This document shows positions 1 to 64,000 of a stretch of DNA of 64,000 nt, piece by piece; positions within the stretch are counted from its first letter, which is position 1, and each line of letters starts with the position of its first letter. This stretch comes from Candidatus Roizmanbacteria bacterium CG_4_9_14_0_2_um_filter_38_17 (lineage in GTDB: Bacteria > Patescibacteriota > Microgenomatia > GCA-00278855): positions 494-64,493 of the forward strand of contig PFSB01000021.1 in the NCBI GenBank assembly GCA_002788855.1, in the 5' to 3' direction. The translations under genes and the position numbers were made by a program. The notes under the pieces were generated by a model, which was not told the origin of the DNA, did not search any database, and worked only from the letters and a program-made list of their open reading frames with translations.

Positions 1-2
1 AA

Positions 3-788
3 GTAGGACCAGGAACTGGGATAATTACTGCTGAGTTAGCGAAACGATGTAAAAAAGTTGTTGCGATTGAAATTGATAAAAACCTTGCAAAAAAATTGCA
101 AACAAAATTTATCAATGTTCCAAATATTGAAGTGCACGAGAGAGATTTTCTTTTATATCCTCTTACCGAACAAAAATATAAAGTTTTTTCAAATATTCCT
201 TTTAACATTACTGTGGCAATCGTTAAAAAATTAACTGAAGCGAAAAACCTTCCCACAGACATTTTTCTGTTTGTTCAACATGACGCAGCAAAGAAATTTT
301 TGGGTGCGCCAAACGCCAAAGAAACACAGTTATCACTTTTGTTAATGCCTATTTTTGAACTATCCATAACACATCAATTTAAGAGAAACGACTTTAGACC
401 AATTCCAAATGTAGATATAGTTCTTTTAAGAATCAAAAAAAGAGAAAAGCCAATGGTCGAACAACAGAATGAAAAACTTTATAGGGACTTTATTGTTTAT
501 AGTTTTAACACATGGAAACCAACTTTAAAAGAAGGATTAAAGAAAATTTTTACTGATCATCAATTTTTACGTTTAGCGAAGGATTTCGATTTTTCGTCAT
601 CAGCTAAACCGACTGACTTAAATTTTTCTCAGTGGCTAGGTTTATTCAATTTTTTTAATAAGGGAGTTGATATAGGTAAAAAATCACTGATTAAGGGGTC
701 TGAAGATAAGTTAAAAAATCAACAAGCGAATCTTGCTAAGATTCATAGAACGAGAGTGGCAAAAGACTGGAGAATTGTTAGTGAGTAA
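3..788 (+). CDS. rRNA adenine N6-dimethyltransferase family protein (KsgA/Erm), 5' end outside window
   Basis: Window opens in-frame with VGPGTGIITAEL (SAM-binding GxGxG) followed by SNIPFNIT, the rRNA adenine methyltransferase motif. The ORF-track entry 96..788 is only the Met-initiated tail. Confidence 0.8.
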   Translation, partial: VGPGTGIITAELAKRCKKVVAIEIDKNLAKKLQTKFINVPNIEVHERDFLLYPLTEQKYKVFSNIPFNITVAIVKKLTEAKNLPTDIFLFVQHDAAKKFLGAPNAKETQLSLLLMPIFELSITHQFKRNDFRPIPNVDIVLLRIKKREKPMVEQQNEKLYRDFIVYSFNTWKPTLKEGLKKIFTDHQFLRLAKDFDFSSSAKPTDLNFSQWLGLFNFFNKGVDIGKKSLIKGSEDKLKNQQANLAKIHRTRVAKDWRIVSE

Positions 789-925
789 AATTTGTTTTCC
801 GCGCATGGGTGGGTAGAGCAAGGAAAACTATAAATTCTTTTCCTACTCGCCCGAAGGGCGAGAAAATCGCGCGCGCAAAAAATAGCCCTTCGACTGCGCT
901 CGGGATAAACTCCAGCGAGGTCAGG

Positions 926-953
926 TTTTTATTTTAAAACCCGGTTTTAAAAC
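926..953. repeat. Left copy of ~22-27 bp direct repeat (tttttattttaaaacccggttttaaaa) flanking the GIY-YIG ORF
   Basis: Near-identical copy at 1236..1262. Core aaaacccggtttt is a near-palindrome. Confidence 0.6.
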
Positions 954-968
954 ATTTGGTCAATAGCT

Positions 969-974
969 TATAAT
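969..974 (+). promoter_or_regulatory. TATAAT -10 box 6 nt upstream of GTG start of the GIY-YIG ORF
   Basis: gcttataatttactcGTG. The spacing suggests a very short or leaderless transcript. Confidence 0.35.
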
Positions 975-980
975 TTACTC

Positions 981-1235
981 GTGACCTACTACATATATAT
1001 CCTCCGGACTTCTTCAAACACTCTTTACACAGGTCAAACTAATAACCTTAAGCGCAGGCTTAAAGAGCACAAGAGTAAGTCCTCAAAATCTGCAAAATAT
1101 ATAAGATGCTTCCCAGATTTTACCTTGGTCTATTCTGAAAAATATCAAACTAGAAAAGAAGCAATGCAAAGAGAAATCCAGATAAAAAGCTGGCCCCGAG
1201 CCAAAAAAGACAAACTTGTTTCAACCCAAATCTAG
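981..1235 (+). CDS. GIY-YIG nuclease domain protein (small, ~84 aa)
   Basis: YIYILR...LYTGQTNNLKRRLKEH matches GIY...YIG motifs of the GIY-YIG/UPF0213 family. GTG start. Confidence 0.75.
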   Translation: MTYYIYILRTSSNTLYTGQTNNLKRRLKEHKSKSSKSAKYIRCFPDFTLVYSEKYQTRKEAMQREIQIKSWPRAKKDKLVSTQI

Positions 1236-1262
1236 TTTTATTTAAAACCCGGTTTAAAAATT
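1236..1262. repeat. Right copy of direct repeat flanking the GIY-YIG ORF
   Basis: ttttatttaaaacccggtttaaaaatt; overlaps the obg stop codon. Confidence 0.6.
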
Positions 1263-2211
1263 ACTTAGAGCTGGAGTTAATATAACTTTTTAGCTTATTT
1301 AGACTATCTTCATCATGAATAGAAACAGGTATGATTTCTTTTTTTAGCTTTTTTAGAGATTTGATAATTAACTTTATCTCTTTTTCTGATTTTAGATCTA
1401 TTTTGGTAAGAAGGATTATTTCTGGTACTTCTAGTAGCTTGGGATTAAATATCTCTAACTCTTTTCTTATCTGCTTATAGCTCTTTATGATGTTTTCCTG
1501 ATCAGCGGGTAGGCAGTGAAAAAATAGCGAAACCTTTTCAACATGCTTTAAAAATCTTGTACCTAATCCTTTTCCATCAGAGGCTCCTTCAATGAGCCCT
1601 GGTATATCCGCAATAATTTTTCCGTTCAATTCTCCAAGATTTGGTTCTAACGTGGTAAAAGGGTAATCTCCAATCTTAGGATTTGCATTTGTTATTTCCT
1701 TAAGCAAGCTACTTTTACCTGCATTAGGAAAACCCATAAATCCAATATCTGCAATTAGCTTTAAATTAATATACAGCTCCCTTGACTGACCATTAAATCC
1801 TCTCTCGGCTCTCTTTGGCGCAACATTAGCTGCGGAACGAAATTCCCAGTTCCCTCTTCCACCCCAGCCACCTCTACACAACAAGAATCGCAAGTCTTTA
1901 TCAGTTACTTCAAAAACCTCCCCAGTATTCTTGTCTCTGATTTCCGCACCAATTGGAAGTCGAACTTCCACATCGCTAGAGTTCTTGCCATGTTTTTTAT
2001 TTGACATACCATGCTGACCAGTCTCAGATTCAATCTTAGAACGTCCCGAAAGAGAGGTTAATGCATAAATATCTGTTGTAGAGGTTATATAAATACTACC
2101 ACCCTGCCCTCCATTACCTCCATCAGGACCTCTTCTTGTTTTATAAAAAGAGATCTTCCCATCTCCCCCGTTTCCTGCTTTGAATAAAATATCTATTTCC
2201 GTGACTAACAT
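1261..2211 (-). CDS. obg: GTPase Obg/CgtA (short form lacking C-terminal TGS extension)
   Basis: N-terminal glycine-rich Obg fold (GNGGDGKISF...GGNGGQGG) and G-domain FPNAGKSSLL. Confidence 0.9.
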   Translation of the reverse strand: MLVTEIDILFKAGNGGDGKISFYKTRRGPDGGNGGQGGSIYITSTTDIYALTSLSGRSKIESETGQHGMSNKKHGKNSSDVEVRLPIGAEIRDKNTGEVFEVTDKDLRFLLCRGGWGGRGNWEFRSAANVAPKRAERGFNGQSRELYINLKLIADIGFMGFPNAGKSSLLKEITNANPKIGDYPFTTLEPNLGELNGKIIADIPGLIEGASDGKGLGTRFLKHVEKVSLFFHCLPADQENIIKSYKQIRKELEIFNPKLLEVPEIILLTKIDLKSEKEIKLIIKSLKKLKKEIIPVSIHDEDSLNKLKSYINSSSK

Positions 2212-2230
2212 ATAACTTCTATTATATCAG

Positions 2231-2293
2231 GCCGAAGGTGCCCTAGGTGCCGAAGGTGCCGAAGGTGCCGAAGGTGCCGAAGGTGCCGAAGGT
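2231..2293. repeat. Tandem 9-bp repeat (gccgaaggt) x7 plus one variant unit gccctaggt
   Basis: Read directly from sequence. GC-rich microsatellite in an AT-rich divergent intergenic region between obg and the ATP-grasp gene. Confidence 0.9.
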
Positions 2294-2301
2294 GCCGTCT
2301 G

Positions 2302-2310
2302 TGCTATAAT
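2302..2310 (+). promoter_or_regulatory. Extended -10 promoter element TGcTATAAT immediately 3' of the 9-mer array
   Basis: tgtgctataat reads as a perfect TGnTATAAT. Oriented toward the + strand ATP-grasp gene. Confidence 0.45.
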
Positions 2311-2453
2311 GTACCAGATTGCAGATTGTATACGGATACGTCTGCTTGTATTTTGATTTAGTTTTTTAGAGATAAAAGATACCTTACTTTTTTAAAAAAT
2401 TTTGTATCTTCTTTCGTAAGTTAAACAATTTCACTTTCTTCAAGCAGAGGTAT

Positions 2454-3557
2454 TTGTATATAAAAAAAATAGTTTTATTTGACATGCTTATCGTATATAA
2501 CGATAGTATTGCTACGAGTGCATCCTCAACAAGTAAATCTTCTTTGTTTCCGTTTTCCAAAGAGTCAAATAGAACACATTACAACAATGCTTATGCCTAC
2601 TTCTTAGAAACCTGCAATCTTAATAATATTAAAGCCGCATTTACAACGACAAAAGACTTGAACTCCAGCAGAAACTTTGATAGCTTCTGGATATATAAAA
2701 ATAACTCTTGGAAAAAATCTATGCAAACTTGCTCAGCTCCTCTCATATTTGATAAATTCTCTCCTAAAACTAAAAAACAAAGGCAAAGGCGTCTGGATCT
2801 TTTCTCAAGTTCTAATGTTAAACCTTTCAACAGTCCAAAACTATTTTCACTTTTTTTTGATAAGCAAAAAACATTCGATAAACTTAGCGAATACGCTATT
2901 CCCACAGTTTCCATAGATGACAAAAGCGAAAAAGGCATTACAAAAACATTTAAAAAACTTGCGATTCTATTACAAAACCACCCAAATAAAAATGATTTTT
3001 CAAGTGATATTGTAGTAAAAGACAGATACGGTGCTGGTGGTAACAGAATTTATAAAATTAATTCAACAGATACTGTTTCCAAAATTTTAGATATTCTTGA
3101 GACAGATAAAAACCAATCATTCCTATTGCAGCCATTTACCAAATTTAGCAAAGGCTATTTTAAATATAATAGCTTAAAAGGATTTGTAGACATACGTATT
3201 ATCTTCATGGGACAAAATGTAATACAGACATATATTAGAACAGCGTCAGGAAGTGATTTTAGATGTAATGAGCATCTTGGAGGAAGTCTTGAGTATATTA
3301 ATATTACCGAAATTCCAAAGAAAGTAATAAACATGTCAAAAAAAATTGCGCTATCTGTAAGCAAGAAAAATTCGCTCTATGCTCTTGATTTTATTATTTC
3401 AAATAATGGAAACGTATATTTAATGGAGGGAAATACTGGTCCAGGTCTTGACTGGAATTCATCAATAAAAAAGAATGTTTTTGAAGGAAAAAAATTAATA
3501 TCCGAAATAGTAAAAGAGTTATCCTCCCGGATGAAACTTCCACACGTGATTAGCTAA
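2454..3557 (+). CDS. ATP-grasp family protein (RimK / glutathione-synthetase-like)
   Basis: C-terminal half has VVKDRYGAGGNRIYKI, DFRCNEHLGGSLEYI and YLMEGNTGPG, ATP-grasp-like motifs. N-terminal ~120 aa is low-complexity and the true start is uncertain. Confidence 0.55.
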   Translation: MYIKKIVLFDMLIVYNDSIATSASSTSKSSLFPFSKESNRTHYNNAYAYFLETCNLNNIKAAFTTTKDLNSSRNFDSFWIYKNNSWKKSMQTCSAPLIFDKFSPKTKKQRQRRLDLFSSSNVKPFNSPKLFSLFFDKQKTFDKLSEYAIPTVSIDDKSEKGITKTFKKLAILLQNHPNKNDFSSDIVVKDRYGAGGNRIYKINSTDTVSKILDILETDKNQSFLLQPFTKFSKGYFKYNSLKGFVDIRIIFMGQNVIQTYIRTASGSDFRCNEHLGGSLEYINITEIPKKVINMSKKIALSVSKKNSLYALDFIISNNGNVYLMEGNTGPGLDWNSSIKKNVFEGKKLISEIVKELSSRMKLPHVIS

Positions 3558-3596
3558 CAAACTTTGCTGAAAATATAGGATGATATAATTCCCCTT

Positions 3597-4250
3597 ATGT
3601 TTAAGATTAAGAAATTCGATCTTCTCGTTTCTGTATACATTTTCTGTATTATGGTTTCTGAACTAATGGGAGGAAAAACTTTTCCACTAATAAAGATTGG
3701 AACTTACCAACTAAACGCTAGTGTAGCAATATTTGTCTTCCCTCTAATTTTTACTATTAATGACATGATTATTGAAGTTTATGGAAAAGAGAGAGCTAGA
3801 AGCTTAGTTCGCTCTGCGCTTTTTGTAATATTTCTAATTATGATATTCTCACTTTTAGCAATAAGCCTTCCACCATCTAGAAGATTTGCAGAGAGCGAAG
3901 AGGCGTATGACAATGTATTTAGTAAATCTGCCAGAATATCTTTTGCTAGTTTAACCGCTTTTGCCCTAGCTGAATTTACCGATCTTTTAATCTTTGTACA
4001 TATTCGAAAAAAGCTTGGCAAAGGTTCACTCTGGCTTCGAAATAATGTTTCAAACATCGTTTCACAATTTGTAGATACAACGATCTTTATGACGGTCGCT
4101 TTTTATGGCTTAGGACAGTCACTGGGAGACAATATATCTTTCTTATCCAGCATAATAATTCCATATTGGTTACTAAAAAGTTTCATGTCTATTATTGAAA
4201 CCCCCCTTGTCTACCTCGGAGTAACCTGGCTCAAGAAAGATAAGACATGA
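3597..4250 (+). CDS. Queuosine-precursor transporter, YhhQ/DUF165 (VUT) family
   Basis: Polytopic membrane protein with the family-conserved FPLIFTINDMIIEVYG motif. Confidence 0.7.
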   Translation: MFKIKKFDLLVSVYIFCIMVSELMGGKTFPLIKIGTYQLNASVAIFVFPLIFTINDMIIEVYGKERARSLVRSALFVIFLIMIFSLLAISLPPSRRFAESEEAYDNVFSKSARISFASLTAFALAEFTDLLIFVHIRKKLGKGSLWLRNNVSNIVSQFVDTTIFMTVAFYGLGQSLGDNISFLSSIIIPYWLLKSFMSIIETPLVYLGVTWLKKDKT

Positions 4251-4771
4251 AAATAATTATGGTTATAGTTGCTTCAGTCAACGGCAAAATTACCAACGGC
4301 AACCCCAACATTTACTCCTGGACCTCCAAAGAAGATAGTGTGCATTTCTACTCACTTATTAATAATCATAATCTTATTGTAATGGGGAGAAAAACATTTG
4401 AAGCAGCCAAGGGTAAAATTATGCTAACTCCCGACAAATTAAGAATAGTCCTAACAAAAAATCCGGCAAATTACAATAAAAAATCAGTACCCGGACAACT
4501 AGAGTTTAGTAATGAAGCCCCAACAAAACTAATTAATCACCTAAAGAAACTGGGGTATAGCAAATTGCTTCTCGTGGGTGGATCCAAGATCAATGGACTA
4601 TTCTTAAAAAACGAATTAGTCAATGAAATCTATTTAACTATAGAACCAAAACTATTTGGCAAAGGTAATGAACTACTAGAAACAGTTAATCTAGAGCAAG
4701 ATTTAAAGCTCTTGAATTTTAAGAAACTAAATAACAAGGGCACTCTCCTCCTTCATTACAAAGTAATCTAG
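4247..4771 (+). CDS. Dihydrofolate-reductase-like / RibD C-terminal domain reductase
   Basis: IIMVIVASVNGKI...LIVMGRKTFE...LLLVGGSKINGLF pattern of the DHFR/RibD_C fold. 4-bp overlap with upstream gene. Confidence 0.6.
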   Translation: MKIIMVIVASVNGKITNGNPNIYSWTSKEDSVHFYSLINNHNLIVMGRKTFEAAKGKIMLTPDKLRIVLTKNPANYNKKSVPGQLEFSNEAPTKLINHLKKLGYSKLLLVGGSKINGLFLKNELVNEIYLTIEPKLFGKGNELLETVNLEQDLKLLNFKKLNNKGTLLLHYKVI

Positions 4772-5113
4772 TTATCTTTTTGGGGTGACTCTGCGTTTTC
4801 CTATCTTTTTAAGTGAGTAGTCAATAGCTTTATCCAGATCAATATGCTTTATTCTGGCAAAACGAAGTATCGCTACTAAAATATCTCCCAATTCTTGCTC
4901 ATAAGTCTCGTCTTCCTGAGCGGCTATATTAGTTGGCTTTCTTCCATGTTTAGCTAAATAAGCTCTAGCCATCTCTCCTATTTCCTCAACAAGTGTAAGT
5001 ATCAGAAAAGATCCAAATTCTTGAGTGTTCTTAACACCTTTGTCTATTTCATCAAATCTACGAAAATACTTACCAAAAGGAGTAGATAGTGGCTTGCGTA
5101 ATTTATCTATCAT
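4772..5113 (-). CDS. MazG-like nucleotide pyrophosphohydrolase (start refined to internal Met MIDKL)
   Basis: EEIGEMARAY...ELGDILVAILRFAR is a MazG/NTP-PPase helical motif. The longer ORF-track start would overlap era. Confidence 0.6.
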   Translation of the reverse strand: MIDKLRKPLSTPFGKYFRRFDEIDKGVKNTQEFGSFLILTLVEEIGEMARAYLAKHGRKPTNIAAQEDETYEQELGDILVAILRFARIKHIDLDKAIDYSLKKIGKRRVTPKR

Positions 5114-5138
5114 AGTTCTATTATATAATAACAGAAGT

Positions 5139-6002
5139 ATGAAAGCAGGAGTAGTAGTTATGCTAGGTAGAACAAATGCGGGCAAGTCAACCCTTTTAAA
5201 TCGTCTTATTGGTCAAAAAGTAGCTATAACTTCAAGAAAACCTCAGACAACAAGATTTGCAATAAACGCAGTGTATGAGGACAAGAGAGGACAGATTATA
5301 TTTACAGATACACCTGGTGTATTTGAAAGATCCCCCGATCTATTGGCAAAAAAAGTTGGACTAAAACCCGAAGAAGCCCTTAAGGAAGGAGTAAATGTGG
5401 CAGTGTATGTAGTTGATCATACCCGCTACCGCGACGTAGAAGAAAATAGAACATTGGGTATGGTCAGAAAATTAGATGTTCCCAAAATATTAGTTTTTAA
5501 CAAGTGGGACATTAAGAAACCTAGTTTTTACGAAGAACTTCGCTTTATGGAAGAGGAGTTTGATACTACTCTATTTATCTCCGCACTAAAAGGACACAAC
5601 TTAAACTTATTACTTGAAGAAATTTTTAAACACTTACCCGAAGTCCAGAGCAAGTTAGTAGACACCAGTCAAATGGCAACTCCCTTGCTCAATGTGAATA
5701 GTAAACTATATATTGAAGAGATTATTCGTGAAAAAGCATTCCACTCACTCGGACAAGAACTACCATATACATTAACTGTAACAGCAAGTGAGATAACAGA
5801 AAGAGAAAATGGAACCTTATACATTAGAGCAGATATTGTTACTAATGAGGAAAGGTACAAGAAAATGATTATTGGGAATGAGGGTAAAAAAATTAAACAG
5901 ATAGGATTAACAGCCAGAAAAGAATTGGAAACAGCCAGAAATGAAAAGGTTTTTATCGAGCTTAAAGTTGTAGTCAATCGCCACTGGATGGAAGCCTTCT
6001 AA
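5139..6002 (+). CDS. era: GTPase Era
   Basis: GRTNAGKSTLLN (G1) and DTPG (G3) motifs, C-terminal KH domain. Start refined to MKAGVVVMLGR. Confidence 0.9.
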   Translation: MKAGVVVMLGRTNAGKSTLLNRLIGQKVAITSRKPQTTRFAINAVYEDKRGQIIFTDTPGVFERSPDLLAKKVGLKPEEALKEGVNVAVYVVDHTRYRDVEENRTLGMVRKLDVPKILVFNKWDIKKPSFYEELRFMEEEFDTTLFISALKGHNLNLLLEEIFKHLPEVQSKLVDTSQMATPLLNVNSKLYIEEIIREKAFHSLGQELPYTLTVTASEITERENGTLYIRADIVTNEERYKKMIIGNEGKKIKQIGLTARKELETARNEKVFIELKVVVNRHWMEAF

Positions 6003-7362
6003 GCAAGCGTTCAAGCGTTTCCTCTTTCCCAAGTATTTCCAGAGACTCAAATAGTGGTGGCCCAACCTTTCGTCCCGCCACACCAATTCGCACCTGCATA
6101 AATAATTTACTTTTAGATAACTCAAGTTTTTCTGCAAAGCTCTCCAACTGCTTATGCAGTATATCGTGATTCCAGTTATCTATCTTATTTAATTCATCAA
6201 TAACCTTCAAAATAATCTGCCCATCTACTTCTTTCTCATATTTACTAGGTCTTTTAAACAAAAACTCGCACATTGGCATATATTCAGACAGTTTCTTAAT
6301 CCTAGTTTGAGTGAGTGGCAGTGATTTCTCAACAATTTTCTCACTGTAGCTATCTCCAATATAATCCATTATTTGAGATTTGAGCTTTGGAATTTGAGAT
6401 TTTCGTATGTACTCTCCATTCATCCATTCGAGCTTTGTCACATCAAATATTGGAGCTGATTTACTCATTCGTGCAAAATCAAACTCGGCAATAAACTCCG
6501 AAAGCGTAAATATATCTCGACCATCAGACATTGAAAAACCCAATGTTCCGAAATAATTTAGCATAGCCTCTGGTAATAATCCTTGATCCTTATACCAACT
6601 CACCCAAACAGGATTTCGGCGCTTCGACAGCTTACTTTTATCTGGATTTCGAAGAAGTGGTGTGTGTATAAACTCTGGCAAATCCCATTCTAGAGCTTTG
6701 TATATTTGAACATGTTTAGGTGTCGAAGATAGCCATTCTTCACCTCTGATTACATGCGTAATACCCATCAAGTTATCATCAATCACAACTGCCAAATGAT
6801 AAGTAGGAAACCCATCAGATTTTAAAATTATCTGATCATCAATTAGCTCATTTTTAAAAACAACCTCTCCCCGAATTTTATCTTGGAACTTAGTTTCTCC
6901 CTTATTTGGCATCTTAAGCCTGACTACTTTTCCGGATTTTTTTCCAAGATCACGACACTTACCGTCATAAATAGGAGGCTTACCAGACTTTTGTTGTTCT
7001 TTTCGCATTTCATCTAGACGCTCCGACGTGCAATCGCAATAATAAGCATCACCTTGCTCAACTAGCTGTTTCGCATACTTTTGATAAATCTCAAGTCTTT
7101 TTGATTGTTTATATGGACCAACTTTACCGCCGTGAATAATACTCTCATCTGGATCCAAACCCAGCCATGATAAAGATTTAAATATTCTTGCCTCAGATCC
7201 TTCGACCTTTCTTTTCTGATCAGTATCTTCAATACGAACAATAAATTGACCCTTATGTTGTTTTGCATAGGCAAAATTTAGTAGTGCCGTATATGCATTA
7301 CCTACATGTAAGTCTTCACCAGTGGGAGAGGGCGCAATACGTGTACGAACGCTCCTTGTCAT
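5974..7362 (-). CDS. gltX: Glutamyl-tRNA synthetase
   Basis: Class I HIGH motif (PSPTGEDLHVGNAYTAL) and KMSKS-like KLSKR. Confidence 0.9.
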   Translation of the reverse strand: MTRSVRTRIAPSPTGEDLHVGNAYTALLNFAYAKQHKGQFIVRIEDTDQKRKVEGSEARIFKSLSWLGLDPDESIIHGGKVGPYKQSKRLEIYQKYAKQLVEQGDAYYCDCTSERLDEMRKEQQKSGKPPIYDGKCRDLGKKSGKVVRLKMPNKGETKFQDKIRGEVVFKNELIDDQIILKSDGFPTYHLAVVIDDNLMGITHVIRGEEWLSSTPKHVQIYKALEWDLPEFIHTPLLRNPDKSKLSKRRNPVWVSWYKDQGLLPEAMLNYFGTLGFSMSDGRDIFTLSEFIAEFDFARMSKSAPIFDVTKLEWMNGEYIRKSQIPKLKSQIMDYIGDSYSEKIVEKSLPLTQTRIKKLSEYMPMCEFLFKRPSKYEKEVDGQIILKVIDELNKIDNWNHDILHKQLESFAEKLELSKSKLFMQVRIGVAGRKVGPPLFESLEILGKEETLERLLRRLPSSGD

Positions 7363-7399
7363 GATTGAATTGTACCATGGTTACAGGTATACTTATAAT

Positions 7400-8452
7400 A
7401 TGGTCACTCTGACTCAAGCAGCTTCTTACTCTAAAAAAATAGTAATTTATGCCGTATTTTTAACGATCTTCGTGATTTTAGTTGTTATAGCCATAGGATT
7501 AGTCCGCGACTATCTAAAAGCACGGGTACCTGAACCAGGTATTATTACAACCAACGGATTCGGCAAATTATCCGGACTAGTTTTTCCACAAGAAAATAGT
7601 AGACCTGGAATCTTAACTCTCCAAACAATTCAAGGTGGTGTACCAGAGGCTTCCTCAGTTGCACGTATCTATAAAACTATATCGAATCCTCCTGGGTTAT
7701 TAGCTTCCAGCAAGGCCCAACAGTTTGCGCGTCTTCAAGGTTTTAACTCTACCCCAACTACTAAAACAGCTACTGAGCATGTTTTTAATGATTCACTATA
7801 TCCTGCCCGCAGCTTAATTTACAATCTTGCAACAGGAAACTTTGATCTTATATATAATTTGGAGGAAGATAACTCACCAGTTTTGACCAGTAAAATATCT
7901 GCAGATAGTAGCCAGATTTTAGAAGAAGCAATTACGCTCTTACAAAGTACAGGTAAATTTACTCCCTCTTTAGAAAGTGGCATTCAAAAAATAGCATATT
8001 ACAAGTACGCAGATAATGAATATAGTCTCGTGCAAAACAAGCTAGAGGCAAATTTAGCTAGAGTAAATTTTTTTTCTGGACCAATTGACACAATGGATAT
8101 AAAAACACCTAATACTAATCAATCTTCAGTCTATGTAACTTTTTCTGGAAAAGATAACAGAAATCAGCGAATTATTCAGTTTCACTATCAGCTATTCCCT
8201 GTGGATCCTGGATCACTACAAACATATCCAATAAAACCTGGCCACGTAGCATGGGAAGAATTAGTAAGTGGCAAAGGTTATGTTGTGAATATAGGAACAG
8301 GTAACCAAGCGCAAGTTTTTGTACGAGACGCATATCTTGCCTTCTATGACCCTGGAGAATTCCATGAATATTTGCAGCCTATCTACGTTTTCACAGGTGA
8401 CCGAGGGTTTGAAGCTTATGTACCAGCTATTGATCCAATGTGGATTGAATAG
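7400..8452 (+). CDS. Hypothetical membrane-anchored / secreted protein
   Basis: Single N-terminal TM helix then a polar ~330 aa domain with no motif I recognise. Start refined to MVTLTQ. Confidence 0.5.
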   Translation: MVTLTQAASYSKKIVIYAVFLTIFVILVVIAIGLVRDYLKARVPEPGIITTNGFGKLSGLVFPQENSRPGILTLQTIQGGVPEASSVARIYKTISNPPGLLASSKAQQFARLQGFNSTPTTKTATEHVFNDSLYPARSLIYNLATGNFDLIYNLEEDNSPVLTSKISADSSQILEEAITLLQSTGKFTPSLESGIQKIAYYKYADNEYSLVQNKLEANLARVNFFSGPIDTMDIKTPNTNQSSVYVTFSGKDNRNQRIIQFHYQLFPVDPGSLQTYPIKPGHVAWEELVSGKGYVVNIGTGNQAQVFVRDAYLAFYDPGEFHEYLQPIYVFTGDRGFEAYVPAIDPMWIE

Positions 8453-9389
8453 GCGACCACTCAAACCCATTAAACACCCAATCAATCAATACCCTTGTGT
8501 CTGCAAAACGATCTTTACTTCCCAGCACTACCAACATCACTTTTTGACCATTACGGGACACTGTTGTAACCAGATTTTCTCCAGCCTCAGCTGTAAATCC
8601 AGTTTTAACACCCGCTACTCCAGGTATTTCTCCCAACAACTCATTTACCGTAGCTAGATCGTGAAAATAGGTATAACTGGCATCAGCTACCGTAATTGCT
8701 TTTGTTCCAACCATATGTGCCAGGGTAGGATTGTTAAGGACATACAGCCCTAAAATAGCCAAGTCTCTGGCTGTAACATACTGATCTGGATGATCGTAAC
8801 CAATAGGATTAGCAAAACTTGAATTTTCTAAGCCCAGTTCTTTTCCCTTTTCATTCATTTTTATTACAAAAGCATCAACTCCACCAGGATAATTGTCTGC
8901 TAAAACAAACGCTGCATCATTAGCTGAGTGAACTAAAGCGCCATACAAAAGATTTTCTACAGACATCCTTTCGCCATAAAAAAGCTCCATCGTTTTCCCA
9001 TCTGTTGCCAAACCTCTCACTTCTATAACGTCATCAAGTTGATAATAGTCCAGTGCAACAAGTGCAGTGATCAACTTAGTCGTAGATGCGGGCGCTAACT
9101 TTTGATTAGCATTTTTATCATAGAGAACTAGACCTGCATCTGGCTCATATATATAGGCTGCACGTGCTGAAACTTCAGGATCTGGTAACCAGCTTTTCTT
9201 CTGTGGCAATAAAGATGGTTCAAATTCAGGCAGTGAATCAACGACTGCTCCTACAGCATTAACAAGTGGGGTTTGGGTATATTTATTCTCCCCTGGATAC
9301 ACAAGAAAAAACAAGGAAACTGTGAAAATTAGGAAATACTGATCAAAACGTAAGTGCTCTCGCCAATGCTTTTTTGGTTTTTTAACCAT
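8427..9389 (-). CDS. D-alanyl-D-alanine carboxypeptidase (peptidase S11, PBP5-like)
   Basis: SxxK (ASTTK), SxN (HSAND) and KTG (KTGFT) motifs. Confidence 0.85.
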   Translation of the reverse strand: MVKKPKKHWREHLRFDQYFLIFTVSLFFLVYPGENKYTQTPLVNAVGAVVDSLPEFEPSLLPQKKSWLPDPEVSARAAYIYEPDAGLVLYDKNANQKLAPASTTKLITALVALDYYQLDDVIEVRGLATDGKTMELFYGERMSVENLLYGALVHSANDAAFVLADNYPGGVDAFVIKMNEKGKELGLENSSFANPIGYDHPDQYVTARDLAILGLYVLNNPTLAHMVGTKAITVADASYTYFHDLATVNELLGEIPGVAGVKTGFTAEAGENLVTTVSRNGQKVMLVVLGSKDRFADTRVLIDWVFNGFEWSPIQSTLDQ

Positions 9390-9415
9390 GCATCAATAAT
9401 AACACTAATCCGTGG

Positions 9416-10813
9416 TTATATTTTTACACCCAGTTCTTGGAGCTGCTCACTAGAAGCGGAAGATGGAGCATCAACAACAGCTGTACGTCCACCCGCCGTG
9501 GCAGGAAAAGCAATTACTTCTCGTATTGAAGGTTCACCCAGGCCCGCCATTAAAAAGCGATCAAACCCAGGAGCTATGCCTCCGTGCGGGGGTACCCCAT
9601 AAGCAAATGCAGTTAACATATGCTCAAACTGTGCTTGTTGTTTCTTATTAAAACCTATTAGTTCAAAAACTTTTGTCTGAATCTTCGAGTCATGAATTCT
9701 CACGCTTCCTCCGCCAACTTCAAAACCATTGAGAACCATATCATGTTGCAATCCCCTAACCATCAAAGGGTTTTTATCTAATAAGTGCACATCATCTGGG
9801 TGAGGGGCTGTAAACATGTGATGTGAGGGAGCGATCTTTTTTCCCACTCCGTGATAATAGTCGTCCTTTGTTTGCTCTGCAAACAGCGGAAAATCTATTA
9901 CCCACACAAACGCTAATTCATCTTTGTTGTTTTTATCTTTTCTCAAATCTGGTTTATCCGAACCATATTTTTCTATCGAGTCTTTATGAGATATTCGTGG
10001 CCAGGGAGTTTGGGTAATTTTTTTTTCAGGAAAAAGAGCTTTAGAAAGACTCGTAAATAGCTCTTCAGCCAATTGAAGAATATCCTCTTGGGTAACAAAA
10101 GACATCTCAATATCCAGCTGTGTAAATTCTCCATATGCTCGATCTGCACGAGGATCTTCATCTCTAAAACAGCGAGCCAGCTGAAAATATCTCTCAAATC
10201 CCGCTACCATCAAAAGCTGCTTGTACTGTTGAGGGGATTGAGGAAGTGCATAAAAGCTTCCTTGCTGTAATCGTGACGGGACTAAAAAATCTCGAGCACC
10301 CTCTGGAGTTGTTTTGGTCAAAATGGGCGTCTCGATCTCGACAAAGTCTCGCTCCAATAGAAACTCCCTCATAAATTGAGAAGTCTTGGATCTTAGTTTA
10401 ATATGATGATTCATGCGCTTGCGCCGTAAGTCTAGATACCTATACTTCATGCGCACATTTTCATCAATCTCTGATCCATCTGTATCTATAGGTAATGGTA
10501 ACTCAGAAGATTCCGTGAGCACTTTAAACTCTTTAATCTCTAGCTCCACTTTACCTGTTTCAAGCTGTGGGTTAACCATATTTTCTGGTCTTTCTTTAAC
10601 TGCGCCCACCAGCTCTACGCAGTATTCTGACCCAACCCCTTCTACAAGTTTCGCGTCGGTTGTAACAGTTTGGATAACTCCAGAACGATCACGTATATCC
10701 AAAAATACCACTCTCCCATGGTCACGCCTAGAATTAACCCAACCCTGAAGCATAACCATCTCCCCAACTTTATCATTTGTCTCTATCGCCAAAGTACGTT
10801 TCATTTGTTTCAT
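9416..10813 (-). CDS. aspS: Aspartyl-tRNA synthetase, short form without GAD insertion
   Basis: N-terminal OB anticodon-binding domain. Class II motifs FRDEDPRADR and GGGSVRIHD...GVPPHGGIAPGFDRF. Confidence 0.85.
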   Translation of the reverse strand: MKQMKRTLAIETNDKVGEMVMLQGWVNSRRDHGRVVFLDIRDRSGVIQTVTTDAKLVEGVGSEYCVELVGAVKERPENMVNPQLETGKVELEIKEFKVLTESSELPLPIDTDGSEIDENVRMKYRYLDLRRKRMNHHIKLRSKTSQFMREFLLERDFVEIETPILTKTTPEGARDFLVPSRLQQGSFYALPQSPQQYKQLLMVAGFERYFQLARCFRDEDPRADRAYGEFTQLDIEMSFVTQEDILQLAEELFTSLSKALFPEKKITQTPWPRISHKDSIEKYGSDKPDLRKDKNNKDELAFVWVIDFPLFAEQTKDDYYHGVGKKIAPSHHMFTAPHPDDVHLLDKNPLMVRGLQHDMVLNGFEVGGGSVRIHDSKIQTKVFELIGFNKKQQAQFEHMLTAFAYGVPPHGGIAPGFDRFLMAGLGEPSIREVIAFPATAGGRTAVVDAPSSASSEQLQELGVKI

Positions 10814-10947
10814 GGTTTACCCAAACTTAATTATACTCTGTTTTAATGATATTGACAAAAAATTACATATATTCTAAAATACATAGACAATATGAAACAA
10901 AGTAATATTATTCTTGATGTCCGCTACATCCTCTTTACCGAGGATTT

Positions 10948-10993
10948 TTGCGGGATGTAAGAATTAATAAATAATTAATTAACATCCCCGCAA
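10948..10993 (+). promoter_or_regulatory. Long hairpin in the divergent intergenic region upstream of the 11006 ORF
   Basis: ttgcgggatgt...acatccccgcaa form 11-bp arms with an AT-rich loop. An inner ccccGCAAgggg stem (GNRA loop) plus T7 ends 1 nt before the ATG at 11006. Confidence 0.35.
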
Positions 10994-11005
10994 GGGGATT
11001 TTTTT

Positions 11006-11794
11006 ATGACTCTAATAGAAATTAGTATTGGTCCATTAACAGGTCAAGAAAGAGAACACATAAGGCGTATGCCTAATCCTTATGGTAAGCGTTTTGTTAA
11101 ACCCGAGTTTATCAACGACGGAATCCGTTGTGGAAGACTAGTACTCACACCAGTTCTTAAAGCCCTACATCAGCTAGGCATATACCCTGAAAAAGGACGG
11201 CTACTAAATAGATACGGCTATACAAGATCAACGCTATTATTTGGAACTACTCAGCATAATGCATCACATATAGAAGTCAAAACAGAAACTCCTCCAGAGC
11301 CCACACCACCAATCCAAATTGAACAACCTCTTATAATATCCAATCTATTAGAAATTACTACAGTACTTGACCCGAATCAGGTGACTTATGAAAACTCATT
11401 ATTAGAACTATGTGAAAGAAATCAAAAAAGAGCAGATGCGGTAGGTTTTGCTGCAGACCTAGTTTGCGAGTTATTGAACGAACACAAACCAGATCCTAAT
11501 GTTACCCTTAAACCTTGGCATTTTGTAGAATTTAAAGAAGCAAAGACAGGTATTGGACATGATGTAACTCTAAGAAGATTAAACAAAAAAAATCCACCTA
11601 TGGCAGCTGGAATATGGGGATTTATACAGGGAATGGAAAGAGGACGCGCTCCTACGTGTGGCGTAAGACTAGTTGATTCAATTGCTCAAACACTCGAAAA
11701 ACCAAGTTTAATAAACTCGATGTTTGAATTAGCAAAACCAGATCCACAATCGACAGATTCATGGAATATGGCAAATCCACAAATAAGTATATAA
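11006..11794 (+). CDS. Hypothetical protein (orphan, locally higher GC)
   Basis: Clean 262-aa ORF with no recognisable motif. A REP-like element lies just downstream. Confidence 0.5.
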   Translation: MTLIEISIGPLTGQEREHIRRMPNPYGKRFVKPEFINDGIRCGRLVLTPVLKALHQLGIYPEKGRLLNRYGYTRSTLLFGTTQHNASHIEVKTETPPEPTPPIQIEQPLIISNLLEITTVLDPNQVTYENSLLELCERNQKRADAVGFAADLVCELLNEHKPDPNVTLKPWHFVEFKEAKTGIGHDVTLRRLNKKNPPMAAGIWGFIQGMERGRAPTCGVRLVDSIAQTLEKPSLINSMFELAKPDPQSTDSWNMANPQISI

Positions 11795-11890
11795 AGATCC
11801 GATCTATATGAGCAAAACAAAGCGAGGCTTTTCATGAAATGGAAGACCTGTTTTAAGTTGAGCGGTTATATTCCGAGATGTGCGCTCATT

Positions 11891-11925
11891 CACACTCCAG
11901 GAGTGATATAGGTTAACACCTAAGG
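11891..11925 (+). repeat. Degenerate REP-family copy (REP-E)
   Basis: cacactccaggagtgatataggttaacacctaagg matches the cactccaggagtg palindrome and gttgacacct tail of the other copies. Confidence 0.5.
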
Positions 11926-11926
11926 T

Positions 11927-13552
11927 TTATCCTTGTTTTATATCTTTAATCATCAGCTGGAGGTTTTCATTTCCATTCCATTTATTTAGATCCAGAGTAA
12001 AAGCAATATCTACTGGTTCTTTTACATCTATTTTTTCAAGCATATATGCCTTACTAAACCCAATTGCATCTATCCCATTAACTTTTACTTTTAAGTGATT
12101 ACCTTCTTTACCAATTTTGCGAACATCATCAAGATATATCTGGTTCATACTAAATATGGGCTTCTCATTGCTTGTTCCAAATGGCTTTAGCTCCTCTATT
12201 TTATCCAATAGATCCCGCGTTATCTCTTCCATATTTAATTCTAGATCAATATTCAAAACTCTCTCCAAAAGCTCTGGATCAATCTGGTCTACAGCTTTTT
12301 GAATCAGTTCTTCTGCTACCTGAGAAATATTCCCCGTCTCTACCGAAAATCCCGCCGCCATTGTGTGCCCACCAGCGTTAACTAACTGGTCCTCAACTTG
12401 ACGAATAAGTTTAATTATATCTACACCAGGAATAGATCTAGCCGAAGCTTTAGAAATGCCATTTTCATTTTGAGCAATAACAATCGTGGGACGATAAAAG
12501 CGGCGACTTAGACTACCAGCTATAAGCCCTATTATTCCTTCATCATATGAAGAGTCAGCGATGACCAAAAGAGGTGGCATCCCTTTTACCCCTTTAAGTT
12601 GTTCTAGGCTCATATCAATCTGTTCATTTGTCAGCAACTGCCTCTTCCTATTTAGACTTGCAAGCTTTTGAGCAATCGCGATTGCTGCTCGTTCATCCTT
12701 TGTACAAAAAAGCCTTAGAGCATCTAAGGCGTCACCTAATCTACCCGCTGCGTTTATTCGGGGCCCTAGGATATACCCTATGTGATACGGATCAAGATCA
12801 GTTCCAAGTAGACCTGACTCTTGTAGTAGAGAACGAATTCCTACTCGACTAGATTGAGATAGTAGTGGTAGACCATGGCTAACTATTTGACGATTTGGAC
12901 CTTGAAGAGGTAATACGTCTCCAATCGTACCAAGAGCAGCAAGCGCTAGTCGCTCTGGATTGTCCCTCAGATTATCTATCTGTCTTGAAACAAACCAGGA
13001 AACTCCTGCTCCGGCAAGCGTAGTTGTATGCACAACCGCGATTGCATGACTACATAGCTTAACTACCTCAGATTTGTTAGGCGCTTGATGATGGTCTGTG
13101 ATAATAACATCTACTCCAGCGTCCGTTAATTGCATAACAAAATTGGAAGCTGTAATTCCATGATCTACCGTTATCACAAGAGTCGGATTATATTTTTCCT
13201 TAACACTCTTTATCCCTGCAGAAGAAAAACCATATCCCTCACTTTTCCGATCTGGAATATAGGGCCACACAACCGCACCTAGTTCATGCAAGGTCTCCCA
13301 CGCAATTGCAGTTGCCGATACACCATCTATATCAAAATCACCATATACTACAATTGTCTCCTTATTTTTTATGGCCTTCTTAATTCTGACTAGAGCTTTA
13401 GCCAGCTGAGCCTCATCTATTCCAACTTCTTTTGCTGTAAGAGTATAAGGAGAGTGAGGTTTTAGAAAATCACTCGCTGATTCTACTCCTCGTAATTTTA
13501 ATAAGTGAGTAAGGATATTTTCAGATTTACGTGTCTCAACATTCCAGCGCAT
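11927..13552 (-). CDS. recJ: Single-stranded-DNA-specific exonuclease RecJ
   Basis: DHH family motifs (DFDIDGVSATAI, DHG, ITDHHQ) and DHHA1-type C-terminal region. Confidence 0.85.
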   Translation of the reverse strand: MRWNVETRKSENILTHLLKLRGVESASDFLKPHSPYTLTAKEVGIDEAQLAKALVRIKKAIKNKETIVVYGDFDIDGVSATAIAWETLHELGAVVWPYIPDRKSEGYGFSSAGIKSVKEKYNPTLVITVDHGITASNFVMQLTDAGVDVIITDHHQAPNKSEVVKLCSHAIAVVHTTTLAGAGVSWFVSRQIDNLRDNPERLALAALGTIGDVLPLQGPNRQIVSHGLPLLSQSSRVGIRSLLQESGLLGTDLDPYHIGYILGPRINAAGRLGDALDALRLFCTKDERAAIAIAQKLASLNRKRQLLTNEQIDMSLEQLKGVKGMPPLLVIADSSYDEGIIGLIAGSLSRRFYRPTIVIAQNENGISKASARSIPGVDIIKLIRQVEDQLVNAGGHTMAAGFSVETGNISQVAEELIQKAVDQIDPELLERVLNIDLELNMEEITRDLLDKIEELKPFGTSNEKPIFSMNQIYLDDVRKIGKEGNHLKVKVNGIDAIGFSKAYMLEKIDVKEPVDIAFTLDLNKWNGNENLQLMIKDIKQG

Positions 13553-13585
13553 AAGGTATACTATATCATAGGAATTATATCTATT

Positions 13586-14932
13586 ATGCAGCTTAAACTA
13601 CCAGATTTACCAAGAAAAATTATTAACCAACTGCAACAAGCAGGTTTTGAGTGTTATGCAGTTGGAGGTGGTATCCGTGACTTACTCAGAAGCAAGTCAC
13701 CTACTGACTGGGATTTCACGACCGATGCCACTCCAGAAGAAATTCTTAAAGTTTTTCCTGATGGCTATTATGACAATAAATTTGGTACGGTTGGAATACC
13801 TATGAAAAATTCAATTATTGAGATCACAACCTACCGAACAGAATCTGAATACAAAGACAATCGCCGCCCGGAAAAAGTAGAATGGGGCAAATCTCTTGAG
13901 GAAGATCTCAATCGTCGTGACTTTACCATTAACGCCATTGCCACAAATGGCAAAGAGATCATTGATCCTTTTAACGGTCAATCTGACCTACAAAATAAGC
14001 TTATCCGTGCAGTTGGAGATCCAAATGCCCGGTTTAAAGAAGACGCACTGCGTATGTTGCGGGTAGTCAGACTCGCAACTCAACTTGAATTTTTGGTTGA
14101 GGATAAAACAAGAGATGCGCTTGAAAATGATGTTTCACTTCTTAAGAATATTGCACAAGAACGCGTTCGAGACGAACTGCTACGTCTGTTAAAAGCTGCT
14201 AATCCCGCCGATGGAATTCTCTTGCTTAAGCATACTGGTCTTCTACAGTACATTCTCCCTGAGCTTCTAGAAAGCTTTAAAATTGATCAAAAAAGCCCCG
14301 AGCGTCATCATATTCATGACGTAGGCACCCACTGTGTTGAAGCGCTTCGGTATTGCTCAAATCCTGATCCAGTCATAAGGCTTGCGGTTCTTCTACACGA
14401 TATTGGCAAGACTAAAACTGTAAACAAAGATAAATCTGGCATTACCACTTTTTATAATCATGAAGTTGCTGGAGCAAGTATGGCTAGAGATATATCTATG
14501 CGTCTTAAATTATCTAAAAAACAAACAGGTATGATTATTCGATTAGTGCGCTGGCATCAATTTAGTATGGAGGATACTCTGACAGATAAAGCAGTACGCC
14601 GCTTCATTAGAAACGTAGGACTAGAAAATATTCAAGCTATGCTAGATCTTAGAGTAGCTGATCGCAAAGGAAGCGGGGCCAAAGAAAGCTCCTGGAGATT
14701 CGAGTTATTTAGAAAACGCCTTATTGAAATTCAAAAAACTCCTTTCTCCATTCAGGATCTTAAAGTGGACGGTAACGATATAATAGAGGCTCTTAAAATT
14801 AAACCTTCCCGTCAAGTTGGAGAAATACTCGAAGCAATCTTTGATAAAGTAGACAATGACGAACTCCCTAATGAAAGAGAAAAATTACTGGAACAAATCA
14901 AATCTCTAACACCCACTCCAGGAGTGGGTTGA
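13586..14932 (+). CDS. cca: tRNA nucleotidyltransferase (CCA-adding) / poly(A) polymerase with HD domain
   Basis: GGxVRD and RRDFTINA Pol-beta nucleotidyltransferase motifs. HD domain HHIHDVGTH...LLHDIGK. Start refined to MQLKLPD. Last 7 codons (TPTPGVG*) are encoded by REP-A. Confidence 0.85.
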   Translation: MQLKLPDLPRKIINQLQQAGFECYAVGGGIRDLLRSKSPTDWDFTTDATPEEILKVFPDGYYDNKFGTVGIPMKNSIIEITTYRTESEYKDNRRPEKVEWGKSLEEDLNRRDFTINAIATNGKEIIDPFNGQSDLQNKLIRAVGDPNARFKEDALRMLRVVRLATQLEFLVEDKTRDALENDVSLLKNIAQERVRDELLRLLKAANPADGILLLKHTGLLQYILPELLESFKIDQKSPERHHIHDVGTHCVEALRYCSNPDPVIRLAVLLHDIGKTKTVNKDKSGITTFYNHEVAGASMARDISMRLKLSKKQTGMIIRLVRWHQFSMEDTLTDKAVRRFIRNVGLENIQAMLDLRVADRKGSGAKESSWRFELFRKRLIEIQKTPFSIQDLKVDGNDIIEALKIKPSRQVGEILEAIFDKVDNDELPNEREKLLEQIKSLTPTPGVG

Positions 14933-14946
14933 GTTGACACCTAAGG
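14911..14946 (+). repeat. REP element copy A
   Basis: acccactccaggagtgggttgagttgacacctaagg. Inverted relative to copy B on the other side of the RAYT gene. Confidence 0.8.
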
Positions 14947-14969
14947 AATATTTATAGTATTGTCATATT

Positions 14970-15662
14970 ATGCCTTCACGTAAAATACCTCTCATAACGC
15001 AGGGTATTTACCACATCTTTAATCGTAGTGTAGCTGGACAAACTATATTTAGAAATATAAGAGAATATCAAATATTTTTAGACTTATTAGAATACTACTC
15101 GTTTACCCATGCAAAACACCGCTTTTCTCACTATAGAAGACTCGAAGATGAAACAAAGAAGCAAACGCTCAATAAACTATATCAACAAAGCGATAAACTT
15201 GTAGATATATATTCTTTCTGCATTATGCCAAATCACTATCACTTACTATTAAAGCAACTAACCGATGATGGCATAAGCAAATTTATCAGACAAATCCAAA
15301 ATAGTTATGCCAGATACATCAATATCAAAACACAACGTAATGGAGCCTTACTTCAATCCCCATTTAAATCCGTTTTAATAGAGAATGACGAACAATTTAT
15401 CCATGTAGCAAGATATATTCACCTAAATCCCTTAACATCGTACATTCTAACAAACCAGTCCGAACTAGCTAACCTAGAGTGGTGCTCATATAAAGACTAC
15501 TGCAGTGCAAATAGTAGAGGTTTTGTTAACACATCAAACCTCATGTCCTACTACAATTCAATTGATGAATTAAACAAATTCACCCTAAATCAGGTTGATT
15601 ACCAAAGAGCACTAGCCAAGATAAAACATCTTACACTTGAAAAGTCCTTTCCAAATCCTTAA
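14970..15662 (+). CDS. REP-associated tyrosine transposase (RAYT; IS200/IS605-like Y1 HUH transposase)
   Basis: HUH motif MPNHYHLLL and catalytic-Tyr region ARYIHLNPL. Flanked by inverted REP copies A and B. Confidence 0.8.
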   Translation: MPSRKIPLITQGIYHIFNRSVAGQTIFRNIREYQIFLDLLEYYSFTHAKHRFSHYRRLEDETKKQTLNKLYQQSDKLVDIYSFCIMPNHYHLLLKQLTDDGISKFIRQIQNSYARYINIKTQRNGALLQSPFKSVLIENDEQFIHVARYIHLNPLTSYILTNQSELANLEWCSYKDYCSANSRGFVNTSNLMSYYNSIDELNKFTLNQVDYQRALAKIKHLTLEKSFPNP

Positions 15663-15693
15663 GTGTCAACCTAACCCACTCCAGGAGTGGGTT
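15663..15693 (-). repeat. REP element copy B (inverted orientation)
   Basis: gtgtcaacctaacccactccaggagtgggtt is the reverse complement of the copy A pattern. Confidence 0.8.
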
Positions 15694-15728
15694 CTCACAT
15701 TACGTTTCTGAAATGTAGCTAAATTCAT

Positions 15729-16568
15729 TTATTTCTTTTTAAGCAGCAAACTAAGGACTGGGACTGCTACAAATGGCGATGAATAAGTTCCAAGCACAGT
15801 TCCAATCAGAAGTGCAACCATAAACCAGCGAATAGTCTCACCTCCCAGAAGAATCATTGCTAATAACATAAACAATATTGTTAGAGAATTATTAATCGAC
15901 CTTACCATTGTCTCTGTTAAGGCGCTATTGGCAACTTTTGTAATATCTTTGGAGTTTTTATCTCCTGAGTTCTCTCGAATTCTATTAAACACCACTACCG
16001 TATCATGAACAGAAAATGACATCGTCGTTAAAAGCGCAGTAACAAATAATGCATCAACCTCAACAAGCATAAATTTACCTAAGACAGCAAATACACCAGC
16101 TAATATCAAGGTGTCATGCAGAAGTGCTACTATCGCAGCCATTCCATACTTTAAGTTCTTGAATGCCCAGGCCAGATAGGCAAGAATGCCTATCACAGCG
16201 ATAATTGCAGCTGTAAGGGTCTTATTTAATAACTCCTTACCAAGCGTTGGTCCTACTGTTTCAAACCGATCAATTTTAATCGATCCTGCAACTGAGGCTA
16301 TTTCCTCTCTAATCAAAGCAATTTTCTTTTGCTCGATAAAATCTGTTTTTATTAATACTTTTTCACCACTATCTTGTACAGCTTGGACATTGATGTCATT
16401 TTTGTTTAAAATAGTCAAGATTTCCTTATTATTAACCTCAATCAAGGTTCCTCCTGTAAAATCTATCCCTGGTTTTAGACCCCAAATAACTAATGCCAGA
16501 ATACTTATTCCTGCAAGAATACCTGAAGCCGTAAAATATATTCGCTTGTACTGTAGCCAGTTAATCAT
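15729..16568 (-). CDS. secF: Protein translocase subunit SecF
   Basis: SecD/SecF family membrane topology and GIDFTGG motif. 4-bp overlap with secD. Confidence 0.85.
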   Translation of the reverse strand: MINWLQYKRIYFTASGILAGISILALVIWGLKPGIDFTGGTLIEVNNKEILTILNKNDINVQAVQDSGEKVLIKTDFIEQKKIALIREEIASVAGSIKIDRFETVGPTLGKELLNKTLTAAIIAVIGILAYLAWAFKNLKYGMAAIVALLHDTLILAGVFAVLGKFMLVEVDALFVTALLTTMSFSVHDTVVVFNRIRENSGDKNSKDITKVANSALTETMVRSINNSLTILFMLLAMILLGGETIRWFMVALLIGTVLGTYSSPFVAVPVLSLLLKKK

Positions 16569-17899
16569 TTTTTACTCCTATAAAACATTCTCATTAGGGT
16601 TCGCGTTACAAATACCCCAGTAAACAACCCAATAATGACCCCAATCGCAAGAGTCAACGCAAATCCCCGTATTAATCCAAATCTAGGTAAAAACTGCCAG
16701 TCTAATGGATTAAAGAGAATAAATGTGGTAAGTAGCGTTGCAACATTTGCGTCTCTGATTGAATCCCAAGCTCTACCAAAGGCAATTTCCATAGCTTGCT
16801 GCCAGGGCAGACCATCTCTTATTTCTTCTCGCACTCTCTCGAAGATAAGAATATTTGCATCCACTGCCATTCCTATGGAAAGCATAAATCCAGCAATTCC
16901 AGACAATGTTAATGTAACTGGTATAACTTTAAACACCATAAAAGATATTAAACCATAAATGATTAATGCTACCACAGCAATAACGCCCATCTGACCATAA
17001 AAACCAATCATAAAAAAAGCCACCATCAATAGACCAACCGATCCAGCAAGAATACTTTTATCTATTGCAACTTGTCCTAAAGTTGGACCAATATTACGCT
17101 GGGAAATTAGCTCTATACTAACTGGTAATGCTCCAGCATTAAGCTGTGTAGTCAATTGTTTAGCCGCGTCTATTGTAAAGCCACCAGATATCTGAGCCTG
17201 CCCTCCAGTTATAGCCTCATTAACTCGGGGTGCAGACATAATCTGGTCATCTAGAAAAATTGCTAGCTGTCTATTAATATTTCGCTTTGTTGCCTCTGCA
17301 AATAGTTTTGCTCCTTCATTGTCAAACATAAGCCCTACCACTGGCTCACCTGATTGTTGATCAAACTGGACCTCTGCTCTTTTGAGATTTCTACCAGTAA
17401 TTCCTGAATCAATAGTAAACGGCCCGTATGTCGAAGACAGCTCTGCTGTCTGAGATGCCTCGTCGGCAGAAGGTGTACTTTCTGGAGATTCACGAAACTT
17501 AAGCTGAGCTGTTTTTCCTATCAGATCAACCGCATTACCTACATCTTCCACTCCTGGAAGCTCAACAATAATTCTGTAACTTGCCCCAGATTTTGAAGTC
17601 TGCACCTGTGCCTCGGATATACCAAAATAATTCACCCTTCTCTCAATAATATTACGCGCACCCTCCAATGCTCGCTCTCTATCCGCTTGATCTATTTCTT
17701 CGAGTTTTGCCTCGAAAACCAGATGACTTCCCCCCGCCAGATCCAAACCCAAGGAGGTACGGAAACTTTTATGTATTCTAACTTTTCCAAAAGCTATATT
17801 AATACCTGACAATCCGTAGAATTGCTCAGGCAATATAACTAATAACGAAAACAACGTAAGTATAAATATTAACCAAACTGAAAATCTTCTTTTTTGCAT
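16565..17899 (-). CDS. secD: Protein translocase subunit SecD
   Basis: GLDLAGG motif, large periplasmic domain and C-terminal six-TM SecD/F core. Confidence 0.85.
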   Translation of the reverse strand: MQKRRFSVWLIFILTLFSLLVILPEQFYGLSGINIAFGKVRIHKSFRTSLGLDLAGGSHLVFEAKLEEIDQADRERALEGARNIIERRVNYFGISEAQVQTSKSGASYRIIVELPGVEDVGNAVDLIGKTAQLKFRESPESTPSADEASQTAELSSTYGPFTIDSGITGRNLKRAEVQFDQQSGEPVVGLMFDNEGAKLFAEATKRNINRQLAIFLDDQIMSAPRVNEAITGGQAQISGGFTIDAAKQLTTQLNAGALPVSIELISQRNIGPTLGQVAIDKSILAGSVGLLMVAFFMIGFYGQMGVIAVVALIIYGLISFMVFKVIPVTLTLSGIAGFMLSIGMAVDANILIFERVREEIRDGLPWQQAMEIAFGRAWDSIRDANVATLLTTFILFNPLDWQFLPRFGLIRGFALTLAIGVIIGLFTGVFVTRTLMRMFYRSKK

Positions 17900-17900
17900 A

Positions 17901-18077
17901 TTATTTCTTCCCTATTTGTAACTGTCGAGGATTAGGAAATAGCACCCTAACCTCTGCCTTCTCGATCTCGATTTTAACATCTACTTCATCGCCAGCTCGT
18001 GCACCAATAATCTTGGCAAAGGCAGCTGGAATTACAACCGTTAAACTATTACCTGTTTTAAAAATTTTTTGCTTCAT
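17901..18077 (-). CDS. AbrB/MazE/SpoVT-type swapped-hairpin domain protein (58 aa; absent from ORF track)
   Basis: Hand translation gives MKQKIFKTGNSLTVVIPAAFAKIIGARAGDEVDVKIEIEKAEVRVLFPNPRQLQIGKK*. KTGNSLxVxIP is the AbrB/MazE signature. Ends 2 nt before the secD start codon. Confidence 0.55.
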   Translation of the reverse strand: MKQKIFKTGNSLTVVIPAAFAKIIGARAGDEVDVKIEIEKAEVRVLFPNPRQLQIGKK

Positions 18078-18087
18078 CTCGGCTCCC

Positions 18088-18666
18088 TCAACCTACCAGC
18101 TCCTCCTCATCACCAATAATAACCATTCTGCTTTCACTAAAAACAGTACTTAAAAAAGGATCCCTACGTTCTTTTCTAAACGCAAACTCTTTTTCATCCA
18201 TAATGCTAAAATTTATTTCTTTTTTATCCCTCTTCTCATGTACACCTACTATTGCAGCCAGTAAATCCGCATCAATCTTCCCTATTGCCAAAAGATCAAG
18301 ACCTGCCTTTTTACGCGTAAGCTTACGAATGTACTTACCAGATAGAACTACAAACTTAACCGAACCAAGTTTCTTGCGATTCTTTAGAATATCTCCACCT
18401 AGCCCAGCTGTTTTATTTATTAACCCCAAAAGATCATAATAGAGATGGTAATTTTTACGTAGTGCATAATATAACCTATTTCCTCTAGGTTCCTTACCAA
18501 GGATTCCTTTCTTCTCTAAATATGCAAGCTCGCGCCTAACTGCATTTATTTCTTCATCAGTTTTACGCACCAGCTGACGAACATAAAATATGTCATCAGG
18601 GGCAAGAAAAAATATAGTTAGTAGTTTTACTCTAACTTTAGAGATTATTAGGTCTGTTAGCGGCAT
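18088..18666 (-). CDS. Hypothetical protein with N-terminal winged-helix-like region
   Basis: Residues ~15-65 (LTIFFLAPDDIFYVRQLVRKTDEEINAVRRELAYLEKKGIL) resemble a wHTH. C-terminal domain unknown. Confidence 0.45.
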   Translation of the reverse strand: MPLTDLIISKVRVKLLTIFFLAPDDIFYVRQLVRKTDEEINAVRRELAYLEKKGILGKEPRGNRLYYALRKNYHLYYDLLGLINKTAGLGGDILKNRKKLGSVKFVVLSGKYIRKLTRKKAGLDLLAIGKIDADLLAAIVGVHEKRDKKEINFSIMDEKEFAFRKERRDPFLSTVFSESRMVIIGDEEELVG

Positions 18667-18668
18667 AT

Positions 18669-19835
18669 TTAGAAATCTACTTTTTTACCCTTGGGTACTA
18701 CTTCGATCCAGATCTGCCCTGGAACAAACTGTATTTCTTTGCCATTTTCATCATAGAACAATGTTCTTGCAGTTCTTTTATTTTTACTCCAAGTTCCTTC
18801 AATTGCCTCCCCATTCTTAAAGATAAATGCGTCTCCTGTGCCAATTGTTTCATATAGAAGATGCTTATGTTCGTCTACTGGACCAGTTTCTTTGGTTAAC
18901 TGAACAACAACATTTTTTGCCGTGATCTGTTTTTTTGTCTCAAAATCTGTGTGAGCTTCCCCTCCCATGGTTCTTTTGTAACTATTGTCGGCTTTGTCAT
19001 AATCCCAGATAACATTAAAGTCTTTATATCCATCCCAGAAGCCAAAACTAATTTTGGTAGCATCGGGTGTGTCTTGCGCCTTATCACCATCAGAAAATTC
19101 CCAGGATCTAAAATCCTCATCCCAAGACACGTCGTCTTCGTCAACATTGGTCCAATCTCTCGATTCTGCAACAAAATACAGCCCATTACTTGAACAAACC
19201 ATTGTGTGCTCGGTCGCAACGGTCTTGCTAAGTCTATCTGGATTACGGAAACATGTTGGATATGAGATTCCGAACTGATCCATATCTTTAATTCCATATC
19301 TATCAATCTGACAAAGCGCCTTAGCTTTTTCATCTACAGTAGGATCATTACATTTACCCGCTCCACCTACATGCGCATATAATGCATCGTATTCAGATAC
19401 CCAGTCAAGAAAGTAAGTTCTAGCCGAACGCACAGGTGAAAAATTAATATTGTTTGCCGCTACTCCGCAATAATAAACTCCCATGAAGCGCGTGATTCCA
19501 CCTTCTACTACTGCCTCGTACACAATATCAGCGGAACCTAATCCAGACTGTGGACGAGCATCTGTGTGATTCTCGATCATCACAGCCAAAGGACGCCGTC
19601 CTTCCCATATTGAACGTTCTGTTTTAGTAAATAACATACCGTTCAAAGGACAACTTTCCGTCTTTGGCTCGCCTGGATCAATCTGAACATTTCCCTCTGA
19701 ATCTGTAATTAATGATTGTGGAGATACTAAATCTCCATCAATCTTAGGAGCAAAGATACGCGAAACTCCAAAAGCAACAGCTGTAGATGCCAGATATATA
19801 ATTATGCCTATGACTAATAATTTTTTCTTATCCAT
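18669..19835 (-). CDS. DUF3048 (YerB-like) domain lipoprotein/membrane protein
   Basis: RPLAVMIENH...ARPQSGL..ADIVYEAVVEGGITRF is the conserved DUF3048 core. N-terminal TM helix. Confidence 0.6.
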   Translation of the reverse strand: MDKKKLLVIGIIIYLASTAVAFGVSRIFAPKIDGDLVSPQSLITDSEGNVQIDPGEPKTESCPLNGMLFTKTERSIWEGRRPLAVMIENHTDARPQSGLGSADIVYEAVVEGGITRFMGVYYCGVAANNINFSPVRSARTYFLDWVSEYDALYAHVGGAGKCNDPTVDEKAKALCQIDRYGIKDMDQFGISYPTCFRNPDRLSKTVATEHTMVCSSNGLYFVAESRDWTNVDEDDVSWDEDFRSWEFSDGDKAQDTPDATKISFGFWDGYKDFNVIWDYDKADNSYKRTMGGEAHTDFETKKQITAKNVVVQLTKETGPVDEHKHLLYETIGTGDAFIFKNGEAIEGTWSKNKRTARTLFYDENGKEIQFVPGQIWIEVVPKGKKVDF

Positions 19836-20289
19836 TAACCAATTCCTCTTCTTCCTTACTTAATTCATGGTCTACTCCTTTACCTTTCTTAACGCTTTTA
19901 GCGAACCATCTTGTATTTTGACGTGAATGCAAGGAAGATACTACAACCCCACTTCTTTCATCATCCAAGAACGATATAATAAAGCTCTGGTCACCACCCA
20001 CTTCTTTAAATGGGTTATACCTTAATAATCGCACATTTTGCACAAAAGATCTAGCCCTCTTTGTTAACTGGTGATGATCTTTATCCAGATCACTTAAATT
20101 AGCTTTGGTTTTTTTGATCTCAGCCAATATATGCTCCAGTATCTCTGCTAATTTATTCTTACTTAACCCTTTGGTTAAATTATTATAATGCGAAACACTT
20201 TTAAAAACTGCATATGTGAGCAATAACAACCAGGCAAATATTAATCCCAAAATTGCAGTTAATACGCCAGGCAAGAGTGTGAACACCAT
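19828..20289 (-). CDS. DUF4446-like membrane protein
   Basis: N-terminal TM helix and RYNPFKEVGGDQSFIISFLDDERSGVVVSSLHSRQNTRWFAK, which resembles the DUF4446 conserved block. Confidence 0.5.
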   Translation of the reverse strand: MVFTLLPGVLTAILGLIFAWLLLLTYAVFKSVSHYNNLTKGLSKNKLAEILEHILAEIKKTKANLSDLDKDHHQLTKRARSFVQNVRLLRYNPFKEVGGDQSFIISFLDDERSGVVVSSLHSRQNTRWFAKSVKKGKGVDHELSKEEEELVNG

Positions 20290-20345
20290 ATGTGCTCATA
20301 TTCTATCTTCTTTACAAGCTCAAGTCAATATGATAAATAGATAAC

Positions 20346-20582
20346 ATGAGCAGAAAAACAAGAAAAGAAAAAATTATTGCTGAACTTCATCGTGAACTAA
20401 AAAAGGGCACAGTTTCAGCAACTTCATCGCTCTCTATCTCTTCGCATTCTGTTAAAAAAACTGTTACTAAGCAAATTATACCAGTATCCCCTAAACATGT
20501 AACATCAGACCTTAGAAAAACAGCTATTTTATGTTTCCTTGCGATAGGATTAGAGATATCTCTATACTATTATCTAAGATGA
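20346..20582 (+). CDS. Small hypothetical protein (78 aa) upstream of hydrogenase small subunit
   Basis: ORF only, basic N-terminus and hydrophobic C-terminus. Possibly not real. Confidence 0.25.
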   Translation: MSRKTRKEKIIAELHRELKKGTVSATSSLSISSHSVKKTVTKQIIPVSPKHVTSDLRKTAILCFLAIGLEISLYYYLR

Positions 20583-21082
20583 ATAAACTAGACATAGGAT
20601 GGTTTTCTTTTACATGTTGTGAAGACTCCACGATTATTTTTACCGAACTACTAAATAAACACTATGAGACCTGGAATAAAGTTCTAAACTTTAAACATGT
20701 TCGGGTTCTAAAGCAACAAAACGAAGATGGTCCTTTCGATGTTTCTTTCATTGAGGGAGCCGTCTCGTCAGACAAACAAGCTGTTCGAGTTAAAGAAATA
20801 AGAAGCAAGAGTAAGTACATTGTAGCTATTGGAGCCTGCGGCGTTATGGGAATGCCCTCAAGCCAACGCAATCAATTTACAGATGCTCAAAATGCCGAAA
20901 TCCAATTTTTACTTGACAGATTTAACTATAATGACAAAGTACTAAAAATAGAAGATGTTATTAAAGTGGATTTTAAGGTTCCTGGGTGTCCTATGAATGA
21001 GAAAATATTCTTACAGACAATAGACCAACTTATTAGTAAAATAAGGCTAGACCTTGCACGAAGTGAAAGGTCTAGCCTTTAA
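20579..21082 (+). CDS. [NiFe]-hydrogenase small subunit (minimal, NuoB-like, proximal cluster only)
   Basis: Cys motifs FTCCEDS, AIGACGVMGMPS and VPGCPMN correspond to the proximal Fe-S cluster ligands. Start refined to MNKLDIGW. Adjacent to the large subunit. Confidence 0.7.
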   Translation: MNKLDIGWFSFTCCEDSTIIFTELLNKHYETWNKVLNFKHVRVLKQQNEDGPFDVSFIEGAVSSDKQAVRVKEIRSKSKYIVAIGACGVMGMPSSQRNQFTDAQNAEIQFLLDRFNYNDKVLKIEDVIKVDFKVPGCPMNEKIFLQTIDQLISKIRLDLARSERSSL

Positions 21083-21087
21083 GCATT

Positions 21088-22374
21088 ATGCACCAAGGAA
21101 ATTTCGATCTATCTATAGAAGAAATTAGCAAAATTGAAGGACAAGCTGGGTTGGATATTAAAGTGAGAAGTGGCAAGATTGAAAGTCTTAAATTTAAGAT
21201 AGCTGACTACAAACGCTTCTACACTAAAGCAGTTGAAGGCAAATTAGCGCAAGCTGTCCCACAGCAAGTTGCAAGAATTTGTGGTACCTGTTCTAATGCG
21301 CATCTTCTCTGTTCAATCAAGACGATTGAAAATGCTACAAAGACAGCTCCTTCCAAACAAACCAATAAACTAAGAGAGCTTCTAAATCACGGTCTTATTA
21401 TTCGTGACCACGCCCTGCATCTCTATGTTTTTGTCTTACCAAATTTACTAGGCAAGGATTCTATCTTAGATTTTGATGAGAACAACAAAGAGGAACACGA
21501 ACTACTGCACGACACATTCGATATTAAAGAGGCTGGTAATCTACTGTCTATCTGGGCAGGTGGACGAAGCGTGCATGCACCCTATGCAACACTTGGAGGG
21601 TTTATAAAACTTCCCATGGATCAAACTCATAAGATAGTTGCCCATCTTGAAAAAATTCGCCCTAGAATACTTAAACTAATTAAAATATTCGCAGCAGACA
21701 AAACTAATGTTGAAGAAGATGTAGTATTTGTTGCACTAAATGATCCTAAATTTAATTATCTCTCTGGAGACATAATAACTAGTCAAGGTGGTAAAATTGC
21801 ACCCAATGAGCTTTTTAGTCATCTGACCCATGTAACTATTCCCTACAGCCAAGCCTCAGCTTATTTAATTGGAGAAAAGAAAGTAATGGTTGGAGCACTA
21901 GCCAGGCTTAATCTAAACAAGGATAGCCTCCACCCAAAGACAAAAAAAGACGCTTCAACTGAGCTTGGATTATTTCCTTCCAACAACATTTTTCACAACA
22001 ATCTTGCTCAAGCTATTGAAATATTACACTCCATAGACACCGCTCTTGATTTATTAAACAATATTCAGATTACTCAAGAAAAACCAGTTGTAATAAACAA
22101 TAAGGCTGGAATAGGCACTGGTGTAATAGAAGCTCCTCGAGGATTATTATTCCATCAATATGAGATAACTGAAGATGGAAAAGTCCAGAGCGCAAAAATT
22201 GTAGTTCCCACGGGATTGAATCAGATACTCATCGAACAAAGTTTAAAAACCTACCTTGAAACGAAACTGGATTTATCTAAAGATAAAATTGCTCTTGAAG
22301 CGGAAAAACTGATACGTGCCTACGATCCTTGCATCTCTTGCGCCTCCCACTTTTTGAGACTAAAATGGCTATAA
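21088..22374 (+). CDS. [NiFe]-hydrogenase large (catalytic) subunit
   Basis: N-terminal RICGTCSNAH (RxCGxCxxxH) and C-terminal DPCISCASH (DPCxxCxxH) Ni-Fe ligand motifs. Confidence 0.85.
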   Translation: MHQGNFDLSIEEISKIEGQAGLDIKVRSGKIESLKFKIADYKRFYTKAVEGKLAQAVPQQVARICGTCSNAHLLCSIKTIENATKTAPSKQTNKLRELLNHGLIIRDHALHLYVFVLPNLLGKDSILDFDENNKEEHELLHDTFDIKEAGNLLSIWAGGRSVHAPYATLGGFIKLPMDQTHKIVAHLEKIRPRILKLIKIFAADKTNVEEDVVFVALNDPKFNYLSGDIITSQGGKIAPNELFSHLTHVTIPYSQASAYLIGEKKVMVGALARLNLNKDSLHPKTKKDASTELGLFPSNNIFHNNLAQAIEILHSIDTALDLLNNIQITQEKPVVINNKAGIGTGVIEAPRGLLFHQYEITEDGKVQSAKIVVPTGLNQILIEQSLKTYLETKLDLSKDKIALEAEKLIRAYDPCISCASHFLRLKWL

Positions 22375-22437
22375 GTTACTTTTCCAACATGCACATGCCA
22401 ATAGGCCTACAGCGTGGGATATTTCCCCCCGGGCAGA

Positions 22438-22460
22438 TTCTAAACCCCCGGGGTTTAGAA
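22438..22460. terminator. GC-rich palindrome between convergent hydrogenase large subunit and maturation protease genes
   Basis: ttctaaaccccc/ggggtttagaa has 11-bp arms. Overlaps the protease stop codon and lacks a clean T-run, so terminator function is tentative. Confidence 0.4.
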
Positions 22461-22844
22461 AAGAGCATATTTAAGCACTAAATCTACTACTTGATCAATT
22501 AACTCCTTAGTCAAACCTAATTTAGGGATACCTATTATCATCAGCTTTTTTGGCAACTTACCAAGCTTTTTTAGTAGCTGTAGATGCAAGAAAAGATCAT
22601 AGTCATGCACAGACACAGCCTTATTCTGAACAAACGCGTCTAAGTTATCATATACCTTAACCTTATCTATCCCTAAAACTGTATCTATAATAACCAAGGG
22701 TAACTCTGAATCCGGAGTAAAGTTTTCGGTGGGATCTACCAGAATAAACTCATAGGATGGTAATCTCTTTTCAAGCTCTGGGATCAGGGCCACAGCCGCC
22801 CCGTCTTCCTTAACTAAAGTGTTCCCTAGTACGTATATCTTCAT
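22455..22844 (-). CDS. Hydrogenase maturation endopeptidase (HycI/HyaD/HoxW family)
   Basis: IYVLGNTLVKEDGAAVALIPEL matches the GN..xDDG.G motif. ~130 aa size typical. Confidence 0.7.
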   Translation of the reverse strand: MKIYVLGNTLVKEDGAAVALIPELEKRLPSYEFILVDPTENFTPDSELPLVIIDTVLGIDKVKVYDNLDAFVQNKAVSVHDYDLFLHLQLLKKLGKLPKKLMIIGIPKLGLTKELIDQVVDLVLKYALF

Positions 22845-23547
22845 TAGCTAATTTTATAGCTATGTTAGTATAATAAACTAAATTTCCAACATCAATATCT
22901 GTTAATTTTTCACACAGTACTCCCCAATGAAATGACACTAAATCACCTTTCTTAATTTCATCCGTACTATACGAAACAATATGTTTTTTTGGTTCGGAAA
23001 GCTTTAGTGAAACAGAGTCGTACTCCAGTCTCGGGGAAACAACTTCAAGCTCAGATCTTTTTACTTTTGTTACTTTACCCCAGCTTATTCTACACTGATC
23101 CAGTGTATCCAACGTGTGCTCTATTGGTAAGTGACCCGTCCGCCAGGGAACATTTAAAACATGGAAAGAGTGGTTAGGCAAAGCTCCTTGAGGAAGCTTA
23201 CCAAATAACTGCTCGAGCTCAGAGCGCTTTAACCTCTTTTTAAGATTAAGAGTATCTCGAAGGTGATAATAAAATCGGTTGATATCTAGATTGTGTAAGA
23301 GCTTATTACCTATCCAGTATGCTTTTACCACCTCTAAATCAAACTGATCAAAAATATTATTTTCACCAGCTATATATGATAAATAACTAAAAAGTGTCTG
23401 ATATTGTGTTAGGTGGTTTTTAACTGAGGCATCTACTATTTTAGCTCTCTGATAGTGCTTTATATTTTCCCAATCCGGACCACAAAAAGACAAGGAATTA
23501 GGAGGAGTACTGTAACAAATACAGGTTGAAAGTCCAAGCATCGACAC
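22810..23547 (-). CDS. Hypothetical protein in hydrogenase maturation neighbourhood
   Basis: 245-aa ORF with no motif I recognise. Lies between hypC/EamA and the maturation protease. Confidence 0.45.
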   Translation of the reverse strand: MSMLGLSTCICYSTPPNSLSFCGPDWENIKHYQRAKIVDASVKNHLTQYQTLFSYLSYIAGENNIFDQFDLEVVKAYWIGNKLLHNLDINRFYYHLRDTLNLKKRLKRSELEQLFGKLPQGALPNHSFHVLNVPWRTGHLPIEHTLDTLDQCRISWGKVTKVKRSELEVVSPRLEYDSVSLKLSEPKKHIVSYSTDEIKKGDLVSFHWGVLCEKLTDIDVGNLVYYTNIAIKLANEDIRTREHFS

Positions 23548-23549
23548 GT

Positions 23550-24479
23550 TTAAAGGCTCAGCCTTTTATGAAATAGATGGCTTAGCCTTAGCTTCGGCAA
23601 AGAAATATATCTTGAAAAAACTATTATAAATAGTACCCCCAAGACCACAAATCCACCAGACAAAAGCTGATCGGAAGCTATTGTTTGTGTAATAAATATT
23701 CCGGACAAAATACTTGTAATTAATGTAGCTGGAACCAGAAGCGCACTCACCAAGGTGGCGGGTGCCAAAGACAGCGCAGCATACCAAGTTAGTACATAAA
23801 GAAACAGCGTTGTAGCTCCAACTATCACAGTAAGTATTTGGGGTTGAGATAACCCAATAAACATACTTCCTTTACCCAAAACAAGAGTGGTCAGAGAAAT
23901 TACAACTGCACCAATACTCATCCTTACCCACGCTACAACGAGAGCTGGAACACGTTTTAGTACTAATTTTGCTATTACATTCTCAACTGCCCAGAATAAA
24001 GTTGCTCCTAAGATCATCAGCTCCCCTGTACCCAGTTTAAAATCTCCGCCTTTAAATAGAAGAAGATTACCCCACAAGACAACTGTATAACCTAGCATCT
24101 GCTTGAAAGATAGCTTCTCTTTAAGAAAGAAAATAGCCAGAAAAGCTACCCAAATATAGAGAGATTTATGAATTAAGGACGCAGAAAGAGCCGATGTTTG
24201 GGTAAGACCAACAAAAAAAAGGATAAATGGAATACTTCCGCCAAGCAAGCCAATAAATAGTAACTTTATTTTATCCCCTTTACCGTAGGTCCCCAAGACT
24301 CCCAATCCATAGCGTTTTGCAACTATAGCGGTTAACACCAAAGCAACGATACCTACTCTTAAAGACGTATGAATAAATGGATCTGAAACAGTTACACCTA
24401 TTTTGGCAACAAAGTTAGCAAATCCTGAAATAACAGCTGTTAAAAGCGCCAAGGCAATACCGTTCTGGACTTTACTCAT
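23550..24479 (-). CDS. EamA/DMT-family permease
   Basis: Ten predicted TM helices in two EamA-like halves. Confidence 0.7.
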   Translation of the reverse strand: MSKVQNGIALALLTAVISGFANFVAKIGVTVSDPFIHTSLRVGIVALVLTAIVAKRYGLGVLGTYGKGDKIKLLFIGLLGGSIPFILFFVGLTQTSALSASLIHKSLYIWVAFLAIFFLKEKLSFKQMLGYTVVLWGNLLLFKGGDFKLGTGELMILGATLFWAVENVIAKLVLKRVPALVVAWVRMSIGAVVISLTTLVLGKGSMFIGLSQPQILTVIVGATTLFLYVLTWYAALSLAPATLVSALLVPATLITSILSGIFITQTIASDQLLSGGFVVLGVLFIIVFSRYISLPKLRLSHLFHKRLSL

Positions 24480-24500
24480 TTTTAGAATTATACACTATAC

Positions 24501-24692
24501 TTAAATAAGTGCTTTTCGCATTTTAATAGCTACCTTATAATCTATAATGGACACAACCATATTCCCATACGGAAGTACAAAATCTCCTGGCTTGATAGAT
24601 ATATTACCCTTGAATACCAACTTCCTATCTCCTTCAACAACCACAGAGTCTCCATCTACAGATAGCACTTTACGAGGTACTTGTAGGCACAT
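24501..24692 (-). CDS. hypC: Hydrogenase assembly chaperone HypC/HupF
   Basis: Canonical N-terminus MCLQVP (MC[LI][AG][IV]P) and 63-aa length. Confidence 0.75.
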   Translation of the reverse strand: MCLQVPRKVLSVDGDSVVVEGDRKLVFKGNISIKPGDFVLPYGNMVVSIIDYKVAIKMRKALI

Positions 24693-25982
24693 TTAATTGC
24701 TCCCCACTATAATCTCTATGTCTGCTTTGTCATCTGCATCCAGAAAATCCTCACTAGTTAATACATCTTCCAGATTTTCTAAAACTAAATCAAGCTCTGT
24801 ATTGTTGCCTTCCTTATAACGAATTTCGGTCGTATCGTAATCAAAAAAAGAGGCATTGCCTACTTCAATCACCTCAAATTTTGCCTCTTCAAGTATATTT
24901 TTATACCTGCCAGCTTCCCCTGGGATGCCTGATCCATTTAAGACACGTACCTTAATATCTTGAGCTTTCATAATAACTGCTGTTGGCTCCGGTCGAGACG
25001 TAGGCAAAGTACTAGTAGAGCTGTCTATAGGTATAGTATTATTTGGTTTTTGTTGCAAAAAAGATACTCCTCTCATAATAAGCACAACTGTTAGACCAGC
25101 AACTACTAATCCTAAGAAAATTCCCTTCCAGGGCGGGCTCACGCGAGCTAAACGAATTTTAATACTTTTTTGCGGTTTATGATTTATGTCTAATAACTCA
25201 CTATCTTTTGACACTAGCACCGCTGCAAGAATGGCAACTCGTTCATGCATATCTTGAATATTAGAAATATCCTGCTTCTGACTGTGAGAAAGACGCTCCA
25301 GCGATTTAACTCCATCGTTAAGCCTAATTTTCGTCTGTTCTTCGAATAGTTTTTGATCAAAACTCAAACTACGTTTACCAAAATACACTCCTTGTCTGCA
25401 ATATTCCTGTTCTTTAATAAACTTCTGCACTGTAGGAATAAGTTCTTCATTTGCTATAGCTAAGGGATAAGTTTTTACGGGACCATATTTATCCAGTAAG
25501 TAAATCTGAGTAAATTTTTCTCCTATATGTAGAATTAATTGAGTTTCTTCGGGGGTGATCCCTGCTTCTACAATTCTATATATAGCTAACTGCTCGGGTA
25601 ACAGTCCAGAAATTTTACAGCTGCGAGAATCAAATTTAGCTAACACGCTATCCAATTTATCTTTCTGAACAATAACCACCAGCGTCTCTTTATGTTTATC
25701 GCTATCAACTTCAACTAAAGATATATATATTGCCAGCTTCCTAATATCCAAACTTAGATCATCTATCAAGGTAGAAACCTTTTTATCTACAATGGAGTTA
25801 TCGGTATCTTGTAATCGTTCGCAAATCGAAAGCGTAGGTGAAGAAACTAAAATTACTTTTTTTAAACCAGCTAAACTATCTGGAAGATTATTAAATTCGA
25901 TAACTGACTTACCAAAAGGATTAGTCGAGAGAATAACTCCAACGAAGTCACCATAAATATTTTGAACTGCAGTTTTTTTCAT
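24693..25982 (-). CDS. Pilus-cluster protein: cytoplasmic N-domain, one TM helix, C-terminal LytR_C domain
   Basis: C-terminal IKVRVLNGSGIPGEAGRYKNILEEAKFEVIEVGNA is a LytR_C signature. TM at GIFLGLVVAGLTVVLIM. N-domain PilM/FtsA-like by context only. Confidence 0.5.
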   Translation of the reverse strand: MKKTAVQNIYGDFVGVILSTNPFGKSVIEFNNLPDSLAGLKKVILVSSPTLSICERLQDTDNSIVDKKVSTLIDDLSLDIRKLAIYISLVEVDSDKHKETLVVIVQKDKLDSVLAKFDSRSCKISGLLPEQLAIYRIVEAGITPEETQLILHIGEKFTQIYLLDKYGPVKTYPLAIANEELIPTVQKFIKEQEYCRQGVYFGKRSLSFDQKLFEEQTKIRLNDGVKSLERLSHSQKQDISNIQDMHERVAILAAVLVSKDSELLDINHKPQKSIKIRLARVSPPWKGIFLGLVVAGLTVVLIMRGVSFLQQKPNNTIPIDSSTSTLPTSRPEPTAVIMKAQDIKVRVLNGSGIPGEAGRYKNILEEAKFEVIEVGNASFFDYDTTEIRYKEGNNTELDLVLENLEDVLTSEDFLDADDKADIEIIVGSN

Positions 25983-26039
25983 AGTTCTATGTTTTTAGTT
26001 TATCATAACCAACAGGTCTTAATTGTCACACACAAAAAC

Positions 26040-26065
26040 CACCCTATATAATACTATATAGGGTG
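26040..26065 (-). terminator. Rho-independent terminator downstream of major pilin gene
   Basis: caccctatata-atac-tatatagggtg is a perfect 11-bp stem. On the minus strand it is followed by tttttgtgtgtg. Confidence 0.7.
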
Positions 26066-26121
26066 GGTCAGCTTATTAAACAAATAATTCTCTGCTCTTT
26101 AACCCCACCAGAAACAGAGAA

Positions 26122-26538
26122 TTATCTCGTTACAGTAATCGTCGTGGCTAATTCGCCAGTAGCTGAAGCAGTAACTCTGTTACCGTTCAGGAAAATTACA
26201 TACTGAGTGTCTGTTGGCGTGCCAGTTGATGGGTCACTTGGAATCTCAGGTATATAGTCTGGGACTAAATCGTCACTTAAATTAATAGTTGAACCTGTTC
26301 CATCACCAATATTTGTTGGTGTTGCCGTAATATCAGTTGGGAATGTGCCATTATTTTCGACCGAATACTGATACACAGCATTAACCATCTGGTAAACGTC
26401 ATTTCTCCGCTGAGTATCTCGGGCAGCCGCAAACTGTCTTCCTGGATTAACAGCCACAAGTGCAATAGCCGCCAGTATCGCAATGATACCCATGACTACT
26501 AACAACTCGATAAGTGTAAAACCTTTATTTCTCTTCAT
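26122..26538 (-). CDS. Type IV (pre)pilin, major pilin candidate
   Basis: Class III signal peptide MKRNKG/FTLIELLVVMGIIAILAAIAL with Glu+5. Confidence 0.85.
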   Translation of the reverse strand: MKRNKGFTLIELLVVMGIIAILAAIALVAVNPGRQFAAARDTQRRNDVYQMVNAVYQYSVENNGTFPTDITATPTNIGDGTGSTINLSDDLVPDYIPEIPSDPSTGTPTDTQYVIFLNGNRVTASATGELATTITVTR

Positions 26539-26560
26539 ATTATTATCTTCACCTCCTCTC

Positions 26561-27133
26561 CTATAGATTGGACAAATCCTGTCCGATAATAACTACCATA
26601 TCAGATTCTATCTCTTCAGGCAAGTCCACTATATTTACATCTTCTGTAGTTAACCCGAAAACCTCTATTACCTGATCTTCATATAATCTAACCGACAATT
26701 TACGTCGGAGCTGTGTAACCTTAAGATCTGCTTCCGGAGAACTAGCAACCTGGTGACTGTTAGTAAATCCAGACAGTCTTAGCCTATCTGCTATGGCTGA
26801 GGCTAAACCAGTCTCGGTAGTACCATTTAGAACCTCAATTGCAAGATCAGACTTTTTCACCTCCGATACAGCAGGCATCACTAATTGTTGTTTTTGCTGT
26901 TGTTTCCACAGTTCAGCTAAGCCAACTGCCTCAAGCAAATCTTCGTCTTTAATATCTAACGTTGACACACTAGCTGAGGCCTTTTCGCTCTTAGTAAATG
27001 CTTCAGATATACCACGATATACCACAACACCCACAACGACCAAAAACAACACCGCAAAAACAACACTTCCAGCACTTAGCAAGTGGTATAGATTAAACTT
27101 TTCTTTGTTAAAAATTTTCAGAAACATAAACAT
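26561..27133 (-). CDS. Membrane-anchored LytR_C domain protein
   Basis: N-terminal TM helix. LAIEVLNGTTETGLASAIADRLRLSGF is a LytR_C motif. Confidence 0.55.
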   Translation of the reverse strand: MFMFLKIFNKEKFNLYHLLSAGSVVFAVLFLVVVGVVVYRGISEAFTKSEKASASVSTLDIKDEDLLEAVGLAELWKQQQKQQLVMPAVSEVKKSDLAIEVLNGTTETGLASAIADRLRLSGFTNSHQVASSPEADLKVTQLRRKLSVRLYEDQVIEVFGLTTEDVNIVDLPEEIESDMVVIIGQDLSNL

Positions 27134-27671
27134 TCCCTCTAATTATATACGTTCCTGACCCTTCAATGCCACTTAAGCTTTTAGCCTCAATACTGGTTAT
27201 AGCTGTTAAATATGGCATATTTTCATAACTTTCCAGAAAACCTAATAGACTATCTATTTCTCCTGTAAAGCTAATGGTAAACGGTAAATAAGGATAACCA
27301 CTTCTATCTTTTAATGTTGATTGAGTCCCAAAGTTAAATTCTGGGCTACTTCCATACAAGCTCCCTAAATTTTCAACTACATCAACAAATTTAATAATAG
27401 AGCGTTCATCAGGATACAGCTCTAGTATCTTTTGATCTTCTCCTTGGTATTTTTCCAGCAACCCCGTGGCTATTTCTTTTTTATTCAATAGCGCTTTTGT
27501 TTGATCATGTACAGTTTTAGCACTCTGCACATCTTTCGCCTGTCTCAGCAATAGCGCAATAGATAACACAGTTCCCAACACCAAAAATAGACTTATGTAC
27601 ACACCTCGTTTAAGGACTGCTTTCACCCTCAGCACATTATTCGCTGTCAAATTTGTTGTACTATTATTCAC
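27108..27671 (-). CDS. Type IV pilus assembly protein PilO-like
   Basis: Single TM helix followed by a coiled-coil and ferredoxin-like periplasmic domain. Position downstream of pilMN. Confidence 0.5.
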   Translation of the reverse strand: MNNSTTNLTANNVLRVKAVLKRGVYISLFLVLGTVLSIALLLRQAKDVQSAKTVHDQTKALLNKKEIATGLLEKYQGEDQKILELYPDERSIIKFVDVVENLGSLYGSSPEFNFGTQSTLKDRSGYPYLPFTISFTGEIDSLLGFLESYENMPYLTAITSIEAKSLSGIEGSGTYIIRGNVYVSENF

Positions 27672-29133
27672 TTAATTTCACTTTAATACTGAATAAAAAA
27701 TTGTTTTTTCTTTCCAAATTCTCTAATGGAATTATTGCAACTCCAAACATGTCATTTTCTTCAATTTTCTGTTGGTACTTTAACAACTGATCACGCGATG
27801 TAGCTACTCCATCAATCAAAATCAATTTTTCATCAATAATATAGCGCCAGGAATTAATAGTTATCCCATTAACCGACAGCTCAGGAAAAACTTTTAAGAA
27901 CTGTTGTGGGGAAGTTTTTAATTTAGAGAGAATTAATAATTTATCCACTTCCATATTAATTTTACGCAATTGAACCTCGGTAGAATCAGCACCTTCTTGC
28001 ACGATGATCTCTCCAAGCTGATTTGTAGCCAAAAGCTCCGGAGGTGTATTGGCAACCAGAGAACGTGCTTGGAAAAATAAAAATAAATAACTACTAATTG
28101 CAAGCAATAGACCCGTAGATAATATACCAACCACAGATCTTTCCCAGTGCTTAATTCGCTCAACATTCTCAGAACTTTCATAATACTTTTCTACTAGTTT
28201 AGGAATAAGATTGATTGTCTGATCTGATGCTGGAGGTTTAATAGGAGACAATCCAATCGAAATAGCTTCTGAAAATGCTAGCATTTTATGCTTATCTGCC
28301 AGCTTTATTGGCCCTTCCAGGTAATCTACTTTAGTATTAAGCTCTTTTTTAAGACTCGCCTTAATTTCGTCATCTGCTTTTACTCCAGTCAACCATATAT
28401 GCTCAAGCTTAAATTCATCAAGATTTTTCGCATTATAAAAATTCAATAGTCTTTGAATCGTATCTAAAGCGCATATGGATACATCTTTACCTTCTGCATA
28501 TTCATCGGTTGCGGTTAGCTTAGTTACTCTCCCTTTAACCAAAGTTGAAGTAATTCCCCCATCGCTCAAGTTAACCAAGGCTTGTAGCTTGTTCCCCTTA
28601 GAGGGCAATAGTCTCCCTAGACATGTTGCAGATGTTTGAATATTAACTGGGCGCAAACCTATACTAGTAACAATGCTCACAAGATCATCTACGAGACGCT
28701 TAGGTAATGCAACTACAAATATCTCTTTTTCATCTTGTTCACCAGGGAGCACTTTCCAATCCAGATACATTTCATCAAGCGGTAGCGGGAAAATATTTTT
28801 TGCTTGCCACTTTACCGCTTCTTCAATTTCTGCATCTGATATATTAGGAAAAGAAAGCTCTCTGGTTAAAGCATACTTCTCAGGTAATGAAATAGAAACA
28901 CAGGAAGCTTTCTTTTTACTTTTACCAATCAACTCGCGGAGTGTTTTTTTAAATAAATCTGGGTTAATAATTTTGCCTCCGTTTAAGATATGTCCATCTA
29001 TTGGCTGCTCTACCAAAGCAGAAATTTGTCTTTTATTTAAGTCGATAACAACAGACCTAAGCACAGTATCTCCAACTGCTAAACCAACACAACGATCACA
29101 GGTATATCCTGACATATTTACATCATATACCAA
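27664..29133 (-). CDS. Type IV pilus assembly PilM-PilN fusion protein
   Basis: N-terminal actin-like PilM ATPase fold (~330 aa), then TM helix ILSTGLLLAISSYLFLFF and a PilN-like periplasmic tail. Confidence 0.65.
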   Translation of the reverse strand: MVYDVNMSGYTCDRCVGLAVGDTVLRSVVIDLNKRQISALVEQPIDGHILNGGKIINPDLFKKTLRELIGKSKKKASCVSISLPEKYALTRELSFPNISDAEIEEAVKWQAKNIFPLPLDEMYLDWKVLPGEQDEKEIFVVALPKRLVDDLVSIVTSIGLRPVNIQTSATCLGRLLPSKGNKLQALVNLSDGGITSTLVKGRVTKLTATDEYAEGKDVSICALDTIQRLLNFYNAKNLDEFKLEHIWLTGVKADDEIKASLKKELNTKVDYLEGPIKLADKHKMLAFSEAISIGLSPIKPPASDQTINLIPKLVEKYYESSENVERIKHWERSVVGILSTGLLLAISSYLFLFFQARSLVANTPPELLATNQLGEIIVQEGADSTEVQLRKINMEVDKLLILSKLKTSPQQFLKVFPELSVNGITINSWRYIIDEKLILIDGVATSRDQLLKYQQKIEENDMFGVAIIPLENLERKNNFLFSIKVKLSE

Positions 29134-29348
29134 TAGCCCGCAAAATCACAAGATATTAATGAACTGGGAGCTGAGCATTAAATAGTCATTCGCTTTCGTC
29201 CAATAAAAAATATCATAGTTGATATGATAAGAGTTAGAGTTGCCACAATTAGAGACTATAGTCCCTCTATAAGAGATTCATATCCATCTCTAGGCTCAAA
29301 TAAAGGCTCTATTGCCACATAGAAAATGAAACCCTATAAATTCTAAAT

Positions 29349-29373
29349 GTGTCAAACGTCCAGCGTTTGACAC
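29349..29373. repeat. Perfect 10-bp-stem hairpin (gtgtcaaacg-tccag-cgtttgacac) adjacent to REP-C
   Basis: Shares the gtgtcaa/ttgacac half-site with the REP tail. Confidence 0.6.
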
Positions 29374-29394
29374 AGAAATAACTACTATATATAC

Positions 29395-29430
29395 AACCCA
29401 CTCCTGGAGTGGATTGAGTTGACACCTAGG
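29395..29430 (+). repeat. REP element copy C
   Basis: aacccactcctggagtggattgagttgacacctagg. Confidence 0.8.
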
Positions 29431-29524
29431 GATATCCATATCCCATACTCTATGTAGAAAAAAGTCTGATTAATATTAGAGAGCTTATTTGCAATCCCAT
29501 AAAAGGTCCAGCCTTTTATACTTC

Positions 29525-30895
29525 TTACTCCTCGTCCCATTTAATAAACTCGTACTCTGAGGATGTAGGAAAATAAGGAGGTGGACCATAACGAAGATGA
29601 CTGTCATATGTAATATCCCTATCAACAAAACCTGACCAAATTGGATTACCATAATTCCAGTACGACTTCTGATTGGAAATAACCGAACCATAAATCTCTA
29701 ACTTATCACGTATTGCGTTTGAATAATAACTACACACCCACCAATAGCTATAGAAGTGACGAATAATTCTGCCTTTCTGCGCCATTAAAGCTGCATCAAT
29801 CTGGAAAGTACTTGGAATATCCAATGCGTAATATATATCTTGTTGGGCAACTAATCCTAATGAATCTGACCCATCTTTTTCCTTATATATTAAATTGTCC
29901 AATATCCAGATCACTTCAGAGGAAGTATCTATCGGAAAAGATGCAGCCACAACTGTGGTTTTACCTTCCACAACTCCATCAATCCAGACTGTGTCTTCAA
30001 CAAAAATAATCTTATTATCACTTAGGCTATATGTTCCTATTAAGTTCTCTGTACGAATAACCTGATTTAATGTCTGACATCCTCCCTCTGGATCCCATCC
30101 CTGTCTTGATCTTGTACGATTAACCTCATAAACACTAACCGTTCCAGTATCATTAAAGCGTAAATGATAACCAAAATAAGAGGACGCAGCCAGGTATATG
30201 CCACTCTCTTGGGCAGATAGGCGCATATGGGCAAAATCTACCACCACACTATCAAAATCTATAGAAGTTGTGGGGTATTCCCACAGTGTATTATTAGGAC
30301 CATCTCCCCATACACCGTTCTTTGTATCAGATGGGCTACAGCCTGTCTCAAATCCACAGGTATAGGTCTCCTTAGCACTTGATACAACTGACTCATTAAT
30401 ACCATCCATACGAATTCCACCATTAGAGTGAACATCACCGTAAGTCGTAAGGCCTTGCCCGAACCATACATTAGCATTATGCAAAAAAGAAAACCTTGCG
30501 TATGACGGCTGACCATAGGCAGCTTCGATAGTCCGTTTAGCATTAGGCTCCTCCAAAGTCCAACCAGTCGAGACAATTGTAACGACACTTGACCCTTCCC
30601 CTGGTGGTATCACATCCAGCTCAAACTGGCCGATTTGATCTCCCTGTGGATCAAAATAATCATGTATATATGGACCAGGTTCTCCAGTACCATCCTGAAA
30701 GTCTTCTGGAGCATGCGCTAAATGCCAGCGATAATAGTTTGCTCCAGCCTCTGCTATATTAGTAGCCATCTGTCTATTCTCCTGGCGCACCCAACCCTTT
30801 ACATGCACTGCCGTTACTGCCACTAAACTACCTAAAATAATCACAGATAAAGTAGCGACTAATAATACAAGAATTGTAACAGATCCAACTTTCAT
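29525..30895 (-). CDS. Large N-terminally anchored pilus-associated protein (function unknown)
   Basis: Single N-terminal TM/pilin-like hydrophobic segment then a ~430 aa extracytoplasmic domain. 4-bp overlap with the upstream minor pilin. Confidence 0.45.
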   Translation of the reverse strand: MKVGSVTILVLLVATLSVIILGSLVAVTAVHVKGWVRQENRQMATNIAEAGANYYRWHLAHAPEDFQDGTGEPGPYIHDYFDPQGDQIGQFELDVIPPGEGSSVVTIVSTGWTLEEPNAKRTIEAAYGQPSYARFSFLHNANVWFGQGLTTYGDVHSNGGIRMDGINESVVSSAKETYTCGFETGCSPSDTKNGVWGDGPNNTLWEYPTTSIDFDSVVVDFAHMRLSAQESGIYLAASSYFGYHLRFNDTGTVSVYEVNRTRSRQGWDPEGGCQTLNQVIRTENLIGTYSLSDNKIIFVEDTVWIDGVVEGKTTVVAASFPIDTSSEVIWILDNLIYKEKDGSDSLGLVAQQDIYYALDIPSTFQIDAALMAQKGRIIRHFYSYWWVCSYYSNAIRDKLEIYGSVISNQKSYWNYGNPIWSGFVDRDITYDSHLRYGPPPYFPTSSEYEFIKWDEE

Positions 30896-31542
30896 AAATT
30901 TGTTTTTAAGTTTCTCAACTGTACCCCCGAACTAAGCTCAGCATTCTGCGGAGCTCTACCTGGATTCACATTTACAATCAAAAACACCCGCATATACTTA
31001 GTATCTATTAATCTAAATTGTGTATCTAGTGGGTTTCCAGCACCTTTAAGCGGCCAGTCTCCATTGTAATAGTAAAAAATTGGCGCACTCCCACTCTGGA
31101 TATACTCTGCTACAACCCGGGTTGCTTCATCTTCTACTAGATACAAAACTGGTATATCATCAGTAGGGTTAATCGTTCCCTTCATCAAACTTGTGTTATC
31201 AAGATAATACCTCACCCTCTCAACACGATCATCGTTATCTACATCCGCATAAAATATAAATTCCTGGTCGTCAGCCAACTCTATTGTATAGCCTCCATCT
31301 TCAGCTGGCTGTGCTTCACGAATTTCCTTAACCATAACATCTATTCCACCACGCGCTTCTTCTACTGCTTGAATTTCAGCAAACGAAAAGCTATAGGATT
31401 CAGCAACAAATCGTTGCACTCCAGCAAGCGCAATTAAGACAACTGTGCTTATAAAGCCAGCAATTATTACTTCAAGTAATCCAAATCCTTTATTAAGGGC
31501 TCTACTTTTGATTAAGAATGATGGTTGTAAATACATCTTCAT
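30892..31542 (-). CDS. Minor pilin / pseudopilin (prepilin-type N-terminus)
   Basis: KGFGLLEVIIAGFISTVVLIALAG is a prepilin cleavage/methylation motif (G|F...E+5). Confidence 0.65.
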   Translation of the reverse strand: MKMYLQPSFLIKSRALNKGFGLLEVIIAGFISTVVLIALAGVQRFVAESYSFSFAEIQAVEEARGGIDVMVKEIREAQPAEDGGYTIELADDQEFIFYADVDNDDRVERVRYYLDNTSLMKGTINPTDDIPVLYLVEDEATRVVAEYIQSGSAPIFYYYNGDWPLKGAGNPLDTQFRLIDTKYMRVFLIVNVNPGRAPQNAELSSGVQLRNLKTNL

Positions 31543-32881
31543 TTATCTGGATTGAAGAGGTTGCATCTTCATATCCTGTTAAAGAAATAGTTAACTCATA
31601 GGCAGCTGCGTTTAGAGAATTAAAGAAAGCATGACCAAAATCTGGATCACCCTCATCACCTGATTCGATCGTTTCATCATAAGACAATAAACCATTAATA
31701 AGTCTAGCAGTTGAACTTGAAAGTGGAACATCTCCGCTATCTGCTACTAATACCAATAAACTACCGTCGCCCGGGCTATCAGGCGCTAAGCTGAGATCTA
31801 TACTCAGTTGTTCGTCAGCATTCAATCCGATGGGAAGCGCAGGATTACTTCCTGCCAAATCATAAGAAACATCAACTACTTCAAACATATAACTATCAAA
31901 TTCCATATTAGAGAAAGTATAAGTACCACCTGCATTTGTCGAAACTAACTCATCAAATTTATATATAGGAGATTCCGTCTCATCATTTCCAATTATTTTT
32001 TCTCCTCTGACTCTAAGCTCCACATTTGTTAATGTAGGAAAACCAGCTAAACGAGATCCATAGGTCTTAACTGTCAATGTAGATACTTTATCGATTGCGA
32101 AGCTAGCTTCAGAAACTTGCCCTTCCAACACAGTTATATGAGATTTAGAGGAATTAGTAACTTCCTCTGCGCCATAGGTACGATCAGACGAGTATCCAGC
32201 TTTAGTTACTATAATTTCATAACTTTCAATTGCGCTAGGTGCACCAGGTAAGATAACGCGACCAAACGAATCAGAAGTTATCGTTAAGTCCACTTGAGGA
32301 TTAACTGTTGAATTAACAATATTCACGTCTGCACCATTTAAGGGGTTTCCTTCTGAATTAAAGACTAACAGAGAGAGCGTTCCACCTCCATCATTTGTCT
32401 CGATCTCTTTTGGAACAATATCAGTTACTAAAACTACTGGCCTACGGCCCGATGCAAATGCCCCTGCCCACTCAAGTTTAACGCGGACTCGCTTATAATC
32501 CGTATTTACCAAATCAGCCGGCGCTTCCCCATCAAATGGATCGTCTACGTACGCAATTGTTGTTGTCACTTCAAATATAATTCCCCCTAAGGAAACTTGC
32601 TCAATTGGCGCAATTGGTCCAGCTGGGATACCTCCAACTGTTCCTAGATCCTCGTAACTAAGGTTTCTGGCTTCCTCTATCTTTTCATTTGCAAGTAGCC
32701 TCGCCGTATGTCGAACACGAGTCTGTCCGATGCTTTCAAAAACTAGCTGGGTGATTCCAAATAAACTGCCAGTTACAATCAAAAAAATTGCCATCCCCAC
32801 AACGGCCTCAATAATAGTAAACCCATTCCAGGAATGTGCTTCACATTCCTGGAATGGGTGCTTGTTGCTCATATTTATCAC
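31502..32881 (-). CDS. Large minor pilin (PilV/FimT-like) with extended leader
   Basis: Motif ...HSWNG|FTIIEAVVGMAIFLIV. The 24-aa leader contains the in-frame palindromic insert (FQECEAHSWN). Confidence 0.6.
   Translation of the reverse strand: MINMSNKHPFQECEAHSWNGFTIIEAVVGMAIFLIVTGSLFGITQLVFESIGQTRVRHTARLLANEKIEEARNLSYEDLGTVGGIPAGPIAPIEQVSLGGIIFEVTTTIAYVDDPFDGEAPADLVNTDYKRVRVKLEWAGAFASGRRPVVLVTDIVPKEIETNDGGGTLSLLVFNSEGNPLNGADVNIVNSTVNPQVDLTITSDSFGRVILPGAPSAIESYEIIVTKAGYSSDRTYGAEEVTNSSKSHITVLEGQVSEASFAIDKVSTLTVKTYGSRLAGFPTLTNVELRVRGEKIIGNDETESPIYKFDELVSTNAGGTYTFSNMEFDSYMFEVVDVSYDLAGSNPALPIGLNADEQLSIDLSLAPDSPGDGSLLVLVADSGDVPLSSSTARLINGLLSYDETIESGDEGDPDFGHAFFNSLNAAAYELTISLTGYEDATSSIQINEDVFTTIILNQK
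32823..32859. repeat. Perfect 17-bp inverted repeat with 3-nt loop (cccattccaggaatgtg-ctt-cacattcctggaatggg), intragenic
   Basis: Read from sequence. Second copy of the same element family at 53809..53843. Confidence 0.9.
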
Positions 32882-34083
32882 TATATCTGAAGGTCGCCAA
32901 TTAATTTATATATTGGTGCAATAATTGAAATCACTAACAATCCAACTAATATTCCAACCACCAACACTAAAATTGGTTCTATGACTTGGGAAATATTTTT
33001 TAAATCTGATTCTGCCTCCTCGGCATAATAAGCACCAACTTCCGCCAATACATCTTCAAGATTTCCACTCTTTTCACCAACTGTTAACATCTGCGTAATA
33101 AAGGAAGGGAATATTTTTGTCTCTTTGAGAATTCTAGAAAGTTCCACACCTTTTAATAATCTTTTGCGAAACATAGGAGCCATTGCTTTTAGCTTAGGTT
33201 GAGAAACTGTGCTCACTGCGATGCTGATCGCTTCGGTAATTGATACTCCACTTTTTAATAGAACACCTAATGTTCTTGTTAATCGCGCATAGTCAATGCG
33301 GCGAATAATCGATCCAGTTATTGGCATATTGGCGAGTAATCCATTTACCACTGTTTTCAACTTGTTTCTGGGCACAAGAAACCAGGCCAAAACCAAACCA
33401 ACAATTGTACTGGGAAGTATTATAAATAAATGTTCTTGCGTAAACTCACCTGCATTTAACATAATTAAAGTAGGCAAAGGTAGATCTATATCCATAGTCT
33501 TAAATACTCCACCAATACGTGGAAGCACAAACACAACTAAAACAAATCCCATCAGAATCAAAGCAATAAATATCACAATTGGATACACCATTGCTCCTTT
33601 AATATTGCGCTGCAGTTCATATTCAGAGCGCAATTTATCTGATAAATACGAAAATGCTTCCTCTAGCGTTCCACTTGCCTCTCCGGCCTTGATCATAGCT
33701 ATAAAAGCTTCATCAAAAACATTAGGATAACGTCCTAATATTTCAGATACTTTCTTGCCTGATTTTAAGCCATAGGCAAGATCGTTTAAGATTTTACGCA
33801 TGGTCGGATTTTTTGTATCTTCTGCTAATGAATCAATGCCTTGAGACATAGATAAGCCAGAAGCCAACATTAAGCTCATATATCTGGTAAAACTCGATTT
33901 ATCCAGTAAGGAAACACTACGCACAAAATCAAACTTCTTATTTTGCTTTCTTAACTTGATATAAATTGGGGTTAAACCTTTCTGAGAAAGTGCTAATCCA
34001 ACTTCTTCTTCGCTCTTTGCAGTTACGCTTGCTGTATTAATTGTCCCATCTTCTGATAAGGCACGATAGTCATAAGTAGGCAT
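32881..34083 (-). CDS. pilC: Type IV pilus assembly platform protein PilC (GspF family)
   Basis: Two GspF repeats with three TM helices. 400 aa. Confidence 0.8.
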   Translation of the reverse strand: MPTYDYRALSEDGTINTASVTAKSEEEVGLALSQKGLTPIYIKLRKQNKKFDFVRSVSLLDKSSFTRYMSLMLASGLSMSQGIDSLAEDTKNPTMRKILNDLAYGLKSGKKVSEILGRYPNVFDEAFIAMIKAGEASGTLEEAFSYLSDKLRSEYELQRNIKGAMVYPIVIFIALILMGFVLVVFVLPRIGGVFKTMDIDLPLPTLIMLNAGEFTQEHLFIILPSTIVGLVLAWFLVPRNKLKTVVNGLLANMPITGSIIRRIDYARLTRTLGVLLKSGVSITEAISIAVSTVSQPKLKAMAPMFRKRLLKGVELSRILKETKIFPSFITQMLTVGEKSGNLEDVLAEVGAYYAEEAESDLKNISQVIEPILVLVVGILVGLLVISIIAPIYKLIGDLQI

Positions 34084-34088
34084 CTTTT

Positions 34089-35771
34089 TTACTCACGCAT
34101 AACTCGCAAAACTTCTTCAATTGTTGTTACTCCAGCAGCCACCTGATCTAGTCCACTCATAAATAACGAGGTCATTCCTTTTGTCTTTGCCTTATTCTCA
34201 ATTTCCTTAGCAGAGACTTTGACCCGTATCAAAATACGCAAATCAGCATCAAGCTCTAACGCTTCATATATTCCCACTCGCCCTTTATATCCGGTACCAC
34301 CACACTCCAAGCAACCCTTACCCTTGTAAAATTCCTGCTTAGAAATATCCTCACCCGCCAGCTTTTCGATAAACTTCAACATCTCCACTGAAACTTTGGT
34401 TTTTTCCACACACGAAGGACAAATACCCCGCACTAATCGTTGAGCAATGACTAAGTTCAGCGTAGATGCAACTAAAAAAGGCTCTGCGCCCATGTCTATT
34501 AATCGAGGAATTGCTCCAGCTGCTGAATTTGTATGAAGAGAAGACAAAACCAAGTGACCCGTTAATGCTGAATGAATTGCCATATCAACAGTTTCTCTAT
34601 CGCGGATCTCTCCAACCATAATTATGTTCGGATCATGACGCAGTAGCGCGCGTAATCCCGAAGCAAATGTCAATCCCGTCTTCGGATTAACGTGTACCTG
34701 ACTTACTCTTTTAATTGCATACTCAACTGGATCCTCAACCGTGCAGATTTTAACTTTAATAGTATTTAGCATATTTAAGACACTGTAAAGTGTTGTGGTT
34801 TTACCTGATCCAGTTGGCCCTGTAACCAATATTAAACCGTGTGAACGCTGAATATTTTGTTTTAGAAGAACAAGACTGGAACCTGTTAATCCTAATTCTT
34901 CTAAGGAAAGAGGTCTAGCTGACTCCCTAAGAATACGCATAACAATGTTCTCACCATAAAAACTTGGCAGAATAGAAACTCTAAGTGAAATAATTTCATC
35001 ATCAGATTTAAACTTAAACCTGCCATCTTGAGGAACACGATGTTCATCAATTTTTAATCCTGATAATATCTTAATCCGAGCTACAACAGGCGGATGAAGA
35101 TCTGTGTTTAAAGTTATAACGTCTTTTAAAAACCCATCAACACGAAAACGCACAATAGACTCATCCTCTCCATGTTCTATGTGTATGTCAGAAGCACCCT
35201 CAGCCGTTGCGTACTCTAACAAAGTATCTAGGACTTTCACGACAGGTACATCAATAGCTGCTTTCTCTACGTCTTCTAATTTGGCGCGACTAGTCTTATC
35301 TGCATTTTTTTTAATTATTTCGCTAAATTCCTCATTAATATTCTTTTTATATGAGCCTAACGCTACATTTAGCTCGTCCGAAGTTACCAAGGTTGGTTCG
35401 ATAGAGTAACCGGTTTTCCGCTTAACAAACTCAATAGCTTCAAGATTACGAGGATCTTCCATTCCTAGCTTTAGTCTATTTTTAATTAACTCAAGTGGGA
35501 TTACACGGAAGTTACGAGCTGTAGTCTCTGGGAGCAAAGCGAGCATCTCTTCTGAGACTCTTTTTTTTTGCAATGAGTAGTAAGGAACCTTAAAATGCTC
35601 AGCCACCAACTTACCAAGTATCTCGTCAGAAAGTAATCCTTTAAATACCAGGGTCTCTGAAAGGGGCATGCCTAGTTCAGAGGAAGATAAAGCCGCAGCA
35701 GCAAGCTTATCTTGGTCGACATATTTCGACTCTTCAACAATCTCCTTAATTAGCTTATCGGGCAGACGCAT
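34089..35771 (-). CDS. pilB: Type IV pilus assembly ATPase PilB (GspE family)
   Basis: Walker A GPTGSGKTTTL, Asp/His boxes and a tetracysteine motif (CPSC...CLEC). Confidence 0.85.
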   Translation of the reverse strand: MRLPDKLIKEIVEESKYVDQDKLAAAALSSSELGMPLSETLVFKGLLSDEILGKLVAEHFKVPYYSLQKKRVSEEMLALLPETTARNFRVIPLELIKNRLKLGMEDPRNLEAIEFVKRKTGYSIEPTLVTSDELNVALGSYKKNINEEFSEIIKKNADKTSRAKLEDVEKAAIDVPVVKVLDTLLEYATAEGASDIHIEHGEDESIVRFRVDGFLKDVITLNTDLHPPVVARIKILSGLKIDEHRVPQDGRFKFKSDDEIISLRVSILPSFYGENIVMRILRESARPLSLEELGLTGSSLVLLKQNIQRSHGLILVTGPTGSGKTTTLYSVLNMLNTIKVKICTVEDPVEYAIKRVSQVHVNPKTGLTFASGLRALLRHDPNIIMVGEIRDRETVDMAIHSALTGHLVLSSLHTNSAAGAIPRLIDMGAEPFLVASTLNLVIAQRLVRGICPSCVEKTKVSVEMLKFIEKLAGEDISKQEFYKGKGCLECGGTGYKGRVGIYEALELDADLRILIRVKVSAKEIENKAKTKGMTSLFMSGLDQVAAGVTTIEEVLRVMRE

Positions 35772-35815
35772 AGTAAAACTATCTTATCAAAACAGGATGA
35801 AAATTGCGAGAAAAA

Positions 35816-36202
35816 TTAAGTTGAGCTTGGCAAATGCTTATTAACTGCATCTAGCACATCTTGTGGATCGCTATGTGATTTAGAGATAAAATCAGTGGCA
35901 CCCTTATCCATGGCCTCTTTTTGTTTATCTTCAGAGTCCAGGTTGCTATATATTATCACTGGAGCTTTATTTCCAGCTTTATTTAATGCCTCAAGTACTC
36001 CTAATCCTCCTAACCTAGGCATCATCAAATCCAGCAAGATAATATCGGGCTTGTATTCTTTAACTTTATCCAATGCAGTAGAGCCATCAGTAGCTACAGC
36101 TAATTCTAAACCTTTACTATGAAAAAAAGTGGTGTAAATATTAACCAATAATGGATCATCCTCTACTAATAGAATTTTAGTCATGGTTTTTCTCAAACTC
36201 AA
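35816..36202 (-). CDS. Single-domain response regulator (CheY-like receiver)
   Basis: ILLVEDD...DIILLDLMMP receiver motifs. No output domain. Confidence 0.75.
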   Translation of the reverse strand: MSLRKTMTKILLVEDDPLLVNIYTTFFHSKGLELAVATDGSTALDKVKEYKPDIILLDLMMPRLGGLGVLEALNKAGNKAPVIIYSNLDSEDKQKEAMDKGATDFISKSHSDPQDVLDAVNKHLPSST

Positions 36203-36380
36203 CTATTTTTTCCAGGAGACCTTTTTGTCTACTTACTACTTCTTGTAATATTGTCCTTACTTGCTTATCAATTTGTCCTGATCTACCATCGACGATAAAT
36301 TGCAGAGCCATATTTGAACTAGACAAAGGACTTTTAAAGTCGTGTAATAATTCTGCAAGTTTAGAGTTTTGATCGGACAT
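36177..36380 (-). CDS. Stand-alone HisKA/DHp-like phosphotransfer protein (67 aa)
   Basis: LHDFKSPLSS matches the H-box (h-E/D-x-R/K-t-P-L) of histidine kinases. No ATPase domain. Confidence 0.45.
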   Translation of the reverse strand: MSDQNSKLAELLHDFKSPLSSSNMALQFIVDGRSGQIDKQVRTILQEVVSRQKGLLEKIVEFEKNHD

Positions 36381-36381
36381 G

Positions 36382-36762
36382 TTATTTAAGTACTAAAGCT
36401 ATCTTTTCTAAAAACTGATCTGGGGTAAGATCTGACTTAATTAGATGACTTTCAACACCTAGTTTTTTCCCTTCACTTAATGTCTTGTCTTCACCTAGAT
36501 TTGTCATAAATATTATATGCTTATTGGGTTGTTTGGGAGTATTTTCAGATAACTTTATCATCACCTGCATTCCATCCATCTCAGGCATGATGATATCCAA
36601 AAGCACCAAGTCATATCCCCCTTTGCTCATTTTTTTATACCCCTCTATACCATTCTGACCCCAATCAACCTTATATCCCTCATCTGTTAACAACTCAACA
36701 TACAGATCACGGATAAACTGATCGTCCTCAACAACGAGAATTCTATGTTTTTTATCCACCAT
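36382..36762 (-). CDS. Single-domain response regulator (CheY-like receiver)
   Basis: ILVVEDD...DLVLLDIIMPEMDG receiver motifs. Confidence 0.75.
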   Translation of the reverse strand: MVDKKHRILVVEDDQFIRDLYVELLTDEGYKVDWGQNGIEGYKKMSKGGYDLVLLDIIMPEMDGMQVMIKLSENTPKQPNKHIIFMTNLGEDKTLSEGKKLGVESHLIKSDLTPDQFLEKIALVLK

Positions 36763-36817
36763 TGCAACCTAAAAATACCACATCTCCTATCCTTTGGCAA
36801 CTAGACTAGAAATAATT

Positions 36818-36862
36818 AGGTTCAAACCCACGTTCGCAGGCTATCCCACGTGGATATGAAGG
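36818..36862 (+). repeat. Imperfect direct repeat R1 (aggttcaaacccacgttcgcagg...tatgaagg), tRNA-3'-end-like
   Basis: Compared with R2 at 37431..37470: about 20/23 identities in the first block, plus a shared tatgaagg. Confidence 0.45.
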
Positions 36863-37013
36863 CACTGGAAAACTACCGGATATTAGAATCATTCGGAAAC
36901 AAATACACACCATACTCAATAAAAACCTATCTTTCTAATTTATTTAGAGCGTAAATAAGGACTATTAACAGGGTTTGACCCTGTAAATTACGATTGTGTA
37001 TAATTAGTAAATC

Positions 37014-37406
37014 ATGAATACGTTTGGATTTTGGTTACTACCTCCAAAGAATATTCAAGCTGAATATCAAGAAATAATCGATAAATATAGTAAGAAACTA
37101 GATAGCCCATCATTTGAACCACATATTACTGTCTTAGATGTGGTAACGGGTGATAAGGAAGATATAATTCAAAAAGTTAAAGCAGTTGTTTCAACATATA
37201 AGTCAATTCATATTGCGTTTACAGATATCTCAATAAGCACCACTTATCATCATGGAGATATTTCATCATCAGAAAAAAGCAAGATTGCTGATGAGATTAC
37301 ATTAAACACCACTAACTTTAAGGCAGATAGATTATGTATTGTTAATGCTGATAACCTAGATCCAAAAACTTGGCTTCATGTATCAGAGTTTGAACTGAGC
37401 AATTAA
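37014..37406 (+). CDS. 2H phosphoesterase superfamily protein (LigT / cyclic phosphodiesterase-like)
   Basis: Two H-x-T/S-x motifs, PHITVL and LHVSEF, ~100 aa apart in a 130-aa protein. Confidence 0.55.
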   Translation: MNTFGFWLLPPKNIQAEYQEIIDKYSKKLDSPSFEPHITVLDVVTGDKEDIIQKVKAVVSTYKSIHIAFTDISISTTYHHGDISSSEKSKIADEITLNTTNFKADRLCIVNADNLDPKTWLHVSEFELSN

Positions 37407-37430
37407 AACACAGCGAGAATGTAGCATAAT

Positions 37431-37470
37431 AGGTTCAACCCACATTCGTAAGTTCACCTGCTTATGAAGG
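37431..37470 (+). repeat. Imperfect direct repeat R2 (aggttcaacccacattcgtaag...tatgaagg)
   Basis: Partner of R1. Followed by the hairpin taaccccgagggttag. Confidence 0.45.
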
Positions 37471-37560
37471 TCTAACCCCGAGGGTTAGAGTAGATTCAGA
37501 AATTCTAAACCAGTTATTTTAGCCCGTTAATAAGCCATTTGTAACCCCCGAGGTTGTATG

Positions 37561-39708
37561 CTATACTTTGGCAACCGGGACTGTAAACAAAAAGGTAGAG
37601 CCTTTACCCGCTTCCGACTCTATCCATATCTTTCCTCCATGCATTTCAATAATCTGCTTAGAAACATATAATCCCAGACCAGTTCCTCCAACTTCCGCCA
37701 TGGCAGTATACGAGCTTTCTACTCTGCCAAATTTCTTAAATAGACGTTTTTGGTCAGACTTACTTATCCCTGTGCCTGTATCTCGCACATCAACTACAAT
37801 AAACTTACCCCGTTTAATAAAACCAACGGTAATTGATCCACCCTTAGGTGTAAACTTTAACGCATTACTAATAAGATTATCCATAACCTGATAAATCTTG
37901 TCATGGTCAACAAACACAAACGGCATTTTTTTCTTTTGAACCGTTAGCCTAACTTTCCGCTCATGCGCTCTACCAATTAGCTCATGCATGCTCTCATTAG
38001 CTAGCTCAACAATATCTATTTTTTCTTTATTAATTTCAAATCGATTTCCTTCGATTCTAGATACATCGAGCATATCGTTAACCAAATTTATTGTTCTCTG
38101 AGTAGAAACATATGCTCTATTTAAATGATCAGTTCCTTTTTTACCTAGATTTTTTCCGCTCTTATTGAGAACCATCCATAAATAACTCTTGACAGCCGTC
38201 ATTGGGGTTCGGAGCTCATGACTTGTTATGGAGATAAATTCATCTTTAATCTTATCAAGATCCCTAAGTCTCTTATTCGCACCCCGTAGGTTGGAAGTAG
38301 CTTCTTCTATCTCCTTTTTTAACTTTATATTAAACTGCTTTATTTCTTCATAAGCTCTGGCATTATCTATAGCTACTGAGATCTGGGGACCTATTATCTC
38401 CAACACATTAATATCTTCACTGGTATATACATCACCAGAGGCTTTGTCTCCTAATATTAAAGCGCCAATTACCACCCTTTCTGCAATTAATGGGACCACC
38501 ACACTAAACTCATTCTTCCGCATAATCTCCTTAACCCCTCCTTCATCTAGTTCGTCAAAGACTAATACATTTGAGCCTTTATTCGGTCCAGCTGCAATAA
38601 GCTTTTTTATATCATTAGCAACTAATTTTGACTTATTACTACCAACTGTTAACGACCAATCTACTCTCGAACCCTTTACAAGCACTATAGTTGCATTGGT
38701 AGCTTTCAGATTAGATTCCATCTGATCCAACACCCCCTGTGATAGACCTGTCAGGTCATACGTTGACGCCATAAGCCTCCCAAGCTTTCCAAGTAAATGA
38801 TTTACATCATACCTATCTCTATAAAATAATTTATCCGTTGCTCGCTCCAATCGACGACGTAGTGGCTGAAACGTAAACGCCATAACAAGTGCTAATAAGG
38901 TCGAAGTAATTAAATTTACACTTGAAGAAGGTTCCCTGGTAATAAAATTACCAACTACAAACAAACCTAACGCATATAAACCGCCTAGAATAGTTATTAA
39001 TAAGGAGTATGCCACAGATCTAGCAACTATTAGTCGAATATCTAAGAACCTGTGCTTGACTATTGCATAACCCACAAAACTTACAAAAAATAAAGTATAA
39101 AGCGGTAGTAGTCCAACAAACTGTGTATTATTAAAAAGTATAACAAATAACATATTACTAATGAGTATTGACATAAACATTAATATCGCACCAAGTAAAA
39201 ATAATTTAAGCTGAATTTTTTGTCTCCCAGATAACTTGAGATATTTTCTAATCAGCACAAATATAGCTCCACCAATAAAAAAAACAGTGTGAGCAACAAA
39301 TAACAACATACCTATCCCAGGAATCGGTTGCGTTGTATTCTTTTCTACCCCACTAAACACCAGATTCATCTGAACAAGTGGCAACAAGACCACAGTCATT
39401 GTTATCAGCAATATTACATATACTTTCTGTATAGGGAATCTTGCATACGGAAAAGTAGTAGCTAATAAAAAGAAAAATAGGTTAATAACAAGTGCAATTG
39501 TCATCACCTGTTTTATCCAGAAAAAAGTTTCTGCATCGGATGATTGATGAAGAGCAAAGTAGTTAAATAAAAGATAAAAACTTATTGAAACTGCAAAAAG
39601 AAAAAACATCCTACTCGTTGTACTTCTGGGATTCTTATAATAGGTTACTAATCCTATTGCCGAGTTTCCAACAAACGCAATTACGACTATGAGCAGATCA
39701 AGCAGCAT
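37561..39708 (-). CDS. Multi-TM sensor histidine kinase with GAF-like and HisKA/HATPase_c domains
   Basis: About eight N-terminal TM helices. H-box ITSHELRTPMTAV. G-boxes DTGTGI and GGTGLGLYVSKQIIEMHGG. Start set to internal Met MLLDLL to avoid an 80-bp overlap; the ORF track start is 39798. Confidence 0.75.
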   Translation of the reverse strand: MLLDLLIVVIAFVGNSAIGLVTYYKNPRSTTSRMFFLFAVSISFYLLFNYFALHQSSDAETFFWIKQVMTIALVINLFFFLLATTFPYARFPIQKVYVILLITMTVVLLPLVQMNLVFSGVEKNTTQPIPGIGMLLFVAHTVFFIGGAIFVLIRKYLKLSGRQKIQLKLFLLGAILMFMSILISNMLFVILFNNTQFVGLLPLYTLFFVSFVGYAIVKHRFLDIRLIVARSVAYSLLITILGGLYALGLFVVGNFITREPSSSVNLITSTLLALVMAFTFQPLRRRLERATDKLFYRDRYDVNHLLGKLGRLMASTYDLTGLSQGVLDQMESNLKATNATIVLVKGSRVDWSLTVGSNKSKLVANDIKKLIAAGPNKGSNVLVFDELDEGGVKEIMRKNEFSVVVPLIAERVVIGALILGDKASGDVYTSEDINVLEIIGPQISVAIDNARAYEEIKQFNIKLKKEIEEATSNLRGANKRLRDLDKIKDEFISITSHELRTPMTAVKSYLWMVLNKSGKNLGKKGTDHLNRAYVSTQRTINLVNDMLDVSRIEGNRFEINKEKIDIVELANESMHELIGRAHERKVRLTVQKKKMPFVFVDHDKIYQVMDNLISNALKFTPKGGSITVGFIKRGKFIVVDVRDTGTGISKSDQKRLFKKFGRVESSYTAMAEVGGTGLGLYVSKQIIEMHGGKIWIESEAGKGSTFLFTVPVAKV

Positions 39709-39718
39709 AGAACCATTA

Positions 39719-40762
39719 TTACATCTTAGATAGCAGTTGAGCAACATCCCTACGAGGACTATGGTGAGGTGAGTTATTTGAATAGCCCATTCTAGCAAAG
39801 AAAGTAGGACTCATTTCTATGCCCAACATCTTCATTAACTTAGTGCGAACCTTTTTATATTCAATCATTCCACTAAAAGGAGCAGTTCCTATTCCTTCAA
39901 TTAAAAAAGCTAATGTTAAAAACGAATACAACTTTCCTGTCTTAAGCCAACCAACTTTATCATCCATAGCAGAGCTAATAACTAACAACCCCGTAGAGTT
40001 TAATACCATCCTTCGCTCCATATTAGCTTGAATAGATGGATTAGTTAGCTTTATTAGATATGGAGCAAATAACGAAATAATTCCTGGAACTCCAAATCCA
40101 GATAAAGGCATTCCATCGAATTTTTTTGTATTATTAGGCCTAACCCAGGTTGATAATTCTTCCTTGAATATTGTATCTCTAAATGCAAACATAATTGCTT
40201 TATATACTAGATCTGCAGCTTTCTCTATATCTCTCTTGCTAGTTACAATTCCTAGCGAAACACCACTATCTTTGAATCTTGACCTTAGTTTATCTATAGT
40301 TTGCACATTTAACTGCTTATCCTCATATACACCTCTATCCGTTGATCTCTTGGTAATTACAGAGAACATATCGCTATATAAAGATTTTGTCGTCCGTTTA
40401 GTAAGAAATAACTCAACCGCTACTCCATTTAATCTAGACTCTGGCAAATATTCAATTCTTACATGAAAGCCAAAATAGTCTGCCGCAACTAATAGATTAC
40501 CTAAAGCACATCCTAAGCTTATATAAAGTTCTCTATTTTCTCTATCAGAGTAATATAACGATCTTTCTAAATCTGGCAACAGTTGAATAGATTCTTTTGT
40601 TATTTCAAATCTCCAAGGTTGCGTATTGTGACTATTTGGAGCAAGGATTGCATATCGTATCAAAAATTCAGCTTTATCCATAAATTTTCCACCAATTGGA
40701 AAATTCTTAAGATCTACCTCCCATGGTAAATATGGATTTGTAATATTATTTTTCCTCATCAT
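39719..40762 (-). CDS. Two-domain nitroreductase-family flavoprotein
   Basis: APNSHNTQPWRFEI is the nitroreductase FMN-binding signature. ~340 aa suggests a tandem nitroreductase fold. Alternative start MDKAEF at 40681. Confidence 0.6.
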   Translation of the reverse strand: MMRKNNITNPYLPWEVDLKNFPIGGKFMDKAEFLIRYAILAPNSHNTQPWRFEITKESIQLLPDLERSLYYSDRENRELYISLGCALGNLLVAADYFGFHVRIEYLPESRLNGVAVELFLTKRTTKSLYSDMFSVITKRSTDRGVYEDKQLNVQTIDKLRSRFKDSGVSLGIVTSKRDIEKAADLVYKAIMFAFRDTIFKEELSTWVRPNNTKKFDGMPLSGFGVPGIISLFAPYLIKLTNPSIQANMERRMVLNSTGLLVISSAMDDKVGWLKTGKLYSFLTLAFLIEGIGTAPFSGMIEYKKVRTKLMKMLGIEMSPTFFARMGYSNNSPHHSPRRDVAQLLSKM

Positions 40763-41801
40763 TTTTCTGCAAAACTAATTCTAGCTGCTTAATTAATGTA
40801 TTTCTCTTTTTTATATTCTTTTCCAACTTATAATCCGAAACCAACAGATCATCTAAAGATAAGTAATATCGACCACTAATAACTTTCTCCCCAAGAATTA
40901 TTTTTTTTATGGTAGTCGTAATTAGTCCTCCTGCAATAGTAGCTGTTGCTCCTAATTGTGGCCAAGTAGATATTGAACCATTTATTGCAAATAATGACTT
41001 ACTCATCCTCTCTGAATTTCCTTTTAAACCAACAAGTTTGATAATCATTTTTCTCAAAATAACCTCATCGTTTGTTTGTAGTATAGTATAAATATCTTCT
41101 TGGGAAAGTCTGCCTAAAAATGGCACAGTATTCACATCAAGATCGTACCTCTCAATATTCATAATTACATTATCACCAACATCAGCCACGGTGATAATAG
41201 GTATCTTCCTATCTCTAGCAATTCTACGAAGAATTATTTTTGCATGTAGATTATCAACTTCATCTACAATTAAGTCAGCACCTGTATTATCCCTTATAAA
41301 GGGTTCAATTTTTGATGCATCACGTTCCATATGTTTGTAGATTTTTGTATATGGATTCATACCAATTATCCTATCTTCAACATAATCTACTTTTCTAACA
41401 CCTAAATCATTCCACAGAGCCTGAATTCTATTAAGATTAGTAGCATCAATCCTATCGTAATCAGCAATCTTTATAGCATCGGGTCTTGCCTGCATAGCCC
41501 ACGTAATTGCTGCATGACTACCAACGCTCAAACCAAAGAAAGCAACCACTGTTTTTCTTAAAACATCTTGCTCGTCTGGAAATATTAGATTTTTATTACG
41601 TGAGGTAGTTAAATCTAGAAAAGCTTTTTTCGGCAAAAATGTATCTTTCCTTCCTTTTAATATGGTTTCTTTTTTTACCTGACTTGAAACTTGATTTTTT
41701 AAGTTTTGAAATATATCTTGTTTAAAATCCAGATGTGGATTTCTAACCTTATATAACTCCTTAAGAAGCTTGTTAAATAAATCTTTTTTTGACTTAGACA
41801 T
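40746..41801 (-). CDS. ThiF/MoeB/E1-like adenylyltransferase family protein
   Basis: VVAFFGLSVGSHAAITWAMQARPDAIKIADYDRIDATNLNRI matches the Rossmann ThiF signature (GxGxxG variant, D-x-D, NLNRQ-like). Confidence 0.6.
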   Translation of the reverse strand: MSKSKKDLFNKLLKELYKVRNPHLDFKQDIFQNLKNQVSSQVKKETILKGRKDTFLPKKAFLDLTTSRNKNLIFPDEQDVLRKTVVAFFGLSVGSHAAITWAMQARPDAIKIADYDRIDATNLNRIQALWNDLGVRKVDYVEDRIIGMNPYTKIYKHMERDASKIEPFIRDNTGADLIVDEVDNLHAKIILRRIARDRKIPIITVADVGDNVIMNIERYDLDVNTVPFLGRLSQEDIYTILQTNDEVILRKMIIKLVGLKGNSERMSKSLFAINGSISTWPQLGATATIAGGLITTTIKKIILGEKVISGRYYLSLDDLLVSDYKLEKNIKKRNTLIKQLELVLQKNDEEK

Positions 41802-41804
41802 AAT

Positions 41805-43298
41805 TTAGGCTGTTTTAATGAATTTATGTCTCGAAAAATATTCTTTATCTTCGTGTTCATGAAGAACAATAACTGGCTTAACCTTATCACCTAATTCGTT
41901 CAATACATATCTATATTCACTGTTTCTTTTACTAAGTTCTTCAACAAATATGTCCTTTATTTTTAAAACCATATTTTTAGCTCCTAAATTACCTTTTAAT
42001 AACTCAACCCTACAGTACAAAACGGGATTATTATTTTCATCGTCTATTATTTCAAGCTTAAATCTACCAGTAATATAATCTTTAAGATGCTTATGGTCTA
42101 GTGCGTATTGAACATGCTCTGTATAGACATTTGCACCATAAATCTTAACCATAAATTTATCCCTACCATATAAATATACATAAGGTAACTGCCATTTAGA
42201 TGTACATAGCTGCTTCTGGTTTCCACTAGGAAAAAAATTAGATAAATCTTTTGCACTAATTACTCCACCTTCATCTTTAATGTTATAGCGAATAAGAGGG
42301 CAACCATAATTCTTAGTAATAACTAATTCATTATTCTCTTGTTGGAAAAAAATCAATCTTGGATCAAAATTATATATGGATGGTATACGGTTTGACTTAA
42401 ATATCTCACTTGTTAATTGTTGGTTATCAGTAATTATTTTTCTATAATAAATTGAGCTTGGAGACTCAAAACCCATTAGGGCCGCATCTGCAGATCCATA
42501 TAGATTTATAAATGTATGGTAAATATTATCTGATCCTACTTTTTCAATAATATGCTCGCGCCATCTTTCTGTTATTGCTTGACCAGTTCCTAAAAGTCTC
42601 AATGACAACTTATTAAGCTGTATGCCCCTATTTATGCATTCATCTATAACATCTTTTAAAAACTGCGTATGACCAGTTAAAATTATTTGTTCGAAAGCAT
42701 CAGCCACATTTGTTAACACTTCAATTACTGCGTCCGTTGAATATCCTGGAGACATTAATGTTAGTGGGTAACCTTTCCATGAAACTAAATTCACAACAGC
42801 AGAAGTAAATGTTCCAGCTATCCAATTTCCCATAGCAAACCCATTAATTAGTAACGTTCTTTTTTGGCCTACATTTAGTAAGGTATTAAAAATTAACTCA
42901 TGCAAATAAGCACCTTCTATCTCAGAAGATAAATTACGTGGCCAAAAAATAGGCACGCCTGTAGTACCTGAACTAGTAGATATAATATGCATTTGATCCA
43001 AATTACCATCCCAACACCTAGTTTCCACATCATACTTCTGAACATAATTATCTTTATCAGTTTGTGGAACCTGTTGGTAGTTACTTATAGTCTTAACCAA
43101 TTGAGGATTGATCTTGTTTTTCTTTAAAAAATTCTTATAAGCTGGAACTCTTATCGCAGCTTCATGAAAAAGTTTCAGGGTATGCTTTTTGGATTGTACT
43201 TGAAGATTTGACGCACTCTGTAAATTGGTATCAGCATAAAAACTTCTGTCATTAATCCATTTGGTGAACAGTGTGCTATTTTTTCCTTTCGAAATCAT
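41805..43298 (-). CDS. Adenylate-forming enzyme, PaaK / coenzyme F390 synthetase-like
   Basis: ISTSSGTTGVPIFWP is an SSGTTG P-loop of the ANL superfamily, PaaK-like subgroup. 4-bp gap to the upstream lyase gene. Confidence 0.6.
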   Translation of the reverse strand: MISKGKNSTLFTKWINDRSFYADTNLQSASNLQVQSKKHTLKLFHEAAIRVPAYKNFLKKNKINPQLVKTISNYQQVPQTDKDNYVQKYDVETRCWDGNLDQMHIISTSSGTTGVPIFWPRNLSSEIEGAYLHELIFNTLLNVGQKRTLLINGFAMGNWIAGTFTSAVVNLVSWKGYPLTLMSPGYSTDAVIEVLTNVADAFEQIILTGHTQFLKDVIDECINRGIQLNKLSLRLLGTGQAITERWREHIIEKVGSDNIYHTFINLYGSADAALMGFESPSSIYYRKIITDNQQLTSEIFKSNRIPSIYNFDPRLIFFQQENNELVITKNYGCPLIRYNIKDEGGVISAKDLSNFFPSGNQKQLCTSKWQLPYVYLYGRDKFMVKIYGANVYTEHVQYALDHKHLKDYITGRFKLEIIDDENNNPVLYCRVELLKGNLGAKNMVLKIKDIFVEELSKRNSEYRYVLNELGDKVKPVIVLHEHEDKEYFSRHKFIKTA

Positions 43299-44978
43299 CT
43301 ACGATAATTCTGAAAAAACATTATCTATCACTACCGAATTAAAGGAATTAGACTCAATAAGTGAATAAATCTGCTCAATCTCACCGCCTAGAGACCTTTC
43401 TATATCCAAGTATTTTACATTCTCCCTGATAAAATTATATACTGGTCTTGTTCTTGGAGATAATAACTTTGGACCTCCACGTAAATCAACTGCTTGCGCT
43501 ACTGCTATTAAATTTTGTGCTAATGAATATCTTGCTATTTTCAAATTCTCAAGGCCTAATATTCCAGATGTTAAAGAATGCGCAGTAATGTCCTGATTTC
43601 TCTCTTCATGTACACCAAACATCGTGCTAACTGGAAATGACAATAAAGTTGAATAGATATCAAACATACCCGACTGGATCTGCACACCTTTAAACGCACA
43701 CCCCGTAATGGCTTTTTTATCAGAAAGATTTGGTGGTAAACCATTATTTTCACTAGGATCAATTAACCTAGCTAAATGTCTATCGTTAAGTTTCGTTATT
43801 TGAGTCATAATTTTGCGTAAACTATCCATCGCATCAACCATATGCATTGCTAAGAAATTGCCACCACTTACCCAGTGCCAGGGATCCTCACCTTCTACAG
43901 CGTACTCGGGTGCAACCCAGAGAGGGTTATCAGATACTGAATTCGCATTGACCGTTATTACATCCAAGATCTGTTTTATCTTCTCGACATTAACCCCTTG
44001 ATATTGTGCTGCTCCTCTGAGACTATATCCATCCTGAACTTTTCTACCTCTAGGTCGTTTTTTATGCTCCTTCATTTCCTGGTATGCAAGTCCACTCCCA
44101 TTAAGTAGATATCTATACAAACCAGCAACTTCTTTTTGCCCAGCATGGGGACGCACATCACTCAATAAAGGATGAAAAGATCTATCTGATCCTTCAAGAA
44201 CTTCTACCATCATTGCTCCAGTAACAATTGAAAGTAACAGTGCACTAAGCGTATCAACGGCGAGAAGAGCTGCTAATGCAGTTGAAAAATTATCACCATT
44301 AACCAATCCTAATCCTACTTTAGGATCTAATCGCAAGCTCTTAATGCCTGCTTTAGATAAAGCTTCTTTCGCTAATCTCTCTTTCCCAGATTTATCCATA
44401 ACCATAGCTCCAGGTAGCTGTCTCAACACACTCAATACTCGTGCATTATGTGCTAGATCACCAGAAGCACCTATTCCTCCGTATTGATTAACTACCGGCG
44501 TAAGATGTTTATTCAGCGCATCTCCGTATAGTTTTAAATCTGCCAATTTAACCCCACTAACACCATTCATTAACATGTTAATCCGAATAAGCATTGCTCC
44601 ACGTACTACATCCGCAGAGAATTTTGGACCCACTGATACATCAACATGAACAATTCCTTCAGATATCTTCTTAGCAATATTTACACGGGCTTCCGAAGAT
44701 CCATTAGTTAGCACTCTACCTGCTTGCCCTCCATACCCAGTATTGCATCCGTACACTGGTACACCTTGCTTAACATCGCTCATCATGTGCTCATAACAAG
44801 TAGTTATTCTGGATATAACTTCTTGGTCATCAGTTAAAGATACTTTTTTTCCCGATCTGGCAACAGCAACTACATCATTAATCTGCAAGCCCTGACCTGA
44901 AATAACAACTTTTTTGGAAGACTTAAATAATTCAGAGCTTATTTCAAAAAGACTTTTATTTGTGTATGAATCTTGCAT
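43299..44978 (-). CDS. MIO-dependent aromatic amino acid ammonia-lyase / aminomutase (HAL/PAL/TAM family)
   Basis: GGIGASGDLAHNARV contains the Ala-Ser-Gly triad that forms the MIO cofactor. Family-typical length (559 aa). Confidence 0.8.
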   Translation of the reverse strand: MQDSYTNKSLFEISSELFKSSKKVVISGQGLQINDVVAVARSGKKVSLTDDQEVISRITTCYEHMMSDVKQGVPVYGCNTGYGGQAGRVLTNGSSEARVNIAKKISEGIVHVDVSVGPKFSADVVRGAMLIRINMLMNGVSGVKLADLKLYGDALNKHLTPVVNQYGGIGASGDLAHNARVLSVLRQLPGAMVMDKSGKERLAKEALSKAGIKSLRLDPKVGLGLVNGDNFSTALAALLAVDTLSALLLSIVTGAMMVEVLEGSDRSFHPLLSDVRPHAGQKEVAGLYRYLLNGSGLAYQEMKEHKKRPRGRKVQDGYSLRGAAQYQGVNVEKIKQILDVITVNANSVSDNPLWVAPEYAVEGEDPWHWVSGGNFLAMHMVDAMDSLRKIMTQITKLNDRHLARLIDPSENNGLPPNLSDKKAITGCAFKGVQIQSGMFDIYSTLLSFPVSTMFGVHEERNQDITAHSLTSGILGLENLKIARYSLAQNLIAVAQAVDLRGGPKLLSPRTRPVYNFIRENVKYLDIERSLGGEIEQIYSLIESNSFNSVVIDNVFSELS

Positions 44979-45066
44979 TAATATATTGGGCTCACAATAA
45001 TCCCATAAGTTTAACAGTTTTAGTGCGTATCGTCAACGTTTTTTCCAACTGCTTGGACAATATTAT

Positions 45067-45102
45067 AACCCACTCCTGGAGTGGGTTAGGTTGACACCTC
45101 GG
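45067..45102 (+). repeat. REP element copy D
   Basis: aacccactcctggagtgggttaggttgacacctcgg; overlaps last 4 codons of pyrD (..EVST*). Confidence 0.8.
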
Positions 45103-46237
45103 GATAATTACTATTTTCACCAATTGCCTCTGAAATTGAGTCGTATCCATCCTTTTCTAACAACTCCACCAACCCTTGATTAATTTCACTGATTACCTGA
45201 GGGCCTTGGTAAATCATACCCGTTATTAACTGAATGAGCGATGCACCCGCTTTTATTTTCTTATAGGCATCCTCTGCTGTAAACACCCCACCACAACCAA
45301 TAATCACCAACTTACCCTTGGTCTTATTGTATACATACTTAATTAGCTCGTCGGATAAATCCTTCACAACCTTTCCACTCATTCCTCCTTTATCTGGGAT
45401 ATTAGCATCTTTTATATTGGGATTGTTTCTAACTTTCGTCAAATTAGATATAACCAATCCATTTACTCGGTGATTAGCTACTACTTTTAATAATTCATCT
45501 ATTTCTTTTTTAGCAAGATCTGGAGACAACTTCACAAACACTGGTTTATTTACTTTAATCTTATCCAGTTCGGCTAATAATAGCCTAAGTCTTTTAGCAT
45601 CTGTAAAAGGTTCCCCTCCATACGCATTTGGACAGCTAATATTAACTGTTATATAACTTCCAATATTCACAAACACACTAAACGCTTTTGCATAATCTTT
45701 TATACCTGCCTTCGTAGAAACAGTTTTTTTGTTATTAGTCTTAGCTACACTAATTCCGATTGGAATCTTAAACCGCATATTTTTAAGCTTTGCAGATAAA
45801 ATTTGGCACCCCTTATTCTTTAATCCGTAATAAACTACAAGCGCCTTAGAATTAGGCAATCTCCAGAGCCTTGGCTTTGGATTACCGTCACAAGACTCAC
45901 CTGTAATTGAACCAACTTCCGCAAATCCAAACCCCACTGAAGGCAAGATCTGAGTAAGCTGGGCATCCTTATCAAAACCAGCGGCTAAGCCAACAGGATT
46001 AGAAAAATAAATGCCCAGTATGATTTGCGATAATTTTGGATTACTATAGCTAAATAGAAGATTGGTAATGGATCTTGTTAAAGAGAATTTCCCCAATAGC
46101 TGACCAACCTTTATCAGCTGATCGTGAACATCCTCCGGATCTAGTTTAAAAAACACCGGTTTTATAAAACTCCGATACACAAAACCAATAATTATATTTC
46201 TTAACTGCATATACACTACAACGTTAAGATAATACAT
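45086..46237 (-). CDS. pyrD: Dihydroorotate dehydrogenase (class 2-like with N-terminal extension)
   Basis: NPVGLAAGFDKD, catalytic region and GGMSGKVV FMN/substrate motifs. Confidence 0.8.
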   Translation of the reverse strand: MYYLNVVVYMQLRNIIIGFVYRSFIKPVFFKLDPEDVHDQLIKVGQLLGKFSLTRSITNLLFSYSNPKLSQIILGIYFSNPVGLAAGFDKDAQLTQILPSVGFGFAEVGSITGESCDGNPKPRLWRLPNSKALVVYYGLKNKGCQILSAKLKNMRFKIPIGISVAKTNNKKTVSTKAGIKDYAKAFSVFVNIGSYITVNISCPNAYGGEPFTDAKRLRLLLAELDKIKVNKPVFVKLSPDLAKKEIDELLKVVANHRVNGLVISNLTKVRNNPNIKDANIPDKGGMSGKVVKDLSDELIKYVYNKTKGKLVIIGCGGVFTAEDAYKKIKAGASLIQLITGMIYQGPQVISEINQGLVELLEKDGYDSISEAIGENSNYPEVST

Positions 46238-46287
46238 AAATTAAAAATAAGCAAGATTATTAGCAGTCTGGTGTGCTTTCTGCTAAA

Positions 46288-46332
46288 ACCACGCTTAGCG
46301 TGGTAAAAAAACCACGCTTAGCGTGGTAAAAT
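46288..46332 (+). promoter_or_regulatory. Tandem duplicated 22-bp unit (aaccacgcttagcgtggtaaaa x2) upstream of rnpB
   Basis: Each unit holds the palindrome ccacgc-ttag-cgtgg and a TGgTAAAAt extended -10-like box. The second unit sits ~10 nt upstream of the inferred rnpB 5' end. Confidence 0.45.
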
Positions 46333-46335
46333 ATA

Positions 46336-46686
46336 AGCTGAGAGGAGGATGGATAGCTACTGTGTACCCAACGTGGTTCATGGAGGAAAGTCCAGACAGC
46401 TCCGGATGAGGGGATGGAGTGTAAGCTCCGACTGGCAACAGCTGGTGTCTTGATTCCGAAAGGATGATAGAACAAGTCTAGAATTAACTAGACCTGAGAG
46501 CAACAGTGACGAATCTTTGGCTAAATTCAGAATAAACTCTGAGCATGTCGAAGGGGTGAAACGGGCAATCCCACCCGCTGCAACCGTTGACTTAACCGTT
46601 TTAAGGACATCCGGCCAAGGTTAGAAAACGGGCACAAGATAAATTGCTATCTAAAACAGAATCTGGCTTACAAGCCTCCTCTCACA
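46336..46686 (+). ncRNA. rnpB: RNase P RNA (bacterial type A-like)
   Basis: GGAGGAAAGTCCAGACAGCTCC matches the universal GGAAAGUCCGGGCUCC (P4 5' strand). GGGGTGAAACGGG matches the P10-P11 AGGGUGAAAnGGUG. 3' ACAGAATCTGGCTTA matches ACAGAACCCGGCUUA (P4 3' strand). 5' gagaggagg pairs with 3' cctcctctc as P1. The ORF 46260..46475 inside it is spurious. Confidence 0.75.

Positions 46687-64000: not shown

Follow-up and report, generated by a model that had tools for sequence, protein, structure and literature searches.

The REP/RAYT locus

The window analysed here is a 64-kb stretch of the genome of Candidatus Roizmanbacteria, a tiny-genome CPR bacterium from groundwater, and it holds a module of the REP/RAYT type. 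A gene for a RAYT-type transposase lies between two inverted copies of a short palindromic element (REP), and this REP-RAYT-REP cassette sits between the convergent genes cca and secF. Further REPs are found elsewhere in the window as solo copies. Density and orientation statistics were drawn from the window plus ∼21 kb of the same genome. The features are as follows.

11890..11925, + strand: REP of a diverged sub-family (6-bp stem, TTAACAC in the tail), separated by 1 nt from the recJ stop
13586..14932, + strand: cca (CCA-adding enzyme), its last seven codons (TPTPGVG) from the left REP hairpin
14867..15697, no strand: 'young' tract, from the final ∼45 nt of cca through both REPs and the RAYT gene to 5 nt past the right hairpin
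14911..14946, + strand: left cassette REP, with the palindrome ACCCACTCC-A-GGAGTGGGT at 14911-14929 and the tail TGAGTTGACACCTAAGG; DNA fold of -7.5 kcal/mol
14934..14963, + strand: promoter-like site, with TTGACA in the REP tail as putative -35, 18 nt and TATTGT (10/12 matches)
14970..15662, + strand: RAYT-type Y1/HUH transposase gene, 230 aa, with HUH H89-Y-H91 and predicted catalytic Y149 in RYIHLNP
15657..15692, - strand: right cassette REP, inverted, with a 10-bp palindrome at 15673-15693
29348..29374, no strand: hairpin with the REP-tail motif, an 11-bp stem (29348-29358/29364-29374) and GTGTCAA / TTGACAC on both arms
29396..29431, + strand: solo REP; the ORF at 29525-30895 (- strand) has its stop 93 nt upstream
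45068..45103, + strand: solo REP into which the 3' end of pyrD (- strand) extends, giving that gene the codons P-E-V-S-T-stop
45086..46237, - strand: pyrD (DHO_dh), ending in PEVST-stop within the REP tail

The REP family

With the consensus of the original prediction and at most three mismatches, four near-identical copies of the 36-nt REP were recovered (14911-14946, 29396-29431 and 45068-45103 on the + strand, 15657-15692 on the - strand), against none expected from 100 shuffles, and a search with the 17-nt palindrome core led to the same four sites. The fifth predicted copy, at 11890-11925 (+ strand; TCACACTCCAGGAGTGATATAGGTTAACACCTAAGG), is genuine but diverged, and the starts first given for the solo copies (11891, 29395 and 45067) lie at most one base from ours (11890, 29396 and 45068). 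These three solo copies, where none are expected in 64 kb, lie 0-93 nt from the nearest stop codons. Nor is the family confined to a single contig: it extends to other contigs and to related organisms, with at least nine further distinct loci in related metagenome contigs. Its copy number seems modest. A scan of genome-collection contigs returned one 1.5-kb contig, binned to another MAG that comes from the same site. Many metagenome contigs have ends at or close to REPs.

Each REP is built from a perfect 9-10 bp palindrome with a loop of 1-3 nt, followed by an 18-nt tail containing TTGACAC, and the hairpins of the two cassette copies fold in DNA folding. The 5' GT[AG]G at the hairpin foot that defines canonical REPs (Quentin et al., 2018, PMC6006769) is absent from this REP, whose feet read A/AACCCACTCC, and its conserved linear motif, GTGTCWA, is placed 4-6 nt away from that foot. 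REPIN-style doublets of the 36-nt REP were not seen, all solo copies being singlets, and the sole inverted pair is the one around the RAYT gene, the strand-orientation argument being based on four REP copies. In five solo REPs (11890, 29396 and 45068 in the window, and one each in L007 and L013) it is the side reading GTGTCAA and then hairpin that follows the upstream gene. The REPs coincide with no known RNA family or tRNA, and they have no T-run, and so are not intrinsic terminators.

The histories of the solo copies differ. A 1,053-bp segment that is missing in two other lineages, A and B, ends on its right with the REP at 11890; the sub-family of this REP brackets another RAYT homologue, in contig L014, and TAAGG alone is ancestral at the recJ site. 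The copy at 29396 belongs to a 119-nt block (29330-29448) with 100% identity to lineage A. At pyrD the window has a complete REP, lineage A a truncated one and L029 only ACACCTCGGG. We considered and set aside the idea that the distal tail ACACCTNNGG is target DNA, for which the ACACCTCGGG retained at pyrD in L029 and the TAAGG at recJ had been the candidates: REP conservation runs past the tail (GGAWT) in nearly all copies, so that a target origin and partial deletion are inseparable.

The RAYT protein

The ORF at 14970-15662 (+ strand) encodes the 230-aa protein with MPNHYHLLL and ARYIHLNPL that had been placed between the inverted REPs. Its product passes Pfam PF01797 (Y1_Tnp; 36.7 bits, cut-off 23), with no other Pfam domain at E ≤ 0.1, and its best NCBIfam match is NF047646, REP_Tyr_transpos (score 57.4, E = 1.4e-15; equivalog cut-off 80). 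The score against NF033573 (IS200) is 16.4 bits, where the cut-off is 55. Among 38 homologues, N88-H89-x-H91 and R148-Y149-x-H151-x-N153-P154 are invariant; the motifs of the family are PNHYH, FQ/LQ and YIHLNP, and its members are 222-230 aa long. Beyond the Y149 region lies a conserved, helical C-terminal extension of ∼75 aa.

For the AlphaFold model (pLDDT 89.7), the closest PDB fold found by Foldseek is 4ER8, TnpA-REP with its REP hairpin (E = 2.2e-7, TM 0.67), a match ∼1000-fold better than those to the TnpA structures of IS608 and ISDra2 (E ≥ 2e-4). PNHYH and RYIHLNP of the RAYT align to PEHMH and DYIYINP of 4ER8, and the FQ/WQ motif aligns too, at a sequence identity to the solved TnpA-REP of only ∼14%. 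The catalytic Tyr is not missing, Y149 aligning with that of TnpA-REP. Profile, motifs and fold thus agree with the RAYT identity first proposed, and they identify the gene product as a class-2 Y1/HUH enzyme with predicted single-strand-DNA endonuclease/transposase activity. It is a RAYT in the broad class-2 sense and a non-canonical one, given a REP without 5' GT[AG]G and an NCBIfam score of 57.4 where 80 is the cut-off. No tnpB accompanies the gene. The family is widespread in Microgenomates (951 matches). Carriage by phage was considered and rejected, as IMG/VR held neither the REP nor relatives of the RAYT and the match to PHROG was negligible.

Relatives with palindromes of their own

The same genome encodes a paralogue, P0035 (L019/L020), which is 52% identical to the RAYT and is flanked on both sides by another palindrome, AAACACACACT-T-AGTGTGTGTTT, absent from the 64-kb window. 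Homologues that are 50-58% identical, from other Microgenomates (L014, L032, L033 and L034), likewise have a hairpin of their own on both sides, so that inverted palindromic bracketing is found in L014, L019, L032, L033 and L034. The L032-type element also has a solo copy, at a distance of 5 kb from its RAYT homologue. All four of these homologue loci retain the TTGACAC / GTGTCWA motif and its distance to the start codon, and the promoter-like spacing is repeated upstream of each. In the window, 6 nt separate TATTGT from the RAYT start codon (ATG, 14970), and the mRNA is accordingly predicted to be leaderless. From this arrangement we infer that the TTGACA of the left REP tail may serve as the -35 box of a RAYT promoter.

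Gene ends inside REPs

The predicted ending of two host genes inside REPs was recovered for both, cca closing with TPTPGVG-stop and pyrD with EVST-stop; the RAYT stop (TAA, 15660-15662) itself falls within the tail of the right REP. The cca stop (TGA, 14930-14932) directly follows the REP hairpin, and the TPTPGVG tail is common to three lineages, having arrived with the cassette. The C-terminus of pyrD is 8 aa longer as a result of a 1-nt deletion, specific to the window's lineage, that reads through an ancestral TAG. The pyrD tail was thus made by reading into a pre-existing REP and not by REP insertion. These endings had been described as recent 3'-end remodelling: the REPs do supply the codons, but at pyrD the event is the lineage-specific deletion and the REP is older.

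Insertion and exchange of the cassette

In L031, cca and secF overlap and the cassette is absent, leaving an empty site; the whole cassette is an insertion between these genes. All three lineages have it at one and the same chromosomal position, and one copy was found in 85 kb of the Roizmanbacteria genome. Identity along the young tract is 98.6% to lineage A and ∼96-100% to lineage B, whereas its flanks are ∼88% and ∼70-78% identical respectively. Synonymous divergence shows the same difference, with a dS of 0.06 in the cassette against 0.42-0.58 in the flanks for lineage A, and of 0.04-0.08 against more than 1.8 for lineage B. A dS 10- to >25-fold under that of the flanks, in two other lineages, shows that the cassette was recently exchanged among related lineages. 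The left edge of the young tract falls within native cca sequence, which suggests homologous exchange over transposition. Lineage A has an allele of its own, which differs from the window at 11-12 fixed sites, E170Q and N190S among them.

It is possible, though rather doubtful, that the REP-RAYT-REP unit is under active exchange at one fixed locus and sweeps through CPR lineages that co-occur and have diverged to species level. The REPs would then be portable sites of homology or cleavage, with a breakpoint close to GGTGT^CAAC, and the promoter of the transposase would come from the left REP. On that view, this lineage of RAYTs would be renewed horizontally instead of descending vertically as a 'domesticated' gene, and the series of alleles across the lineages would document, in a natural record, how REPs are inserted and removed.

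Origin of the module

The best explanation, and a likely one, is that the locus is an atypical, GTAG-less REPtron in a CPR bacterium. The enzyme would bind the folded REP hairpin on single-stranded DNA, and would read GTGTCWA, 4-6 nt 5' of the hairpin foot, as a functional analogue of the GT[AG]G guide. Cleavage and rejoining at this motif could spread and remove REP copies, and with the left REP tail doubling as the putative -35 of the RAYT promoter, the enzyme could autoregulate.

That the cassette is instead an autonomous insertion sequence of the IS200/IS605 family, with the REPs as its ends and the solo copies as MITE-like remnants, seems unlikely to us. It is inserted relative to L031, its being 10- to >25-fold younger than its flanks implies movement between genomes, and the Y1 fold is common to IS608 and ISDra2 TnpA. 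Yet an insertion sequence fits poorly with a single site in three lineages and only one copy in 85 kb of this genome, with a paralogue that is 52% identical and not near-identical, and with a young tract whose left edge lies in native cca. The ends are inverted copies of one element, whereas in IS200/IS605 the left and right hairpins differ from each other and point the same way; the RAYT has the class-2 Tyr motif Y-x-x-x-N-P, not the Y-x-x-x-Q of class 1 (Quentin et al., 2018); and the IS200 profile reaches 16 where 55 is required, with no tnpB.

We give still less weight to the proposal that the REPs are host regulatory elements under selection (3'-end RNA stabilisers, terminators or protein-binding sites) next to an unrelated Y1 gene, which is very improbable. 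The placement of solo copies 0-93 nt from stop codons, the same side facing the upstream gene in five of them and the identity of the repeats across diverged lineages would all suit it. Chance adjacency, however, does not predict that every family member examined, including the paralogue in the same genome, should have its own hairpin on both sides; the missing T-run speaks against intrinsic terminators, and the REPs show presence/absence and truncation polymorphisms, that at 11890 being found only in the window's lineage. A secondary host role of the REPs is conceivable and would be compatible with a REPtron. The least credible reading, to which we accord hardly any probability, is that assembly itself produced the near-identity of the cassette between lineages, through chimeric contigs joined at the repeat. 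REPs are shared 36-mers at or near which many contigs break, but the lineage-A allele has its own fixed differences and the same flanks in at least seven contigs from different samples and assemblers, and lineage B is represented by two independent assemblies (L006 and L030).

Comparison with known systems

REP/RAYT systems have been characterised almost wholly in Proteobacteria and a few other phyla, and full-text literature searches found no description in CPR/Patescibacteria. The Roizmanbacteria module is a known kind of system, in an unusual variant and in a phylum without an earlier report. Like the E. coli REPtron around TnpA-REP (RayT/YafM; Nunvar, 2010; Ton-Hoang, 2012; Messing, 2012, PDB 4ER8), it has a Y1/HUH gene with Y-x-x-x-N-P between inverted short palindromic elements that are also scattered at gene ends, and TnpA-REP is its best structural match, with HUH, W/FQ and Tyr aligned. 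In contrast, TnpA-REP is ∼14% identical and has 165 aa, against 230 aa here with the 75-aa helical C-terminal extension; the REP here lacks GTAG and consists of a perfect stem of 9-10 bp, a loop of 1-3 nt and a long, conserved tail with TTGACAC, BIME or REPIN doublets are lacking, and the host is a CPR bacterium.

In its motifs the enzyme resembles TnpA-Y1 subclass 2.1, which equals Bertels group 1 and the TIRYTs of TIRtrons (Di Nocera et al., 2013, PMC3733652; Quentin et al., 2018, PMC6006769). The family fits the signature of this subclass (NH[YF]H, FQ, Y[IV]HLNP, median 238 aa; Table 1, PMC6006769), an assignment made by motif inspection and not by phylogeny. As in TIRYTs, the inverted repeats on either side of the gene are of a type other than GTAG REPs; self-complementarity and moderate abundance are reported for some TIR families (PMC3733652), and horizontal transfer has been suspected for group 1 RAYTs. 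Unlike TIRYTs, the Roizmanbacteria RAYT has no detected distal C-terminal HTH (Bac_DnaA_C / HTH_23 / HTH_28), and the TIR motif GGGGWSAS is matched at 6/8 positions by the closest string, GGTGTCAA. Subclass 2.1 genes were reported to have no adjacent REP-like structures (Quentin et al., PMC6006769), whereas here a clear hairpin lies on both sides and is also dispersed, so that a subclass-2.1-like enzyme is paired with GTAG-less hairpin repeats.

With the REPIN-RAYT systems of Pseudomonas and Enterobacteria (Bertels and Rainey, 2011; Bertels et al., 2017) the module shares a single-copy RAYT per REP family, a repeat family for each paralogue and extragenic repeats. There, however, inverted doublets replicate, where here REPs are singlets, and those RAYTs are reported to be vertically inherited and housekeeping-like, a picture with which a cassette dS 10- to >25-fold below that of neighbouring housekeeping genes contrasts. 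IS200/IS605 TnpA (IS608, ISDra2) resembles the RAYT in fold and HUH/Tyr chemistry, and itself recognises a hairpin and linear guide on single-stranded DNA, but its class-1 Y-x-x-x-Q, asymmetric ends, multiple copies and frequent tnpB are not found here. Lying on stop codons, the REPs alter the C-termini of proteins in genomes that have hardly any DNA to spare, and the filled, truncated and empty sites in co-occurring lineages form a natural series for studying REP movement.

Other hairpins and the CCWGG motif

The hairpin predicted near 29349-29373, with GTGTCAA on both arms, is present at 29348-29374, its stem being 11 bp long (-12.2 kcal/mol, z = -7.3). The palindrome of the solo REP starts 20 nt downstream of it, at 29395, and both belong to the 119-nt block of perfect identity with lineage A; a relation to the REP tail is possible on the basis of this single locus. 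Overall, GTGTCAA is not enriched (11 found, 6.7 expected). The suggestion of a Dcm-like methylation site at CCWGG received no support, the counts of CCAGG (44) and CCTGG (46) matching Markov expectations of 42.4 and 45.9. The intragenic palindromes of the original prediction do exist, at 32821-32859 and 53809-53843. Their hairpin cores agree with that of the REP save for one compensatory base pair, which makes a common origin of the two plausible.

REP copies and the RAYT gene

To determine how many REP copies the window holds, we searched all of it with the 36-nt consensus of the original prediction, allowing up to three mismatches. Four sites were recovered, where none were expected from shuffled sequences, and a 17-nt core recovered the identical four. 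With a diverged fifth copy, these bear out the proposed REP family, including the RAYT gene bracketed by inverted REPs.

REP copies and associated genes in the window
11890-11925, diverged fifth REP (6-bp stem, TTAACAC tail)
14911-14946 (+), left REP of the cassette, consensus match
14970-15662 (+), RAYT ORF, 230 aa, between the inverted REP pair
15657-15692 (-), right REP of the cassette, consensus match
29396-29431 (+), solo REP, consensus match
45068-45103 (+), solo REP, consensus match
45086-46237 (-), pyrD (DHO_dh, 235 bits), ending PEVST* in the REP tail

The REP is built of a perfect palindrome of 9-10 bp, (A)ACCCACTCC-W-GGAGTGGGT(T), followed by TT-RR-GTTGACAC-CTNNGG, and its hairpins fold as single-stranded DNA with -6 to -10 kcal/mol. 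No REPIN-type doublets of this REP occur among the copies seen in the window and related contigs. Both cassette tails face inward, toward the RAYT ORF, whose TAA lies inside the right REP. The distance from a solo copy to the stop codon is 0-93 nt, and for five of them (11890, 29396 and 45068 in the window, plus related contigs L007 and L013) the upstream gene is followed by the order stop, GTGTCAA, hairpin. Because GC skew is negative over the entire + strand, the solo copies of the window (n = 4) carry the GTGTCAA-hairpin on the G-rich strand, the lagging-strand template, an orientation that at this number is only suggestive.

The RAYT protein matches COW99_06085, from Candidatus Roizmanbacteria bacterium CG22_combo_CG10-13, at 100% identity. 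It passes the Pfam Y1_Tnp cut-off (36.7 bits versus 23), and its top NCBIfam model is REP_Tyr_transpos (57.4, under the equivalog cut-off of 80), while the IS200 model gives 16 bits. The motifs N88-H89-x-H91 and R148-Y149-x-H151-x-N153-P154 do not vary among 38 aligned homologues, and a C-terminal extension of ~75 aa has conserved residues of its own (W171, S173, Y177, F204, Y211-Q-R213, K219-H220). The AlphaFold model is confident (pLDDT 89.7, pTM 0.86), and the closest PDB structure is 4ER8, the E. coli TnpA-REP with its REP hairpin (E = 2.2e-7, TM 0.67), followed by the TnpA structures of IS608 and ISDra2 (E of at least 2e-4). The suggested alignment to a characterised TnpA-REP thus favours the assignment, with 4ER8 as best fold and, by profile search, the HUH, FQ/WQ and Tyr motifs in register. 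The window system is a genuine REP/RAYT-type system.

A layout shared across the RAYT family

A second RAYT paralogue of the same genome (P0035, 52% identity; L019/L020) has a different palindrome, AAACACACACT-T-AGTGTGTGTTT, on each side, which was not found in the window. Homologues with 50-58% identity in other Microgenomates (L014; L032, Gottesmanbacteria; L033 and L034, Daviesbacteria) have an individual hairpin at both sides, e.g. ATCACACC-T-GGTGTGAT or CCCACACC-G-GGTGTGG. On their left the order is hairpin, 4-6 nt, TTGACAC, a constant 34-36 nt and the start codon; on their right GTGTCWA is followed by the hairpin. Judged from these loci, the bracketing layout is a property of the RAYT family, beyond the window copy. 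Since each homologue has its own hairpin within this shared layout, the hairpin co-varies with the enzyme and the linear motif stays constant; TTGACAC/GTGTCWA would be the counterpart of GT[AG]G, the guide in canonical REPs.

Left of the RAYT-type genes at all these loci we find TTGACA, 16-18 nt, a TAnnnT hexamer, exactly 6 nt and the start codon, and the promoter-like site of the window has 10 of 12 consensus matches. This suggests that a leaderless RAYT transcript takes its putative -35 box from the REP tail. A further homologue (L016, 145-816, - strand; 51% identity) has inverted REPs on both sides and TAG as codon 3; it is probably a pseudogene, or its start differs.

Under the Y-x-x-x-N-P criterion for class 2 TnpA-Y1 (Quentin et al., 2018, PMC6006769), the window RAYT would be class 2 and, by motif signature and length, on motifs alone, closest to subclass 2.1, i.e. 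Bertels group 1 or the TIRYTs of Di Nocera 2013 (PMC6006769; PMC3733652). Unlike that subclass, it has neither an HTH distal domain nor the GGGGWSAS TIR motif, whereas the clear hairpin repeats of the window system are absent from subclass 2.1 as described. Canonical REPtrons, in contrast, have GTAG and REP doublets, both missing here. Full-text literature searches found no description of REP/RAYT in CPR.

Probable recent exchange of the cassette

We compared the cassette between cca and secF with three related lineages.

Lineages compared with the window (cca amino-acid identity; synonymous divergence)
Lineage A (L005, L021-L027), cca 93%, cassette between cca and secF; RAYT 0.06, recJ, cca, secF and secD 0.42-0.58
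Lineage B (L006, L030), cca 80%, cassette between cca and secF; RAYT 0.04-0.08, flanking genes >1.8
Lineage C (L031), cca 76%, without cassette; convergent cca and secF overlap by 20 nt

The cca/secF overlap without a cassette identifies lineage C as the empty site. In the flanks, nucleotide identity of the window is 84-95% with lineage A and 62-84% with lineage B; it rises to 98.6% over 14867-15697 for lineage A (11-12 differences) and to 93-100% within the cassette for lineage B. The high-identity tract ends 5 nt beyond the right REP hairpin and, on the left, ~45-60 nt within native cca sequence. Chimeric assembly could be invoked for this near-identity, but is unlikely because the lineage-A allele carries fixed differences of its own and turns up between the same flanks in at least 7 contigs, which stem from varied samples and assemblers. 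Most simply, the lineages would have exchanged cassette alleles recently, with one putative crossover within a conserved stretch of cca and a second at or inside the right REP, a break that the RAYT itself may make. The points worth following are this apparently young, exchanged cassette and the family-wide hairpin-plus-TTGACAC architecture.

A 119-nt block holding the solo REP at 29396 and a hairpin (29348-29374) is 100% identical to lineage A against a background of ~90%. Directly left of it, at 29329/29330, the window lacks ~212 bp found in lineage A (L004, L010).

Host-gene ends and REP breakpoints

The ends of cca and pyrD had both been read as recent remodelling by REPs. The final TPTPGVG* of cca (Pfam PolyA_pol/HD) is indeed encoded by the left REP hairpin, where homologues usually end 3-8 residues past '...IK'. 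As the C-terminus is ...IKSLTPTPGVG in the window and lineages A and B and ...IKKTSS in lineage C, this tail came with the cassette and is common to lineages A and B, not specific to the window. For pyrD, EVST* does lie in the REP tail, but the cause is a 1-nt deletion: PyrD of relatives ends in GSE* or GSK*, and the window frame is shifted past the ancestral TAG to ENSNYPEVST*. Lineage A has only the REP tail and left arm at this site, and L029 only ACACCTCGGG, then a GC-rich hairpin and T-run resembling an intrinsic terminator. A 1,053-bp segment (10867-11919), found only in the window lineage and missing from lineages A and B, has the 11890 REP at its right end; its 262-aa ORF (11006-11794) matches nothing in Pfam or PHROG. 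In these few cases (pyrD, 11890) breakpoints fall inside the REP tail, which may reflect target origin or partial deletion.

Dispersal in related contigs

A genome-collection scan for the REP gave one 1.5-kb contig and a metagenome scan 16 stretches; with window-homologous stretches removed, related organisms hold at least 9 further distinct REP loci. The REP at 11890 matches the sub-family bracketing the L014 homologue. In two contig pairs (L008 versus L012, L009 versus L011) one REP side is homologous and the opposite side unrelated DNA, indicating either REP-associated rearrangement or breaks introduced at the repeat during assembly. On L013 (11366-12631) a secreted-looking 421-aa ORF contains two tail-less REP hairpins in frame, encoding TPTPGVGS and PTPIPGVGS, the peptide that ends the window cca.

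Other palindromes

The original prediction also linked the REPs to intragenic palindromes through a common origin or a shared Dcm-like methylation site. For the latter, CCAGG and CCTGG counts in the window equal Markov expectation and give no signal either way. The palindromes are doublets, CACATTCC-A-GGAATGTG-NNN-CACATTCC-T-GGAATGTG, with an 18-bp perfect stem (-20.9 kcal/mol).

Doublet palindromes
32821-32859, in frame in a prepilin leader peptide
53809-53843, in frame in miaA
L019 6060-6092 (same genome), in frame in a PaaX-like gene
L013 4261-4293 and L007 959-1000, CACATTCC-W-GGAATGTG twice

Doublet and REP hairpins are one compensatory pair apart (C-G to T-A), and the two could plausibly share an origin. 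The in-frame doublets recall Rickettsia palindromic elements.

Another hairpin unit, AAAACCACGCTTAGCGTGGTAAA, stands in two exact tandem copies (46285-46330) in the interval separating the pyrD start from the RNase P RNA gene; its centre, CT-T-AG, resembles the palindrome beside P0035. The RNase P RNA (46341-46686, +) is bacterial class A and matches the full-length RF00010 model (79 bits, E = 2e-24; below the gathering score of 100). An exact 32-nt repeat of its 3' end lies 5.2 kb downstream (51836-51867), resembling the att-type duplication that insertion of an island into rnpB would leave. The DNA enclosed by the two copies contains ORFs for a HAD hydrolase, a PRTase-domain protein and a ThyA-like protein, plus three that lack Pfam matches; no integrase was recognised there. 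Lastly, ~9 tandem copies of the 9-nt unit GCCGAAGGT occupy 2222-2311, just past the start of the ORF at 1261-2211 (-).

Follow-up and report, generated by a model that had tools for sequence, protein, structure and literature searches.

The locus at 20346-24692 of the window, meaning the whole 64,000-nucleotide stretch of Candidatus Roizmanbacteria (CPR) DNA analysed, probably represents a complete and selectively maintained [NiFe]-hydrogenase of the CPR 'hyd2' type, with a putative unlinked ferredoxin-type carrier and a proposed DUF6390 metal-handling maturation operon. The genes are listed in Table 1. A sequence-only reading had proposed a two-subunit [NiFe]-hydrogenase with HypC and a maturation protease, and each corresponds to an open reading frame here. 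The layout is also as it described. An operon encoding the HypC-like protein, an EamA permease, the 245-aa DUF6390 protein and a HycI-type protease runs convergently to hydS-hydL. The stop codon of a 78-aa ORF overlaps the hydS start (ATGA). Note that a 183-aa reading of HydS uses an in-frame start further upstream; homologues support the ATG at 20579.

Table 1. Genes of the hydrogenase cassette (window positions).
Feature	Position	Strand	Family match
78-aa ORF	20346-20582	+	no family match
HydS small subunit, 167 aa	20579-21082	+	Oxidored_q6 1.4e-19
HydL large subunit, 428 aa	21088-22374	+	NiFeSe_Hases 2e-25
HycI/HybD-type maturation endopeptidase, 129 aa	22455-22844	-	HycI 4.7e-5, TIGR00072 5.9e-7
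DUF6390 protein, 245 aa	22810-23547	-	PF19927 1e-47
EamA/DMT permease, 309 aa	23550-24479	-	EamA 1e-29
HypC-like chaperone, divergent, 63 aa	24501-24692	-	HupF_HypC 5.2e-6

The hyd2 hydrogenase itself is already known, and the puzzle it poses predates the present analysis. Jaffe et al. (2020, BMC Biol 18:69; PMC7304191) named this 3b-related CPR clade "hyd2", considered its function uncertain, and listed Roizmanbacteria among the hosts. In the sections of that paper considered here, the small subunit is cut to about 164 aa and the large subunit forms a long branch beside group 3b. There are no adjacent beta or gamma genes, hypC is a neighbour, and some loci have a PF07992 flavoprotein and an Fe-S protein nearby. 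Set against these sections, the window cassette matches published hyd2 point by point, with no essential difference. The gene-context plot of the paper displays same-strand families only. The same sections describe neither the protease-DUF6390-EamA-HypC operon that runs convergently, nor the tandem-Cys motif, nor a HypC-like domain in DUF6390.

HydL is a member of the group-3b-related hyd2 clade. Its best solved relatives, in full-length alignments, are 3b enzymes (5yxy, 5.6e-59; 9nez, 5e-58), and it scores about 230 bits against the NCBIfam ShyA/HydA models, about one third of their cut-offs (700-880). In a neighbour-joining (NJ) tree, the window protein falls inside a clade separate from hyd1 and canonical 3b. 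It is 100% identical to a protein of Candidatus Roizmanbacteria CG22_combo, and hundreds of relatives, at 45-85% identity, occur in Microgenomates and Parcubacteria. The RxCGxC and DPCxxCxxH motifs, reported as complete from the sequence alone, read RICGTC and DPCISCASH. Across 27 clade members, E17, R63-C65-G66-T67-C68, P350-R351-G352 and D413-P414-C415..C418 are invariant. HydL thus has its full set of Ni-Fe ligands, as well as the Glu that accepts protons and the Arg of the active site, and it extends 7 residues at the C-terminus beyond His421. Both motifs, and a short C-terminal extension, are shared with the group 3b enzymes P. furiosus SHI and T. kodakarensis Hyh.

Together, hydS and hydL encode a cytosolic heterodimer. 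HydS is a flavodoxin-like domain only, and holds a single, proximal [4Fe-4S] cluster via its CCED, GxC and GCP motifs. In line with the earlier view that only proximal-cluster ligands are present, the protein has exactly four cysteines (C13, C14, C87 and C137), with none beyond residue 150. It aligns with the delta subunit of P. furiosus SHI (261 aa) over delta residues 2-148. Unlike the three-cluster 3b delta subunit, HydS ends after the proximal-cluster domain, and its first ligand motif is a tandem-Cys sequence, TCCEDS, rather than CxxC. All hyd2 small subunits keep the (S/T)C[C/S]ED[S/N], GxC and GCP motifs and have zero cysteines past residue 150; their hyd1-like counterparts carry 8-11 more. 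HydS also resembles NuoB/Nqo6 of complex I, with which it shares the Oxidored_q6 family, a single [4Fe-4S] cluster, adjacent CC ligands and a similar length. Cluster N2 of T. thermophilus complex I has such tandem-cysteine ligation. However, HydS is far more like 3b delta subunits than NuoB, where the match covers only the C-terminal 40 residues or so, and it pairs with a genuine Ni-Fe large subunit, whereas NuoB pairs with NuoD.

The neighbourhood had been said to lack electron-transfer partners and hypABDEF, and this is borne out. Precomputed Pfam calls, from identical contigs, cover window positions 1-31.6 kb and ~36.6-64 kb, together with ~6.4 kb of upstream and ~10 kb of downstream flank; they include no partner subunit and none of hypABDEF, whether in the window or just outside it. 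The interval at ~31.6-36.6 kb was covered by tblastn and an Fe-S motif regex. Across the window, tblastn with representative ferredoxin, ferredoxin reductase, beta, gamma and HypA-like proteins found no match, tblastn with E. coli HypA-F found none, and the Fe-S regex found none. Similarly, canonical HypD, HypE and HypF were not found close to any CPR hydrogenase locus surveyed.

Group 3b enzymes are alpha-beta-gamma-delta tetramers, unlike the window cassette, which has neither beta nor gamma. Could the beta and gamma diaphorase subunits simply be encoded elsewhere in the genome, making this an ordinary NAD(P)H-linked 3b (sulf)hydrogenase? The solved relatives of HydL are consistent with this, gamma-like FAD/NAD proteins lie within 10 kb of 4 of 26 hyd2 loci, and Jaffe et al., in the sections considered (PMC7304191), left the possibility standing. 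Conversely, no hyd2 small subunit has the medial and distal clusters, which form the route from a 3b small subunit to beta. Furthermore, no beta gene occurs in hyd2 loci (0/45 and 0/62) or in the window and its flanks, against 16 of 17 hyd1-like loci. We regard this explanation as quite unlikely. Since medial and distal clusters, and a beta/gamma diaphorase, are all missing, electrons would instead pass straight between the HydS proximal cluster and a dissociable carrier, most likely a small one-cluster [4Fe-4S] ferredoxin.

Comparative context points to the same kind of carrier. In ~23% of hyd2 loci, genes for a one-cluster ferredoxin (Fer4_15/Fer4_13, 2.3e-12) and an NAD(P)H:ferredoxin-reductase-type flavoprotein (Pyr_redox_2 and Reductase_C; 8.6e-58 and 3.6e-8) are immediately 5' of hydS. 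The genes usually form an uninterrupted run, of which L096 is an example: ferredoxin at 8040-8252, reductase at 8261-9475, hydS at 9508-9957 and hydL from 10001. The reductase is confined to hyd2 loci, being found in 10/45 of the genome set compared with 0/17 hyd1-like loci; in the metagenome set it occurs in 6/26 and 7/30 hyd2 loci. These neighbours suggest a soluble ferredoxin, joined in about a quarter of loci by an NAD(P)H:ferredoxin reductase, and make the pair the best partner candidate. The two proteins may act as a 'split' substitute for the 3b diaphorase. Because there is no ferredoxin or reductase in the 64-kb window or flanks, the partner of the window enzyme is extrapolated from these related loci; the sequence-only reading was right to name no redox partner. 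Note that in L042 and L060 the pair is upstream of EamA-DUF6390, not hydS; given this position, it could serve maturation instead of catalysis.

Neighbours differ in other hyd2 loci, and include thioredoxin/DsbD (L094, L004), gamma-like flavoproteins, and NuoF with a [FeFe]-HydA-like protein (L141). The first group raises the idea that H2-derived electrons reach thiol/disulfide or sulfur chemistry (thioredoxin, DsbD, glutaredoxin or polysulfide) rather than ferredoxin. Sulfhydrogenase activity has been reported for 3b enzymes, and glutaredoxin, DsbA-like and thioredoxin reductase clusters recur around CPR hydrogenases. Specifically, a thioredoxin gene overlaps the hydS start in L094, with a DsbD-type membrane protein upstream, and the Gottesmanbacteria locus L004 sits amid thioredoxins, DsbD, glutaredoxin, VKOR and DsbA. 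However, thiol-redox neighbours are found in 2-3 of 45 hyd2 loci, and so are rarer than the ferredoxin-reductase pair (10/45), and none adjoins the window cassette. We know of no precedent for direct transfer from a [4Fe-4S] cluster of a hydrogenase small subunit to thioredoxin. Such an acceptor seems unlikely.

The NuoF-containing neighbourhoods suggest another arrangement, in which HydSL is the core of a larger flavin-based bifurcating or hybrid complex with NuoF-like and NuoG/[FeFe]-HydA-like subunits. In L141 and L142, which are inside the hyd2 clade or at its base in the NJ tree, the large subunit is 45% identical to the window HydL and the small subunit has 154 aa. Immediately upstream are a NuoF-like gene and one encoding a 565-aa Fe_hyd_lg_C protein; HypC and HypD are encoded downstream. 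The electron-bifurcating Acetomicrobium mobile NiFe-HydABCSL complex (PDB 7t2r) likewise has a short small subunit (7t2r_E, 179 aa), which passes electrons directly to the Fe-S chain of another protein, and archaeal [FeFe]/[NiFe] enzymes of groups 3f/3g provide further models for hybrid complexes (Greening et al. 2024, PMC11216029). Even so, among about 110 hyd2-type loci, the NuoF/HydA-like context is seen in one organism only. Unlike A. mobile and the archaeal hybrids, neither the window nor any CPR hyd2 locus has NuoE/F/G or HydA-like genes, and HydL is much nearer 3b (5.6e-59) than A. mobile 7t2r_D (1.4e-31). For the window enzyme, a bifurcating complex is very unlikely.

The minimal subunit composition, the lack of HypD, HypE or HypF close by, and a Crp-family regulator divergent to hydS in the Gottesmanbacteria locus might be expected of an H2 sensor (a regulatory hydrogenase) or a non-functional relic. 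Yet conserved neighbours of hyd2 include no kinase, PAS or GGDEF protein, and with no conserved signalling partner in the vicinity the H2-sensing role once considered is unsupported. Loss of conserved proton-channel residues from the large subunit had been named as the mark of a degenerate relic. E17, C65, C68, R351, C415 and C418 are all invariant, as is the protease metal triad, from which we conclude that the enzyme is not degenerate. A dedicated protease and HypC are kept in essentially every locus, and the hyd2 clade is large and diverse. A sensor or relic is highly improbable.

The convergent operon would form the maturation side of the system. Among the 26 unbiased hyd2 loci with enough downstream DNA, the protease is present in all 26, EamA in 18/26 and DUF6390 in 17/26. 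The window protease scores 23.7 bits against Pfam (cut-off 23), and its TIGR00072 match is under the cut-off of that model. The metal triad is intact: D14, D54 and H80, equivalent to E. coli HycI D16, D62 and H90, are invariant in 49 family members. This HycI-type endopeptidase is dedicated to removing the HydL C-terminal extension. The HypC-like ORF is just under the HupF_HypC cut-off (27.0 against 28.5 bits) and matches TIGR00074 at 2.1e-5, but it starts MCL and its place in the operon is conserved: related loci also have a HypC gene upstream of EamA, a representative of which matches HupF_HypC at 1.3e-16. The His found in the canonical VHVGFA stretch is missing from the window protein. The HypC-like protein and protease would act as in other [NiFe] enzymes.

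The EamA gene adjoins DUF6390, on the same strand, in 60/81 loci, and the two are fused into a single polypeptide in a Kerfeldbacteria genome (two independent assemblies). Residues E121, E166, R186 and K105 of the permease family are invariant and no His or Cys is conserved. Because the conserved residues are acidic or basic, an organic or chelated substrate fits better than free Ni2+. The permease would provide a ligand for DUF6390.

DUF6390 is very probably a hydrogenase accessory factor. Both the 245-aa and 78-aa ORFs had been raised as novel accessory factors, to be judged for the former by co-occurrence with hydrogenase genes; a [NiFe] large subunit is close to DUF6390 in 62/81 loci. These hydrogenases are of several kinds (hyd2, hyd1-like, other 3b-like and group-1h-like), and beside them DUF6390 invariably adjoins, or is joined in one protein to, an importer or HTH domain. 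In L073 and L085 DUF6390 is flanked by hypC and hypA-hypB. The AF2 model (pLDDT 87) has a helical N-domain, with no match in the PDB, and a C-terminal OB barrel at approximately 152-215. With hhalign, the C-domain aligns with the HypC profile (probability 96%, P 4.6e-9), placing C152 on Cys2 of HypC and H207 on its conserved His. The weak matches from Foldseek include the HypC structures 3vys_A and 2z1c_B. Of 128 representatives, 126-128 keep each of C22, H126, C152 and H207. An OB domain with Cys and His is common to DUF6390 and HypC/HupF/HybG. However, the Cys is internal in DUF6390 and N-terminal in HypC, a 150-residue helical domain precedes the OB domain, and DUF6390 is found alongside a HypC encoded by a gene of its own. 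Also unlike HypC, it is fused in some lineages to a permease or to HTH domains (GntR, ArsR-like, PadR and XRE). The HTH fusions adjoin importers (Fbp-like, MFS and Nik/Opp-type ABC). Hydrogenase genes of the [NiFe] type are on the same contig as the GntR, ArsR-like and XRE fusions; there are none on the 8-kb contig of the PadR fusion. We know of no HypC fused to a permease or HTH domain. DUF6390 probably serves as a chaperone or sensor for a metal (nickel?). Conservation and context suggest that it would bind metal, most likely nickel, via the Cys2His2 site, and pass this to the large subunit while docked via the HypC-like domain.

The 78-aa ORF is a much poorer candidate. Its product has a basic N-terminus and a hydrophobic C-terminal helix, and matches no Pfam or NCBIfam family. 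Its homologues, 63% and 45% identical, are confined to the syntenic Roizmanbacteria-like loci L170 and L171, with another gene intervening before hydS in L171; the remaining hyd2 loci have none (0/45 and 0/62). It is probably a lineage-specific small protein, outside the hydrogenase system.

New here are the accessory-gene linkage, the upstream ferredoxin/reductase pair, the Cys2His2 and HypC-like features of DUF6390, and the lineage restriction of the 78-aa ORF. For this Roizmanbacteria genome, in which the carrier genes are unlinked, the enzyme would most likely vent fermentative reductant as H2, reversibly. Note that H2 evolution driven by NAD(P)H is thermodynamically uphill. For the hyd2 family, the conserved neighbours, DUF6390 foremost among them, appear to make up a metal-handling module, not described before, that assists in assembling the hydrogenase.

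Judged by its sequence, the hydrogenase cassette of this Candidatus Roizmanbacteria (CPR/Microgenomates) window is a member of the published hyd2 clade, whose function is unsettled there. In the parts of Jaffe et al. 2020 that bear on it (PMC7304191), CPR hydrogenases related to group 3b are divided into hyd1, which carries beta and gamma subunits, and hyd2, which sits on a long branch, has no proximal beta or gamma gene, and neighbours a hypC-like gene. The same parts describe the hyd2 small subunit as consistently truncated (mean 164 aa), place some loci beside a PF07992 flavoprotein and an Fe-S protein, and draw the majority of hyd2 genes in that data set from Roizmanbacteria; of hyd2 they state that 'its function remains uncertain'. 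The large subunit of the window, HydL, is 45-85% identical to proteins of many Microgenomates and Parcubacteria, and 30-36% identical to hyd1-like and 3b sequences. In a rough neighbour-joining tree made here, which is not that of the Jaffe authors, it falls in a clade apart from hyd1 and canonical 3b. The window also matches the hyd2 features: the small subunit has 167 aa, beta and gamma are absent, and a HypC-like ORF is present.

The cassette genes are listed in the table. The sequence-only reading had placed these ORFs at exactly the coordinates found, and its gene order, with convergent hypC and HycI-type protease genes separated by an EamA permease and a 245-aa ORF, was recovered. The minus-strand genes (HypC-like, EamA, DUF6390 and protease) form a close-packed operon, convergent to hydS-hydL. 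A scan for promoter and terminator signals around the cassette did no better than chance. Just upstream of the cassette, SecDF genes are bracketed by genes for a Y1_Tnp transposase and a MazE-like antitoxin. A gene for a 429-aa LytR_C-domain protein abuts hypC upstream with zero intergenic gap, a position retained in relatives L170 and L171, and beyond it is a long type IV pilus/pseudopilin cluster (N_methyl pilin, PilM_2, others). Elsewhere in the window, a gene group unusual for CPR encodes a HisKA_7TM histidine kinase, nitroreductase-like and ThiF-family proteins, a 497-aa protein without a family, an aromatic amino-acid ammonia-lyase, and a member of the dihydroorotate-dehydrogenase family. 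The group may be a small cluster for biosynthesis or modification.

Coordinates of the cassette genes, of other window features, and of related loci (L-numbers, each with its own coordinates)
Feature	Location	Strand	Remark
78-aa ORF	window 20346-20582	+	
Small subunit (hydS), 167 aa	window, best start ATG 20579, end 21082	+	
Large subunit (hydL), 428 aa	window 21088-22374	+	
HycI-type endopeptidase	window 22455-22844	-	marginal HMM score
DUF6390 protein, 245 aa	window 22810-23547	-	PF19927
EamA permease	window 23550-24479	-	
HypC-like ORF, 63 aa	window 24501-24692	-	marginal HMM score
Y1_Tnp (IS200/REP-type) tyrosine transposase	window 14970-15662	+	
MazE-like antitoxin, 58 aa	window 17901-18077	-	
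LytR_C gene and pilus cluster	window 24693-36000	-	
Histidine kinase and enzyme group	window 37561-46237	-	
EamA-DUF6390, 563 aa	L174:8001-9692 = L175:139-1830		Kerfeldbacteria, two independent assemblies; protease, hyd2; Nramp just upstream
GntR-DUF6390	L172:1468-12499		Fbp-like ABC transporter; hydrogenase 8 kb off
ArsR-like-DUF6390	L176:2259-12312		MFS, NicO, hydrogenase, HycI, HypA
PadR-DUF6390	L177:1346-7135		SBP_bac_5 ABC transporter; hydrogenase absent from 8-kb contig
XRE-DUF6390	L178:122-15321		HypC, two Nik/Opp-type ABC systems, NifU-Rieske, HycI, large subunit
Group-1h-like cluster, Chloroflexia	L082:846-10699		
Thiol-redox genes at hyd2 operons	L094:7843-9516; L004:4176-7434, 14036-15093		
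hyd2-clade locus with NuoF/[FeFe] genes	L141:5562-13566		near-identical L142
hyd2-type locus beside HypF	L106:1-6565		
hyd2-type locus, high GC	L130:40-2155		

By its conserved residues, the hyd2 enzyme is intact. Across 27 aligned clade members, the invariant positions are the L1 Glu E17, R63-I-C65-G-T-C68, P350-R351-G352, and D413-P-C415-x-S-C418. Both Ni-Fe cysteine pairs (C65/C68 and C415/C418) are thus in place in HydL, arguing against the degenerate relic that the sequence-only reading had considered. Seven residues follow His421 at the C-terminus. The protein is 100% identical to one from a CG22_combo Roizmanbacteria MAG, and the carrier contigs are at most 134.8 kb. The protease matches PF01750 at 23.7 bits (cut-off 23) and falls under the cut-off of TIGR00072. 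Its D14, D54 and H80, invariant among 49 family members, correspond to HycI metal ligands D16, D62 and H90; by this match and the three predicted metal residues, it qualifies as a HycI/HybD endopeptidase. The HypC-like ORF reaches 27.0 bits with PF01455, slightly under the cut-off of 28.5. It keeps the N-terminal MCL, and the His of the VHVGFA strand is replaced (GDFVLPYGNMV). Related loci have a HypC gene at the same place upstream of EamA, the representative of which matches at 1.3e-16.

HydS aligns with residues 2-148 of the 261-aa delta subunit of P. furiosus SHI and then stops. It has four cysteines in all. About 40 hyd2 small subunits share the motifs (S/T)C[C/S]ED[S/N], GxC and GCP, with zero cysteines past residue 150. 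Accordingly, HydS is predicted to bind one proximal cluster, via tandem cysteines such as NuoB has. The proximal-only small subunit of the sequence-only reading therefore stands. In the small subunits of CPR hyd1-like enzymes, CxxC is retained and another 8-11 cysteines are present. Four hyd2 sequences (L074, L028, L079 and L037) have CSEDS rather than CCEDS. Hence, there is no strict need for the second tandem Cys; as fourth ligand of the proximal cluster, Ser, Glu or Asp could serve.

Related loci were surveyed in two ways. The DUF6390-centred survey was an alignment scan of one genome per species, which found DUF6390 in at least 589 genomes; the best 80 loci, with 10-kb flanks, were analysed by tblastn and de novo ORF clustering. 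In this set, 45 loci count as hyd2-type, their large subunits sharing 44% identity or more with that of the window, 17 are hyd1-like, mostly CPR with beta and gamma, and 19, mostly short contigs, are without a 3b-type large subunit. The hydrogenase-centred survey, unbiased for DUF6390, scanned metagenomes with a hyd2 large-subunit alignment and gave 62 hyd2-type and 18 canonical-3b loci. Genes were counted in those 26 hyd2 loci that have 4 kb or more of downstream sequence.

HydL is closest to group 3b alpha subunits, with which it shares both Ni-Fe cysteine pairs, and its best PDB matches are 5yxy and 9nez (~1e-59), ahead of 3c, 3a and 3d. Its score with the NCBIfam 3b equivalog is 233 bits, below the cut-off of 700. 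Group 3b enzymes are heterotetramers with beta and gamma subunits, whereas the window and its flanks have neither. Similarly, the 3b delta subunit holds proximal, medial and distal clusters, and HydS is without the medial and distal ones. A beta subunit is found in 0/45 and 0/62 hyd2 loci, compared with 16/17 hyd1-like loci. Since the tetramer and three-cluster delta subunit were both looked for and are missing, the window enzyme should not be filed as group 3b. A role in H2 sensing, which the sequence-only reading had kept as an option, fares poorly. Regulatory group 2b/2c enzymes have a histidine kinase, PAS or GGDEF partner and no C-terminal extension or protease. Unlike these, the window enzyme has the extension and a dedicated protease, and no signalling gene is conserved around the hyd2 loci.

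Electron-transfer partners and other maturation genes are missing from the locus, as the sequence-only reading had it. Pfam calls on identical contigs covered 1-31.6 kb and ~36.6-64 kb of the window, ~6.4 kb upstream, and 10 kb downstream. They returned housekeeping genes, the type IV pilus cluster and a ribosomal protein operon, and no HypA/B/D/E/F, diaphorase, cytochrome b, ferredoxin or Ech/Mbh-type subunits. Hence, partners do not lie right outside the window within those flanks. In tblastn across the whole window, representatives of beta, gamma, ferredoxin, reductase and HypA-like proteins had no match, nor did E. coli HypA-F; a regex for Fe-S motifs, also run across the whole window (including ~31.6-36.6 kb), gave zero hits. 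At ~60 DUF6390 loci with a hydrogenase, and at every CPR-type hyd2 locus, HypD and HypE were missing within 10 kb; they do occur at 3/18 canonical-3b loci. Our literature search returned no usable statement on Hyp genes in CPR/Patescibacteria.

At some hyd2 loci, a candidate partner is encoded nearby. A 414-aa flavoprotein combines Pyr_redox_2 (8.6e-58) and Reductase_C (3.6e-8), the architecture of ferredoxin/rubredoxin reductases. It is restricted to hyd2 loci (10/45 in the genome set, compared with 0/17 hyd1-like loci; ~23% of the metagenome set) and is mostly contiguous with hydS and a 70-120-aa single-cluster ferredoxin (Fer4_15/Fer4_13). For instance, gaps in the ferredoxin/reductase/hydS/hydL array of locus L096 are 9, 33 and 44 nt. 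The pair corresponds to fam013 and fam390 in the relevant part of Jaffe et al. (PMC7304191), and our linkage statistics add to that published picture. Ferredoxin and reductase could together be a dissociable stand-in for the 3b diaphorase, with electrons passing from NAD(P)H to FAD, ferredoxin, the proximal cluster and Ni-Fe. In this scheme, the small subunit with its single cluster would exchange electrons directly with ferredoxin. Because the ferredoxin and reductase genes are unlinked in the window genome, we infer this step there by analogy with the linked loci. Most likely, the enzyme is a soluble hydrogenase with one cluster that is coupled to ferredoxin, evolves H2 or works reversibly, and has a maturation operon to itself.

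Other redox neighbours also occur. Some hyd2 loci neighbour gamma-like flavoproteins. At L141/L142, a low-GC contig from one organism, a hyd2-clade large subunit (45% identical to that of the window) and a 154-aa small subunit lie directly downstream of a NuoF-like gene and a 565-aa [FeFe]-HydA-like gene (Fe_hyd_lg_C, 2Fe-2S and 4Fe-4S domains), and are followed by radical SAM, protease, HypC and HypD genes. This arrangement resembles both the hybrid/bifurcating complexes of Greening et al. 2024 (PMC11216029) and the A. mobile enzyme (7t2r). The HypC and HypD there belong to a NuoF/[FeFe]-type relative, and we do not take them as proof of HypDEF for CPR hyd2. Locus L106 has a hyd2-type enzyme (49% identity, 176-aa small subunit) beside HypF. 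The closest relatives of that HypF are from DPANN, Bathyarchaeia and other archaea, so it is not counted as a CPR HypF; apparently, judging from these matches, the hyd2 type is common to CPR bacteria and ultra-small archaea. Locus L130 carries hyd2-type small subunit, large subunit and protease genes on a 66%-GC contig and, therefore, the clade extends beyond CPR genomes of low GC. In our rough tree, L141/L142, L106 and L130 branch within the hyd2 clade or at its base. Because redox neighbours vary so across the clade, the single-cluster HydSL core looks like a module joined to differing electron-transfer partners. Thiol-redox genes are among these neighbours: thioredoxin, DsbD-type, glutaredoxin, VKOR and DsbA genes crowd the hyd2 operons of L094 and L004, with one thioredoxin gene of L094 overlapping the start of hydS.

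The accessory operon is conserved with hyd2, which is an addition to the published description. Among the 26 metagenome loci counted, the protease occurs in 26, EamA in 18, DUF6390 in 17, ferredoxin and the Pyr_redox_2 reductase in six each, and beta in none. Thus, the 245-aa ORF co-occurs with hydrogenase genes in the unbiased set, too. The 18 canonical-3b loci have neither DUF6390 nor EamA; beta and gamma are present, and hypA/B/D/E/F occur in 3-4. In the DUF6390-centred set, EamA adjoins DUF6390 on the same strand at 60 loci. The 17 hyd1-like loci include two non-CPR 3b-like examples (L073 and L085) with the order hypC, DUF6390, hypA, hypB. At several Chloroflexota loci, among the 19 without a 3b-type large subunit, DUF6390 follows a group-1h-like cluster of NifU-Rieske, DUF5947, DUF6084, protease, HypA and HypB. 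At the Chloroflexia locus L082, where DUF6390 ends such a cluster, including small and large subunits, an SBP_bac_5 solute-binding gene is next. The 78-aa ORF, also put forward as an accessory factor, did not hold up as a general one. Two Roizmanbacteria-like loci in synteny with the window conserve its ends, at 63% and 45% identity, and it is absent from all other hyd2 loci compared. An intervening gene parts it from hydS in L171, and its sole tie to the hydrogenase is an ATGA overlap in the window genome.

The window DUF6390 protein matches PF19927 at 163 bits (cut-off 25) over residues 12-238 of 245. Our literature search found no paper mentioning the family, although a profile search over 1.84 billion representatives gave at least 1,423 clusters (50% identity) and no fewer than 589 species genomes carry it. 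The AlphaFold2 model (pLDDT 87, pTM 0.88) has a helical N-domain (1-150), a beta-barrel (~152-215) and then a long helix. With Foldseek, the N-domain alone has no PDB counterpart (E > 5), and the full model gives weak OB-fold matches only, to S17 and HypC (E 0.01-0.1). Profile-to-profile, the barrel aligns with CPR HypC (probability 96%, P 4.6e-9), placing Cys152 on HypC Cys2 and His207 on the HypC His. This kinship is visible profile-to-profile only; a Pfam scan of the C-domain alone found no HupF_HypC match. C22, H126, C152 and H207 are kept in 126-128 of 128 full-length representatives, and H129 and W208 nearly so. From this conservation, the first four are a predicted Cys2His2 set across both domains. 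Genomic context was obtainable for five DUF6390 fusions (see table). All five adjoin importers, and four share a contig with [NiFe] hydrogenase genes. The HTH-DUF6390 fusions appear to be metal-responsive regulators of a family not described before.

The simplest reading is that DUF6390 would be a metal-binding sensor/chaperone domain, nickel being the most likely metal, dedicated to hydrogenase biogenesis. An analogue of HypD was considered and rejected: HypD motifs are lacking, the N-domain is all-helical, and the HTH fusions favour ligand or metal binding. In CPR, DUF6390 is stand-alone and coupled to the EamA permease. The EamA family has invariant E121, E166, R186 and K105, and no conserved His or Cys. 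This weakens the case for a channel for free Ni2+, and a chelated or organic substrate is as likely. Tentatively, and with the balance somewhat against it, we propose that DUF6390 and an importer (EamA; elsewhere Nik/Opp-type or Fbp-like ABC systems, or MFS) form a new, widespread [NiFe] maturation module. DUF6390, as a Cys2His2 metal binder with a HypC-like docking domain, would take the imported metal species and load the large subunit; fused to an HTH domain, it would be a metal-responsive regulator of the importer too. In genome-reduced CPR, DUF6390 may replace HypA/HypB. In the most radical form of this proposal, it would replace part of the HypCDEF pathway, of which HypD/E/F were not seen near any CPR hydrogenase locus.

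The hyd2 enzyme is among the few energy- or redox-related enzymes of many CPR genomes. Therefore, whether these symbionts produce H2 or use it up hinges on its partner. The comparative data make the question left in 2020 testable, with HydSL, the specific ferredoxin and the flavoprotein reductase. With just one Fe-S cluster, such a heterodimer would be roughly the smallest [NiFe]-hydrogenase in nature and, therefore, attractive for biochemistry and engineering. The case for DUF6390 and its importer as an undescribed hydrogenase maturation module is an addition made here. DUF6390 appears to handle metal in connection with hydrogenases; should this be confirmed, it would be an extra component of the well-studied Hyp maturation scheme, and would explain cofactor assembly in genome-reduced organisms.

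Follow-up and report, generated by a model that had tools for sequence, protein, structure and literature searches.

In the 64-kb stretch of DNA analysed here (the window), the genes for a minor pilin and for MiaA each contain a palindrome within their coding sequence. What kind of element is this, and how did it come to lie inside two unrelated genes without breaking them? The initial annotation had taken both copies for a selfish repeat resembling the Rickettsia palindromic elements (RPEs). The part of this claim that concerns a selfish palindrome in frame holds, but the closest identity of the element is with REP/REPIN repeats and their RAYT-like transposase, not with RPEs. The two hairpins most likely belong to a REP-type family, with the probable RAYT gene in the same window.

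Two perfect hairpins in coding sequence

An inverted-repeat scan of the window, which has a G+C content of 37%, returned two perfect hairpins of 35-39 bp each. The arms of the pilin hairpin (32821-32838 and 32842-32859) are 18 nt long and those of the MiaA hairpin (53809-53824 and 53828-53843) 16 nt; in both, the arms are 100% complementary around a 3-nt loop, and identical 16-nt arms are common to the two. The scan and the open reading frames confirm that perfect palindromes lie in frame in the pilin leader and in MiaA. For MiaA, the coordinates and the 16-nt arms of the initial annotation were also correct, whereas the pilin element begins 2 nt before position 32823, given there as its start, and has the longer arms. 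The pilin element lies inside the minus-strand ORF 31502..32881, which is translated as MINMSNKHPFQECEAHSWNG|FTIIE, and the MiaA element inside the minus-strand ORF 53004..54104 (translated ...TFQECDTHSWNV...), with the frame kept in both cases. Their plus strands encode nearly the same peptide, and the spurious plus-strand ORF 32730..32924, pointed out earlier for this reason, indeed reads PFQECASHSWNG.

A feature that the initial annotation did not mention is the palindromic nature of each single arm, so that each element contains a 13-17-nt unit twice, as an inverted doublet with 20-bp periodicity. More precisely, each element consists of two copies of CACATTCCWGGAATGTG at 20-bp spacing, the first with a central A and the second with a central T. 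The 13-mer palindrome CATTCCWGGAATG occurs exactly four times in the window, always within these two elements. With up to 2 mismatches, 10 matches were found where 1.3 were expected, a number reached by 0 of 100 shuffles. The calculated RNA folding energies are -31.6 kcal/mol for the pilin element (z = -9.2) and -28.7 kcal/mol for the MiaA element (z = -7.8).

As the same sequences recur in independent assemblies, namely L020 (JGI, 99.94% identical over 21 kb), L023 (ENA), and the protein P0002, an assembly artefact was ruled out. No Rfam family reached its gathering threshold anywhere in the window, and a viral-contig scan gave 0 matches. A search of protein representatives with a four-sequence profile returned three unrelated repeat proteins only; for a single 12-residue motif, E <= 1e-3 is unreachable in such a search.

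Table 1. Genes, hairpin doublets, and REP copies and their positions in the window.
Feature	Position	Strand	Description
REP copy	11893..11925	+	between convergent ORF 11006..11794 and recJ
REP copy	14911..14946	+	ACCCACTCCAGGAGTGGGT + TGAGTTGACACCTAAGG; 24 nt before the RAYT start; last codons and stop codon of the CCA-adding enzyme gene come from this copy
RAYT-like Y1/HUH transposase, 230 aa	14970..15662	+	HUH motif in MPNHYHLLL; tyrosine motif ARYIHLNP
REP copy, inverted orientation	15657..15693	-	at the RAYT 3' end; the REP tail contains the stop codon of the RAYT
REP copy	29398..29431	+	flanked by two pilus-cluster genes of the minus strand; 94 nt past the stop codon of ORF 29525..30895
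Minor (pseudo)pilin gene	31502..32872	-	prepilin leader ending G|FTIIE; pilB-pilC-pilin operon with T2SSE and T2SSF neighbours
Pilin hairpin doublet	32821..32859	-	coding strand ACCCATTCCAGGAATGTG-AAG-CACATTCCTGGAATGGGT; encodes PFQECEAHSWNG
REP copy	45066..45103	+	overlaps the DHODH 3' end; tail encodes ...PEVST and a stop codon
miaA (tRNA dimethylallyltransferase)	53004..54011	-	PDB 2qgn, E = 6e-51
MiaA hairpin doublet	53809..53843	-	coding strand ACATTCCAGGAATGTG-ATA-CACATTCCTGGAATGT; encodes TFQECDTHSWNV = residues 57-68

A RAYT-like transposase gene and its flanking repeats

The window also contains a gene for a RAYT-like transposase, ORF 14970..15662. The protein matches Pfam PF01797 (Y1_Tnp) with 36.7 bits at a cut-off of 23, and in an alignment with E. 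coli TnpA-REP (4ER8) its HUH and YIxxNP motifs coincide with those of the latter. Among the NCBIfam families, it is closest to NF047646, 'REP-associated tyrosine transposase' (E = 1.4e-15), with a score of 57.4 bits that falls below the equivalog cut-off of 80 bits; the IS200 match reaches 16.4 bits (E = 0.008).

A relaxed search allowing up to 2 mismatches detected five copies of the core CACTCCWGGAGTG in the window, which align as a repeat of about 38 nt, AACCCACTCCWGGAGTGGGTT-RRGTTGACACCTAAGG. The copies at 14911-14946 (+) and 15657-15693 (-) bracket the transposase gene in inverted orientation, which is the arrangement of a REPtron. All five copies are situated at gene 3' ends, two of them between convergent and three between unidirectional genes, with none between divergent genes. 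Stop or C-terminal codons are provided by three of the five (for the CCA-adding enzyme, DHODH, and ORF 14970 itself), and the DHODH copy is conserved in L020. The GTAG or GT[AG]G tag is absent beside every copy in the window; in some relatives, GTA precedes CATTCC. No REP between positions 11500 and 16000 was called terminator-like, and no T-runs follow the REPs, which thus do not show the GC-rich hairpin with U-tract of an intrinsic terminator.

The REP core and the 13-mer of the coding hairpins are identical at 11 of 13 positions and differ symmetrically at the other two (C/T and G/A). The basic unit of both is the 13-nt palindrome CA(T/C)TCCWGGA(A/G)TG. Extragenic copies have, at a distance of 7 nt behind the palindrome, the tail T(T/A)GAC(A/C)CCT..GG. 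This tail contains TGA and TAA, unlike both variants of the 13-mer, which are free of stop codons in all six frames. In relatives, hybrid units occur in the form CACTCC-A-GGAATG (L003) and CATTCC-A-GGAGTG (L015), and CATTCC units of L003 and L013 carry the pal-N7-T(T/A)GAC tail of the REPs in the window, whereas the coding doublets of the window have no TTGAC tail.

The 64 kb contain no more than two CATTCC doublets and five REPs, and in those parts of related contigs that were examined, no RAYT gene was seen beside CATTCC units. The RAYT would mobilise these repeat units; the CATTCC doublets, which have no TTGAC tail and depart from the core of the RAYT-flanking REPs at 2 of 13 positions, would presumably be served by the RAYT of the window or by a paralogue.

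Copies in relatives and the history of the pilin and MiaA sites

The initial annotation had argued that a lack of further genomic copies would speak against a repeat element. Further copies do exist, among them those in L014, in a ComEC gene (L017), and in a glycosyltransferase gene (L015). Doublet-pattern scans of metagenome and genome collections, one scan each, yielded 17 loci, and the loci of window-like G+C content (34-41%) show three architectures. Type A hairpins have 2-3-nt loops (the two copies of the window, L014, and L015 8407-8440), type B hairpins have a 9-11-nt loop that contains AGGTTG (L004/L010, L005/6/8/16, L012, and L017), and type C comprises units that stand alone or in tandem and have nnnTAGGT(T/A)GAC behind each of them (L003 with four sites in 9.3 kb, and L013/15/18). 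The central bases of the two units are complementary in 10 of 10 independent hairpin doublets, including those of L007 (48% G+C) and of the Acidobacteriota contig L019 (57% G+C), which have the same 13-mer doublet; in L019, one arm encodes IPGM in an ORF of the peptidase M24 family.

At L015 8407-8440, the arms CATTCCAGGAGTGTGC and GCACACTCCTGGAATG exhibit a compensated A-T to G-C change that leaves the long hairpin perfect at the cost of symmetry within each 13-mer. The structure that is conserved is thus the long hairpin. The loops of the three type A copies with 3-nt loops all differ (AAG, ATA, and ATG) although their arms are identical, which is not predicted by a simple copy-and-paste of one master element. 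Two further doublets are in frame. The type B doublet of L017 encodes HSRNVNLAHSWNV within the 'Competence' domain of ComEC, where the Pfam match spans the insert (256 residues versus 243 profile positions), and the glycosyltransferase of L015, a GT2/PMT protein, has a type A doublet in its C-terminal tail.

For the pilin copy, the alignment of orthologues supports the lineage-specific insertion that had been proposed. The pilin gene is located downstream of pilB and pilC, and its hairpin starts 13 nt past the start codon, directly behind pilC. Since the stretch from the hairpin to the cleavage motif G|FTIIE has no in-frame start codon, and since the ATG is conserved in relatives, the hairpin is truly in the leader-coding region. 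The orthologues P0121 (100% identity) and P0122 (94%) start with MSNKHPFQECEAHSWNG|FTIIE, and P0123-P0126 (90-91% amino-acid identity), shorter by 13 residues, with MRLQG|FT(L/I)IE. Across pilB-pilC-pilin, the DNA of L021 and L022 shares 90.3-91.1% identity with the window. These relatives, about 90.5% identical, have ATGAGATTACAAGGATTTACC where the window and L023 have ATGAGCAACAAGCACCCATTCCAGGAATGTGAAGCACATTCCTGGAATGGGTTTACT, a net gain of 36 nt in the latter, and their leader accordingly reads MRLQG|FT. The boundaries of the insertion are ambiguous, as 37 nt in and 1 nt out is also possible. Compared with the empty-site relatives, no target-site duplication is evident, and the empty site of L021 and L022 contains no half-palindrome. 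Judged from these alignments, the pilin copy is a recent, lineage-specific insertion. A more distant relative with 64% pilin identity (L026) contains no member of the repeat family in 21 kb; the distribution of the family is therefore patchy.

The MiaA copy has a different setting. Judged by the homologues of this protein, the window belongs to the Microgenomates/Patescibacteria (CPR). According to the initial annotation, the element adds 12 residues to MiaA. The residues are present, but equally long loops built from heptamers occur in most Microgenomates, and no empty MiaA site was found among close relatives, so that an addition is not demonstrated. Among the MiaA orthologues, only the near-identical P0001 and P0002 (83-86% identity) carry the 12 residues; the element is identical in L020, and in P0002 it is identical at the protein level. 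Distant MiaA proteins with the same residues, which the initial annotation would have read as ancestral sequence, were not found, and the 12-residue sequence is therefore not ancestral.

The site of the element is a variable loop in all Microgenomates MiaA proteins, with about 22 residues in most orthologues and a short loop only in P0003 (~60% identity). In L024 and L025, the coding sequence of this loop consists of tandem heptamers, (AAATTCC)n, which have the ATTCCA motif in common with the element. A second class of in-frame inserts was observed in MiaA loops, in which A-rich heptamer arrays flank a GC-rich core.

With respect to solved MiaA structures, residues 2-48 and 78-327 align, and residues 49-77 face a stretch of about 6 residues. 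The AlphaFold2 (AF2) model of MiaA (mean pLDDT 84.8) contains a beta-hairpin with strands 56-60 and 72-78, and only two segments of the protein have a pLDDT <50, namely 198-209 and the tip of this beta-hairpin (62-67), which lies inside the element. The surface loop that the initial annotation ascribed to known structures is thus a low-confidence loop of the AF2 model; the solved structures have only the short connection. A GCG/GCG direct repeat flanks the MiaA element and has no counterpart at the pilin element. The long MiaA loop is lineage-specific and its position is tolerant. An insertion is plausible because the loop is variable and the low-confidence tip coincides with the element, and we infer that the MiaA copy arose in this way; given the repeat-rich orthologue loops at the same spot, it may also have originated in situ.

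Origin of the coding hairpins and comparison with known systems

We consider it fairly probable that the coding palindromes are tail-less, REPIN-like inverted doublets of the REP family with its RAYT gene in the window. The RAYT would recognise the REP hairpin on single-stranded DNA, occasionally cut a hairpin or doublet, and re-join it elsewhere. Tail-less doublets would thereby add 36-39 nt (12-13 residues) that could be translated in tolerant coding places, such as the cleaved pilin leader, the disordered surface loop of MiaA, the ComEC loop, or a C-terminal tail. Insertions into such places would survive selection because the 13-mer is free of stop codons in six frames and 36-39 nt are added.

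It was in principle conceivable that the palindromes are not selfish and were selected as cis-acting RNA or DNA hairpins for mRNA stability, attenuation, or intercistronic processing, in which case the pilin copy would tune pilin expression. The hairpins are very stable, the pilin and L015 copies are at gene junctions and the REPs at 3' ends, compensated changes preserve the long hairpin, and REPs have been reported to act in this manner (PMC3733652). We nevertheless regard selection as an unlikely origin, as it leaves unexplained why copies lie in mid-gene in MiaA and ComEC, why a RAYT is associated with the repeats, and why a conserved operon gained a copy recently in a single lineage; moreover, no U-tract follows the hairpins and none was called terminator-like. 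Such a function is compatible with REP-type repeats as a secondary effect, not as a replacement. Promoter operators were also considered. The 13-mer could be bound by a dimeric transcription factor in front of a -35-like TTGACA 7 nt away, with the doublets being two operators at 20-bp spacing. The geometry pal-N7-T(T/A)GAC(A/C) is indeed fixed across lineages, and one copy is a 10/12 promoter match upstream of the RAYT gene. However, the TTGACA points into or away from gene 3' ends in four of the five copies in the window, two copies lie between convergent genes, and promoter-like matches are not enriched over shuffles. The coding doublets have no TTGACA at all, and L015 retains the long hairpin while losing the symmetry of each 13-mer, all of which makes operators quite unlikely.

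A very unlikely origin, in our view, is independent formation at each site by replication template-switching, i.e., fold-back copying in repeat-prone sequence. It would account for perfect arms with variable loops, and the tandem (AAATTCC)n arrays of orthologous MiaA loops with their shared ATTCCA, as well as the IPGM-encoding arm in the Acidobacteriota contig, fit it. It does not account for identical 16-nt arms at unrelated loci (pilin, MiaA, and L014), for an empty pilin site lacking a half-palindrome, or for the fact that the unit also makes up a dispersed family, which has a conserved tail and a RAYT. Inverted pairs at gene ends are also formed by the uptake sequences of Neisseria. As CPR bacteria rely on pili and ComEC and the core is CCWGG, we also weighed a DNA-uptake sequence or a restriction-modification signal, which is extremely improbable. 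The density is ~1 per 7-10 kb, not ~1 per kb as for uptake signals, and a CCWGG restriction-modification signal was ruled out by CCWGG frequencies that equal expectation (CCAGG, 44 observed versus 42.4 expected; CCTGG, 46 versus 45.9).

REP-type doublets thus being our preferred reading, the family itself is a new one: it lacks a GTAG tag, its core is fully symmetric and centred on CCWGG, it has a TTGAC tail, and its doublets are very short. In the literature searched, we found no report that links REPIN or RAYT to Patescibacteria, and our data extend REP/RAYT biology to an ultra-small, genome-reduced CPR bacterium. They also provide a dated case of a REP doublet entering coding sequence, as the site is empty in a ~90% identical relative, and indicate how housekeeping proteins can gain peptides from a stop-free repeat and not be inactivated by it. 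For annotation, such hairpins account for odd leaders and loops and for some C-terminal extensions and stop codons in such genomes. A wider proposal is that an active GTAG-less REP-RAYT system operates in CPR/Patescibacteria, whose minimal stop-free doublets colonise essential genes and, together with the heptamer-insert class, are a source of loops and extensions. We consider this doubtful; if true, such repeat insertions could generally generate lineage-specific loops and extensions of CPR proteins.

How do the elements compare with known systems? They have in common with RPEs that palindromic selfish DNA within unrelated genes is translated into an additional, surface-exposed peptide, and they are in frame at tolerated positions in the pilin leader, the MiaA loop, ComEC, and the GT2/PMT C-terminus. 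RPEs, however, measure ~100-150 bp (RPE-1 type, ~150 bp; PMC10969869) and encode a conserved peptide of ~30-50 residues, dimensions that the elements described here do not reach with their 35-39 nt and 12-13 residues; unlike with RPEs, a candidate transposase is present in the window. The boundary between the two classes is not strict, as the R. conorii repeats RPE-4 and RPE-6 were classed as CGTC REPs (PMC3733652). Like MITEs, the elements are non-autonomous and short, with inverted repeats that form a stable hairpin, but they show no consistent target-site duplication and no IS-derived interior and are far below the typical size.

The REPtrons of E. coli, Pseudomonas, and Stenotrophomonas, in which REP/REPIN repeats are associated with a RAYT (TnpA-REP), are the closer match (PMC3116915, PMC5581495, PMC6006769). 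The five short palindromes counted in the window lie at gene 3' ends, with convergent or unidirectional neighbours, a distribution described for REPs (PMC3733652). As in REPtrons, inverted doublets form long hairpins with compensated stem changes in sub-families, and a single HUH/Y1 transposase gene lies between inverted REPs (PMC6006769, PMC5581495). In contrast to REPtrons, the repeats of the window lack the GTAG/GT[AG]G tag and have a TTGACACCT tail 7 nt from the symmetric CCWGG-centred 13-mer, although atypical REP classes without the GTAG tag exist (PMC6006769). The doublets, with 35-39 nt and a 3-11-nt spacer, are far shorter than typical REPINs, and, unlike in known REPtrons, the host is a CPR/Microgenomates bacterium and the HMM score of the RAYT is under the curated cut-off.

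Intragenic in-frame REPs are already known from other phyla. They include dimers, N- and C-terminal and stop-providing copies, and copies in tRNA-modification genes (Di Nocera et al. 2013, PMC3733652), and REPs in frame within tnpA-REP genes have also been described (PMC6006769). The coding copies studied here resemble them as monomers or dimers in ORFs with an intact frame, often at the termini, that can give stop codons and that occur in tRNA-modification and other housekeeping genes. They differ in that they belong to another repeat family in another phylum and that one insertion is dated by its empty site.

A second insert in miaA and other tandem repeats

A second in-frame insert is located in the second variable loop of MiaA (positions of this and the other features are compiled in the table). 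In this region, in which the AlphaFold2 model of MiaA has pLDDT values below 50, the insert is lacking in the MiaA relative P0002 (83-86% identity). It consists of a GC-rich quasi-palindrome, CCTGCCGGCGGACAGG, placed between heptamer repeats, (AAAATCC)x2, and the heptamers and the quasi-palindrome together encode the peptide IQNPTTPAGGQESKIQ. Among the orthologues, both MiaA loops hold (AAATTCC)n/(AAAATTC)n arrays, several of the proteins share recurring 'PAGGQ'-like peptides, and the loop of the orthologue on contig L024 contains a GC core, CCTCAGGCGGGGCAGG, that is similar to the quasi-palindrome of the window.

The style of these MiaA loop repeats of relatives is matched by the heptamer repeat in the gene of GluRS, a class I tRNA synthetase. 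The 9-mer array, which is GC-rich relative to the genome with its 37% GC, is flanked by the Obg gene on one side and an ATP-grasp gene on the other.

Features by position (in the window unless a contig is named)
Feature	Position	Strand	Remarks
9-mer tandem array GCCGAAGGT x7.4	2231-2297		93% matches; intergenic
Heptamer tandem repeat ATTTGAG x4.6	6371-6402		In frame; inside GluRS gene 5974..7362, minus strand
Perfect hairpin TGTGTCAAACG-TCCAG-CGTTTGACACA	29348-29374		REP at 29398 lies 25 nt downstream
Perfect 23-nt tandem duplication AAAACCACGCTTAGCGTGGTAAA	46285-46331		Immediately precedes the gene for RNase P RNA
RNase P RNA, bacterial class A	46341-46686	+	79 bits
Two overlapping ORFs	48237..48989 and 48949..49755	+	One 505-aa gene in L020
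Second in-frame miaA insert	53383-53435	minus	Differs in kind from the hairpin doublet
Three REP-type units	L003 3470-3520, 5258-5310, 9107-9160		After each comes a conserved hairpin insert of 27 nt
CATTCCWGGAATG inverted doublet	L019 5791-5823		Acidobacteriota MAG, 57% GC; in frame in peptidase-M24-family ORF
CATTCCWGGAATG inverted doublet	L007 4049-4085		48% GC; 8 nt past a stop codon

RNase P RNA and allele differences

The RNase P RNA falls short of the Rfam gathering score, which is 100, and the gene is therefore missed by a default scan. Over 141 nt, this RNA and the end of contig L001 share 100% identity; the rest of that contig is only ~77% identical. Each copy of the upstream 23-nt duplication contains a small hairpin.

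Alignment of the window with L020, an independent contig that is 99.94% identical, revealed a single gap, which suggests that the split of the 505-aa gene into two ORFs is due to a 1-nt indel, either a true frameshift or an error of sequencing. The 94%-identity pilin allele on contig L023 (P0122, 430 aa) has an in-frame deletion of ~78 nt (26 aa) relative to window positions 32192-32258, and the flanking DNA of the two contigs is otherwise 99.8-100% identical.

REP-type units and the inverted doublet

In the three units of the related contig L003, the 27-nt hairpin insert CACGGAACCATTCGATTCGTGGCAGG sits between TTGAC and CACACCTGG. This shows that the REP-type repeat exists as modular variants. 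The hairpin upstream of the REP at 29398 has arms similar to the tail of the REPs (GTTGACAC) and may therefore be a REP derivative.

The inverted doublet of CATTCCWGGAATG with a 3-nt loop, for which far less than one chance match to the search pattern is expected, is also present in the distant, higher-GC contigs L019 and L007; in L019, one arm encodes IPGM.

What the first reader, a model, noticed from the sequence alone, without database searches (positions are those of the whole stretch)
39719..44978. Four-gene operon: MIO ammonia-lyase/aminomutase, PaaK-like adenylating enzyme, E1/ThiF-like enzyme, tandem-nitroreductase flavoprotein. Candidate small-molecule or peptide-modification pathway
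The genes are tightly packed on the minus strand, with a 0-bp gap between lyase and ligase and overlaps elsewhere. MIO enzymes make aryl-acrylates or beta-amino acids. A PaaK-type ligase could activate the product as an acyl-adenylate/CoA thioester. E1-like enzymes adenylate carboxylates or peptide C-termini (MccB/PaaA-type). Nitroreductase-fold proteins act as FMN dehydrogenases, as in SagB-type TOMM chemistry. No YcaO, precursor peptide or NRPS is visible, so this is not a recognisable RiPP/TOMM or phenylpropanoid cluster. It also looks out of place in an otherwise metabolically sparse, reduced-genome context. The adjacent GAF histidine kinase could sense the product.
Basis: partly seen in the sequence, partly recalled or inferred. 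Interest (0 to 1): 0.65.

Follow-up and report, generated by a model that had tools for sequence, protein, structure and literature searches.

The report
Oxazolone-type signal cassette in Patescibacteria
The four genes are real and form the enzyme half of a cassette conserved across ultra-small Patescibacteria, which probably turns tyrosine into an N-acyl-amino-acid oxazolone and is almost always encoded beside a seven-helix membrane sensor kinase, often next to pilus genes.

Summary
Four tightly packed minus-strand genes encode an MIO aromatic ammonia-lyase, a PaaK-fold adenylating ligase, a cysteine-free ThiF-like enzyme and an Acg-family tandem-nitroreductase flavoprotein.

The ThiF plus flavoprotein pair is a split version of the Rv1355c/TrzS family, which are experimentally proven oxazolone synthetases. 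It is not a RiPP/TOMM or MoeB system.

In 43 Patescibacteria-type loci with full flanks:
- The ligase sits with ThiF in 42, a HisKA_7TM histidine kinase in 41 and the flavoprotein in 33.
- In 32 it sits with one of three mutually exclusive amino-acid-deaminating enzymes: MIO lyase 17, ScyB-like dehydrogenase 8, aminotransferase 7.
- Natural fusions link the steps (dehydrogenase~ligase~ThiF, ThiF~flavoprotein).
- In one non-Patescibacteria locus, a classical CoA ligase plus a FeeM N-acyltransferase occupy the ligase's place.

Best reading: Tyr is converted to 4-coumarate, the ligase makes an N-coumaroyl amino acid directly, and ThiF and the flavoprotein convert it to an unsaturated oxazolone. 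The product is probably the ligand of the adjacent 7TM kinase, which signals through receiver-only regulators to type IV pili.

The chemistry and the signalling role are inferred, not shown. This is a new variant of a known pathway, with a possibly new signalling circuit.

The parts
43299..44978 (-). MIO aromatic amino-acid ammonia-lyase of a distinct, highly conserved clade. Predicted tyrosine ammonia-lyase making 4-coumarate.
   Evidence: PF00221, E 8e-109. Best NCBIfam match is PAL, and all matches are below cutoffs. The ASG motif and the catalytic Tyr, Asn, Tyr and Arg positions are conserved. NQD replaces the HAL motif QED, which contains Glu414. His sits at the RsTAL-His89 / AvPAL-Phe107 switch position in the window and in 12 of 13 window-type loci (Leu in L054); it is Phe in the non-Patescibacteria orthologue L087. 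The clade is 57-67% identical over more than 120 clusters.
41805..43298 (-). PaaK-fold (ANL superfamily) adenylating ligase. Inferred to activate the aryl acid and form the N-acyl amino acid directly.
   Evidence: No Pfam hit; weak PaaK match at 1e-8 and FlxY at 1e-7. The AF2 model has pLDDT 89.6. Top Foldseek hits are PaaK1, BT_0428, AjiA1, a PaaK-family AMP-ligase and ClxA. The P-loop TSSGTTG, YGSAD, GR and the C-terminal Lys495 are conserved. It is found fused to ThiF and to an ELFV dehydrogenase. The family has about 1000 representatives at 50% identity with E<=1e-30.
40746..41801 (-). ThiF-like ATP-dependent cyclase, equivalent to the N-terminal half of Rv1355c/TrzS.
   Evidence: NF005901 Rv1355c family, E 2.8e-54 over model positions 80-349; the next best family scores 1.6e-14. 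It is 31% identical (E 3e-42) to the cyclase domain of the L054 fusion protein, which scores 720 bits against a cutoff of 476 on NF005901. The protein has 0 Cys. Conserved positions are GxSxG, D114, D116, NLNR, K137 and D183. The closest solved relatives are PaaA and TcdA.
39719..40762 (-). Acg-family FMN-dependent oxidase (tandem nitroreductase fold). Inferred C-alpha/C-beta desaturase.
   Evidence: NF047509, 232.6 bits (cutoff 199), plus a match to the C-terminal part of Rv1355c at E 8e-19. Matches Acg 2YMV at 3e-12, with the HNTQPWR motif. Present in 33 of 43 loci. A second, TrzS-type subfamily fills the same slot in other loci.
37561..39708 (-). HisKA_7TM-GAF-HisKA-HATPase sensor histidine kinase. 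Inferred receptor for the cassette's product.
   Evidence: Pfam domains. A same-strand HisKA_7TM kinase is present in 41 of 43 full-flank loci. GAF is absent from the ~540-aa class. Conserved residues in the 7TM domain (side chains as in the window protein): N79, K96 (Arg in most relatives), Q196, Y244. There is no Cys.
36382..36762 (-). Receiver-only response regulator.
   Evidence: PF00072 covers residues 8-120 of 126 aa, with no output domain. A receiver gene lies next to the cassette in 21 of 43 loci.
35816..36202 (-). Second receiver-only response regulator.
   Evidence: PF00072 covers residues 10-120 of 128 aa.
32881..35771 (-). Type IV pilus ATPase PilB (34089-35771) and platform protein PilC (32881-34083). 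Probable output of the kinase pathway.
   Evidence: T2SSE plus MshEN, E 2e-127; T2SSF, 1.5e-57. The same adjacency is seen in L002, L004, L006, L008, L012, L026, L038, L063, L065, L073, L078 and L081. In L065 and L073 the PilB carries an N-terminal receiver domain.
45008..45036 (-). Promoter-like site upstream of the lyase gene (weak evidence).
   Evidence: TTGACG-17-TAAACT with an extended TG. The number of such sites in the region does not exceed shuffled controls.

Best explanation
The four genes are the biosynthetic half of a conserved Patescibacteria cassette. Its general layout is a deaminase, a PaaK-like ligase, a ThiF cyclase, a flavin oxidase and a 7TM histidine kinase.

**Proposed pathway**
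1. The MIO lyase removes ammonia from an aromatic amino acid. Tyrosine is predicted from the His at the selectivity switch, giving 4-coumarate.
2. The PaaK-fold ligase adenylates that acid and couples it to the amino group of an amino acid, making an N-(arylacryloyl) amino acid without CoA or a separate acyltransferase. This step is inferred.
3. The ThiF-like enzyme adenylates the amino-acid carboxylate and closes the 5(4H)-oxazolone ring, as TyzB and TrzS do.
4. The Acg-type flavoprotein desaturates C-alpha/C-beta to give a conjugated arylidene oxazolone, or its ring-opened N-acyl dehydro-amino acid.

**Proposed role**
The product is most likely the ligand of the co-transcribed HisKA_7TM kinase. 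The kinase would phosphorylate receiver-only regulators that act on the adjacent type IV pilus motor. That makes the locus a synthase/receptor signalling unit.

**What is shown and what is inferred**
- Shown: gene identities, family relationships, conservation, fusions and non-orthologous replacements.
- Inferred: every chemical step, the substrate, the amide-forming role of the ligase, and the ligand-receptor relationship.

My estimates are about 0.6 for oxazolone-type chemistry, about 0.45 for the ligase as a direct amide synthetase, and about 0.4 for the product being the kinase's signal.
For: **ThiF and flavoprotein as a split oxazolone synthetase**
- The ThiF matches the N-half of Rv1355c at 3e-54, and the flavoprotein is Acg family.
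- Fused orthologues sit beside the same lyase and ligase. L054 scores 720 bits on the Rv1355c family against a cutoff of 476. L086 is another example.
- TrzS (Rv1355c), TyzB/TyzC and OxzB are experimentally shown oxazolone synthetases (PMC12856293, PMC10404671, bioRxiv 10.1101/2020.06.11.147165).

**Conservation in 43 full-flank Patescibacteria-type loci**
- ThiF 42, kinase 41, flavoprotein 33.
- One of three mutually exclusive deaminating enzymes in 32: MIO 17, ScyB-like ELFV dehydrogenase 8, HisC-like aminotransferase 7.
- At least three different MIO subfamilies have been recruited, and all carry a His in the switch region. None is a HAL.

**Fusions that chain the steps**
- ELFV~ligase~ThiF in L036 and P0275, and ELFV~ligase in P0375.
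- Ligase~ThiF in P0272, and ThiF~ligase in P0267 and L027.
- ThiF~flavoprotein in L023, L054, L063, L086 and L087.

**Bridging locus L087**
- A 62%-identical lyase is followed by a fused ThiF~flavoprotein, a FeeM-type N-acyl amino acid synthase and a classical AMP-binding ligase.
- So a CoA ligase plus an N-acyltransferase stand where the single PaaK-like ligase stands here.
- No FeeM-like or AMP-binding ORF exists in the window or in loci L001-L084.

**Ligase**
- It has the PaaK fold, and its structural neighbours include AjiA1, ClxA and a PaaK-family AMP-ligase.

**Kinase and pili**
- The 7TM domain is invariant and GAF is optional.
- The regulators are receiver-only.
- PilB and PilC are adjacent here and in 12 other loci, and REC~PilB fusions occur in L065 and L073.
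- The cassette also occurs outside Patescibacteria. In L085 it is followed by a PAS hybrid kinase. In L054 and L086 no kinase was found in the flanks examined, so the enzymes can act as an autonomous module.
Against: - No product, substrate or activity has been measured for any member of this cassette.
- The defining partner of known oxazolone systems, an OxzA/TyzA/TrzA-type N-acyltransferase, is absent. No PaaK-family enzyme has been shown to make N-acyl amino acids.
- The flavoprotein is missing from 10 of 43 loci and a deaminase from 11 of 43, so the final product must differ between lineages.
- The window's flavoprotein is of the Acg (FDO-B-like) type, whose substrate is unknown in any organism. 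It is not the TrzS/TyzC type.
- Known FDO desaturation needs O2, while many Patescibacteria live in anoxic water.
- Lyase and aminomutase cannot be told apart from sequence.
- The His switch rule was established in other MIO clades, and this clade has unusual active-site-region features (NGDNFS, an 8-residue insertion).
- Kinase adjacency shows functional coupling, not that the product is its ligand.
- Pilus genes are adjacent in only about 15-20% of loci.
- About 17 of the 66 loci I classed as Patescibacteria-type have uninformative or conflicting record titles.
Confidence: 0.45

Rival explanations
1. The chemistry is the same (aryl-acyl amino acid or oxazolone), but the product is not the kinase's ligand. 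It would be an effector such as an antimicrobial, a host-directed or stress-protective metabolite, or a membrane component. The kinase would sense something else and be co-inherited for regulation.
For: N-acyl dehydrotyrosines from Planctomycetes are antimicrobial, and oxazolone loci in Mycobacterium have been linked to stress. Cassettes without any kinase exist outside Patescibacteria: L054, L086 and L087. The physiological role of oxazolones is unresolved.
Against: The adjacent regulators are receiver-only, with no DNA-binding domain, so they cannot simply switch the operon on. Kinase adjacency, at 41 of 43 loci on the same strand, is tighter than for the flavoprotein or the deaminase. The conserved partner is a polytopic membrane sensor, which suits a hydrophobic ligand.
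Confidence: 0.22
2. The ligase is an ordinary aryl-CoA ligase. The lyase and ligase would make coumaroyl- or cinnamoyl-CoA for an acceptor encoded elsewhere. ThiF and the flavoprotein would act on an unrelated substrate, or an unlinked acyltransferase would supply the amide.
For: The closest structures are genuine CoA ligases, PaaK1 and BT_0428. TAL plus ligase pairs that make CoA thioesters exist, such as flexirubin FlxA/FlxY, to which both proteins show weak to moderate similarity. Only 64 kb of this genome was examined.
Against: No acyltransferase appears in 66 cassettes or in the window. Ligase~ThiF fusions in both orders argue that the two enzymes handle consecutive intermediates. In L087 the CoA ligase and FeeM together replace the single ligase.
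Confidence: 0.12
3. This is peptide or protein C-terminal modification of the MccB/PaaA or SagB-TOMM type: ThiF adenylates a peptide C-terminus and the nitroreductase-fold protein oxidises a heterocycle.
For: PaaA is the closest solved sequence relative of the ThiF, at E 3e-7. Nitroreductase-fold dehydrogenases occur in TOMM pathways (established knowledge).
Against: There is no room for a precursor gene within the operon (junctions of 0, 3 and -17 nt), and no YcaO. The ThiF is some 40 orders of magnitude closer to the Rv1355c family than to any other ThiF family. The flavoprotein is Acg/FDO type, not SagB type. No small ORF was seen inside the cassettes; conserved small ORFs in their flanks were not searched for systematically. 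Deaminase fusions point to free amino-acid-derived substrates.
Confidence: 0.04
4. This is chromophore supply for a photoreceptor kinase, analogous to PYP with TAL and p-coumaroyl ligase. The product would be covalently attached to the kinase.
For: The pairing of a TAL-like lyase, a ligase and a sensor kinase recalls the pyp-tal-pcl loci. The predicted product is a conjugated, coloured molecule. L085 has a PAS kinase.
Against: The window kinase has no cysteine, and no Cys column is conserved among 53 kinases. GAF is absent from half of them. Position 96 is Arg in most and Lys here, so a conserved Schiff-base lysine is unlikely. Many carriers come from dark groundwater.
Confidence: 0.04
5. These are ordinary primary metabolism genes, HutH histidine degradation plus MoeB/ThiF sulfur-carrier activation, that are adjacent by chance.
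For: Some source annotations call the proteins histidine ammonia-lyase and molybdopterin/thiamine adenylyltransferase.
Against: The HutH models score 258-281 bits against cutoffs of 524-539. Gln replaces HAL Glu414, and there is no hutU/hutI. The ThiF has no Cys, there are no ThiS/MoaD neighbours, and MoeB models give E about 1e-9 against 3e-54 for Rv1355c. Synteny is conserved across classes.
Confidence: 0.01

Closest known systems
Oxazolone biosynthesis: OxzAB (Pseudoalteromonas rubra), TyzACB and TrzAS (= Rv1356c/Rv1355c) of Mycobacterium tuberculosis
   Same: A ThiF-like ATP-dependent cyclase works with a nitroreductase-superfamily flavin-dependent oxidase, either adjacent or fused. The window ThiF matches the Rv1355c family best, and the adenylation Asp is conserved (D183, probably equivalent to TrzS Asp217). 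Orthologous cassettes carry genuine Rv1355c-family fusion proteins.
   Different: No OxzA/TyzA/TrzA-type acyl-CoA N-acyltransferase is present; a PaaK-fold ligase stands in its place. The acyl group is predicted to be an amino-acid-derived aryl acid made in situ by a lyase, dehydrogenase or aminotransferase, not a fatty acyl-CoA. The flavoprotein here is Acg type. The cassette is coupled to a 7TM histidine kinase. The hosts are Patescibacteria, not Proteobacteria or Actinomycetota.
TAL plus aryl-acid ligase pairs: flexirubin FlxA/FlxY, and photoactive yellow protein TAL/pCL
   Same: An MIO tyrosine ammonia-lyase feeds an adenylating ligase. The Saccharibacteria-type lyases in this cassette score 610-623 bits on the FlxA model (cutoff 700), and the ligase has weak FlxY similarity.
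   Different: There is no polyketide machinery and no PYP-like Cys acceptor. The downstream enzymes are ThiF and FDO. The window lyase belongs to a separate clade that is closest to cyanobacterial PALs among solved structures.
PaaK-family ligases, including the non-CoA members AjiA1, ClxA and a PaaK-family AMP-ligase (PDB 6SIX)
   Same: The fold matches (Foldseek E 1e-19 to 6e-25, TM 0.6-0.78), and the adenylation motifs are conserved.
   Different: Identity is only 14-16%. The protein is about 70 residues longer, has no Pfam hit and scores far below the PaaK cutoff (34 against 646 bits). The acceptor nucleophile is unknown.
Autoinducer synthase and membrane sensor-kinase gene pairs (LuxM/LuxN, CqsA/CqsS of Vibrio). 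Recalled from established knowledge, not tested here.
   Same: A small-molecule synthase is encoded next to a polytopic membrane histidine kinase that lacks a large periplasmic domain.
   Different: The enzyme families are unrelated. The output here appears to be receiver-only proteins and the pilus motor rather than transcription. No signalling has been demonstrated.
Acg/Rv2032 and Rv3131 (DosR-regulon 'nitroreductases', FDO-B subgroup)
   Same: The window flavoprotein passes the Acg-family model (232.6 against 199 bits) and aligns end to end with the Acg structure 2YMV.
   Different: The mycobacterial proteins are stand-alone, with no known substrate. Here the gene sits in an operon with a ThiF cyclase, and in L063 it is fused to one. 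This suggests a desaturase role for this FDO branch as well.
MccB / PaaA (RiPP E1-like enzymes) and TcdA (tRNA ct6A cyclodehydratase)
   Same: They share the E1-like adenylation fold, and activation of a carboxylate is followed by intramolecular cyclisation. They are the closest solved sequences.
   Different: E-values are only 1e-6 to 1e-7. There is no precursor peptide or peptide-binding domain, and the TcdA model scores 31 bits against a cutoff of 304.

Membership tests
Oxazolone synthetase system (OxzAB / TyzACB / TrzAS) | ThiF-like cyclase of the Rv1355c/TyzB/OxzB lineage with an intact adenylation motif | tested here: met
   NF005901, E 2.8e-54 over the cyclase half; the next family scores 1.6e-14. 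31% identity to the cyclase domain of a 720-bit Rv1355c-family protein. GxSxG, NLNR, K137 and D183 are conserved.
Oxazolone synthetase system (OxzAB / TyzACB / TrzAS) | Nitroreductase-superfamily flavin-dependent oxidase adjacent to or fused with the cyclase | tested here: met
   An Acg-family FDO overlaps the ThiF gene by 17 nt. Fused forms occur in L023, L054, L063, L086 and L087. It is of the Acg subtype rather than the TrzS/TyzC subtype.
Oxazolone synthetase system (OxzAB / TyzACB / TrzAS) | Adjacent acyl-CoA/ACP-dependent N-acyltransferase (OxzA/TyzA/TrzA, FeeM-like) | tested here: not met
   None is present in the operon, the 64-kb window or loci L001-L084. One is present only in the non-Patescibacteria locus L087.
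Oxazolone synthetase system (OxzAB / TyzACB / TrzAS) | The product is an N-acyl 4-arylidene-oxazol-5-one | not testable with these tools
   This needs expression and LC-MS/UV analysis.
MIO aromatic amino-acid ammonia-lyases / aminomutases (PF00221) | Ala-Ser-Gly cofactor triad and the catalytic Tyr, Asn, Tyr and Arg residues | tested here: met
   GIGASGDL, PVYGCNTGYG, NGD, DGYSLR; PF00221, E 8e-109.
Histidine ammonia-lyase (HutH) | HutH-level model score, Glu414 (NQED motif) and hut gene context | tested here: not met
   258-281 bits against cutoffs of 524-539. NQD is present instead of QED. No hutU/hutI is nearby.
Tyrosine ammonia-lyase | His at the substrate-selectivity switch (RsTAL His89 = AvPAL Phe107 position) | tested here: inconclusive
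   His-Val is found at that alignment position in the window, and His is conserved in 12 of 13 window-type loci (Leu in L054). It is Phe in L087, Ala in L086 and Leu in L054. The local alignment includes a nearby 7-residue length difference, and the rule comes from other clades. No TAL model reaches its cutoff.
Phenylacetate-CoA ligase (PaaK) family | PaaK fold and ANL adenylation motifs | tested here: met
   Foldseek match to PaaK1, E 6e-25, TM 0.68/0.78. The P-loop, YGSAD, GR and the C-terminal Lys are conserved.
Phenylacetate-CoA ligase (PaaK) family | Equivalog-level similarity, CoA thioester formation and paa gene context | tested here: not met
   TIGR02155 scores 33.8 bits against a cutoff of 646, and there are no paa genes. 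CoA use itself cannot be tested here.
RiPP E1-like / TOMM systems (MccB, PaaA, SagBCD) | Precursor peptide gene; YcaO cyclodehydratase for TOMM | tested here: not met
   There is no intergenic room and there are no small conserved ORFs in the operon. There is no YcaO among the neighbours.
MoeB/ThiF sulfur-carrier E1 | Catalytic or Zn-binding cysteines; ThiS/MoaD partner | tested here: not met
   The ThiF has 0 Cys. No ThiS/MoaD or molybdopterin genes are present. MoeB models give E of about 1e-8 to 1e-9.
Synthase / membrane receptor-kinase signalling pair | Conserved adjacency of a synthase to a polytopic sensor kinase | tested here: met
   A HisKA_7TM kinase lies on the same strand in 41 of 43 full-flank loci.
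Synthase / membrane receptor-kinase signalling pair | The kinase responds to the synthase product | not testable with these tools
   This needs biochemical or genetic assays.

The most novel reading that the evidence does not exclude
The cassette is a self-contained chemical signalling circuit of Patescibacteria. A new class of signal, an aryl-acyl oxazolone or dehydro-amino acid built from one or two aromatic amino acids, would be made by a CoA-independent route. A dedicated seven-helix receptor kinase would sense it, and the kinase would act through receiver-only proteins, and in some lineages a receiver domain fused to PilB, to switch type IV pili. This would be the first dedicated cell-cell or symbiont-host signalling system in this radiation, and the first physiological role assigned to natural oxazolones.
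Probability: 0.3. Interest if true: 0.9.

Novelty: new variant of a known kind. Interest (0 to 1): 0.74.

Why it matters
- Patescibacteria have stripped-down genomes that typically lack most biosynthetic pathways. Yet many classes keep a four- to five-gene pathway that spends at least two ATP and a flavin to turn an aromatic amino acid into a specialised heterocycle. The pathway is wired to one of their few two-component systems and often to type IV pili, the organelle they use to find and hold their hosts.
- How pilus extension and retraction are regulated in this group is an acknowledged open question (PMC12206443). The physiological role of bacterial oxazolones is also called 'a major unresolved question' (PMC12856293).
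- This cassette links the two and makes both testable: four soluble enzymes to express, one kinase to assay, and cultivable Saccharibacteria in which to test phenotypes.
- It also predicts a new activity for a large unannotated branch of the PaaK family, namely direct N-acyl amino acid synthesis. That branch has about 1000 clusters at 50% identity and no Pfam model.
- It suggests a function for Acg-type flavoproteins, which are also unexplained in Mycobacterium tuberculosis.

Tried and rejected
- **HutH/hut and MoeB readings.** Both are rejected.
- **RiPP/TOMM.** There is no precursor gene and no YcaO, and ThiF is far closer to TrzS.
- **PYP- or phytochrome-like covalent chromophore.** Rejected because the kinase has no Cys, no Cys column is conserved, and GAF is optional.
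- **'GAF senses the product'.** Weakened, because half the kinases lack GAF.
- **TcdA (tRNA ct6A), as some JGI annotations suggest.** The model scores 31 bits against a cutoff of 304.
- **Recent horizontal island.** There is only a mild GC dip (0.32-0.34 against about 0.37). Conservation across classes, with identity falling as taxonomic distance grows, argues for long residence.
- **Literature searches.** Four searches looked for prior descriptions: Patescibacteria with ammonia-lyase, pili and kinase terms; CPR with phenylacetate-CoA ligase and ThiF; oxazolone with kinase and signalling terms; and oxazolone or tyrazolone with Patescibacteria terms. A further search on HisKA_7TM gave only two reviews of archaeal kinases. 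Nothing relevant was found. Two Saccharibacteria genetics and pilus papers do not mention these genes.
- **Contexts of ligase-only homologues in Actinomycetota, Chloroflexia and cyanobacteria.** These were heterogeneous (STAND-WD40, Ser/Thr kinase, caspase, alpha-2-macroglobulin) and did not clarify the chemistry.
- **Promoter and terminator scan.** Uninformative, with counts matching shuffled controls.
- **One failed call.** A family search failed on a wrong coordinate.

Full report
**1. What is in the window**

The region 39719-44978 carries four minus-strand ORFs.

| Gene | Coordinates | Length |
|---|---|---|
| MIO lyase | 43299-44978 | 559 aa |
| Ligase | 41805-43298 | 497 aa |
| ThiF | 40746-41801 | 351 aa |
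| Flavoprotein | 39719-40762 | 347 aa |

The junctions are 0 nt, 3 nt and a 17-nt overlap. The next gene downstream on the same strand is a 7TM-GAF histidine kinase at 37561-39798. Its probable ATG at 39708 lies 10 nt after the flavoprotein stop. After it come two receiver-only response regulators, PilB, PilC and further pilus-assembly genes including PilM. pyrD lies 108 nt upstream. Homologues of the ligase, ThiF and lyase are named Daviesbacteria, Woesebacteria, Gottesmanbacteria and Roizmanbacteria. The window therefore comes from a low-GC (about 36%) member of the Microgenomates within the Patescibacteria (CPR).

**2. Identity of the four proteins**

*Lyase*
- It matches PF00221 at E 8e-109, and its best curated model is PAL. 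No equivalog cutoff is reached.
- It has the ASG cofactor triad and the catalytic Tyr, Asn, Tyr and Arg residues.
- It has NQD where Pseudomonas HAL has Q413-E414-D415. I checked the HAL sequence against PDB 1B8F, so it is not a histidase.
- At the position of the PAL/TAL selectivity switch (AvPAL Phe107), the window protein and 12 of 13 loci of its clade have His, as TALs do. The orthologue in the non-CPR locus L087 has Phe, L086 has Ala and L054 has Leu.
- The clade is distinctive, with NGDNFS and an 8-residue insertion before SGGN. It is unusually conserved, at 57-67% identity over more than 120 clusters.

*Ligase*
- It has no Pfam hit and only marginal PaaK and FlxY matches.
- A confident AlphaFold model (pLDDT 89.6) superposes on PaaK1, BT_0428, AjiA1, a PaaK-family AMP-ligase and ClxA.
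- The ANL motifs, including the C-terminal lysine, are conserved.

*ThiF-like protein*
- It matches the N-terminal half of the Rv1355c family at E 2.8e-54, against at best 1.6e-14 for any other ThiF family.
- It has no cysteine at all and keeps the adenylation residues.

*Flavoprotein*
- It passes the Acg-family model and aligns end to end with Acg 2YMV.

**3. The key literature link**

A ThiF domain together with a nitroreductase-superfamily flavin-dependent oxidase (FDO) is the experimentally characterised oxazolone synthetase.
- OxzB of Pseudoalteromonas rubra (bioRxiv 10.1101/2020.06.11.147165).
- TyzB and TyzC of M. tuberculosis (PMC10404671).
- TrzS, which is Rv1355c itself (PMC12856293).

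In these systems an N-acyl aromatic amino acid, made by an acyl-CoA N-acyltransferase, is cyclised with ATP by the ThiF part. The FDO then desaturates it with O2. The last two genes of the finding are therefore a split TrzS-like enzyme.

**4. Comparative genomics**

A pattern scan of one genome per species gave 80 loci with ligase homologues. I annotated them with profiles built from the window proteins. Sixty-six are Patescibacteria-type and span Microgenomates, Saccharimonadia, Paceibacteria and Parcubacteria lineages, Doudnabacteria, Berkelbacteria and others. About 49 have explicit CPR titles. Nine are titled Gammaproteobacteria or Pseudomonadales, and I regard these as mislabelled bins on the basis of synteny and similarity; this is unverified.

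Among the 43 loci with at least 4.5 kb on both sides, the ligase is accompanied by:

| Partner | Loci (of 43) |
|---|---|
| ThiF | 42 |
| HisKA_7TM kinase, same strand | 41 |
| FDO | 33 |
| Receiver gene | 21 |

Every kinase examined has the HisKA_7TM domain. About half are around 540 aa long and lack GAF.

**5. The first step is filled by interchangeable enzymes**

Next to the ligase there is either an MIO lyase (17 of 43), an ELFV amino-acid dehydrogenase (8 of 43) or a HisC-like aminotransferase (7 of 43), and never two of them. The dehydrogenase best matches the tryptophan dehydrogenase ScyB at 287 bits, against 74 bits for glutamate dehydrogenase.
- All three convert an amino acid into its deaminated carboxylic acid, either an arylacrylate or an arylpyruvate. 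The enol form of an arylpyruvate is an alpha-hydroxy-arylacrylate.
- At least three MIO subfamilies have been recruited independently: the window type, a FlxA-TAL-like type scoring 610-623 bits on the flexirubin TAL model, and a third type.
- Several loci that lack all three carry a divergently transcribed Rossmann-fold protein, which may be a fourth option.

**6. Fusions and a bridging locus**

Single polypeptides join the steps:
- ELFV~ligase~ThiF in L036 and P0275.
- ELFV~ligase in P0375.
- Ligase~ThiF in P0272.
- ThiF~ligase in P0267 and L027.
- ThiF~FDO in L023, L054, L063, L086 and L087.

The L054 fusion lies beside orthologues of the window's lyase and ligase. It scores 720 bits on the Rv1355c family model against a cutoff of 476.

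L087 comes from a 62%-GC genome. There, a lyase 62% identical to the window's is followed by ThiF~FDO, a FeeM-type N-acyl amino acid synthase and a classical AMP-binding ligase. This is the canonical route of acid to acyl-CoA to N-acyl amino acid to oxazolone, with an aryl acid as the acyl donor. In the CPR cassettes the single PaaK-like ligase occupies the place of the CoA ligase plus acyltransferase. No FeeM-like or AMP-binding ORF is present in the window or in loci L001-L084.

This is the main argument that the ligase forms the amide itself. It is an inference. No PaaK-family enzyme is known to me to do this, although AjiA1 and ClxA, which I recall as CoA-independent coupling enzymes of this family, are among its structural neighbours.

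**7. Proposed mechanism for this window**

1. Tyr is converted to 4-coumarate by the lyase. Tyrosine is predicted from the His switch.
2. Coumarate, ATP and an amino acid give an N-coumaroyl amino acid (ligase; inferred).
3. ATP-dependent ring closure gives the 5(4H)-oxazolone (ThiF; by homology).
4. C-alpha/C-beta desaturation gives the conjugated arylidene oxazolone, or its hydrolysed N-acyl dehydro-amino acid (Acg-type FDO; by homology with TyzC and TrzS, though from a different FDO branch).

Lineages without the FDO would stop at the saturated oxazolone.

**8. Link to signalling**

Several observations make a synthase/receptor relationship the most economical reading:
- The 7TM kinase is nearly always present and on the same strand.
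- Its regulators are receiver-only.
- PilB and PilC are adjacent in the window and in 12 other loci.
- In L065 and L073 the PilB immediately after the kinase and a receiver gene has its N-terminal domain replaced by a receiver domain.
- The cassette in the 8.8-Mb non-CPR genome L085 is also followed by a sensor kinase, this time a PAS hybrid type.

The arrangement resembles the LuxM/LuxN or CqsA/CqsS pairs (my own knowledge). The authors of the TrzS paper themselves note that oxazolones resemble acyl-homoserine lactones and that their role is unresolved.

The cassette also exists without any kinase outside CPR, in L054, L086 and L087. This shows that the enzymes do not need the kinase as a substrate. 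A covalent chromophore is excluded by the absence of cysteine.

**9. Caveats**

- Nothing here is biochemical.
- The acyltransferase that defines known oxazolone systems is absent.
- The FDO is optional and of two types.
- O2 dependence may be a problem in anoxic habitats.
- Lyase and aminomutase cannot be told apart, and the identity of the amine partner is unknown.
- Pilus adjacency is seen in only 15-20% of loci. I estimate that to be several-fold above chance for genomes of about 1 Mb.
- Only 64 kb of this genome was visible.

**10. Verdict**

The locus is a new variant of the oxazolone pathway, with a CoA-independent, amino-acid-fed front end. It is embedded in what is probably a signalling unit that controls type IV pili across Patescibacteria. 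I found no prior description in the searchable literature.

Noticed in passing
L065:14733-16496 and L073:16228-17961: The PilB-type ATPase directly downstream of the cassette's kinase and receiver gene carries an N-terminal receiver domain (about 110 bits) in place of the usual N-terminal region. This would give direct phosphorelay input into the pilus motor.
   Followed up: partly
L010, L026, L037, L038, L040, L044, L052, L053, L059, L068, L075: A class I Tyr/Trp-type aminoacyl-tRNA synthetase gene (tRNA-synt_1b plus S4) lies within about 7.5 kb of the cassette in 9 of 43 full-flank loci from several classes. A class II (D/K/N-type) synthetase does so in 7 of 43. This could be conserved housekeeping synteny or a hint about the amino-acid partner.
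   Followed up: no
window 45086-46237; also L036:6266-7375: A quinone-dependent (class 2) dihydroorotate dehydrogenase gene lies directly upstream of the cassette, both here and in a marine Patescibacteria locus. A quinone-linked enzyme is odd in organisms thought to lack a respiratory chain.
   Followed up: no
window 37014-37406 (+), within the 800-nt gap between the kinase and the first receiver gene: A short plus-strand ORF (130 aa) has a weak match to cyclic phosphodiesterase / 2H-phosphoesterase (PF07823, 6e-7). It covers only part of the profile and may be a remnant.
   Followed up: no
L056:5914-9843, L029:6824-9786, L051:11094-13163, L086:1-2327: Outside Patescibacteria, ligase homologues sit beside other signalling or conflict-type proteins: an nSTAND1 NTPase-WD40 protein (Nocardia), a Ser/Thr kinase plus a WD40 protein (Dolichospermum), a caspase-domain protein (Cryptosporangium), and a Ser/Thr kinase plus a TPR protein.
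   Followed up: partly
L017:6151-7896, L023, L026:8797-9915, L038:8707-9843, L061, L063:8339-9874, L083 (all minus strand): A conserved Rossmann-fold protein (GGAGLIGS motif, no family assignment) is transcribed divergently from the ligase, specifically in cassettes that lack a lyase, dehydrogenase or aminotransferase. It may be a fourth acid-supplying enzyme.
   Followed up: partly
window 39719-40762 compared with L001:10519-11610 and L085:11051-12154: Two different FDO subfamilies occupy the same slot in the cassette. The window, L007 and L009 have the Acg/Rv3131 type. L001 and L085 have the type that matches the C-terminal half of TrzS (179-193 bits on NF005901).
   Followed up: partly
window 40001-44000: GC content dips to 0.32-0.34 across the ThiF and ligase genes, against about 0.36-0.40 in the flanks.
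   Followed up: no
window 26561-32881: The pilus cluster continues downstream of PilC. It includes a CarboxypepD_reg-domain protein, two proteins with no family match, a PilM-like protein and a LytR_C-domain protein.
   Followed up: no
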